A stretch of 23,472 bases of DNA, taken from Candidatus Baldrarchaeum yapensis. GTDB lineage: Archaea; Asgardarchaeota; Baldrarchaeia; Baldrarchaeales; Baldrarchaeaceae. The stretch is from positions 1 through 23,472 of the forward strand of contig JAEOSH010000032.1 in assembly GCA_016840465.1 (NCBI GenBank). Reading direction: 5' to 3'. The position numbers and the translations under genes are program-made. Below are positions 1 through 23,472 of this stretch, in pieces. Under the pieces are notes generated by a model. It did not search any database. It was given only the letters and a program-made list of their open reading frames with translations, and was not told the DNA's origin. Every line of letters starts with the position of its first letter. Positions within the stretch are counted from its first letter, which is position 1.

Positions 1-41
1 ATAGTGTTGCATTTGTTGCCCTCGTGCACCTTTGCAACCTC

Positions 42-55
42 AAAACCCTTATAAA
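42..55 (+). promoter_or_regulatory. Putative archaeal BRE/TATA promoter
   Basis: AAAACCC followed by TTATAAA (49-55). The expected start site about 25 nt downstream (76-78) coincides with the first base-paired segment of the GC-rich leader. Confidence 0.55.
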
Positions 56-75
56 GGACTTCTGTTGTGTTAAGC

Positions 76-250
76 GGGCTCCGCCCGGGATGTGGGAGGG
101 ACGGTGAGAGGGAGGGAAGCCCGAAAGGGCGGAGCGAAGGGTCAGATGGATGTACGGAGTACCGCTCCCCGCGAAAGCCCGTCGATGAACCCCGAGACGG
201 GAAGGCTCTCCGCCACGCACGCGTCAATTGCAACAAAAGTGGCGGAGAGT
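76..250 (+). ncRNA. Candidate structured 5' leader or small RNA of unknown family
   Basis: Several perfect stems: 78-86/127-135 (9 bp), GCCC-GAAA-GGGC 119-130, 131-136/163-168, 178-183/196-201 and 206-216/239-249 (11 bp). It lies between a TATA box and the first CDS. Confidence 0.4.
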
Positions 251-269
251 CAGAACGGTTGACAAATGA

Positions 270-566
270 GTGAAGTGCATAAGTGTGCATGAGGCATACG
301 TACTGATAAAGGTGTCACGGGACGCATTCGTACGTGGTGTCGTTAGTGAACTCAAAAAGCTCCCGCACGTTGAAAGGGCCGAAATCCTGTTCGGAGACTA
401 CGACATTATCGTGAAGATAAAGGCAGAAAAGCTCTATGACATCGAAAACCTCGTAGTCGATAAAATCTCGAGCATTGAGGGAATCCGAGAAACCATGACC
501 ATGTTCTGTGTCGATGAAAAGGTCCTGAGCGGGTGGGTGTTATGGAGATCGGTTATGTGTTCATGA
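270..566 (+). CDS. Stand-alone Lrp/AsnC ligand-binding (RAM) domain protein
   Basis: AYVLIKV...LFGDYDIIVKI...VVDKISSIEGIRET is a typical AsnC C-terminal domain, with no N-terminal HTH. The start may be GTG 285. Confidence 0.85.
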   Translation: MKCISVHEAYVLIKVSRDAFVRGVVSELKKLPHVERAEILFGDYDIIVKIKAEKLYDIENLVVDKISSIEGIRETMTMFCVDEKVLSGWVLWRSVMCS

Positions 567-785
567 ACGTGCAACCCGGAAAGAAGAAAGAGGCACTCGA
601 AAAGATAAAGAAGATCAATGGAGTCAAGGAGGCAAACGTCGTCCTAGGATTATTCGACATAATAGTGAGGATAGAGGAAAAACCATCGAAGACTTGAACG
701 AATATACTTCAATGAGATCGAAAAGATAGAGGGAATCACCAGCGCTCGCCTGCACATAGTGGCGTGCGAGAGAACAATAAAGTAG
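542..785 (+). pseudogene. Second stand-alone Lrp/AsnC RAM-domain gene, frameshifted (not in ORF track)
   Basis: SD-like GGGTGGGTG, then ATG 542: MEIGYVFMNVQPGKKKEALEKIKKINGVKEANVVLGLFDIIVRIEEK, stop 695-697. It continues as KTIEDL in the -1 frame and IYFNEIEKIEGITSARLHIVACERTIK* (TAG 783-785) in the next frame. Confidence 0.8.
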
Positions 786-790
786 GGTGC

Positions 791-1160
791 TCAGAAAGCC
801 CACCTTGCCACATCCGCCGCCGTTTCGGCCGATGCCAGGCTTCTTCATCACACCCTCCTAAATTATAATTTTTTGGCACTTAAAAGAACTTCTCATCAGG
901 GCAATAAATAACGATTTCCATAAACGACTGTGGCACCGCAAACGGTCGGCATATAATGCTGATCCACCACATATGTGTTTCTTCCGAATATGTTAAATAC
1001 GAGACCAGTAAAAGGGCCTTCTCCACAGCATCGAGACCGTGGAAGTTCGGCGAGAGAGTGGTATAAAGATTGTCGACTTATTAATGAGCTCTGTACTATT
1101 GTTAAAATACATTTTGCTAATCCAATACTGCGGATGCTGAAATCGTGTTCTATGTAATGA
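791..1160 (-). pseudogene. Degraded HEPN-domain gene remnant
   Basis: Minus frame 1044-973 reads FHGLDAVEKALLLVSYLTYSEETH, similar to the HEPN FHAQQAVEKALK...KTH motif. A C-terminal-like helix SLASAETAADVARWAF* ends at 791. The total span is about 120 codons, with stops and frameshifts. The 5' boundary is approximate. Confidence 0.4.
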
Positions 1161-1253
1161 TTCTGGGTTTCTCTTTGCACACCACAAAATAAAATAAAAT
1201 ATTTTCTTCACGCTATCTATTATTAAACCGACGCTCTGGAGGATGATTTCTTC

Positions 1254-2855
1254 ATGACCAGAAGTCTCCTTAACGCCAAATCAACGACGGGAACGAGAGT
1301 CAGAGTTCCTGACATTTCCCCGCTAAGCGGCATGTGTCCCCTTTGTATCGAAAACTGCCCCTTCTTATGTGAGATCGGCAAATCAGCATTCAGGGGTAGA
1401 GAGGTTCTGTACCCTGATCCCGAGTTATTCGGTAGAAGTACCGCCTCCGCAAATAAAGATTACGGACTTGATTGGTCACACCTGCAAATAATGCCCGAGC
1501 TCCGAGGAGCCAAGGGAATAGAGGAAGACCCCGACAAGGCCCTCTTCCCCTATGTCGATATCGAGACGAAGGTTGCGGGAATCCCCATGAAGATCCCGGT
1601 GTTCATAGCGGCCCTCGGATCAACCGCCGTCGCAAAGAGAAACTGGGATGGACTTGCGGTCGGAGCCGCAATTTCCGGAATAATCCAAGTGATTGGAGAG
1701 AACGTCTGCGGAATGGACCCTGAGGCGGAGTTCACAAACGGAAAGGTCACGCACTCCCCCGACATGGAGTACAGAGTTAAGAAGTATCGCGAGTTCTGGG
1801 ACGGAAAATACGGTGACATCGCGGTACAGACGAACGTCGAGGATCAGAGACTCGGTGTGGACATCTACGCGATCTCCAAGCTAGAAGTTAACATAATAGA
1901 GAGAAAGTGGGGCCAGGGAGCAAAGGCAATAGGAGGCGAGGTCAGGATACACGACCTTGACAAGGCAATAATGCTCAAGAAGCGCGGATACTTGGTGATA
2001 CCCGACCCCGAAGACCCAGCAGTACAGGAGGCTTTCAGGAGCGGGATAATTAAGTCCTTCGAGAGGCACAGCAGGGTGGGGATGCCGAGGCTTAGAGACT
2101 TCGTCGAGGACGTGGAATGGCTTAGGGAACAGGGCGCCAAGAAAGTCTTCCTCAAAATGGGATCTTACAGACCTGCCGTTATAGCATGGTCGCTTAAAGT
2201 TGCATCCGAGGCGAAAGTTGATCACGTGACATTTGACGGCGCCGGTGGAGGAACAGGAATGAGTCCTGTGCCAATGATGGACGAATCGGGCGTCCCAACG
2301 GTCTATCTGGAGGCATTCGTGCTTAAATGCCTGCAAATACTGAAGAAGCACAGGAAACACGTACCCGATGTTTCAATGGCTGGGGGATTCATAAATGAAA
2401 CCCAGATATTCAAGGCAATTGCAATGAGCAACTTCGGAGATGGGCCCTTTGTAAAGGCAGTCGCTATCGCGAGAGCTGCCTTGACCGCCGTGATGAAGGC
2501 GAAGTTCTTCTACGAGCTGGCGAAGGAAAACAAGCTTCCGAAGGAGTTTGCAAGGCTCTACGGCACCGATCCCGAAAAGTTCTTCGTCACAGTGCCTGAG
2601 TTGAAGGCAAGATTCGGAGAGGACTTCTATAAGATACCTCCGGGCGCAATAGGACTGTACACTTACCTCGTCGACAGGGTCGGCACTGGGCTGAAGCAGC
2701 TGATCGCAGGCGTGAGGAAGTGGAGATTAAATCTCATAGATAGAGGAGATCTCGCGTCGTTGACAGAACGCTGCGCCAAGGTTACCGGTATTCCGCTGCT
2801 TGAGGACCTTGCCGAGCACGAGATGGAAGGCATACTCCTTGACTGGTACTACTAA
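1254..2855 (+). CDS. FMN-binding glutamate synthase family protein (stand-alone GltB domain-2-like)
   Basis: KWGQGAKAIGGE, FDGAGGGTGMSP and MAGG FMN-barrel motifs; N-terminal C28-x2-C31-x3-C35-x3-C39; SD GGAGGA upstream. Confidence 0.88.
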   Translation: MTRSLLNAKSTTGTRVRVPDISPLSGMCPLCIENCPFLCEIGKSAFRGREVLYPDPELFGRSTASANKDYGLDWSHLQIMPELRGAKGIEEDPDKALFPYVDIETKVAGIPMKIPVFIAALGSTAVAKRNWDGLAVGAAISGIIQVIGENVCGMDPEAEFTNGKVTHSPDMEYRVKKYREFWDGKYGDIAVQTNVEDQRLGVDIYAISKLEVNIIERKWGQGAKAIGGEVRIHDLDKAIMLKKRGYLVIPDPEDPAVQEAFRSGIIKSFERHSRVGMPRLRDFVEDVEWLREQGAKKVFLKMGSYRPAVIAWSLKVASEAKVDHVTFDGAGGGTGMSPVPMMDESGVPTVYLEAFVLKCLQILKKHRKHVPDVSMAGGFINETQIFKAIAMSNFGDGPFVKAVAIARAALTAVMKAKFFYELAKENKLPKEFARLYGTDPEKFFVTVPELKARFGEDFYKIPPGAIGLYTYLVDRVGTGLKQLIAGVRKWRLNLIDRGDLASLTERCAKVTGIPLLEDLAEHEMEGILLDWYY

Positions 2856-2857
2856 CC

Positions 2858-2892
2858 TGATTGTTTTATTTTCACTTCTCTGTTTTTATTCG
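2858..2892 (+). terminator. Putative T-rich archaeal terminator
   Basis: TTGTTTTATTTTCACTTCTCTGTTTTTATT immediately follows the stop codon of the glutamate synthase family gene. Confidence 0.4.
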
Positions 2893-2901
2893 GTGCTTAA
2901 A

Positions 2902-3243
2902 ATGTGCAGTCGGGACCCCGTTCTCATTTTTAGAAATAGAGATGTGAGAAGAGTGATCGCCGGAATTCCCCGTGGGCACGCACACCTCAGGGTCGTCATA
3001 GAAACCGAGCAGGGAACTTTCGTGTTCCAAGAGGCAACCGTGGCGGCACTTGTGCGTGCATATGTCTCCGTAAAAACCCATCCCTCGCGCAGAGCAATTG
3101 AACTTCGCAGAGTTTTCCTAGAAGATGAGCGTAGAAAGAGGGGATACGCGGAGTTCCAACTTCTAGAGAGTGACAAGCCTGAAAATAAGGTTCTAGAGGA
3201 TCTGGAGAGAATTTTAGAGAGCGCAAGTGCGCCCGACGCATGA
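2902..3243 (+). CDS. Conserved hypothetical protein (about 113 aa)
   Basis: The start is reassigned to ATG 2902. Motifs GHAHLR, FQEAT, AYVSVKTHP and RKRGYAEFQLLE resemble an uncharacterised family I recall from thermophiles. Confidence 0.75.
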   Translation: MCSRDPVLIFRNRDVRRVIAGIPRGHAHLRVVIETEQGTFVFQEATVAALVRAYVSVKTHPSRRAIELRRVFLEDERRKRGYAEFQLLESDKPENKVLEDLERILESASAPDA

Positions 3244-3298
3244 CTTTATTATCGGGATCAGCAATTTCAAATTGAGCCGGTGCGAAGTATAAATCGCG

Positions 3299-4573
3299 GT
3301 GGTGATGCAAGTGAGTACCTCAAAAGCGTTGCAGGGATACTTTCAATTCCATGACAGATTACGCGGCGTGCTGACGGACACAAAGTGGACATTCTTCGGC
3401 GTGATATCTTATGACTACGTACTCTTCTCAAACGACATACTGATACTCCCCGAGAACGTGTGCATCGCGTTTGCAAAACTACTATCTGATATGGGGCATA
3501 ACGCGCTCGTGCTATTAAATATGGAGAGAGGGGGGCCTCTCTCCCTCTCCACCCCCGACGGTTTTTCAACATTCAGAAAACTGACGGAAAGTCTGGAGAG
3601 AACGCGTGTGCTATACTTCGGAGCGAGGGAAGAGACCCCCTGGGATAGGATAAAGGTTCCCTTAGAGTCGTTCAACAGGGTGGCGCCGACCGTTGCTAAA
3701 ATTCTATCCGCGCTTTCGAAAAAGTACGACTCCATTTCCCCGAAGAAGATTAGGAGGAGGGACGTTGACTCCCTCAGTCGGACCATTTCGGCAATACTAG
3801 GACCCCCCTCGCTCGGCAGGTACCTCATACTCAGGGCAAAGAAATATATCGAGGAACAGGGAGGCGGAACAAAGTTCGTATCCGGCCTTTTGAGCCTCAC
3901 AAGGCTGGCGGAGGTCTTCCTCTCCGGAGTACGTGGGTTCATCAACGGAGTAAAGCTATACATGAGAAACGAAGAGTACAAGCGGGCGCTCAGGGAGGAG
4001 CAGAAGAAGGTGAACCAGATATACTCCAAGGACATCCTATCGAGAATTTTCGGGGAGGAGAGTCCGGAATTTGAAGAGGGCGTGTACGTAGTAATCTCCG
4101 ATTGCTTCAGCAGACACTATGGGTTCTTCCTGCCCGCCCTGATAGATGAGTACCTAAACCGCCTAGAGAACGGGGTCCTGGTGCTCGGCGATCTTCCGGG
4201 ACCCGAGGACTACGACGCGTTTGCGAAGTGGCTCATCTCCCTACCCGAGAAGTACGAGTGCAAGGTGGTCGCGTGTGTGCCCTCCGCAAAGCTTCCAAAC
4301 ACCGATGCTTACGTCGACCTCATGAGGAGGCTGGTCATGGAAAAATCCCTGATATTCGATATAAAATCCGAGTTCTTCCATACACTACACGAGAGAGAAA
4401 GCATTGTCGTATACGCGTGGCTGTATGAGAAGTTTGGGCAGATAGAGGAAAACAGACGGCAGGGCGAAGGGCTAATAATACATCATGACGTTTACCGCGA
4501 AATAGACTGGGAACTCCTGTCACTTAAGCGAGGAAGACTGGAAAAGTTGGTAAGCAGGCTACTAAAGCGGTAG
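3299..4573 (+). CDS. Hypothetical protein, degenerate HerA/FtsK-like fold; paralogue of 4580-5905
   Basis: Long ORF with colinear similarity to the convergent neighbour (for example EEYKR...S.D.LSR...E). No intact Walker A or B. Confidence 0.75.
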   Translation: MVMQVSTSKALQGYFQFHDRLRGVLTDTKWTFFGVISYDYVLFSNDILILPENVCIAFAKLLSDMGHNALVLLNMERGGPLSLSTPDGFSTFRKLTESLERTRVLYFGAREETPWDRIKVPLESFNRVAPTVAKILSALSKKYDSISPKKIRRRDVDSLSRTISAILGPPSLGRYLILRAKKYIEEQGGGTKFVSGLLSLTRLAEVFLSGVRGFINGVKLYMRNEEYKRALREEQKKVNQIYSKDILSRIFGEESPEFEEGVYVVISDCFSRHYGFFLPALIDEYLNRLENGVLVLGDLPGPEDYDAFAKWLISLPEKYECKVVACVPSAKLPNTDAYVDLMRRLVMEKSLIFDIKSEFFHTLHERESIVVYAWLYEKFGQIEENRRQGEGLIIHHDVYREIDWELLSLKRGRLEKLVSRLLKR

Positions 4574-4579
4574 CCGCAC

Positions 4580-5905
4580 TTATCTGAAGAACCACTTTAT
4601 CTTATGCTTAATCTTCACCAGAAGCTTGGGCTTGACAAACTGCCACCTTTTTTCCGAGCACGCGTCGAACAGTATGAACGCCACCTCGCCGTTATCCAGC
4701 AATTGCCTCACCTGTCTGAATTGCCTCACAACCCATGCCTCCTCGGTTATCGACCTCCCCTCAAACACCCGCCGTATGAACCTTGAATCCGCATTGAAGA
4801 AGAGCGCGTACTCGCTCACCAGCAGGTCGAATAGTTCCAGAAACCAGGAAGAGAATTCACCAAACGTGGGAATCATGCTCATAAGCCTTAAGCCGTCCGC
4901 CTCTATCATGCTCTTCAGCAGGTCGAGGAAATCACGGTACCTGTCCAGCCTGGTGATGGAATCGACTATGAAGAGAACGTTCGGGTTTTCGGACATTATC
5001 TCGCGTATCAGTATCGGTATGAACAGGCTCTGCACGTTCTTGAAGTTCTCACATAATATCACAGCTAGGTTCTTCCTCCTGAGGCATTCCATAACTTCAC
5101 CGAGATTTCCATCCTCACTTATGAGTCTCGAAAGCGCATCCGGAGAAAAAAGACGCTTTATATTGTTCTCCCACTCCTTGATGTACCTCTTGTACTCCTC
5201 CGGCTTCTCCTTGGTCAGAATCTTCAGAAACTGGAAAGCGTAGCCCAATCCCTTGCTGAACGCCACGCTTGGATTGAAAATCACCGTGAGCGACGAGAGT
5301 ATGTGACCGCCTATCCTCTCGGGGGTTACCGATGCAAACTCCTTCTTTAACTCCTCGATCAGGGTTGGCGGCCTGAAAACATCTATCAGGAAGTTTGAAA
5401 GCGATACTATGTCACCGATGCCCTCAACATCCCTCTTCTCCACGGTTCTGGGAATCGGTATGGCGTACTTCAGAAGAGACGAAAGAAACTCATAATCCAG
5501 AACGGCACGTAGTGGCAGTTGAAGGAATGGAATCGAGGTCCTCTCCGCAACCCCGGTAACGTCGCTACCGAAGAAGAAAACAACATCCCGCATCCCGAGC
5601 ATCCTAAACAGGTCCTGATAAAACTCCGGGATCGACGCCACCGAGTACTGGTGCTCACGCGACGCATCTAGGAGAAGAACGGTCTTCATCTTCCTCCTCG
5701 GTACGTGCTCCGCCATCGATATGAGGAAAAACTCCGGAGTTATTATCCAGTTCTCCCCCTCTATGCACCGCTCGTCATAAGTGACAATGCTCAGGCACCT
5801 CCACCGCGGCCTGCGCCCCAGTATGCTATCCACGGTGACCGATACCGCGCGGTATCCCTGTATCAGCAGGTTCCGTTGCCTCTCACCAAGTGGTTGCTCA
5901 CTCAT
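4580..5905 (-). CDS. Hypothetical protein, degenerate HerA/FtsK-like P-loop fold
   Basis: RNLLIQGYRAVSVT occupies the RHxLIxGxTGSGKT position and VLFIVDSITRL the Walker B position (DE replaced by DS). SD GAGGT lies upstream. Confidence 0.75.
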   Translation of the reverse strand: MSEQPLGERQRNLLIQGYRAVSVTVDSILGRRPRWRCLSIVTYDERCIEGENWIITPEFFLISMAEHVPRRKMKTVLLLDASREHQYSVASIPEFYQDLFRMLGMRDVVFFFGSDVTGVAERTSIPFLQLPLRAVLDYEFLSSLLKYAIPIPRTVEKRDVEGIGDIVSLSNFLIDVFRPPTLIEELKKEFASVTPERIGGHILSSLTVIFNPSVAFSKGLGYAFQFLKILTKEKPEEYKRYIKEWENNIKRLFSPDALSRLISEDGNLGEVMECLRRKNLAVILCENFKNVQSLFIPILIREIMSENPNVLFIVDSITRLDRYRDFLDLLKSMIEADGLRLMSMIPTFGEFSSWFLELFDLLVSEYALFFNADSRFIRRVFEGRSITEEAWVVRQFRQVRQLLDNGEVAFILFDACSEKRWQFVKPKLLVKIKHKIKWFFR

Positions 5906-5956
5906 TTCCGAACCTCAAAAAAGATAAGGACTTCTTCCCCTTAAAAACTAACACAT

Positions 5957-7141
5957 TCACGCCTCGTGCACGAAACTCCATTTATCTCGCTCACTGTAAA
6001 TCTTGCGGAGTATCTCTAGGGCCAACTCCTCCGGCAAACTCAGAAATAAACGCGCCAGATGCTTGCAAAACCTTCTCTCCACCGCGGTCCGCGACCAGTC
6101 AGCGCAGTTATGCACTATTCTCCTCTCCTTAACGTCCACAATTATCTTGTAGTCCCTGATCTGCGCCTTCACCATATCCCTGTCCGCCCTCAAAATGTTA
6201 ATATCCCTGTCGCTTATCCTACGTGCCCTCGCAAGTCTCTTCCAGTCGATGAAACTCGAAAGTAGGGACTCCAGGTTCGCGGGAACCACCTCTCCCGTAA
6301 CTGTCATCTGAACGGGCGCCTCCTCTCTACAGCCCGCCACTCCCTTCTCCATCGTTTCCAGCATCCTCCTCTCAACTTCCGCCTGGTATCCATTCTGCAT
6401 ACCAAGCAAACGGAGAAGTTGAAGCGCGTTCAGCGCCGCATAACCGTAGAAGTGATTGTTAAACAGGCAGTAAAGCTCCGCAACCCTCGACATCAGGTCT
6501 CTGACCCTCGGAACCCACTCTTGCAACTCCTCTTCCTTATAACGATAATTGTACCACGGGTGCCTCCCGCGGCCATGCCACCTTATATAAGCGATGTCCG
6601 ACGTCACCTCTATGATCGCTGGTAGGAGGGGCTCATCCACAATCACGTACGCCACCCCGTAGTCTCTCAGCAGATCAAATACCTCCCCACAGAGCCAAGA
6701 CTCCTCCCGAAACTCCACGGCGTACTCAAAGCCGGAGGGGAGAATTTCGAAGAACTTCTTGAGCAGGGGGGCGCTCTTCCTCAGAGAGGGGGGTAACTGC
6801 AAAAGTAGGGGTCCCAACTTCCCATCATCACGAAGCGGTCTCATCAATTCTATGAATTTCTCGAGAGACCTTCTGTTCTCCACGCTCGCCTCGAGTTTCC
6901 TCTTATGGGTTATTTCCCTTGGCACCTTGGCGGTGAATTTGAACCCCGCGGGCGCGCTGCGCTGCCACCCTCTCACCAGCGCTGCGGTCGGGTAGCTGTA
7001 GAACGTCGAGTTTATCTCAGTTGTGTTGAAAACCTTCGTGTAGAAGGAGAACATGCGGTCCTCGGACGGGTAAAATATCCCGACCCACTCCTTGTATGAC
7101 CATCCGCTCGTTCCGACCCGTATCGCACCACTCAACTGCAC
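5957..7141 (-). CDS. DUF72 (YecE-like TIM barrel) protein fused to a C-terminal SWIM-like zinc finger
   Basis: IRVGTSGWSY, TTEINSTFY, GPLLLQLPPS, AVEFRE, YIRWHG and LFNNHF are DUF72 motifs. The C-terminus has HNC-x12-CKH. The start is probably GTG 7141 or TTG 7135, not 7222. Confidence 0.88.
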   Translation of the reverse strand: MQLSGAIRVGTSGWSYKEWVGIFYPSEDRMFSFYTKVFNTTEINSTFYSYPTAALVRGWQRSAPAGFKFTAKVPREITHKRKLEASVENRRSLEKFIELMRPLRDDGKLGPLLLQLPPSLRKSAPLLKKFFEILPSGFEYAVEFREESWLCGEVFDLLRDYGVAYVIVDEPLLPAIIEVTSDIAYIRWHGRGRHPWYNYRYKEEELQEWVPRVRDLMSRVAELYCLFNNHFYGYAALNALQLLRLLGMQNGYQAEVERRMLETMEKGVAGCREEAPVQMTVTGEVVPANLESLLSSFIDWKRLARARRISDRDINILRADRDMVKAQIRDYKIIVDVKERRIVHNCADWSRTAVERRFCKHLARLFLSLPEELALEILRKIYSERDKWSFVHEA

Positions 7142-7280
7142 GCACCAAAATGGAAGTCTTTTCCGTAAATTGAGTATTGGGGTTGAGAAATTAAACAATT
7201 GGGTCTCAACATCGTAATACAAAAATACTCATTAGCATCTAGGGGAATGCCAGTACGAACCCGTGCCGGGAGGTAAAAGG

Positions 7281-7631
7281 ATGAAGGCATGGGAAATAAG
7301 CGAACTCCTTAAGGAGCAGGGCTACCGGTTGCTCGATATTTACAGGACGAAAAACGCGGACATACTGAGGGTGCAGAATATCTCCACCGGTGAGGTCTTT
7401 AAGGTGCGAATTTCGGGCTTTAAGGAATCGGTAACCCCTGATCAACTGCTGGAACTCCTCAAAAAGCAGAGGATAAAATTGGAGGACGACAAGAAGGCGT
7501 GGCTCGAGAGAATTAAGAAAAAGATGAAAAAGGTCAGAATAGTCGGAAGGAAAGAAGAAAGGAAGAAGGAGGAAAAAGCGGAAGAGGTTGAGAGGAAAGA
7601 GGAGGAAAAAGAGGCGGGCGAGGAATCATAG
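7281..7631 (+). CDS. Hypothetical protein with a Lys/Glu-rich tail
   Basis: SD GGAGGT lies 7 nt before ATG 7281; a compact N-terminal domain is followed by a highly charged low-complexity tail. Confidence 0.7.
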   Translation: MKAWEISELLKEQGYRLLDIYRTKNADILRVQNISTGEVFKVRISGFKESVTPDQLLELLKKQRIKLEDDKKAWLERIKKKMKKVRIVGRKEERKKEEKAEEVERKEEEKEAGEES

Positions 7632-8006
7632 CCACGCGTCTATCACATTTATCGGAACTGCGCGCAACACTATGGCGTACTCCCCATTGCTTATCGCAAC
7701 GCGGTTTCCATGGCCAAGAACCCAGAAAATGTTTCTCCCGAGAACCTTTTCCGCCCTCCTCACAAGATCGTACCCCACCGCGAGCCCATCCCTCAGCAGA
7801 ACAACATACTCCTTTCCGTCAATCTTAACCCTCGCGCTTTCACCTCTCCCCACAAACCTGATTCCCCCGCGCTTCAGCAATGCGACAACCTCCTTATGAG
7901 GCATTAATATGGCGTCTTCTCGAAGTGAGTAGATCCCGCCGTTTGCGCATTTCACCGGCGCGAATATTCTTCGAAACCTCTCAACACACCTGATATTCTC
8001 TCGCAT
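7626..8006 (-). CDS. Hypothetical protein, last gene of the minus-strand chain
   Basis: ATG 8006 overlaps the upstream stop (TGATG); 126 aa ORF with no recognised family. Confidence 0.65.
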   Translation of the reverse strand: MRENIRCVERFRRIFAPVKCANGGIYSLREDAILMPHKEVVALLKRGGIRFVGRGESARVKIDGKEYVVLLRDGLAVGYDLVRRAEKVLGRNIFWVLGHGNRVAISNGEYAIVLRAVPINVIDAWL

Positions 8007-9544
8007 CACTTCATCCCTACCCTCATTGCCTCCAGCACTGCTTCCTCTACGTCCTTTACGGTCACCTTCCTTCCCCTAACCCTCTCACGAAGTATTCTCT
8101 CAATGGCAAATCTCACACGTGACCTTATGAAGTGAGGTACTCTTGCCAGCACGCCGTTCAGCCGCTCTAACGCCTCTTCCTCATACATTAGGCCTTCCTC
8201 CGACCGGATATCCTCTCGTGGATGGCTCCGCTTGTACGCATACACAAACTTGACGGTTTCCTCCCACACCCTGTGGAGAAGATAGGAGACCCCACGGATC
8301 CCCCTGAACGGCGCATCTAGGTATCGACTTGAGAAGTACCTCGCCGGTTCACTTGCTGGTATGAAACTACCAATACCGGCCTCCTGCGAAGCCAAGTACT
8401 CCGTGAATCCACCAAATACCATGAACGGGGACGCGCTCTTCAGGGAGTCGACTATCTGCTCCTTCCCCGGCATGACTAGAACCTTAGTGCCACCAAGTTC
8501 CCGTTCTCTGAAGAACCCTACAAGCGCTTCATGCATGCCGTTCTTTATTCCAATGACCGCAAGTGACATCCATAGATCATCCGAGAGAACCCTCGAGAGC
8601 CCATAGGCCAGCGTGTTCGATCCGAAAACCGCAACCGGGCTGTCCGCAATAGTGAACCCCGAAATGTCCATGTCATCTATGACACTCGCGCCCCAAACCC
8701 TCATTTCCCGAGCCAAGAACTCCTCCACGCGTTTCGAAATACTAGGGAAGTACTCCTTCAACCCTTCGAGAAACTCCATCGTTCCCTCGATGCCGAACGG
8801 CACCTCGGTGTAATAGGCGATGCCGAACTCCTTTTCCAGAAAGCGTGCAGCACTTTCTCCAAAGTCGTAAGGATACATTAGTATCGTGAGATCCGCATGG
8901 GGTAGATTTCTGAAATCCTCGATGCCCGCATTCGCAGGGACTATTGCGTTTATGCGCAGATCCACGCCTTTAAGGAGCCTCAAGGTCTCCAGCAGGTCGG
9001 CTCTCCAGTTGAATATCCCCTTTGTTGGCCCAATTATGTTAACACTCGGCTGTTTTCCGTCACCACCTCCACTAGCCTTTTGATCGCAGAACTCCCGTGT
9101 CAGCACATAAAGAGCCTTATCTATTCCGTCATAAAACGTATCACGGAGGGTGTTCGCATAAATGGGCACCACCGGAACCTCCACATCGCACCTCAGGCCC
9201 TCGACCTCGCACTGGAGTATATCCTCACTGATGAGCAGTTCGGTTACGTTAGTCGTAGTCACAACTAAAAGCTCGGGGTTGTAGTTCTTTACCGCCTCTT
9301 TCACGGCCCTCCTCAGTCTATCAAGCCCCCCATGCGCAACGTCAGTCGCCAGCAGGCTTGAAGTAAAAATGTGGCACCCCTGCTTTTCCGCAATCACAAA
9401 CTCGGAGACCGCGTAGTTTGAGCATCCCGACGGACTGTGAATCACGGGAATTGCCCTCTTCATCGATAGTACCACATCACAGATCCCCTGGAAACTGGAC
9501 GATATTACCTCCTCAGAATACAAGCTCCGGCTCACCGATACCAT
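8006..9544 (-). CDS. Nitrogenase-like oxidoreductase catalytic subunit, BchB/BchZ-type, with a C-terminal PCP_red-like domain
   Basis: VIHSPSGCSNY, NPELLVVTTTNVTELL and VNIIGP...D..E..RLL.G..L.IN are component-1 motifs. The C-terminal YEEEALERL...VPHFIRSRVRFAIE...VTVKDVEEA resembles the PCP_red domain. The start is ATG 9544 or GTG 9535. Confidence 0.85.
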   Translation of the reverse strand: MVSVSRSLYSEEVISSSFQGICDVVLSMKRAIPVIHSPSGCSNYAVSEFVIAEKQGCHIFTSSLLATDVAHGGLDRLRRAVKEAVKNYNPELLVVTTTNVTELLISEDILQCEVEGLRCDVEVPVVPIYANTLRDTFYDGIDKALYVLTREFCDQKASGGGDGKQPSVNIIGPTKGIFNWRADLLETLRLLKGVDLRINAIVPANAGIEDFRNLPHADLTILMYPYDFGESAARFLEKEFGIAYYTEVPFGIEGTMEFLEGLKEYFPSISKRVEEFLAREMRVWGASVIDDMDISGFTIADSPVAVFGSNTLAYGLSRVLSDDLWMSLAVIGIKNGMHEALVGFFRERELGGTKVLVMPGKEQIVDSLKSASPFMVFGGFTEYLASQEAGIGSFIPASEPARYFSSRYLDAPFRGIRGVSYLLHRVWEETVKFVYAYKRSHPREDIRSEEGLMYEEEALERLNGVLARVPHFIRSRVRFAIERILRERVRGRKVTVKDVEEAVLEAMRVGMK

Positions 9545-10802
9545 CCCCCTCGAACTTATATTCCAAGAAGGGATCACAAACCAGGTTGAATCTCCTCATA
9601 AAATCACGGAACCTCCTAACCTTCCCATCCAGCTTCCTGACAAAGTCTCTACCCGATTTTATTACACCAAGAAATCCGGGCACGTCCATATTTGCGATGG
9701 AAATCCTCGAAAAGAACCATGCGCCCATGTCGATTGCGAGCGATCCCATGATCCAGTTGCCGATCACGAAATCGAACTCCTCACCAGATACCCTTTTAAT
9801 CGTCTCGTACACGCTCCTCTCTTGATGGAACTCCCCACCGTTCTCCTCTATGAACGATACGTTCTCCCTCGCCAGTGGGGGAGCATACGACGTGAAAACA
9901 ACCGTCTCCATTCCTAGAGATACTGCTATCGACGCAAGGTTCACCTCCCTGCCCAGACTCGACGCTATCAGCACTTTTCTCCCAGACAACTTATCCTTCA
10001 GTTTCTCAACCTCATGCTCCCACCTGTCGAACCTCGTATCTACCTTAACACCCGTAACATCGGAAACCCTCTCGACCGCGAGCCTCGTTGGAGCAGTTCC
10101 ATATGGAAGAACATCCACGTAGGGGATCCCAAATCTCCTCATGATCTCCTTCAGCGCCTCCTCCGCAAAGACGTGCAGTGGTATGTTTACTCCGGCAAGA
10201 GGTGCCCTAATGATTTGATCTATTGGTGAGCCCTCGGATGACACGATGGCGGAATTCAACTTCATCGGTTTAAGAATCTCGGACATGTGGACCCTCCCGT
10301 GGAGCGTGGCATATCCCAATATGTTGAATCGGGTTGCTTCCGCCCCCTCCTGCGCGTCCATTAGGTCAATAAGCGACTTCAGCGCCTCTCCAGCCCCCAT
10401 GTACTCAGCCCTGCAGTTATATCCGGCCTTCACAACAATGACGGGAACTCCCGTCTCTTCGGATAGTTGCTCCGCTACTGACATCAGATCCTCGTTTATT
10501 GTGAGAGACGTGCATCCCTCAATTATTGCCACGGCCTTGGGCCTCTTTCTCTCGATTAACTGCCTAATTGCCTCGTATACCTTATCCACCGCGCCGAATA
10601 TAGCCTCCCTTTCATTAAACACCGTCCCCGGAGTGTAAAGAGGGGATCCCAGACGTGCGACTGAGATGTGACAACGCAGGTTTGCAACACAGTCGCGTGC
10701 CGCGTGTATGTAAACCAGCAATCCGTTTACCTTTGACAGAAAGAATGTCGCATAGAAGGTGGAGCACATACCCTCGGGTTGAGGCTCAAAATATCCTCTC
10801 AT
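9513..10802 (-). CDS. Nitrogenase-like oxidoreductase catalytic subunit, BchN/BchY-type
   Basis: Cys13 (EGMC), Cys38 (HAARDC) and Cys97 (IEGCT..I.EDL) with spacing 25 and 59; 429 aa; ATGA overlap with the Fe-protein gene. Confidence 0.85.
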   Translation of the reverse strand: MRGYFEPQPEGMCSTFYATFFLSKVNGLLVYIHAARDCVANLRCHISVARLGSPLYTPGTVFNEREAIFGAVDKVYEAIRQLIERKRPKAVAIIEGCTSLTINEDLMSVAEQLSEETGVPVIVVKAGYNCRAEYMGAGEALKSLIDLMDAQEGAEATRFNILGYATLHGRVHMSEILKPMKLNSAIVSSEGSPIDQIIRAPLAGVNIPLHVFAEEALKEIMRRFGIPYVDVLPYGTAPTRLAVERVSDVTGVKVDTRFDRWEHEVEKLKDKLSGRKVLIASSLGREVNLASIAVSLGMETVVFTSYAPPLARENVSFIEENGGEFHQERSVYETIKRVSGEEFDFVIGNWIMGSLAIDMGAWFFSRISIANMDVPGFLGVIKSGRDFVRKLDGKVRRFRDFMRRFNLVCDPFLEYKFEGDGIGEPELVF

Positions 10803-11692
10803 ACCACCTCGACCCCCGCGTACGTGAACCTCAAAAGATCTCCATATGGAATCGGGGTGGGTACCACCTTCAGGTTATTCGAAAGGACCTTTTCCGCGAG
10901 TTCCCTGAAGATCCTCACCGCATTAGAGTCAGGGAATGCTTCGAGAACGGTTTTGCCCAGCTTATCCGCCTCCAGAACCTCAGGCATTCTGGGCAAGATT
11001 CCTATGACGTTGGCGCCCATCAGAGATGCAAACTCCTCTATTATCTCCCTCTCCCCAGGCACGCCCCGCATGTTGCCTATCAATCCCCCGAGCGCAACCC
11101 CATGCCTACTATACCTTCTTATTGCCGCACATAGGTTGTTTGCCGCATACAGTGACATGAACTCTCCCGATGTTACAATGTAAACCTCACGGGCGAACCC
11201 TCTCTGCATGGGCTGTGCAAAGCCCCCGCAGACGACATCTCCTAGGATGTCATAGATCACCACATCGATCTTCAGCTCCTTGAAAACGTCCTTTGCCCTC
11301 AGGAACTCAAGCGCCGTTATTACGGCTCTTCCTCCACAACCCACGCCCGGCTCGGGCCCACCGCTTTCGGCACAAAAGACCCCGGCAAATCCCTCCACTA
11401 TCACCTCGTTCAGATCCACCCTGTCGAAGTCCATGTCCACTTCGCGCAACTTGTCCAGGATTGTCGGGATATGGTTGCTACCGGTTAGTAGCCGAGTGCT
11501 GTCCCTTTTGGGATCACACCCCACTTGGAGTACTCGGAGCCCCCTTAATGCGAACGCCGCAGACAGGTTGCACGCTATTGTCGACTTTCCGATACCCCCT
11601 TTCCCGTAAATTGCAATCGCCCTTGGCTCTTTCTCCTCAAACCTCACGGGTTTGATTCTCCTTCTGAGAATAACACATGGGGACTCACACAT
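10799..11692 (-). CDS. NifH/BchL/BchX-family Fe protein (ATP-dependent reductase)
   Basis: YGKGGIGKST, QVGCDPKRDST, ESGGPEPGVGCGGR and YDILGDVVCGGFA; both 4Fe-4S Cys are present. The start is probably ATG 11692, after GGAGGTG. Confidence 0.95.
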   Translation of the reverse strand: MCESPCVILRRRIKPVRFEEKEPRAIAIYGKGGIGKSTIACNLSAAFALRGLRVLQVGCDPKRDSTRLLTGSNHIPTILDKLREVDMDFDRVDLNEVIVEGFAGVFCAESGGPEPGVGCGGRAVITALEFLRAKDVFKELKIDVVIYDILGDVVCGGFAQPMQRGFAREVYIVTSGEFMSLYAANNLCAAIRRYSRHGVALGGLIGNMRGVPGEREIIEEFASLMGANVIGILPRMPEVLEADKLGKTVLEAFPDSNAVRIFRELAEKVLSNNLKVVPTPIPYGDLLRFTYAGVEVV

Positions 11693-13253
11693 CTCCATCA
11701 CCTCCCGACTTTTTACCCTTATACTCATAATACGAGTGAAGAGCGCGAGAACCCTTCTCGGTGAGATAGTACACCCTCCTGACCAGCTTCCCTATCTTCT
11801 GCTCAGTCGGGTGGACGTAACCCTCCTCCTCCATCTTCTGAATGAGGCGAGCACAATACGGAACGTCAAGGTCGAGAGTTGTCGCAATGTTGAACAGAGA
11901 TAGGCCGGGGTACTCCTTAATGAGATTTAGAACCTCCGCGGCGCTGTCCGCATCTGCTCCAAAGTCCATTAATAGAAGGGGAACGGGGGGATGCCCGGAG
12001 CAACTTTGCACGACGACCTCCGGGAACAAGTACGTGACCCGAGAAAGTATCTGTTCGTCGGTGGATGCTGGGATCTCCGCTAGGGATCTGTCCACCCTAA
12101 CCAAAAACGGTTCGGAGAAACCATATCTGAACACCACTGCATGATACGGCTCCAAGTTCTTAAGATAGGACATCTGGTACAGCCTTCTTCTGCCCTCGGG
12201 CGCATGAATTCCTATTGCGAATTCCCTCAGGTTCAGCACGTCCGCAACTATCCTCTGCTCGATCCTCGTGCCCACCTTAAATGATATACGGTTCCCTATC
12301 TTTGCAAAGAGTGAGGGGTGGACAAGTCCCGGTGACGAGGTTGTCAGGAGAACAAAATGCCCTCTGGAACGGAGTTCATCCAGATATCCTAGGAGTTCGA
12401 CTGCGCTCTCATGTCTGGTGCCCCTTGAAAACAAATGGTGACACTCGTCCAGCAACAAGACGATATTCTCACGAAGACCCGAGGCGAGGATTTTAATCAT
12501 GAATATCACCTCTACGAGACTTAAAACCTTGGATGAAAGTTTAGGAACCTCTATAACGACGCATCGCTCGGCGAGTTCTCTGATGCCGATTGTCTGCTCC
12601 CGGCAAAACATTCTAGCAAGAGGAGGTACCGTTAAAACTTGGAGTTCTTTTTCTAATGCTGAGATGAGGTATGCAACCCTCGGACCCTCGGCTCCGGATA
12701 GCGATGACAGTCTCTCCCTCAATTGGAGGAGAGTCGGCGTGGGATCCTCCTCATATGCATCATATAGAATTTTGAGAAAGATCCTCCACGCATCGGGGCT
12801 CATCTGAAGCACCGCCGCAAAGATATTCGCAACATGCAGTGCATAGTCCTCCCTTTTTGCGCCTTCGGTGTCGAGGGGGTTTAACACGAACGTTTCGCCC
12901 AAACGCAGGACCACAACCTCGGAATTCAGTCCGTGGAGCCTTCTGTACTCGGCATCCGACGTTACCACTATGAACCTGTAACCTCGGTCATGAAGCCCTG
13001 AAAGAATCTTCGCGCAGAGAGCATACCTTTCGATGGAGGTTCCCGCCATTACTAGCGTTCCGTGTCTCAATTCCTCAAGTGTAAAGCCCGCCGCCCCACA
13101 TGGTTCAAAGTTCTCTGTTTCTATGATCTCGCCTACCGCAACGTCGCATGAGACGTGAGAGGGGGTGACATATTCTACCGGAAGTTCCGGCGGCATCATC
13201 TTCACAGAGAACGTCGGAATTTGAAAGAACCTCAAAACCTCATCTCCGCTCAT
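11685..13253 (-). CDS. HerA/VirB4-like protein with a degenerate Walker A and a C-terminal winged-helix domain
   Basis: HGTLVMAGTSIERY at the Walker A position, FIVVTSDAEY, LNPLD, Walker B LLLDECHHLF and VLLTTSSP. The C-terminal LSLFNIATTL...KMEEEGYV...YYLTEKG is a wHTH. The start ATG 13253 overlaps the upstream stop (TGATG). Confidence 0.8.
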   Translation of the reverse strand: MSGDEVLRFFQIPTFSVKMMPPELPVEYVTPSHVSCDVAVGEIIETENFEPCGAAGFTLEELRHGTLVMAGTSIERYALCAKILSGLHDRGYRFIVVTSDAEYRRLHGLNSEVVVLRLGETFVLNPLDTEGAKREDYALHVANIFAAVLQMSPDAWRIFLKILYDAYEEDPTPTLLQLRERLSSLSGAEGPRVAYLISALEKELQVLTVPPLARMFCREQTIGIRELAERCVVIEVPKLSSKVLSLVEVIFMIKILASGLRENIVLLLDECHHLFSRGTRHESAVELLGYLDELRSRGHFVLLTTSSPGLVHPSLFAKIGNRISFKVGTRIEQRIVADVLNLREFAIGIHAPEGRRRLYQMSYLKNLEPYHAVVFRYGFSEPFLVRVDRSLAEIPASTDEQILSRVTYLFPEVVVQSCSGHPPVPLLLMDFGADADSAAEVLNLIKEYPGLSLFNIATTLDLDVPYCARLIQKMEEEGYVHPTEQKIGKLVRRVYYLTEKGSRALHSYYEYKGKKSGGDGDV

Positions 13254-14008
13254 CACGATCCCCCTTCTACCCCTCTGACCACGCATAACACCGCCTCCCT
13301 CAGTTCTTCACCACGCAAAACCCTCAACTTTGTGTGAGGGAAACCGCTCAGGAACAGGGACTTTATCTTTGAAACCCTCTCCCTGACCCTTTCCGCGCAC
13401 TCCACGAGACCTTTCTCCGAATTACCCGTTTCGTATCTGGTCAATAGAAGCATACGACATCTCCAGACGCCTCCGATGGATGTCAGCAAACTCTCCCTCG
13501 CCTCTGACATCTTTCTCTTCAGTTTCTCTTTGTACTCATCCGATAATTCGGGCTCCCTCAAAGCCTCCTCCGGGCTCAGCGGCTCCTGGATGAACACATA
13601 AACAAGTGGTATCCTCTCCGCATACGCGGACCTTATGAAAAATTCAAAGTTCCCCCGCACACCTATCGGTATCCTCTCAAGTTCCAGACCGCCCACAGCA
13701 ATTACTTTTGACCCCTGTCTGAAAAGTATCACATCCTCGATAATCTCCCCCTGCGGCATCCCGTCCGTACCGGAGATGGCAAACTTGCCACTCCTATCAT
13801 TGATTATGCTGTTAATGACGGATGCCGATAAGACGCCGAACAGTACACTTATTATAAGCGCGCTTGGACCCGGAAGCACATTCTCCAGCGCGTAAGACGC
13901 CAGGATGAACATCAGCAACCCTACCCATACACATACCAACCTGTAATTGGAAGAGCTCCCGCCACTATTCGGTTTGCGAATATGAATCCTACCCGCTACT
14001 CCTTCCAC
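13253..14008 (-). CDS. Membrane protein (2 TM plus a soluble domain), possibly VirB3/VirB4 N-terminal-like
   Basis: Two hydrophobic helices near the N-terminus are followed by an alpha/beta domain ending in KLRVLRGEEL. The gene is coupled to the HerA-like gene. The family assignment is tentative. Confidence 0.7.
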   Translation of the reverse strand: MEGVAGRIHIRKPNSGGSSSNYRLVCVWVGLLMFILASYALENVLPGPSALIISVLFGVLSASVINSIINDRSGKFAISGTDGMPQGEIIEDVILFRQGSKVIAVGGLELERIPIGVRGNFEFFIRSAYAERIPLVYVFIQEPLSPEEALREPELSDEYKEKLKRKMSEARESLLTSIGGVWRCRMLLLTRYETGNSEKGLVECAERVRERVSKIKSLFLSGFPHTKLRVLRGEELREAVLCVVRGVEGGS

Positions 14009-14288
14009 CCGCCACCACCCCCACTAACACAACCATCATCAGGGAGAGAATCAGCGCGTTGACGGACAGCGATAGGAGAAGATCCGTGGATACGGTGGGC
14101 CGCACAAGTAGGTGCATGAAGTCTATGACCAGCACAAGCGCGATTAGCAAAGATGACTTGAGCGGACCGTACCTGCCTCTCGATCTAATTACCGTTATTA
14201 ACAGCCATGCGCTACCAAACAACCACAGATTCTCCAGCACGAACTTGAACAGCATCACATAAATTACGAGTTCCATGAAACTCGCCAT
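13989..14288 (-). CDS. Small hydrophobic membrane protein (about 3 TM)
   Basis: 99 aa and almost entirely hydrophobic; SD GGAGGGG; overlaps both neighbours. Confidence 0.7.
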   Translation of the reverse strand: MASFMELVIYVMLFKFVLENLWLFGSAWLLITVIRSRGRYGPLKSSLLIALVLVIDFMHLLVRPTVSTDLLLSLSVNALILSLMMVVLVGVVAGGRSSG

Positions 14289-14662
14289 CCCATCCCCTCC
14301 TTCTCACAAGCGTGCGCCATCTCGCCCACTATCCACCTCAACAAGAGTTCAGACCTCGTGAAAATACGCACCCTGACGGCATTGTCACCTGCCGGGAGAA
14401 CTTTAACACGAACAGGATCGTTAGCTCTTCCATTCGTCACTCCGTCTGCACCCAAGTTTTTCACTACACTTTCGACAACGCCCCTCACCCTTTCCGCATC
14501 GGCTCCCCAGATGGTCAGTTCCGTCCTCCGATCGTAAACGCATATTTCGCTCAAAACATCATTAGGGCGCTTGGTACTTCCCCTGATCGATCTTACGATG
14601 AGTAAAAACATCACGGCGGAGTAAAGTGCAATTGTCAGGTTAATCGCGTCCACTTCCACCAC
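14264..14662 (-). CDS. Small membrane-anchored protein (1 N-terminal TM)
   Basis: SD GGAGGTG before the GTG start; N-terminal hydrophobic helix; overlaps the helicase stop. Confidence 0.7.
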   Translation of the reverse strand: MVEVDAINLTIALYSAVMFLLIVRSIRGSTKRPNDVLSEICVYDRRTELTIWGADAERVRGVVESVVKNLGADGVTNGRANDPVRVKVLPAGDNAVRVRIFTRSELLLRWIVGEMAHACEKEGMGWRVSWNS

Positions 14663-16766
14663 TCAGCACCTCCAGCAGTTCTCCCGCAAGGTGAGAGGTG
14701 TTTAGATACCCGCACAGTTCGCTTATTGCTCTGAGGGCATGGAGGGACCACCTGATGTAATCTATGAGTTCTTCGAAGTCGCCGGGCGGAATCTCGAATC
14801 TCACCGGGATTTCCTCCACGCTTATTCTCCCTTCATAAACTTCCAGAAGTGCGGCATGGAGTTGCGGAGGTACTCTTCTGCCCTCCTCGGATAAGAAACC
14901 GCAGAATCTTCTGATGAAGTCATAAACGTCTCCGCTGAACCTGCTGGAAAGAGCGTGCATCGCAACCGCAGTGCGCGGTCTGAGGTACAATTTTATGACC
15001 AGCTCGCCGAACCTCGTGACCTCGAATGCGGTAATGTCGGCGTCCTCAATCTGCTTGACCAGGCCCCCACGCATTAGGAAGTCCAAAGCGCTCCCCATGC
15101 CCAGTCCATCAAGAACTATGCCGATGCGATCTCGAAGATTTTCTGCAACATACATTGCGAGGCCTACCAGATGCCTACACGGGGTTGTACGTCTCATCTT
15201 CGAGAACTCAGAGCACTCGCACCAGGCGCCGTTACGTGAAATCGTGCACATTCTCCCATTCACAATTCCCTCGATCCTCCTACCATCTGCCTTCGTGATC
15301 ACGACTTCTCCACTGATTTCGTGAGATTCGTCCCAGTCGAGGAACCTCGTTTTGCCCGTTAAGAGTATTTTCCTTGAAATCTCAATTGCGGGTCTCTTGC
15401 GCCCCCAAAGTGTGCTTCTAAGGAACTCCACCAGATCGTCGATTGTTGCGCCTTCCGAGTCGTATATTGCAACGAGGAGCAACTCCTCCATAAGGTCTCC
15501 GTTCTCCAGCTGGCTCTCCACATTCTCATACCTAGGAGTCTGCCGCCCATCACGGAACAGCACACTTCTGAGAAGTTCTCTCTCCTGATCGGTGTACACG
15601 AGTATGTAGGCATGTCCACTGCTGTCAAATCCGGGCCTCCCCGCCCTCCCCACTATTTGGAATATCGTGTTTGCGCCTAATCTCCGGTACTCCATCCCAT
15701 CCGGCGTGCGCCTCACTACCACCAAGTCCCGCAGAATCACATAGCGTGCGGGCATGTTTATTCCCGCCGAAAGGGTGGTGGTGCACACGAGAACCTTCAA
15801 TAGCCTTTTCCTGAACGCGAGTTCTATTGCCCTTCTCAAATTCAGAGAGAGGCCCGCGTGGTGAAAGCATACCCCGGAGGGGGCCACTCTGAAGGCCCTC
15901 CTTGCAAGGGAACTCCTATCTCCCCCCGTAGCATTATCCAGAATTTTGCGAATGCGCATTCCAACCTCATCGTCCACGTGGTCCTTTAGGATCTCGCCGA
16001 GTTTTTCGGCAAGACTCTCGGCATCCCTCCTCCTTGCAACGAATACCAGCACCTGTCCCTCCTCTGAACAGCGCTCCCTCAGAAATTCCTTAATGAAGGC
16101 ATTCTTTTGCCGCGTGACCGTGATGCTTATCTCGAGCGGCACCATCCTAGCATGCGACTCTATCAAGGCACAATTCAACCATGACGCTATCTCATGTGGG
16201 TTTCCGATACTTGCGCTCAGCGGAATCATCTGGATATCGTTTTTGCGGGCCCTGAGCCTAAGCCTTGTCAGTATGCCTTCCAGCCGTGGACCCCTTTCAG
16301 GGTCACTGAGCATGTGCACCTCATCGATGACCACCGTTCTCAGCATGTCGAGAACGGCTGGGATTTGCCTCGTCATGGAGTCGAACTTCTCGTAGGTCAG
16401 TATCATAACATCGGCGTCGAGGATGTCTGAGGGGAATCTGTAGAAATCTCCCGTCGACATCACTATCCTGAGCGAGCGCGTCCTGCAAATCTCAACCATA
16501 TCATCGTACTTCTCGTAGGCCACAGACTTCAATGGAACTATATACGCCGCCTTTCCCCCGCTCAGTGCGCTGTTTATACATGCAATCTCGCCCAGGAGCG
16601 ACTTGCCCGATGCGGACGGCGAACAAATCATGACGTTGCGTCCTCTAAATACTCCCAGTTTCACTGCCGTGGACTGCACCGCGTTGAACCCCATCACTCC
16701 CCTCGCTGTCAGTATTTCGGCAAGTTCCCCGTCTAATCCGTAATTTACCGCTTCCTTAACCCTCAC
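14640..16766 (-). CDS. Ski2/Hel308-like SF2 DEAD/DEAH-box helicase with an inserted SWIM zinc finger
   Basis: SPSASGKS, IDEVH, LSASIGN, FHHAGL, TTTLSAGINMPA and GRAGRPGFD helicase motifs, plus CEC-x12-CRH (SWIM). The start is probably GTG 16766. Confidence 0.92.
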   Translation of the reverse strand: MRVKEAVNYGLDGELAEILTARGVMGFNAVQSTAVKLGVFRGRNVMICSPSASGKSLLGEIACINSALSGGKAAYIVPLKSVAYEKYDDMVEICRTRSLRIVMSTGDFYRFPSDILDADVMILTYEKFDSMTRQIPAVLDMLRTVVIDEVHMLSDPERGPRLEGILTRLRLRARKNDIQMIPLSASIGNPHEIASWLNCALIESHARMVPLEISITVTRQKNAFIKEFLRERCSEEGQVLVFVARRRDAESLAEKLGEILKDHVDDEVGMRIRKILDNATGGDRSSLARRAFRVAPSGVCFHHAGLSLNLRRAIELAFRKRLLKVLVCTTTLSAGINMPARYVILRDLVVVRRTPDGMEYRRLGANTIFQIVGRAGRPGFDSSGHAYILVYTDQERELLRSVLFRDGRQTPRYENVESQLENGDLMEELLLVAIYDSEGATIDDLVEFLRSTLWGRKRPAIEISRKILLTGKTRFLDWDESHEISGEVVITKADGRRIEGIVNGRMCTISRNGAWCECSEFSKMRRTTPCRHLVGLAMYVAENLRDRIGIVLDGLGMGSALDFLMRGGLVKQIEDADITAFEVTRFGELVIKLYLRPRTAVAMHALSSRFSGDVYDFIRRFCGFLSEEGRRVPPQLHAALLEVYEGRISVEEIPVRFEIPPGDFEELIDYIRWSLHALRAISELCGYLNTSHLAGELLEVLSGGSGRD

Positions 16767-17631
16767 GTTCCGCACCTCCCCAAATCCTTAGAATGGATTG
16801 CAGTATGCTTTCTCCGATCCTTGCATATCTGCCGTTGGATTTTGCGAAGAGCAATTCTGAGAGTTTGCTTCCAGATCCGTGGCCGTCGGCCGCTCTCAAG
16901 AACATCACATGAAACTCGGAGTCCCGATCACATCTCATGAGCAGGAACGTGGAACTGGGGTGGGCGAGCATTTCTTCAACATCTATTGGCACCACTCGCA
17001 GGTTCATAAGATTATCCAAATCGATCTCCGCCTCGCTATAATCGGATCTGCCATCTACGATTTCCAGTATCATCTCCATTATTGTCGAAATATTCCGATT
17101 TCTATCGACATCTCGTATTAGGAGGGCCTTCGGCCGGGCGCATCCGTCATTCCTTATCAGCATCACTTCTGAGTTCAGCACTCTCGCGATCGAAAGAACC
17201 TCCTCTACGGAGGCTCTGGATTCTACCGGTATCACTAGCTTTCCGTGGTCTCCTCTCATCAAGATCGCAATTCCATTCCGTGCAATCAGTACTGTTTTCC
17301 TTCGGGACATCTCGTACACTATAACATACGCGACGGTGAGGACCAGGGGCAGGAGGATAAGCGGGTTTTCCCGTATGAGGAGGAACGTTATGTGAACGGA
17401 GAACAACAACATTATCAGCGCCGGTAGCCTGCGAGAAGATGCATACACGCTCGTTCCAAAGATCATCACCACATAGAATAGAATTATCGGAAGATGCGCG
17501 CTCCAAATTCCAAATAACGCCAGTCTTGTCAGCATAATAAGCGATACGATTCCCTCCTCCACCACCGACAGCAACCATAGGATGAAGACTGCCCCCAGCA
17601 TGTACCTGATGATCACGTCATTCGTCGCCAT
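16756..17631 (-). CDS. Membrane protein (about 4 N-terminal TM plus a soluble domain)
   Basis: Hydrophobic first 110 aa; SD-like GGGGGTGG before ATG 17631; overlaps both neighbours. Confidence 0.72.
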   Translation of the reverse strand: MATNDVIIRYMLGAVFILWLLSVVEEGIVSLIMLTRLALFGIWSAHLPIILFYVVMIFGTSVYASSRRLPALIMLLFSVHITFLLIRENPLILLPLVLTVAYVIVYEMSRRKTVLIARNGIAILMRGDHGKLVIPVESRASVEEVLSIARVLNSEVMLIRNDGCARPKALLIRDVDRNRNISTIMEMILEIVDGRSDYSEAEIDLDNLMNLRVVPIDVEEMLAHPSSTFLLMRCDRDSEFHVMFLRAADGHGSGSKLSELLFAKSNGRYARIGESILQSILRIWGGAEREG

Positions 17632-18280
17632 TTTCGCCACCCCCTAACGAGTAATTTATCCGCACTCCCGCGCTCCTCCCCGATAATTTCTCAATGACCG
17701 CCACTCTATGACCTCCGGCCGTGGAATCCCTCTCTAAGCGTATGACCGTACGTGCCAGCTTCTTCAGGGGTAGTAACAATCTCTGGTGGTGCAACTCGGA
17801 GGAGTTGAATTGGGCCAGCGCGATAATTGAGGTTCCTCTCCTGAGCAACAGCACGAGTATGGGGATCATTTCCTCTAAAACTTTAAACGCAGCCTTGAAC
17901 CCGTACCGGTAAATATTCCACCTTATCAGTGAGGAAATCGTGTCTATCACTATCAGAATGCCCGAGCCGGATGCTGTGGAACGAATGCCATCGAGTATTG
18001 AGAGCAACCGTGAAACTTCCGGGTTTCCAGTTATGACTGTTATTCTTCTGAGCAATTCGGGATTCTTCATGAAGCGGCCACGCAGGGCGCGGGGATCCAA
18101 CTTCAAATCTACATCTAGGTACATGGTCCTGATGTTCATCCGTGCCGCATGTATCGCCATTCTAAGGGCAATCATCGTTTTCCCGGTTCCGGACTCCCCG
18201 TATATCATGCAGATCGACGGATGAGCTATCCCTCCGTCCAGAATCTCATCAAGTTCCGGAACTCCCGTGCTGAGGACCAT
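17618..18280 (-). CDS. RecA-superfamily ATPase (RadB/aRadC-like, no N-terminal domain)
   Basis: LSTGVPELDEILDGGI, YGESGTGKT and LIVIDTIS; about 220 aa. Confidence 0.88.
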   Translation of the reverse strand: MVLSTGVPELDEILDGGIAHPSICMIYGESGTGKTMIALRMAIHAARMNIRTMYLDVDLKLDPRALRGRFMKNPELLRRITVITGNPEVSRLLSILDGIRSTASGSGILIVIDTISSLIRWNIYRYGFKAAFKVLEEMIPILVLLLRRGTSIIALAQFNSSELHHQRLLLPLKKLARTVIRLERDSTAGGHRVAVIEKLSGRSAGVRINYSLGGGENGDE

Positions 18281-18281
18281 C

Positions 18282-21200
18282 CTAGCCGCCCACACCAAGC
18301 CTCCTCACCACTCCTACCAGTTTTCTCTTGAAGAGGATGGAAGAACTGGCGATTATCAGCGCGGGGGTTGCTATCACGGCAATCTCTATAACCTCCCAGT
18401 TCTGCTCAGTAGACGGTGCTTCTCTCTTCATTTCAGTGGTGTGGAGGGTTTCATTTCCAACCTCTTGTTCGGTACTCGACTCATTCGTCTGCGTAGTAAA
18501 GTTGCTCTCTGCTACCTCTCCGTTCTGCTCCGTTTGAGGGGTTTCCTCCCTCATCACTCGTACTGTTACGAGGGAGGACGTCGCGGGAAGAAACGGATGG
18601 GAAACCTTCACGAGAAACGTGTAATTTCCGGCATTTAAGTTGCGCAGCGGAATTGTCACCTGATATTTGCCAGGGGCGGTTTGCATTCCGCATGAGGATA
18701 TATTGTACCCGATTATTGATGCGTTGACCGTGCAGTCGCCGAGCAATAGACCGTTATACGTTACGGACACATTTAGCATGACATATTCCGTGCCATTGCC
18801 GCGAATACTTATCACTCCGTTGCCCTGTACCGTTATCGAAATTTCGGGAGGTAGTGCTGTGCTTGATGAGTTCTCAACGAGCGGAAGCACTCCCAAGGTT
18901 TTCAATGCCCTCACAACGATCATCAATTCGACCAGATCCCGCAGATCTGGGTTTCTCAGTCTGGAGAGACAGTAATATAAAGAGGCATTCAGTTTGACAA
19001 AGGACTCTCGAAGGAAGGACTCCTCCCGGGCGCGCGTGGAATTCAGCGTTGAAATTATTAGCACCTTCAGTGCAGATGTGAGGGGGTCTTGGCACCTGCA
19101 CGATACAACATATCTTTCGAGCGATGTGAGGTTCACGCCTCCCGCAACCCCTATTGTCATAATTATTTCTGTGGCGAAATACTCCGAGATCAGGGGTGAG
19201 GACAAAACTGGCGGGATCCACTCGCTCTCTGGGAATGCGCCCGTCTCGTTCTGGTGGGTTCTCAGGTATTCGAGGAGTAATCCGGTGAAGTTATAGAGGT
19301 AGTCGAAGAGCGCGTCCATCTCCACGCACGTGAGGACCGCCATTGTAGCGCTGTAGATCGTGACATATCTTTCATCGGCGGGCACGAATGTCCATTTTCT
19401 GGTACCGCCGGCCAGTTCTCCGTCGGTAACCCTACACCTTCGGATCTTTTCCATCAATTCATCCCTATATTCGAACTCCAGCAAGAGAATGTTGTAGGAC
19501 CTGATTCCGAAGAGTGCGGTCCCAACACTGGGACTTCCGAGGCCGGTGTCGATTGCAATATCAAAGGGCATCCTCATGAATCGGGTGCCGGAGGATGAGG
19601 AAGTCCCGAAGAACAGGCATATTGGGAAGTCCCTGAACCCGTCCCCGGACATGTATGTGTTCTTCAAGAACTCGGCAAGGGAAGTTTTGTTCACGGCATC
19701 CAGCATCCCAATATCGCTCAGAGTTTCGATCACAAAGTACGTCGTTGCAAGGGAACCCTCCAGTTTGCTATATGGGAGGAATCCCCCTTTTCCTCTCCAG
19801 CAGGACTCCAGGTACGACCTTACGGCTCCAATGTTCACCGCTGAGAGAACATTGTATGCGCGAAGGGCGAGAAGCGCCGCCGCGGTGTCGAATACGGTGG
19901 GAAATATTATGTCATCGGATGAGAATCCGCCGATCTCCGTCTGTCTCTCCATTATCCAATCGATAACTCTTGCTAGGAAGATCCTGTCCAGTATTTCCGA
20001 TATTTTGCTGTCGTTGAACCTCCGTAGCCTTTCGACGCAGAGGACGGCGTATGCGTTCTGATAAAGCGTATCATATGATGTGACGTTGAACAGTTCATCC
20101 AGCAGGTAGCAATCCACGAGCCATTCGGCCGTGGCTGAAAGGTTCACGATATCGAGTACATATTCGGGGCCCAGAACCTCCGATAGGGTCAGGAGGGTGT
20201 CTAGTGCGAGGAAGGACGACTCGAAGAATCGATACGCGTAGTAACCGTATGCGAACGATGGAATTCCCTCCTTGGGCAGAAAAGCACCATAGTATTCGGA
20301 CGATTCGTCGGAGACCTGCAACCTCTTTATATAGCTAACGACGGAAGCCGCCATCGTTCCGTTGACTTCACCGAGTATCATGAGCGCCTTTATGGCGGCC
20401 CATGTAGCCTTAACCTCCATGGTTCTATCTATCGTCGTTTCGTAGGCAAATTTTCCGGAGGTGCTGTTATATGCGGAGGAAAGGAAACATGCGACCTTGC
20501 TTTTATTTACTAAGTCGAGGGCGCCGAGCATTTTCAACAACATGATCACAAGGGCCGTTGTGAGAACCTTCGACTCTGCCGGGGGTTCCTGGTAAAAGGA
20601 GCCCTCATCGTCATGATATAGCGATAAAAGCCAGCTAACGGTGGCGTTCTTATCGATTAGGGAGGAGTTAATTCCGCAGGTCTCCATGCAGAGCCATCCA
20701 TAGAACGTAGATACTATGTCGGGTTCCGAGAGACAGGGGAAGCCTCCGCGCCCATGCCATTGATCTAACTGCAACTTTGCGAGAGATTGTGCCAGTAGGT
20801 CGATGATGGTTTGTTCTCTTAACCAGAACAGCGAATTTATGAGGAAATACTTCCCCTCAAGTGAAAGATCGCCGGGTTTTTCAACCCCCACCCACAGAAC
20901 CCTAACATCTCCTCTCAGCGACACGGCTGATGCCGCGAGCGTGGAGTTTTTCATTATAAGGATCGGAGGCGTGGTGTTATTCAGCAGATCGGAGGCATTC
21001 GCCACCACGCATTCGGACCTAGGATTAACGATGTGCATATGAGCTTTGGACCCGCATATGTCAAATGGTGCCCTGAATATCGAGAGGTTACGCGCGTAGG
21101 AGGGAATGTAGAGGGCGTCGGGGGCGGTTATGCGTAACGGGGAGGTTGAGGTTACGAGCAACGTTATGGATTCACCGAGAAGTAGGGTTGGGGCCGAGAT

Positions 21201-21518
21201 GTTAAGGGCTTCTAAACTTTGGGATAGAGGACGGGGGATCACAATAATGTTATCGGAGGAGGCGTATTCGGTGAGGTTCTCTGGACTCGTTATTAGTGAT
21301 GATATTCCAAACTCTGAGAAGAAGCGGGCCCATGTGGCCGCGTAAGGGTCGCTGGTATTCTCGGATAAGATTACAACTTCCGGTGCCCGGTTGTTTTCGA
21401 CCACCGCCCGCTGTGTTATACTGTTTGCGGGAGGGACTTCATTGGCAATAATGAGTATCAATATTAGAGAGATCACCGATATTACATGAAATTTAAACCG
21501 ATGTTTTACGGATTTCAT
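18282..21518 (-). CDS. Large secreted, C-terminally membrane-anchored glycoprotein with prenyltransferase/squalene-oxidase (alpha/alpha toroid) repeats
   Basis: N-terminal signal peptide; about 9 GGF/GSF/GAF...T..A...L..LG repeats; Ig-like beta region; Thr/Glu-rich linker; C-terminal TM followed by a basic tail; about 30 N-x-S/T sequons. Confidence 0.82.
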   Translation of the reverse strand: MKSVKHRFKFHVISVISLILILIIANEVPPANSITQRAVVENNRAPEVVILSENTSDPYAATWARFFSEFGISSLITSPENLTEYASSDNIIVIPRPLSQSLEALNISAPTLLLGESITLLVTSTSPLRITAPDALYIPSYARNLSIFRAPFDICGSKAHMHIVNPRSECVVANASDLLNNTTPPILIMKNSTLAASAVSLRGDVRVLWVGVEKPGDLSLEGKYFLINSLFWLREQTIIDLLAQSLAKLQLDQWHGRGGFPCLSEPDIVSTFYGWLCMETCGINSSLIDKNATVSWLLSLYHDDEGSFYQEPPAESKVLTTALVIMLLKMLGALDLVNKSKVACFLSSAYNSTSGKFAYETTIDRTMEVKATWAAIKALMILGEVNGTMAASVVSYIKRLQVSDESSEYYGAFLPKEGIPSFAYGYYAYRFFESSFLALDTLLTLSEVLGPEYVLDIVNLSATAEWLVDCYLLDELFNVTSYDTLYQNAYAVLCVERLRRFNDSKISEILDRIFLARVIDWIMERQTEIGGFSSDDIIFPTVFDTAAALLALRAYNVLSAVNIGAVRSYLESCWRGKGGFLPYSKLEGSLATTYFVIETLSDIGMLDAVNKTSLAEFLKNTYMSGDGFRDFPICLFFGTSSSSGTRFMRMPFDIAIDTGLGSPSVGTALFGIRSYNILLLEFEYRDELMEKIRRCRVTDGELAGGTRKWTFVPADERYVTIYSATMAVLTCVEMDALFDYLYNFTGLLLEYLRTHQNETGAFPESEWIPPVLSSPLISEYFATEIIMTIGVAGGVNLTSLERYVVSCRCQDPLTSALKVLIISTLNSTRAREESFLRESFVKLNASLYYCLSRLRNPDLRDLVELMIVVRALKTLGVLPLVENSSSTALPPEISITVQGNGVISIRGNGTEYVMLNVSVTYNGLLLGDCTVNASIIGYNISSCGMQTAPGKYQVTIPLRNLNAGNYTFLVKVSHPFLPATSSLVTVRVMREETPQTEQNGEVAESNFTTQTNESSTEQEVGNETLHTTEMKREAPSTEQNWEVIEIAVIATPALIIASSSILFKRKLVGVVRRLGVGG

Positions 21519-21918
21519 AATATACACTCTCCTGGGACGGTAATGCTTCTTTTAACCGCGATATGTTTCGGGATATTCCATCAGACCCACTAATTGCTTG
21601 GTATTTTACCAGATGCGCCGCCTGTCGACTTTTTTTCACAAGTGGGGTTGATGCAGGGGGTTTATATAGGGTACTACAATCATGTTACTGTGCTGACGAA
21701 AATACGTGATTTTACCGCGTTCCGGTTATATACAGTTTTATTTTTGAAACTTGAGTAAAAAATTTGAAATTTTGTAATATTATGCATTTTATTCGGTATA
21801 ATTTGATGCCGGAAGACGAGACCCGGTGTACCATTCTTGCAAAAATTTCAAAAACTGCGAGAGAGTGGTACGCGAGGTTTTGCAATTGTTCTTGCAGCAT
21901 GAAGTTGCATGCCAACCC

Positions 21919-21927
21919 TTTATATTT
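21919..21927 (+). promoter_or_regulatory. Putative TATA box for the zincin-like gene
   Basis: TTTATATTT lies about 25-35 nt upstream of in-frame GTG 21950 and ATG 21959. Confidence 0.45.
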
Positions 21928-21958
21928 ATGGGCTGAGAAAGATAAGTTGGTGGACGGG

Positions 21959-22891
21959 ATGGACGTAAGCAGGATTTTCGAGGAAAACATGCTGGAAGCG
22001 GGAGAGTACGAACCCGAGGTAAAATCTCCGGAGGCCTTGAAATTCAGGGAGGAAAGAGCAATATTAGCACTGAAGAAACATGTCAGATCCATATGGGGAG
22101 GCGTTTCGAGGGAGCAGGTTCTCTCCGAGAGGTACCTTCATGACTTTCTGAGGAGAGCCATCTCCTTCCTTGCTGGTAAGACCTTTGAAGCGATAAAGGA
22201 TACACAAGTTCTGCCGATGCCCCCCACTCCGCCGGCCGCGGTGAAGGACCCGCCGCTGGCAGAAGTCGAGGAAGAGAGATGGGTGTTTTCGGGTGTTCAC
22301 CTAGCCGGGATTGTTGATCCGTTTTCCATCTACATCCCGTATCATGCGGATATCGAGAATTGGGGGATCTACATCAGGGCGCGGAGGGTGGTGGAGGACT
22401 TTCTTGCGTTCTGCGAGGAGTTCGAGGTGGAGGAGGTTGGGGTTCCGCTGGTGTTCACGATTTACCTCAACACCGTGATGACACACGCGATGATGCATCA
22501 CATTGTGGAGGACATAGCTACACTGCTGGAGTTTGGCAGCGGGAGTTCGCGGTACCCCCTGCTTAAGAGGGAGGAAGAGGAAGGCTTTTGCGAGTATATG
22601 GCATTTACGCGGAAGATTGCATCGACTAGGTTCACGAAGCTATTCCCCGCCGTGATGCGGTGGAGGGCCGGGGAGTATGGAGAAATATTTGCGAAAGTTA
22701 CTTCGGCGCTGTACTTTCATTGGAGGAGGGCGGAGGATCCCGTGTACAGGCCCCGCATTACGCCGGAGGTATCAAGGGCGCTGGGTCCATTCTCGTTTGT
22801 CGTTAAGTTCTCTCACAGGATAGAGAGCGCCACCGTTCTGAAGGTCAGAGGAGATGAGGTGAACCGCAGGGTCTTCGTCACGGAAAGGTGA
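21959..22891 (+). CDS. Zincin-like hypothetical protein with HAxxH in place of HExxH
   Basis: YIPYH...WGIYI, THAMMHHIVE and the downstream EEEEGFCEY give a gluzincin-type arrangement. The start is reassigned from 21764. Confidence 0.7.
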   Translation: MDVSRIFEENMLEAGEYEPEVKSPEALKFREERAILALKKHVRSIWGGVSREQVLSERYLHDFLRRAISFLAGKTFEAIKDTQVLPMPPTPPAAVKDPPLAEVEEERWVFSGVHLAGIVDPFSIYIPYHADIENWGIYIRARRVVEDFLAFCEEFEVEEVGVPLVFTIYLNTVMTHAMMHHIVEDIATLLEFGSGSSRYPLLKREEEEGFCEYMAFTRKIASTRFTKLFPAVMRWRAGEYGEIFAKVTSALYFHWRRAEDPVYRPRITPEVSRALGPFSFVVKFSHRIESATVLKVRGDEVNRRVFVTER

Positions 22892-23101
22892 TTCGCGTTT
22901 ACTCGAGTTTCCTTTAAGCTAGTGTTGAGGCCGATTCATAAGCAATTTTAATGGAGAAGTACGGAAGTTCGTGCTCAGAGGACTTTGGCAACACCGCATT
23001 ACTAAACATGCGAAGTATTATTCAGCAACGGATCGAAAGCTTCAATAGAGCCCACCATGTAGGATTTTATCGATACTTCTAAGCGACGAGTTTTCGCAGG
23101 A

Positions 23102-23472
23102 ATGTTTTCACAAAAGTTTTGCGTGGTGTTAAAATTGCAAGTGCTAAAGGATGTGCGGGTCGCAATAGGCGGTAAGGTTGCACAACTCAGGGCATTATTT
23201 GATACTGGGTCGAATTTCACAATTATGGGGTATAATACTCTGAAGTCCAAGTTGGGCGATGTCGAAATTAAACGCCTCGCCAAGCCTAGGGAGGTCGTAC
23301 TCGTAAACGGGCAGAAAATAATCATTGACGCGTATGTTGATGCGGAAATATACATAGACGATTACATGATCGAGGAGCGAATATATCTGTCTAAGGATGT
23401 TGTTGGAAGGGTTTTCGTTGGTGAAAAGGAGATGCGGCTTCCGGATTTGATAATAGGGGCGCCGACTATGGA
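23102..23472 (+). CDS. Retropepsin-like (clan AA) aspartyl protease, 3'-truncated by the window end (not in ORF track)
   Basis: Translation: MFSQKFCVVLKLQVLKDVRVAIGGKVAQLRALFDTGSNFT...LPDLIIGAPTM. It has the catalytic DTG and the C-terminal IIG motif. The start may be GTG 23123 or 23126. Confidence 0.85.
   Translation, partial: MFSQKFCVVLKLQVLKDVRVAIGGKVAQLRALFDTGSNFTIMGYNTLKSKLGDVEIKRLAKPREVVLVNGQKIIIDAYVDAEIYIDDYMIEERIYLSKDVVGRVFVGEKEMRLPDLIIGAPTM

Follow-up and report, generated by a model that had tools for sequence, protein, structure and literature searches.

An uncultured Asgard archaeon of the Baldrarchaeia encodes, within the 23,472-nucleotide stretch of DNA analysed here (the window), a complete three-protein nitrogenase-like reductase, consisting of an Fe protein, an N-like and a B-like subunit. 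The question is what such an enzyme would act on in an archaeon that, as judged from its gene content, is unable to make chlorophyll-type pigments.

The three genes are coupled, as had been claimed from the sequence alone: all run in the same direction on the minus strand, and their ends overlap (Table 1). The Fe-protein stop overlaps the N-like start by 4 nt, the B-like gene overlaps the 3' end of the N-like gene, and the B-like stop overlaps the start of the gene for a 127-aa protein, again by 4 nt. At the other end, the stop of a HerA-type ATPase gene overlaps the Fe-protein start by 8 nt. For the N-like gene, an alternative start (M12 = 10769) is given by gene callers. All catalytic motifs are intact in the three proteins, which are 46-66% identical across lineages. 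When the window was searched for chelatase, bch, cfb, mcr and nif accessory genes, none was found, which bears out the earlier statement; the chelatase sets of this organism sit elsewhere in its genome.

Table 1. Features of the reductase locus, with positions in the window
Feature	Coordinates	Strand	Remarks
Fe protein, NifH-like ATP-dependent reductase, 297 aa	10799..11692	(-)	ORF to 11728; likely start M13 = 11692
N-like catalytic subunit, BchN/BchY type, 429 aa	9513..10802	(-)	PF00148
B-like catalytic subunit, BchB/BchZ type, ~512 aa	8006..9544	(-)	ORF to 9577; start M12 at 9544
PCP_red-type C-terminal helical domain of B-like subunit, residues ~465-520	8018..8185	(-)	PF08369 sub-threshold, hhalign, model
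127-aa accessory protein, conserved, without known family	7626..8009	(-)	synteny in related loci
HerA/DUF87-type ATPase with C-terminal winged helix	11685..13286	(-)	neighbour, not demonstrated part

Properties of the three proteins

The Fe protein is matched by PF00142 at 323 bits. It carries the P-loop GKGGIGKST, and its Cys131 and Cys167 stand at the positions of NifH Cys97 and Cys132, in agreement with its first assignment as an Fe protein. It stays under the cut-offs of the equivalog models nifH (341 bits against 394), CfbC (324 against 402), BchL (232 against 345) and BchX (193 against 331). It is 63-66% identical to Baldrarchaeial relatives and 50-52% identical to Group IV-like NflH; the values are 40% for BchL and, in an alignment of partial length, 43% for BchX. 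In the tree, these Fe proteins form their own clade with a support of 100. By these comparisons, BchL and BchX are more distant from the protein than NifH and the Group IV proteins are.

The N-like subunit is recognised by PF00148 (165 bits) and lies far under the cut-off of every NCBIfam equivalog (nifE 81, BchB 64 and BchN 49 bits). The three conserved cysteines noticed earlier in this protein were found to be Cys13, Cys38 and Cys97; they align with the three cluster ligands of BchN and BchY and are the same in these proteins and in every relative that was aligned. The fold is the generic one of nitrogenase component 1, not specific to BchN, and matches MarD, NifK and NifE equally to or better than any DPOR chain.

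The B-like subunit scores 189 bits with PF00148, and only 171 with the BchB model TIGR01278 (cut-off 490) and 99 with BchZ (cut-off 529). Its Cys52, in the motif HSPSGC, aligns at the position of BchB Asp36 and the BchZ cysteine, and the position of BchB Cys95 holds no cysteine in the alignment. The place of BchB Asp274 is occupied by a stretch rich in Asp, VIDDMD (299-304). The PCP_red-like C-terminal domain that had been noticed is upheld by profile comparison and fold, though below the Pfam cut-off: PF08369 gives 20-22.7 bits (E 7e-4 and 3e-4; gathering score 32.5), and hhalign of the tail with BchB/BchZ C-termini gives a probability of 95% with E 3e-8. The tail aligns residue by residue with both C-termini, keeps the P-x-F-x-R motif and has a 4-residue insertion as in BchZ. 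The AF2 model (pLDDT 78.7) places three helices at 467-519, and in Foldseek its top 14 PDB matches are all BchB/ChlB, with 2ynm_D aligned over 515 columns. Such a C-terminal domain is common to the aligned members of the DPOR/COR-containing clade.

Taken over both catalytic subunits, four of the six P-cluster positions are cysteines, in a 3+1 arrangement (three on the N-like and one on the B-like subunit). The predicted cluster is an all-Cys [4Fe-4S] of this 3+1 type, as proposed for COR. NifB, searched for in the genome, is absent (27.5 bits against a cut-off of 343).

Relation to known nitrogenase-like enzymes

In the N-like tree, the Baldrarchaeial subunits form their own lineage (100/100) within a clade (97/98) that also holds BchN, BchY and two uncharacterised bacterial lineages. 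The B-like tree is similar, with a separate lineage (100/100) in a clade (95/94) of BchB, BchZ and two uncharacterised bacterial lineages. The BchB, BchZ, BchN and BchY clades are each supported at 100/100, and the Baldrarchaeial subunits stand outside all four; nesting in these characterised clades is therefore excluded. CfbD identity was likewise rejected, as its model gives 33-34 bits against a cut-off of 268. For Mar, the trees argue more weakly in the same direction: Group IV-like reference systems, used as stand-ins for Mar in place of verified MarDK sequences, fall outside the BchN/BchY-containing clade. Since all the equivalog models stayed below their cut-offs, the names DPOR, COR, CfbCD and nitrogenase were each rejected. 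On its tree positions, the reductase is a separate Baldrarchaeial lineage in the supergroup of DPOR, COR and uncharacterised Group VI-like enzymes.

Group VI nitrogenase-like proteins are uncharacterised, are placed next to Group V and have been proposed to act on a tetrapyrrole substrate (doi 10.1101/765248; PMC13474568). The nearest relatives found outside the Baldrarchaeial family (P0010-P0015), which stem from a deltaproteobacterial MAG and from loci with many radical-SAM genes, share its clade and look like Group VI, the comparison being with the published description. Because these bacterial analogues match Group VI as described, the reductase adds a new archaeal lineage to a kind of enzyme already known though uncharacterised, and is not unprecedented. 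The sequence-only reading, which had suggested an undescribed deep-branching relative of DPOR/COR, thus stands for the well-supported catalytic lineages; its novelty is reduced by the bacterial analogues, and its kinship does not extend to the NifH/Group IV-like Fe protein. With Group VI, the Baldrarchaeial system shares at most four of the six P-cluster cysteines and the lack of FeMo-co ligands and NifB. It differs in its archaeal locus without radical-SAM neighbours, in the separate 100/100 lineage of each catalytic subunit and in its accessory genes, namely that for the 127-aa protein and, in relatives, one for a 147-aa stand-alone PCP_red protein. Fe proteins of the putative Group VI loci are long-branched; the Baldrarchaeial one is not and does not join them.

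Among Group V enzymes, COR (BchXYZ) is similar in its three components, in having three cysteines on the Y/N-type and one on the Z/B-type subunit, in the PCP_red domain with the same insertion and in belonging to the same well-supported clades. It is set apart by the low BchZ and BchX scores, the position outside the BchZ/BchY clades, an Fe protein that is not BchX-like, the missing bch context and the archaeal host. DPOR (BchLNB/ChlLNB) provides the best HMM match and the best solved structures for the B-like subunit, and shares the three N-subunit cysteines, an Asp near the BchB Asp274 proton donor and the PCP_red domain. However, Cys52 replaces the unusual Asp36 ligand of DPOR, a cysteine at the Cys95 position is missing, BchB, BchN and BchL reach 171, 49 and 232 bits against 490, 420 and 345, and the subunits lie outside the BchB/BchN clades. 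CfbCD, the Ni-sirohydrochlorin a,c-diamide reductive cyclase and known archaeal tetrapyrrole enzyme, is alike in being archaeal, ATP-dependent and equipped with a simple [4Fe-4S], and the CfbC and NifH models give similar scores for the Baldrarchaeial Fe protein. It has one type of catalytic subunit, as against two here, the CfbD score is low, and the Baldrarchaeial genome lacks sirohydrochlorin synthesis. CfbD is also not known to have a PCP_red domain.

A scavenged tetrapyrrole as the probable substrate

The reading considered most likely, at a rough probability of 0.5, is a functional three-component, ATP-dependent nitrogenase-like reductase that probably reduces, by two electrons, a C=C bond of an imported tetrapyrrole-like macrocycle. 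If it works as DPOR and COR do, the NifH-like Fe protein would, as a homodimer, hold a bridging [4Fe-4S] on Cys131 and Cys167, accept a low-potential electron, bind MgATP and dock on an (N-B)2 heterotetramer. Electrons would pass singly to an inter-subunit [4Fe-4S] bound by Cys13, Cys38 and Cys97 of the N-like and Cys52 of the B-like subunit, and from there to the substrate at the N/B interface. The pocket is expected to be covered by PCP_red helices that the partner B subunit contributes, and an acidic residue of the VIDDMD stretch may serve as the proton donor.

This reading is supported by the intact domains and motifs, the position of both catalytic subunits in clades with tetrapyrrole reductases, the PCP_red domain, the 3+1 cysteines, the Asp in the BchB Asp274 region, the absence of NifB and the structural matches of the B-like subunit. 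A tetrapyrrole-like substrate would have to be imported, as the genome encodes no pathway leading to uroporphyrinogen: HemB, HemC, TP_methylase, CbiX and CobS are all absent from it (96% completeness). BchM and BchE equivalogs were not found in the genome either (63 bits against 159 and 271 against 481), and the earlier description of the host as apparently non-phototrophic stands. The genome does contain at least seven B12-binding proteins, an importer operon (BtuF-FecCD-ABC) that is fused with CobN and ChlID, and two BchH/CobN-type chelatase sets, with a BchH-type chelatase that passes the TIGR02025 cut-off (1028 bits against 829); these, too, favour the reading. Within the class, a chelatase occurs in 2/2 genomes with the reductase and 0/3 without it, a count that rests on related genomes. 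This co-occurrence is a weak argument, as chelatases are found in 61 of 400 Asgard genomes, of which hardly any has the reductase, and none was found in the deltaproteobacterial genome carrying a related reductase; BchH-like chelatases are also common in methanogen controls. Against the reading speak, besides, the NifH/Group IV-like Fe protein, an N-like fold that is no closer to DPOR than to MarD, NifK or NifE, the lack of a tetrapyrrole gene beside the operon, and the place of the genes at the tail of an array whose other members look DNA-related.

It is less probable that the same architecture serves a non-tetrapyrrole substrate, such as a small organosulfur compound, another unsaturated or aromatic compound (cf. 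Group IV MAR, ISR) or another cofactor precursor. This would suit a genome without tetrapyrrole biosynthesis, an operon with no tetrapyrrole gene, the NifH/Group IV-like Fe protein that clusters apart from BchL/BchX, and the N-like fold, whose best match is MarD (9fmg_A). The catalytic subunits, however, group with BchN/Y and BchB/Z and not with the Group IV-like systems, the PCP_red domain has so far been tied to tetrapyrrole enzymes, and no sulfur-metabolism genes are adjacent. NifB, P-cluster ligands and cofactor ligands are all missing, whereas MAR uses nitrogenase-type clusters (PMC12552129).

The gene array and the origin of the contig

The reductase genes form the tail of an array of 12 co-directional genes with overlapping ends (7626-21527). 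Its other members look DNA-related: a Hel308-like helicase, a KaiC/RadA-like ATPase, membrane proteins and the HerA-type ATPase with its winged helix (HTH_24 29 bits; DUF87/HerA/CedB clusters matched by Atlas features at 0.97). Elsewhere in the genome the helicase has a Hel308-like paralogue, and it resembles HamB helicases. Array order and boundaries are kept in relatives at 27-66% identity while the flanks differ, and the HerA-type gene is syntenic in all of them. In all related loci, the gene for the 127-aa protein follows immediately on the B-like gene (33-38% identity); family searches gave no match, and the Atlas model bears a weak likeness to an alpha+beta clamp-like domain (TM 0.57-0.62).

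From this arrangement, the overlap of the HerA-like and Fe-protein genes and the clamp-like fold, a joint role of the reductase with the upstream module in nucleic-acid modification, import or defence could be imagined; it appears improbable. The module is found without the reductase in other Asgard genomes (loci examined: G116, G003, G310), and is thus separable, the reductase looking appended. HerA-type homologues occur in 98/400 Asgard genomes, nearly all without the reductase, which itself is rare (2/400, and a few metagenome contigs). The 127-aa protein was not found in Asgard loci having the module alone, and we know of no nitrogenase-like enzyme that acts on nucleic acids.

A genuine DPOR or COR, with which the archaeon would make or finish (bacterio)chlorophyll, is very improbable and has been largely refuted: the BchB-like matches, the COR-like cysteines and the BchH-type chelatase speak for it, but the six DPOR/COR equivalog models reach just 12-67% of their cut-offs, the subunits lie outside all four Bch clades, a Cys replaces the DPOR Asp ligand, the pathway genes named above are absent or lack equivalogs, and BchH-like chelatases are common beyond this genome.

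An artefactual origin of the locus, by mis-binning of a bacterial contig, chimeric assembly or decay to a relic, is hardly credible: the contig has an outlying tetranucleotide profile (r = 0.76 with the rest of the genome, fourth lowest of 80 contigs; median 0.91) and GC (0.509 against 0.459), yet the intact motifs argue against decay, relatives carry the label Candidatus Baldrarchaeota, and independent assemblies and contig joins refute the artefact. The contig is archaeal. At least 14 contigs, which come from several samples and were assembled independently, show the identical arrangement, and a ~275-bp dispersed repeat at the end of the contig is shared with at least 11 others in the genome. 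At 99.7-99.9% identity, an 85-kb contig connects the reductase contig with C27 and C65, two other contigs of this genome, and carries the archaeal-type housekeeping genes Fae, short TIM, a SepSecS/Aminotran_5-type enzyme and an aminoacyl-tRNA synthetase.

The reductase and its contig

The three-gene reductase of Candidatus Baldrarchaeum yapensis represents an archaeal lineage, intact, conserved and very rare, within the DPOR/COR/Group VI branch of the nitrogenase superfamily. No earlier description was met with in the literature searched, and the lineage appears to be the first of this branch from an archaeon (Asgard); Group VI-like systems of bacteria have been described before. To our knowledge, the only characterised members of the DPOR/COR branch are DPOR (BchLNB) and COR (BchXYZ), both of which serve photosynthesis, and the non-phototrophic Group VI relatives have been on record for bacteria since 2020, none of them with a known substrate.

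The genes overlap one another and lie on a complete contig of 23.5 kb (C57), part of a genome of 2.27 Mb at 96% completeness. For the Fe protein, a length of 297 aa is also given by the gene callers on identical contigs.

Features of the window, of related loci and of two other contigs of the genome
Feature	Location	Strand	Description
Terminal repeat	window 1-260		GC-rich, ~275 bp
Convergent paralogue	window 3299-4573	+	424 aa
Convergent paralogue	window 4580-5905	-	441 aa
Accessory gene	window 7626-8009	-	127 aa, no family
B-like component-1 protein	window 8006-9577	-	~512 aa from M12; Oxidored_nitro 189 bits (Pfam)
N-like component-1 protein	window 9513-10802	-	429 aa; Oxidored_nitro 165 bits (Pfam)
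Fe protein	window 10799-11728	-	probable start 11692, 297 aa; Fer4_NifH 323 bits (Pfam)
Conserved Asgard module	window 11685-21527		prenyltransferase-repeat giant to HerA/DUF87 ATPase-wHTH
12-gene co-directional array	window 7626-21527	-	overlapping gene ends
Stand-alone PCP_red-motif protein	L001:8297-8740; L003:2663-3106		147 aa, related loci
Mannose-type PTS	L001:17206-21512		EIIA, EIIB, EIIC/D, enzyme I
BtuFCD-like importer and chelatase operon	C58 16000-22000 (L054:5222-13912)		BtuF-like binding protein, FecCD permease, ABC ATPase, CobN, ChlI/D fusion
Second chelatase set	C12 6947-12805 (L053)		1254-aa chelatase adjoining ChlI/D fusion; BchH equivalog 1028 bits, cut-off 829

In the Pfam search, PCP_red falls at residues 467-513 of the B-like protein with 20-22.7 bits, which is below the gathering score of 32.5 bits. 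Over its last 60 residues, the protein nevertheless aligns with PCP_red as present in BchB and BchZ, sharing a 4-residue insertion with the latter, and the profile-profile comparison by hhalign gives this tail a probability of 95% (E 3e-8). The best solved structures by sequence are BchB/ChlB chains. Likewise, the 14 best Foldseek matches of the AlphaFold model (pLDDT 78.7) are all BchB/ChlB, one alignment extending over 515 columns. With hhalign, alignment and fold in agreement, the B-like subunit carries a C-terminal PCP_red domain, as in DPOR and COR, and the three-gene nitrogenase-like reductase with a PCP_red-like tail, proposed in the sequence-only reading, is borne out. The model of the N-like protein (pLDDT 80.4) has a generic fold, which MarD, NifK and NifE match at least as well as the DPOR chains do; Foldseek does not distinguish BchN from NifD, NifK, NifE or MarD here.

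In DPOR, BchN supplies three Cys as ligands of the NB-cluster and BchB supplies the unusual Asp36; all-Cys 3+1 ligation is the pattern proposed for COR. In the N-like protein, Cys13, Cys38 and Cys97 are invariant throughout the supergroup and align with the three cluster ligands of BchN/BchY. In the B-like protein, Cys52 (motif HSPSGC) aligns with Asp36 of BchB, a position that is Cys in BchZ and NifK, and no Cys is found at the position of BchB Cys95. Thus, four of the six nitrogenase P-cluster positions are Cys, arranged 3+1 between the N-like and B-like proteins. From these residues, a COR-like inter-subunit [4Fe-4S] cluster with only Cys ligands is predicted. An Asp-rich stretch of the B-like protein (VIDDMD, 299-304) lies opposite the region of BchB Asp274, the proton donor of DPOR, where the alignment is gapped.

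The composition of the contig is atypical: its tetranucleotide profile correlates with that of the remaining genome at 0.76 against a median of 0.91, and its GC is 0.509 against 0.459. Despite this, the contig is archaeal, as other evidence outweighs composition. This gene order has been assembled on 14 or more contigs, which come from several samples. An 85-kb contig runs on both sides into the sequence of two further contigs of the genome, C27 and C65, at 99.7-99.9% identity, with an aminoacyl-tRNA synthetase, ThiI, a SepSecS/Aminotran_5-type enzyme, Fae and a short TIM in its flanks. Copies of the terminal repeat, which has no Rfam match, occur at 85-96% identity on no fewer than 11 other contigs of this genome; the repeat marks the assembly break between C27 and C57. 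A mis-binned bacterial fragment, the caveat attached to the sequence-only reading, is ruled out by the join, the number of contigs and the recurring repeat taken together.

Relationship to named enzymes

The identity tests were carried out with curated equivalog models, and every score fell well below its cut-off. The nitrogenase D/K models reached at most 81 bits on the catalytic subunits.

Scores of the reductase proteins against NCBIfam equivalog models, each with its own cut-off
Protein	Model	Score (bits)	Cut-off (bits)
B-like	BchB (TIGR01278)	171	490
B-like	BchZ (TIGR02014)	99	529
N-like	NifE	81	505
N-like	BchN (TIGR01279)	49	420
N-like and B-like	CfbD (TIGR03282)	33-34	268
Fe protein	NifH (TIGR01287)	341	394
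Fe protein	CfbC (NF033200)	324	402
Fe protein	BchL (TIGR01281)	232	345
Fe protein	BchX (TIGR02016)	193	331

Trees were built with IQ-TREE (LG+C20 by PMSF, ultrafast bootstrap and SH-aLRT) on annotated references from plasmid records, a set without verified Elusimicrobia Group VI and "group VIII" NifH-like sequences (Dong et al. 2022, PMC9391474). In the B-type tree, a clade with 95/94 support unites five lineages, each at 100/100 and in unresolved branching order: BchB, BchZ, the Baldrarchaeial family, a deltaproteobacterial pair and a radical-SAM-linked trio. In the N-type tree, the Baldrarchaeial family (100/100) shares a 97/98 clade with BchN, BchY and the partners of the two bacterial lineages; it stands outside a 95/93 subclade formed there by the deltaproteobacterial partners, BchN and BchY. 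The BchB, BchN, BchZ and BchY clades, each at 100/100, all exclude the window proteins. The Fe protein forms its own clade (support 100); the backbone that it shares with NifH and Group IV-like proteins is unresolved. BchL, BchX and the long-branched Fe proteins of two putative Group VI loci (L004 and L006) lie far from it. Group IV-like proteins are 50-52% identical to the Fe protein, NifH 47-49%, the putative Group VI Fe proteins 42-45% and BchL 40%. The scores and the separate catalytic lineages support the earlier suggestion of an undescribed enzyme that could be a deep relative of DPOR and COR.

The named systems can be set aside in turn. The reductase keeps the three N-subunit Cys of DPOR; DPOR is rejected on all three of its equivalog models, on Cys52 in place of Asp36 and on the position outside the BchB and BchN clades. 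The 3+1 all-Cys positions are shared with COR, which is rejected on the BchZ and BchX scores and on the position outside the BchZ and BchY clades. The window reductase further differs from Group V (DPOR/COR) in being without a (bacterio)chlorophyll pathway (BchM, BchE/AcsF, precursors), the genome having a BchH-type chelatase alone. CfbCD has a single type of catalytic subunit where two different ones are found here, and both of its models score below cut-off; CfbD was judged through the HMM score alone and has no place in the trees, because NCBIfam labelling of ten further representative matches yielded no CfbD or other named reference. A nitrogenase- or MAR-type enzyme, with a P-cluster and NifB-derived cofactor, is rejected on the four P-cluster Cys, the NifH score and the absence of NifB from the genome (best score 27.5 bits, cut-off 343).

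Close relatives are few. A word-indexed search of 5.8 billion proteins returned only three close B-like homologues, at 53-55% identity. An exhaustive HMMER search of 1.84 billion cluster representatives gave one related cluster at 589 bits, the next matches having at most 165 bits, and a related-locus search from a 6-sequence alignment gave two loci only. Among 400 Asgard species genomes, the reductase occurs in two, the present one and one other from the same taxonomic order; the NCBI records of the relative and of its Fe protein are labelled Candidatus Baldrarchaeota. Two sister genomes of that taxonomic order (G007 and G006; loci L024 and L025) lack this reductase and encode a different nitrogenase-like pair: one catalytic subunit of 418-423 aa, followed by a NifH-like protein 52-54% identical to that of the window.

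The next-nearest proteins (P0010-P0015) are BchB-like, at 23-31% identity by alignment or search, and are also sub-threshold. Some come from a deltaproteobacterial MAG, where the reductase adjoins a Shikimate_DH-type gene, possibly HemA-like, and a cytochrome c assembly gene. The others lie in loci where NifH, N and B, in that order, are flanked on either side by a radical-SAM gene, and near one such locus there is also a TP_methylase gene. Group VI was described as the sibling of Group V, with radical-SAM-rich loci in Elusimicrobia, Gracilibacteria and Myxococcales and a proposed tetrapyrrole substrate (Meheust 2020, doi 10.1101/765248); its members have at most four of the six P-cluster Cys, no FeMo-co ligands and no NifB (review PMC13474568). 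The P0010-P0015 loci fit this published description. The window reductase resembles Group VI in its four P-cluster Cys and in the lack of NifB. It differs in that no radical-SAM gene lies in the window and in its Baldrarchaeial rather than bacterial host. Its Fe protein joins neither those of L004 and L006, loci matched to the group by its description, nor BchL or BchX.

Tetrapyrrole context and possible substrate

The host was proposed to be non-phototrophic, and this agrees with its gene content. The genome has no BchM equivalog (63 bits, cut-off 159) and no BchE equivalog (271 bits, cut-off 481), and therefore no chlorophyll pathway. HemB, HemC, TP_methylase, CbiX and CobS are all absent from the 96%-complete genome, and HemB from all five genomes of the class. 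As the TP_methylase family has no member at all, no homologue of Dph5 (diphthine synthase) is detected in this archaeal genome either. Because at least seven B12-binding domains score above threshold in the absence of those enzymes, the archaeon must, to judge from its gene content, import corrinoids.

The genome further encodes two class-I chelatase sets; the CobN of the C58 operon is split into two ORFs (794 and 503 aa) with a 7-nt overlap. Within the class, chelatases are found only in the two genomes with the reductase. This link is suggestive at most, because 61 of the 400 Asgard genomes have a chelatase and the deltaproteobacterial genome with a related reductase has none.

Phylogeny, the PCP_red domain and the genome context point, with a probability of about one half, to ATP-driven reduction of an imported tetrapyrrole-like macrocycle. 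That the same reductase acts on a substrate other than a tetrapyrrole is rather unlikely, yet it is the stronger of the other readings. More doubtful still is the wider idea of an unrecognised archaeal porphyrinoid pathway in a cell with no de novo tetrapyrrole synthesis. On this idea, a porphyrinoid would be taken up from the environment through the BtuFCD-like importer, the BchH/CobN-ChlID chelatases, whose genes lie outside the window, would insert the metal, and the reductase would carry out the reductive step towards a chlorin-, bacteriochlorin- or corrin-like cofactor. As a member of the unresolved five-lineage radiation with BchB/BchN and BchZ/BchY, the enzyme could also be of the pre-photosynthetic type from which DPOR and COR arose, which is equally doubtful.

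The substrate, once found, would reveal the role of the branch apart from chlorophyll synthesis and perhaps earlier than it, as well as the way in which scavenged macrocycles are handled by an archaeon auxotrophic for tetrapyrroles. Being compact and intact, with an Fe protein that is conservative and NifH-like and a cluster predicted to be simple and all-Cys, the system may be tractable for heterologous expression.

Gene neighbourhood

The reductase genes form the tail of the 12-gene array. It starts with a 1081-aa protein with prenyltransferase-type repeats, after which come a KaiC/RadA-like ATPase, membrane proteins and a Hel308-like helicase with a paralogue elsewhere in the genome. Next is a winged-helix ATPase of the HerA/DUF87 type, the stop of which overlaps the start of the Fe protein; the reductase genes and the 127-aa protein complete the array. 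Order and boundaries are kept in the relatives at 27-66% identity, with differing flanks. Homologues of the HerA-type ATPase are encoded in 98 of the 400 Asgard genomes, in some cases as fusions with the 251-aa protein. At the loci of three other Asgard genomes, the upstream module is accompanied by neither the reductase nor the 127-aa protein, so the reductase looks like a separable unit appended in the Baldrarchaeial lineage. The module itself may be a Ced-like DNA-translocation apparatus.

The 127-aa protein accompanies the reductase in the relatives. Its predicted complex with the B-like subunit scored 0.00, which speaks neither for nor against pairing. Along with the 251-aa, 294-aa and small membrane proteins, it has no match in PADLOC or PHROGs. 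Neither of the convergent paralogues, which are 24% identical to each other, matches Pfam or NCBIfam. Rfam and tRNA scans of the whole window gave no match, and a promoter and terminator scan, using a sigma-70 consensus ill-suited to archaea, did no better than on shuffled sequence. A search of sequencing runs for the window DNA listed no RNA run; the DNA is present in hydrothermal-vent, sediment and seawater metagenomes, several of which are possibly its source.

In the relatives, a stand-alone PCP_red-motif protein is encoded between the Fe-protein and N-like genes, with a clear motif (W-x-P-E-A ... P-P-F-V-R). It is missing from the window, and the genome has no other PCP_red match. On one of these related contigs (L001, Baldrarchaeial), the genes of a mannose-type PTS, which is unusual for archaea, lie downstream of the reductase block at a distance of a few kb.

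Follow-up and report, generated by a model that had tools for sequence, protein, structure and literature searches.

The 23,472-nt stretch analysed here (the window; JAEOSH010000032.1, positions 1 to 23,472, from Candidatus Baldrarchaeum yapensis, an archaeon of hydrothermal sediment) probably encodes a complete two-component nitrogenase-like (NFL) reductase with one all-Cys [4Fe-4S] cluster at each N/B interface and with neither a P-cluster nor a FeMo-co/L-cluster, as read from its sequence. It belongs with neither DPOR nor COR but forms a rare lineage of its own, in one clade with BchB and BchZ. Its genes follow the order H-N-B, all on the minus strand, as three intact ORFs, with a fourth conserved gene behind them:

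10799..11728, minus strand: NifH/BchL-type Fe protein, H (P0003; PF00142, E 1.9e-96)
9513..10802, minus strand: N/D-type catalytic subunit, N (P0001, 429 aa; PF00148, E 3.7e-48)
8006..9577, minus strand: B/K-type catalytic subunit, B (P0002, 523 aa counted from GTG 9577; PF00148, E 1.6e-55)
7626..8009, minus strand: 127-aa conserved protein (P0012)

The hallmarks of a two-component NFL are all present: an Fe protein with P-loop, switches and two cluster Cys, and two co-encoded PF00148 subunits. H is 309 aa long as the longest ORF, its real start perhaps being Met11 or Met13. It contains the P-loop GKGGIGKS, switch I and switch II, and its Cys131 (11336-11338) and Cys167 (11228-11230) are the counterparts of the cluster residues NifH Cys97 and Cys132; none of these motifs varies when H is aligned with NifH, BchL and BchX. 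Among the NCBIfam models H scores 340.7 bits on nifH and 324 bits on CfbC, each under its cut-off. H is the sole full-length NifH-like gene of the genome, and N and B are its only PF00148 genes.

The positions on which the reading of the catalytic component turns are the following, with B numbered from GTG 9577 (the probable start of B is ATG 9544 or GTG 9535; counted from ATG 9544, Cys52 becomes Cys41 and Cys33 becomes Cys22) and NifK in A. vinelandii (Av) numbering, in which the reference-gene residues Cys69, Cys94 and Cys152 are Cys70, Cys95 and Cys153:

10764-10766, minus strand: N Cys13 (TGC), in the column of NifD Cys62, NifE Cys37, BchN Cys29 and BchY Cys76
10689-10691, minus strand: N Cys38 (TGT), in the column of NifD Cys88, NifE Cys62, BchN Cys54 and BchY Cys101
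10668-10673, minus strand: N Cys44-His45 in NLRCHIS, a family-invariant motif beside NifD Arg96, at a non-canonical ligand position
10512-10514, minus strand: N Cys97 (TGC), in the column of NifD Cys154, NifE Cys124, BchN Cys115 and BchY Cys159
10173-10175, minus strand: N His210 in NIPLH, at or beside the position of the FeMo-co ligand NifD Cys275
9497-9499, minus strand: B Ser27, in the column of NifK Cys70; relatives have Thr
9479-9481, minus strand: B Cys33, family-invariant, within helix 28-38, outside the P-cluster columns
9422-9424, minus strand: B Cys52 (TGC) in HSPSGC, in the column of BchZ Cys35, BchB Asp36, NifK Cys95 and NifN Cys44
9248-9250, minus strand: B Asn110, in the column of NifK Cys153 and BchB Cys95; Asn in all five family members
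8675-8677, minus strand: B Asp301, in the column of BchB Asp274

The residues named in the initial annotation are all present at their codons, each of which was checked singly. Its three cluster Cys on the N-type subunit, Cys13, Cys38 and Cys97, occupy columns invariant across BchN, BchY, NifD and NifE, and they make up three of just 13 columns that are invariant when the family is aligned with these references (which, like the B-side genes, were taken from annotated plasmids). N is otherwise very divergent: it falls under every NCBIfam cut-off, its best match (NifE, 81 bits) included, and it groups with BchN and BchY at 85 SH-aLRT in a tree in which long branches are joined. A swapped assignment of N and B was rejected; the three-Cys subunit aligns with NifD, NifE, BchN and BchY, and the gene order is H-N-B.

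The fourth ligand position, assigned earlier to the Cys of HSPSGC, holds up in two ways: Cys52 aligns with BchB Asp36, BchZ Cys35, NifK Cys95 and NifN Cys44, and HMMER comparison with the solved BchB chains, independent of the other alignments, pairs HSPSGC with HAPQGD. The motifs ISSSFQG and TTTNVTELL are present in the translated B, and Ser27 and Asn110 stand in the first and third NifK P-cluster columns, just as had been proposed. An alignment that put B Cys33 (Cys22 of the initial annotation) at a P-cluster position, as a stand-in for NifK Cys70, was looked for and rejected; this Cys lies six residues downstream, in the middle of a helix. All four putative ligands, N Cys13, Cys38 and Cys97 and B Cys52, are invariant in the family, and because its members share only 46-56% identity the four-Cys pattern is not a matter of chance.

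The best solved relatives of B are BchB chains (phmmer E 3.8e-28), and its best NCBIfam match is BchB (TIGR01278), at 171.4 bits against a cut-off of 490.35. An AF2 model reached a pLDDT of 90.5 with a 124-row alignment (four family sequences alone gave 41.6), and in a Foldseek search of the PDB its top 14 matches are all BchB/ChlB, with TM scores, normalised by target, of 0.72-0.87 (at least 0.82 for 13 of the 14). The C-terminal extension of B resembles those of BchB and BchZ.

Modelling of N, B and a 4Fe-4S cluster together gave an ipSAE of 0.64, against 0.01 for the best control; 58 of 80 solved complexes attain the mark applied, as do 2 of 110 mismatched pairs. At least 70% of the contacts recur between runs, and the partner pLDDT is at least 83. 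The modelled interface comprises N residues 9-14, 35-41, 43-45 and 97-98 and B residues 49-55 and 109-111, and the B loop 49-55 contacts N residues 12-14 and 97. The N/B pair resembles the solved NifDK and BchNB complexes, so that passing the mark indicates likeness to these and may reflect model memory.

Four of the six P-cluster Cys are present, the NifK Cys70 and Cys153 columns being Ser27 and Asn110. Neither FeMo-co column holds its nitrogenase ligand. The counterpart of NifD Cys275 is His210 by HMMER and Phe212 by MAFFT, and neither alignment places a Cys in the NIPLH stretch of N, in keeping with the earlier reading of that position; the column of NifD His442 is Ile367. NifB was not found in the genome, where the best match scores 27.5 bits against a cut-off of 343.65. 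The ligands exclude both the 3+3 P-cluster of nitrogenase and the Asp ligand of DPOR, as the initial annotation had argued, and a single [4Fe-4S] cluster at the interface is the best reading of the sequence.

In the mechanism proposed, an Fe-protein dimer carrying its own [4Fe-4S] cluster would hydrolyse ATP, and the catalytic component would be of the N2B2 type, with one all-Cys [4Fe-4S] cluster at each N/B interface held by N Cys13, Cys38 and Cys97 and by B Cys52. By homology, the H cluster would pass electrons to the interface cluster, which would hand them on to an organic substrate; the pocket for this substrate would lie where FeMo-co is found in nitrogenase and protochlorophyllide in DPOR. 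Being small, complete and conserved, the system lends itself to direct tests of Fe content, EPR spectra and Cys variants after heterologous expression.

Among the proteins of solved structure, DPOR is the closest by sequence and structure. B has the BchB-type fold, the three N-subunit Cys are shared, and B Asp301 stands in the column of BchB Asp274; this column is invariant in all eight aligned B/K-type sequences and does not discriminate between families. By contrast, BchB Asp36 is replaced by Cys52 and BchB Cys95 by Asn110, and N scores 48.9 bits on TIGR01279 BchN against a cut-off of 419.95.

The initial annotation had matched the ligands to those of COR. The ligands of COR are three BchY Cys and BchZ Cys35, implicated by mutagenesis; a review marks the ligation as unknown or implicated (PMC13474568). 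The positions are indeed the same, including the non-Cys residues in the other two NifK columns, but the match is not specific to COR, since NifEN and the nearest relatives of the family share the 3+1 arrangement. COR also belongs to the same clade, with a sister relation of the family to BchZ not rejected (AU p 0.18), and BchZ, like B, has a C-terminal extension. However, B scores only 98.9 bits on TIGR02014 BchZ (cut-off 529) at about 25% identity, the family falls outside the 100/99 BchZ clade, and H resembles NifH and CfbC more closely than BchX. Furthermore, the host here, an archaeon, is not phototrophic and lacks a tetrapyrrole pathway, and the gene context is entirely unlike that of COR.

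In A. vinelandii NifEN, the [4Fe-4S] O-cluster is held by three α and one β Cys (PMC11168457). The same 3+1 Cys are found here, with NifE Cys37, Cys62 and Cys124 and NifN Cys44 in the columns of N Cys13, Cys38 and Cys97 and B Cys52; NifN has Gly in the other two β columns. NifEN nevertheless belongs to another clade, the scores are far from its models (81 bits against a NifE cut-off of 505.1 and 28 bits against a NifN cut-off of 326.8), and this genome has no NifB and no nitrogenase for such a protein to serve. Nitrogenase component 1 itself differs in both its six-Cys P-cluster and its FeMo-co ligands and NifB, none of which is found complete here.

In the uncharacterised Group VI NFL no more than four of the six P-cluster Cys are kept, FeMo-co ligands and NifB are missing, and a simple [4Fe-4S] cluster is predicted (PMC13474568). 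On NifH trees they are the sibling of Group V, the group of COR. By these published criteria the present system agrees with Group VI (NflHDK; Elusimicrobia, Gracilibacteria, Myxococcales) in Cys count, FeMo-co ligands and NifB; Group VI differs in being bacterial and in being defined by many co-occurring radical-SAM genes, and no radical-SAM domain was found in the 23-kb window.

The family is rare. An exhaustive profile search with the B-type subunit, the one subunit covered, retrieved a single 50%-identity cluster among 1.84 billion representatives (1047 bits; the next match scored 189 bits). Two of 400 genomes of the phylum carry the system, and the only named carrier is a Baldrarchaeota (Asgard) genome. 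In the tree, the family, BchZ and BchB form a group at 94/81 support, within a starred clade at 95/89 whose other members are also single-Cys; the AU test does not settle the branching order of the three (p 0.18 and 0.15). The nearest uncharacterised relatives, P0013-P0016 and P0020, likewise have a single Cys in the column of B Cys52. Since all lineages that surround the BchB clade have Cys in this column, the 3+1 Cys arrangement looks ancestral in the clade of BchB, BchZ and the family, and the BchB Asp looks derived. A family with all-Cys ligands beside both chlorophyll-pathway reductases helps to polarise the Cys-to-Asp change of DPOR. Taken alone, then, the ligand pattern is an expected, plesiomorphic feature and not a surprising one, and being common to COR, NifEN and the nearest relatives, it is a poor guide to the substrate.

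Working out what uncharacterised nitrogenase-like systems do is named as the main open problem of the field in a 2026 review (PMC13474568). H, N and B share an operon with helicase and ATPase genes, an arrangement found in the relatives as well, and the 12-gene module includes a Hel308-like helicase, HerA/VirB4-like and KaiC/RecA-like ATPases, small membrane proteins and a clamp-domain-like protein. HemB (PF00490), HemC (PF01379) and every TP_methylase (PF00590) are absent from the host genome, which is 96% complete, and four order-mates likewise lack HemB. A tetrapyrrole made by the host itself is therefore an unlikely substrate, a judgement based on the absence of pathway genes from draft genomes. 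The presence of the system in Asgard-type archaea unable to make tetrapyrroles breaks the rule that this clade equals tetrapyrrole biosynthesis.

A substrate obtained from outside is another matter: as an analogue of COR, DPOR and CfbCD, the enzyme might reduce a C=C bond in a tetrapyrrole that the host imports, such as a salvaged corrinoid, a possibility to be entertained but one that we consider doubtful. All characterised members of the BchB/BchZ clade reduce tetrapyrroles, as does CfbCD, and the fold of B is nearest that of BchB. The genome uses corrinoids, to judge by at least seven B12-binding domains over the cut-off and CbiB, and scavenging can stand in for synthesis, according to the Group VI authors. 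The C-terminus of B matches PCP_red at 20 bits, below threshold, and an extra 147-aa gene in the relatives matches PCP_red below the Pfam cut-off; both are leads only, and tblastn found no copy of the latter gene anywhere in the B. yapensis genome. In addition, the nearest outgroup, P0015, adjoins genes matching the Shikimate_DH-type (PF01488) and cytochrome c assembly (PF01578) families, which can be haem-related. Against a tetrapyrrole stand the missing HemB, HemC and TP_methylase genes, the lack of any tetrapyrrole or cobamide gene in the 23-kb window and in the syntenic loci, and the wide margins by which the curated cut-offs of BchB, BchZ, BchN and CfbD are all missed.

Because the host has no de novo tetrapyrrole synthesis, to judge by the pathway genes absent from the draft genomes, a non-tetrapyrrole substrate is somewhat favoured over a salvaged corrinoid or some other imported tetrapyrrole. 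This substrate may have a connection with the conserved helicase/ATPase module next door. The fuller proposal, that this is an undescribed archaeal lineage in the DPOR/COR clade that reduces a non-tetrapyrrole as part of the 12-gene module, is a tentative one, with the odds against it. If true, it would give nitrogenase-like enzymes a new biological role and would show the clade of the chlorophyll reductases at work outside phototrophy, the direction of descent not being established.

The cluster itself admits a second reading, in which N Cys44/His45, N His210 and B Cys33 would contribute to a larger or non-canonical interface cluster or to a second metal site. NifD Arg96 and NifD Cys275 both line the FeMo-co pocket; N Cys44/His45 lies beside the former, and His210 lies at or beside the latter. 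All of these N and B residues are family-invariant; N Cys44 and B Cys33, whose conservation the initial annotation had missed, bring the family total to six Cys (N Cys13, 38, 44 and 97; B Cys33 and 52), and N residues 43-45 are within the modelled interface. Such a site is nonetheless improbable: the two NifK P-cluster columns hold Ser/Thr and Asn, B Cys33 sits in the middle of helix 28-38 and does not figure in the modelled N/B interface, a NifB that could build complex clusters is missing from the genome, and related 3+1 systems hold a plain [4Fe-4S] cluster.

It is more improbable still that the system is an inactive relic, or an ATPase complex whose role is purely structural or regulatory and involves no redox catalysis, for while no substrate pathway is recognisable and ATPase-like proteins are among the operon partners, the three ORFs are intact, relatives at 46-63% identity show no change in any catalytic motif of H or in the four ligand Cys, and the H-N-B order is kept on independent contigs.

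Rfam and tRNA scans of the 23-kb window gave no matches, and PADLOC recognised no known defence system, returning generic SF2-helicase (HamB-like) and weak ATPase matches alone. The 127-aa protein encoded directly downstream of B is 38% identical to its positional counterpart in a relative.

Three open reading frames on the minus strand, which overlap or abut one another, encode a nitrogenase-like (NFL) system:

10799-11728, minus strand: Fe protein gene, H (Pfam Fer4_NifH, E 1.9e-96)
9513-10802, minus strand: N/D-type subunit gene, N (Pfam Oxidored_nitro, E 3.7e-48)
8006-9577, minus strand: B/K-type subunit gene, B (Pfam Oxidored_nitro, E 1.6e-55)

All three products fall far below the cut-off of each NCBIfam equivalog model: H scores 341 bits against nifH (cut-off 394) and 324 against CfbC, the top score of N is 81 bits (nifE), and B reaches 171 bits against BchB (cut-off 490) and 99 against BchZ (cut-off 529). 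Because these cut-offs are missed so widely, H-N-B is an NFL system outside all curated families; no published description of it was found in the literature. The ATPase and cluster motifs of H are intact in the alignment. The start of H is uncertain (translation could begin at Met11 or Met13 instead, and the ORF runs into the gene before it); its longest ORF has a 35-residue N-terminal extension (11624-11728, minus strand) with a Cys-x3-Cys (MCESPC), and the H proteins of relatives likewise have one or two Cys at their start (TCK..TCKG). The N-terminal tail of BchL is autoinhibitory (PMC13474568).

Ligand columns were read from alignments to annotated references (bchN, bchB, bchL, bchX, bchY and bchZ of a Roseobacter litoralis plasmid; nifH, nifD, nifK, nifE and nifN of a Serratia plasmid) and from a 149-sequence alignment. 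B is numbered here from its longest ORF (GTG 9577); the initial annotation counted from ATG 9544, so that the Cys of HSPSGC is now Cys52 and the former Cys22 is Cys33. Translation and a codon check recover every residue named there. N Cys13, Cys38 and Cys97 are invariant in the family (the window's subunits and their close relatives), BchN, BchY, NifD and NifE. The B Cys52 column holds BchB Asp36, BchZ Cys35, NifK Cys94 (95 in Azotobacter vinelandii numbering) and NifN Cys44, and HMMER independently pairs HSPSGC with HAPQGD of solved BchB chains. At the NifK Cys70 column B has Ser27 and its relatives Thr; at the NifK Cys153/BchB Cys95 column stands Asn110, an Asn in all five family members. 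The NifD His442 column holds N Ile367, and the two aligners place FeMo-co Cys275 two residues apart, at His210 or Phe212, with no Cys nearby.

The ligand sets given in the initial annotation agree with the literature: P-clusters use 3+3 Cys, DPOR three BchN Cys together with a BchB Asp in the place of NifK Cys95, and COR three BchY Cys together with a BchZ Cys in that place, the last implicated by mutagenesis, EPR and metal analysis and not structurally established (PMC13474568). In A. vinelandii NifEN, too, a 3+1 set of three alpha-subunit Cys and one beta-subunit Cys holds the [4Fe-4S] O-cluster (PMC11168457), and NifE and NifN share the 3+1 columns of N and B in the 149-sequence alignment. 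In the nearest uncharacterised relatives of B (P0013-P0016, P0020), the Cys52-column Cys is the sole one present. The initial annotation thus named the cluster type correctly but erred in taking the pattern as diagnostic of COR, since NifEN and these relatives share it. The 3+1 pattern is an ordinary ancestral trait; it supports a single [4Fe-4S] cluster without being a COR signature, and the interface cluster is quite probably of the single all-Cys [4Fe-4S] architecture.

In a model of the N/B complex the interface includes N 9-14, 35-41 and 97-98 with B 49-55 and 109-111, and its lowest-error contacts include N97-B49, N13-B51 and N13-B55. The complex model has an ipSAE of 0.64, versus 0.01 for the best control (58 of 80 solved complexes attain the mark, as do 2 of 110 mismatched pairs), with at least 70% contact agreement between runs and partner pLDDT of at least 83; as NifDK and BchNB complexes are solved, passing the mark shows resemblance and could reflect structures that the model has memorised. 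The confident AlphaFold2 model of B (pLDDT 90.5, 124-row alignment) has a BchB-type fold: BchB/ChlB chains take every one of the top 14 places among its PDB matches (TM by target 0.72-0.87, at least 0.82 for 13), ahead of NifK, VnfK and NifN. Two family-invariant Cys, B Cys33 and N Cys44, are missing from the ligands of the initial annotation. It had named B Cys33 as a possible occupant of a P-cluster position, but the residue lies six positions past the NifK Cys70 column; it is also in the middle of helix 28-38, which position 27 just precedes, and absent from the modelled interface, and was rejected as an alternative ligand.

The family is rare. A four-member B-type profile searched against 1.84 billion representatives found one 50%-identity cluster (1047 bits; next match 189 bits), and in 5.8 billion clusters a word-indexed search gave three relatives, 53-55% identical. 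The only carrier among named genomes is a Candidatus Baldrarchaeota MAG, and among 400 genomes of the phylum the family occurs only in the window's genome and one order-mate. The window's genome contains ribosomal protein S8e, whose control matches are in archaea only, and is therefore archaeal. IQ-TREE, run with careful settings on 43 B/K-type rows and rooted on NifK/NifN, places the B family as sister to BchZ+BchB (94/81), all within a starred 95/89 clade that includes the two single-Cys outgroup lineages. By AU test, family+BchZ (p 0.18) and family+BchB (p 0.15) both stand unrejected, so the three are taken as a trichotomy. Since Cys fills the ligand column in all lineages around the BchB clade, the BchB Asp is a derived state. 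N groups with BchN+BchY at only 85 SH-aLRT, with long branches joined. A different, shorter PF00148-type protein (~420 aa) occurs in three more genomes, two of the order and one elsewhere in the phylum (L014, G007:C90; L015, G006:C18; L016, G076:C2). It scores only 88-112 bits against the family profile and so marks a second type of NFL among these archaea.

The system, more than its ligand pattern, is what deserves interest: it is a rare and complete archaeal lineage within the chlorophyll reductases' clade, in a host without tetrapyrrole synthesis. The 2.27 Mb genome (96% complete) has only two PF00148 genes, one full NifH-like gene and no NifB, which excludes L-cluster/FeMo-co chemistry. 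It also lacks HemB (absent too from order-mates G005-G008), HemC and all TP_methylases (PF00590), making an endogenous tetrapyrrole intermediate of the DPOR, COR or CfbCD substrate type unlikely. The missing PF00590 set would take in diphthine synthase, an enzyme expected in archaea. The window contains no tetrapyrrole or radical-SAM genes, and a non-tetrapyrrole substrate is mildly favoured. The genome encodes CbiB and seven or more B12-binding domains, which implies corrinoid salvage; a salvaged tetrapyrrole, possibly a corrinoid, is a less likely substrate. Unlike the window's, the context of the nearest outgroup lineage, P0015 on bacterial-looking contigs (L017:5913-10068; L018:248-3559), could be tetrapyrrole-related: there a 171-aa gene matching Shikimate_DH (PF01488) comes after H, N and B, and L017 also has, directly upstream of H, a gene that matches cytochrome c assembly (PF01578).

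Intact H motifs, four Cys at canonical interface positions, the BchB-type fold and the lack of complex-cluster ligands and NifB form the basis of a proposed mechanism. Each NB pair would hold one [4Fe-4S] cluster, which would receive electrons from H in an ATP-gated step and reduce a substrate in a cavity homologous to the FeMo-co/Pchlide site. Candidate pocket residues, all family-invariant, are N Arg43-Cys44-His45 (Cys44-His45 at 10668-10673, minus strand), N His210 (10173-10175, minus strand) and B Asp301, in the column of BchB Asp274 and invariant superfamily-wide. The N residues align with NifD residues flanking the FeMo-co pocket; Cys44, within NLRCHIS, lies in the modelled interface and in the alignment falls next to NifD Arg96. 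These N residues are candidates for the substrate pocket or an extra metal site; a non-canonical metal site built from the extra Cys and His is improbable.

The best clue to function is conserved linkage. H-N-B and a 127-aa gene close a chain of 12 genes that runs without gaps (7626-21527, minus strand), a conserved module of DNA-handling-type genes:

minus strand: prenyltransferase-toroid protein (1081 aa), KaiC/RecA-like ATPase, unknown protein, Hel308-like helicase
minus strand: three small proteins, HerA-like protein with winged helix
7626-8009, minus strand: conserved 127-aa protein (P0012), downstream of B

On independent metagenome contigs (L001 1-11910, L002, L003), BLAST recovers homologues of nine of these genes in unchanged order, 27-64% identical, with one weak match. 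In relatives, H and N are separated by an additional 147-aa gene (L001:8297-8740, L003:2663-3106) with a sub-threshold PCP_red match (23-26 bits) and a motif, IPPFVRAFAKRKV, resembling the BchB C-terminus; it has no counterpart in the window's operon, and tblastn of the whole genome finds no copy. As a lead only, the Atlas model of the 127-aa protein resembles a single DNA-polymerase-III beta-clamp domain of viral proteins (TM 0.57-0.62).

Follow-up and report, generated by a model that had tools for sequence, protein, structure and literature searches.

A conserved gene cluster of Asgard archaea points to an undescribed membrane machine for handling DNA

Introduction

Do Asgard archaea possess a dedicated apparatus that brings DNA from the cell envelope to recombination? 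The question is raised by seven genes at positions 11685-18280 of contig JAEOSH010000032.1 from Candidatus Baldrarchaeum yapensis, which lie in a stretch of 23,472 nt that was analysed as a whole (hereafter the window). An initial annotation of this DNA had proposed a transfer and recombination module reminiscent of Ced or of a minimal type IV secretion system (T4SS). The Ced system of Sulfolobales (CedA, CedA1, CedA2, CedB, CedD) and the Ted system of Thermoproteales import DNA and, like the cluster described here, are chromosomal and tied to homologous recombination (PMC9905601, PMC11823120, PMC11868833). CedB and CedD combine transmembrane (TM) segments and half a VirB4 N-terminal domain with a HerA fold (PMC11868833). 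No description of the Baldrarchaeum cluster was found in the literature searched.

Layout of the locus

All seven open reading frames (ORFs) were confirmed. They lie on the minus strand, with overlaps of 20-34 nt between neighbours (counted to the longest ORF start), in the order RecA-family protein, 294-aa protein, 711-aa helicase, 132-aa protein, 99-aa protein, 251-aa protein and 533-aa protein. Hydropathy bears out the four annotated membrane proteins, with about 4, 1, 3 and 2 TM helices, and dN/dS values place all cluster genes under purifying selection. The gapless chain extends upstream to the gene at the operon head (18282..21518, minus strand), which encodes a surface protein of 1078-1081 aa with an N-terminal signal/TM segment, a prenyltransferase-type alpha-alpha toroid (Pfam PF00432, E 6e-24) and a C-terminal TM anchor (TM at 9 and 1046). 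This gene occupies the same position in the related clusters L033, L094 and L095, and homologues adjoin the cluster in L044 and L092.

Downstream the chain runs, again gapless, into a NifH-like gene, two nitrogenase component-1-like genes and a 127-aa gene (7626..11728, minus strand). The nitrogenase-like genes are tied to the cluster in L021 and L033 only and are absent from the clusters of other lineages; they were rejected as members because this linkage is restricted to the order of the Baldrarchaeota-labelled MAGs, and are regarded as passengers. A mobile element was likewise rejected, since an active VirB4, a coupling protein, a relaxase and an integrase were not found in the window. The GC content of the cluster is about 50-54%, like that of its flanks, and most lineages have one copy only, in a conserved cluster on the chromosome.

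A split CedB/CedD-like protein with a lost P-loop

The two genes at the downstream end of the cluster encode a membrane protein of 251 aa (13253..14008, minus strand) and a protein of 533 aa (11685..13286, minus strand). An AF2 model of the former (pLDDT 74) has a hairpin of two TM helices and half a VirB4 N-terminal domain. Foldseek placed TrwK/VirB4 at ranks 1-9 (E 3e-3 to 4e-2, TrwK top), VIA gave Z 11.6, although a wide VIA search with the same model returned no Z of 8 or more, and the Atlas neighbours are CedB-like, TraC-like and VirB4 proteins. In many homologues the 251-aa and 533-aa parts are fused in one protein, and larger Lokiarchaeia proteins hold two N-domain halves in one chain. 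The suggestion that the 251-aa protein is a split VirB4 N-terminal part is thus upheld: the two genes encode a split CedB/CedD-like protein, of which the 251-aa product is the detached N-terminal part.

The 533-aa protein is of the HerA/VirB4/CedD fold. Among ATPase families CedD matches it best (NF053655, E 7e-5) and is the only one that matches its clade. The protein ends in a MarR/PadR-type winged helix that is conserved. However, AGTSIERY stands at the Walker A site where GxxGxGK[ST] is expected, and Walker A is lost in 141 of 141 aligned clade members, all on one side of a branch in a quick, midpoint-rooted tree; in P0266 too the aligned motif is not GK[ST]. The Walker B DE is retained in the Baldrarchaeum protein and lost in most homologues. 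Between relatives dN/dS is 0.07-0.13, indicating purifying selection. Judged from its sequence, the protein is a pseudo-ATPase, and since Walker A is lost across a clade under purifying selection it would be unable to pump DNA. The annotated HerA/VirB4-like protein therefore holds as to fold and family, but not as a working motor. HerA-fold proteins also occur among recombination genes in the NurA-HerA-Mre11-Rad50 end-resection operon; a role as NurA partner was rejected for the 533-aa protein. It is linked to the membrane, has no HAS barrel and is without a P-loop, and the genome (G000) has separate NurA-HerA-type operons on contigs C12 and C46.

Membrane partners

The 4-TM protein of 294 aa (16756..17640, minus strand) matches L033:8869-10020, encoded at the same gene position (phmmer E 9e-7), with the similarity mostly in the TM part. 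The model of this L033 orthologue, from which the fold assignment comes, has four TM helices and a complete VirB4 N-domain without ATPase (Foldseek E 2e-7 to TrwK; VIA Z 17.8 over TrwK 15-397), and EccE-type chains are the next matches. In EccE of the mycobacterial type VII systems (ESX-3, 6LAR/6UMM; ESX-5, 7B9F) this alpha/beta fold likewise comes after TM helices, with no ATPase; the likeness (Z 12.2 and 10.4; Foldseek E 1e-4) is one of fold only, and neither a WXG100 substrate nor any further ESX component was seen. In place of a CedA/VirB6 channel, the 294-aa protein is, on this modelling, probably a shortened, diverged positional orthologue of a family with four TM helices, a VirB4 N-domain and an EccE-like architecture. 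The 251-aa and 294-aa families could be connected by structure alone; a profile-profile comparison gave no connection. The literature searched contained no description of the VirB4 N-domain and EccE as structurally related.

The single-TM protein of 132 aa (14264..14662, minus strand) was assigned by position. In other Asgard lineages surface proteins of 870-1020 aa hold the position of its gene, and the C-terminal end of these proteins, with anchor and cytoplasmic tail, is matched by its positional orthologues (E 6e-11 to 4e-5 with the tail profile); the assignment is positional because the Baldrarchaeum copy itself scores E 0.05 against that profile. The 99-aa protein (13989..14288, minus strand) has three hydrophobic segments by hydropathy, and its gene lies directly upstream of the VirB4 N-domain gene, at the VirB3/PrgI position. 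Its positional counterparts, of 118-174 aa and under purifying selection (dN/dS 0.18-0.28), were not linked to it by sequence. Searches of this protein and of the genome with NF041797, PF04956, PF18895, PDB sequences and the Atlas gave no pilin match, although short hydrophobic pilins are easily missed. The idea that it is the pilin is not supported, given this result, its three hydrophobic segments and its absence from the minimal cores described below. Among the structure matches listed for the 251-aa model and the L033 orthologue model there was no CedA1, TedC or VirB2 chain.

The genome gave no CedA/VirB6 match with NF041796 or PF04610, though TedA itself is detectable by profile-profile comparison only (PMC9905601).

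Recombination enzymes

The helicase (711 aa; 14640..16775, minus strand) is Hel308-like, as annotated (NF002654, E 5e-97, below cut-off); its Walker A, DExH and motifs III-VI are intact, and it has a SWIM-type CxC..CxH zinc site. It is taken as a Hel308 paralogue because its motifs are intact, yet it falls below the equivalog cut-offs and is without the C-terminal HhH domain; two further Hel308-like genes lie on contigs C12 and C61. The annotated RecA-like ATPase (17618..18280, minus strand) is RadB-like (TIGR02237, E 9e-14, 51.8 bits against a cut-off of 172). Its architecture, with no N-terminal HhH, fits RadB, and its Walker A (GESGTGKT) is intact. Canonical RadA sits elsewhere, on contig C86. 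Where a cluster contains RadA, this copy is additional to the canonical gene, and some loci have dedicated RadA, XPD and FEN1 paralogues. Earlier work recorded additional RadA copies in some Asgard lineages but gave no context for them (PMC12722695).

Conservation and distribution

L033, L021 and L094 share the gene order, and at least seven Asgard families have the cluster in a rearranged form; the association is therefore more than chance, and the expectation that the cluster is conserved as a unit is confirmed. The 251-aa family is present in 85 of 201 Asgard genomes, and the helicase lies no more than 20 kb away in 15 of the 25 loci fetched through the ATPase or the N-domain, these 15 belonging to seven families. 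A search for related loci with the 533-aa protein as query gave none, and one for homologous proteins with A1 gave just four hits. A core of three genes, encoding the N-domain, the dead ATPase and the RecA-family protein, also occurs in Bathyarchaeia, Methanomethylicia and Thermoprotei. In 4/4 non-Asgard loci the RecA-family gene is within one gene downstream, and from Bathyarchaeia to Asgard no other neighbour is as constant. These minimal cores have no adjoining helicase, and the surface protein and the 99-aa protein are absent from them. Several Lokiarchaeia paralogues sit apart from any recombination gene. Genes for surface proteins and for a zincin-like membrane protein are often found next to the cluster.

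Relation to known systems

Descent of the parts from T4SS/Ced-type proteins is supported. In common with CedB and CedD the cluster has TM helices, half a VirB4 N-domain and a HerA fold, here split between two genes, and the VirB4/TrwK N-domain fold of the R388 T4SS (PDB 7O41-7O43, 8RTD) occurs twice, as a half in the 251-aa protein and whole in the 294-aa family. Nevertheless, the cluster is judged not to be Ced: the ATPase motifs are lost, the locus is without a 6-7 TM channel of the CedA/VirB6 type, its largest membrane protein having four TM helices, and there was no pilin match. In contrast to Ced and Ted, it adds a C-terminal winged helix, an extra ATPase-free VirB4 N-domain protein, and helicase and recombinase paralogues within the operon. 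Compared with R388, no VirB6, VirB8, coupling protein or relaxase was seen, the ATPase is dead and there is no sign of a mobile element.

Possible modes of action

Collectively, the cluster points to an undescribed membrane machine that handles DNA in the closest archaeal relatives of eukaryotes. The favoured reading, with a probability of about 0.5, is that a domesticated, ATP-dead VirB4/CedD derivative acts as a passive membrane scaffold that couples envelope-delivered DNA to recombination, with the helicase supplying the power. The parts, their folds, the lost P-loop and the conserved linkage are observed, and from them the following steps are inferred. The 251-aa and 533-aa proteins would reassemble into a membrane-anchored ring, on which the 294-aa protein would dock through its VirB4 N-domain or remain peripheral, like EccE in type VII systems, while the 99-aa and 132-aa proteins would tie the complex to the large, cell-contacting surface protein. 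DNA would cross, or sit at, the TM bundle, held by the winged helices. In Gram-positive competence the pull is supplied by ComFA; here it would come, in a ComFA-like manner, from the intact Hel308 paralogue and not from the VirB4 ring. The RadB-like protein would then hand the strand to homologous recombination, joined by dedicated paralogues of RadA, XPD and FEN1 in the loci that have them. Movement of DNA and its direction are predictions, and uptake is what we infer.

Counted in favour of this scaffold are the VirB4 N-domain folds in two gene products, the CedB/CedD architecture and CedD match, the helicase in 15/25 loci, the two N-domain halves in single Lokiarchaeia chains, the RecA-family neighbour in all four non-Asgard loci, the extra RadA and the purifying selection on all genes. 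Counted against it are the missing CedA/VirB6 channel at the locus, the CedA profile, which had no match in 201 Asgard genomes, the lack of a pilin match, the minimal cores with no adjoining helicase and the Lokiarchaeia paralogues that stand alone.

A more far-reaching version is advanced tentatively, at less than even odds: the cluster may represent an ancient machine common to TACK and Asgard archaea, which arose a single time from a CedD/VirB4 ATPase and imports the DNA of contacting cells for homologous recombination. It would do so with a passive ring, an adhesin on the surface and the power of helicase and recombinase, in place of a pilus and a secretion ATPase. If so, the lineage from which eukaryotes arose would have a dedicated apparatus for genetic exchange.

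The chief alternative, less likely than the scaffold, is that nothing crosses the membrane. On this view the dead ring, which combines TM anchor, motor fold and winged helix in an FtsK-like way, would tether the cell's own chromosome and keep recombinational repair or resolution at the membrane or the site of division. The failure of profile searches to find a channel or pilin, the reduction of the minimal core to N-domain, dead ATPase and RecA-family gene, and the presence of cdvA and nre near one Thermoprotei locus are all in keeping with such a tether. However, a complete VirB4 N-domain and an EccE-like protein are membrane parts of secretion systems, and the operon reserves a constant position for large surface proteins or their detached tail, for which a tether inside the cell would have no use.

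It is improbable that the cluster belongs to a true Ced/Ted-type importer in which the dead ATPase is an accessory subunit and the active ATPase, the channel and the pilin are encoded elsewhere and have diverged beyond detection. Ced and Ted parts are without recognisable sequence similarity and may be dispersed (PMC9905601), the 99-aa gene occupies a frequent VirB3/pilin gene position, and an unassigned active HerA-family ATPase on contig C79 of G000 groups near CedD-like active proteins; yet that gene has no membrane-protein neighbours, the other active HerAs inspected (C12, C46; C64, C83, C89 by layout) are of NurA-HerA type or without membrane partners, and the CedA, CedA1, TrbL and TrbC profiles gave no match. 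Least probable is a type VII-like machine that exports or anchors the giant surface protein beside merely co-regulated recombination genes, which would suit the EccE-like fold, the frequent surface-protein and zincin-like neighbours and the Lokiarchaeia copies without recombination genes, but sits poorly with the RecA-family gene as most constant neighbour, with minimal loci that have no surface protein and with a conserved winged helix.

DNA exchange among Asgard archaea bears on the origin of sex, and the cluster offers a concrete, testable candidate for it: many Asgard lineages, Lokiarchaeia among them, have these few proteins, and in Bathyarchaeia and Methanomethylicia the set shrinks to three genes. 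Lokiarchaeia have cultured members. The cluster also presents a secretion-type ATPase that selection has maintained, in two phyla, as a pseudoenzyme.

Organisation and conservation of the cluster

The window is an entire 23.5-kb contig of a 2.27 Mb genome that is 96% complete. The seven open reading frames at 11685-18280 are placed as initially annotated; they belong to a chain on the minus strand in which no gaps occur and neighbouring frames share 20-34 nt. This chain is headed by a 1078-aa surface protein (ATG at 21518) and runs at its other end into a NifH-like and two nitrogenase component-1-like genes. The four membrane proteins of the cluster do have about 4, 1, 3 and 2 TM helices, and none has a match in Pfam or NCBIfam. 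From the surface protein to the nitrogenase-like genes, the related locus L033 and two genomes belonging to the same taxonomic order share this arrangement. The cluster genes are reshuffled yet still clustered in Freyarchaeia/Jordarchaeia-, Helarchaeota-, Thorarchaeia- and Lokiarchaeia-type and other Asgard genomes (class names follow source labels and genome features), where full-length RadA, a FEN1/XPG-like nuclease and an XPD helicase are frequent extras; the expectation that the cluster is conserved as a unit holds. Among 25 loci fetched via the ATPase or its N-domain, 15, from seven families, have the helicase within 20 kb, a description and not a test given that kin are non-independent; most of the others are short contigs or additional paralogues of Lokiarchaeia type. 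All genes tested between relatives are under purifying selection (dN/dS 0.04-0.28, where dS was unsaturated). In two Asgard families the cluster is flanked by a roadblock, Arf-like GTPase and TPR-like gene trio (L034, L035, L053, L059). A literature search found no paper describing the cluster; in the window it is fully split, and the analysis of its relatives contributes a VirB4-N-domain/EccE fold for the four-TM family, an origin of the 132-aa family from the tails of surface proteins and a three-gene core that recurs outside Asgard.

A split VirB4-like protein with an inactive ATPase

The 251-aa and 533-aa proteins are a single fused chain in many homologues. In the predicted model of the 251-aa protein a TM hairpin accompanies an alpha/beta domain; Foldseek places TrwK/VirB4 at ranks 1-9 (E 3e-3 to 4e-2), a second structural comparison gives Z 11.6 and the Atlas neighbours are CedB-like, TraC-like and VirB4 clusters, supporting the suggestion that it is a split VirB4 N-terminal part. 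Since CedB and CedD each combine a TM region, one half of a VirB4 N-domain and a HerA-type ATPase (PMC11868833), the pair has their architecture. The 251-aa profile has matches in 85 of 201 Asgard genomes, and Lokiarchaeia proteins of ~1290 aa carry two such TM-plus-domain units ahead of the ATPase fold. Lokiarchaeia-type genomes (G011, G148; L047, L055, L061, L062) have as many as three or four copies of this ~1290-aa dead VirB4, some adjoining a zincin-like membrane protein or TPR proteins and not recombination genes.

The 533-aa profile matches HerA structures, with MarR/PadR winged helices at the C-terminal end. The initial annotation called this protein HerA/VirB4-like; that it is a working motor is not upheld: AGTSIERY stands at the Walker A position, and GK[ST] is missing from 141 of 162 aligned sequences, so that by its motifs the protein is a dead ATPase. 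The Walker B motif LLDECH is retained in the window but not in most homologues. The 21 sequences with GK[ST] are outside relatives and other HerAs of the same genome; for the active sequences gathered by the profile, CedD is the best-scoring family. In a quick tree all dead sequences fall on one side of one branch (SH-aLRT 100), consistent with a single old loss. The nearest kin of the 533-aa protein falls in one cluster with a Baldrarchaeota-labelled protein, and the dead clade also takes in non-Asgard proteins, with the labels Bathyarchaeia, Thermoprotei and Methanomethylicota. In these lineages the minimal locus consists of the dead ATPase, preceded by an N-domain gene or by a TM region at its own N-terminus, and then a RadA-/RadB-like gene, which lies within one gene of the ATPase in all four non-Asgard loci. 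Just downstream of this core, nre and cdvA are found in the Thermoprotei-labelled locus L103 (13398-15601), and DUF72 genes lie near the Methanomethylicia locus L104. Elsewhere in the Baldrarchaeum genome, at least eight ATPases of the HerA family retain Walker A (contigs C12, C46, C64, C83, C89, C42, C98, C79; L066, L071, L073, L074, L099-L102), among them two with Mre11/Rad50 neighbours and an 848-aa one on C79 that has no assignment.

The remaining membrane proteins

The positional orthologue of the 294-aa protein in L033 (383 aa, E 9e-7; L033:8869-10020) is modelled with four TM helices and a pair of alpha/beta subdomains, which together cover the TrwK N-domain in full (Foldseek E 2e-7; Z 17.8 over 238 residues, rmsd 3.9). 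The family profile also matches an active VirB4-like gene of another genome (G025) in its N-terminal half. By this predicted fold of TM plus VirB4 N-domain and this profile match, the protein is not a CedA/VirB6 channel. The next-best chains are of type VII EccE type (Z 12.2 and 10.4), and on this one model the two folds appear structurally related. The model is the orthologue's; the window's copy is ~90 residues shorter, similar mostly in the TM part, and may be degenerate.

In other lineages the position of the 132-aa gene is occupied by M28-peptidase-like surface proteins of 870-1020 aa, whose C-terminal anchor and tail are matched by the 132-aa protein's orthologues; the window's copy is assigned to the family by position. 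The 99-aa protein, first taken as a pilin candidate, contains three hydrophobic segments; in its positional counterparts a charged loop separates the first TM from a hairpin at the C-terminus. Its place is the VirB3/PrgI position, no pilin match was found and it is missing from the minimal cores.

Recombination enzymes and proposed function

The helicase keeps all SF2 motifs and an invariant SWIM-type zinc site and has no C-terminal HhH domain; the labels on its best-scoring relatives are Odin-, Hel-, Loki-, Thor- and Hodarchaeota. The RadB-like protein has intact Walker A and B. In three genomes where both could be placed, the cluster RadA is an extra copy besides the canonical one. Other contigs of the Baldrarchaeum genome encode canonical RadA, two more Hel308 genes, XPD, NurA-HerA-Mre11-Rad50 operons and two FEN1 genes; the two FEN1 paralogues lie 3 kb apart (L067, 8291-9331 and 12601-13641), and both match the FEN1-like family that accompanies the cluster in other Asgard lineages.

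The cluster is a T4SS/Ced-derived membrane scaffold that lacks a motor, has a DNA-binding-type winged helix and is kept beside recombination enzymes and surface-protein elements. With a probability of about one half, DNA reaching the envelope, probably where cells touch, would be received by this scaffold, drawn inward by the helicase and recombinases and used by them in homologous recombination. The main gap of this reading is that no channel was identified; a tether for the cell's own chromosome, which involves no transport at all, is a less probable competitor. Compared with Ced, the cluster is made of the same ancestral parts; membership is rejected, as two defining features fail in the locus. 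A true Ced whose remote parts went undetected is improbable; a search of 201 Asgard genomes for CedA gave no match (Sulfolobus being the positive control), a weak negative because Ted parts elude such sequence searches (PMC9905601). Least credible is a protein export or anchoring machine with recombination genes as bystanders.

Other genes of the window

A 375-aa ORF (21764-22891, plus strand) has no assignment, and a convergent paralogous pair of 424 and 441 aa (3299-4573, plus; 4580-5905, minus; mutual E 1.5e-23) has no match in Pfam or NCBIfam. The window also encodes a glutamate-synthase-domain protein (1254-2855, plus) and a DUF72 protein whose C-terminus carries a long extension (5957-7222, minus). 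The NifH-like and two component-1-like genes (7626-11728, minus) include a 523-aa protein that scores best to DPOR BchB and has a C-terminal PCP_red-like domain. As all three score under the cut-offs for NifH, CfbC/CfbD and DPOR, the trio is left as a putative nitrogenase-like reductase without family assignment in an Asgard archaeon. In L033 the neighbourhood of the nitrogenase-like genes includes MtrH and URO-D genes.
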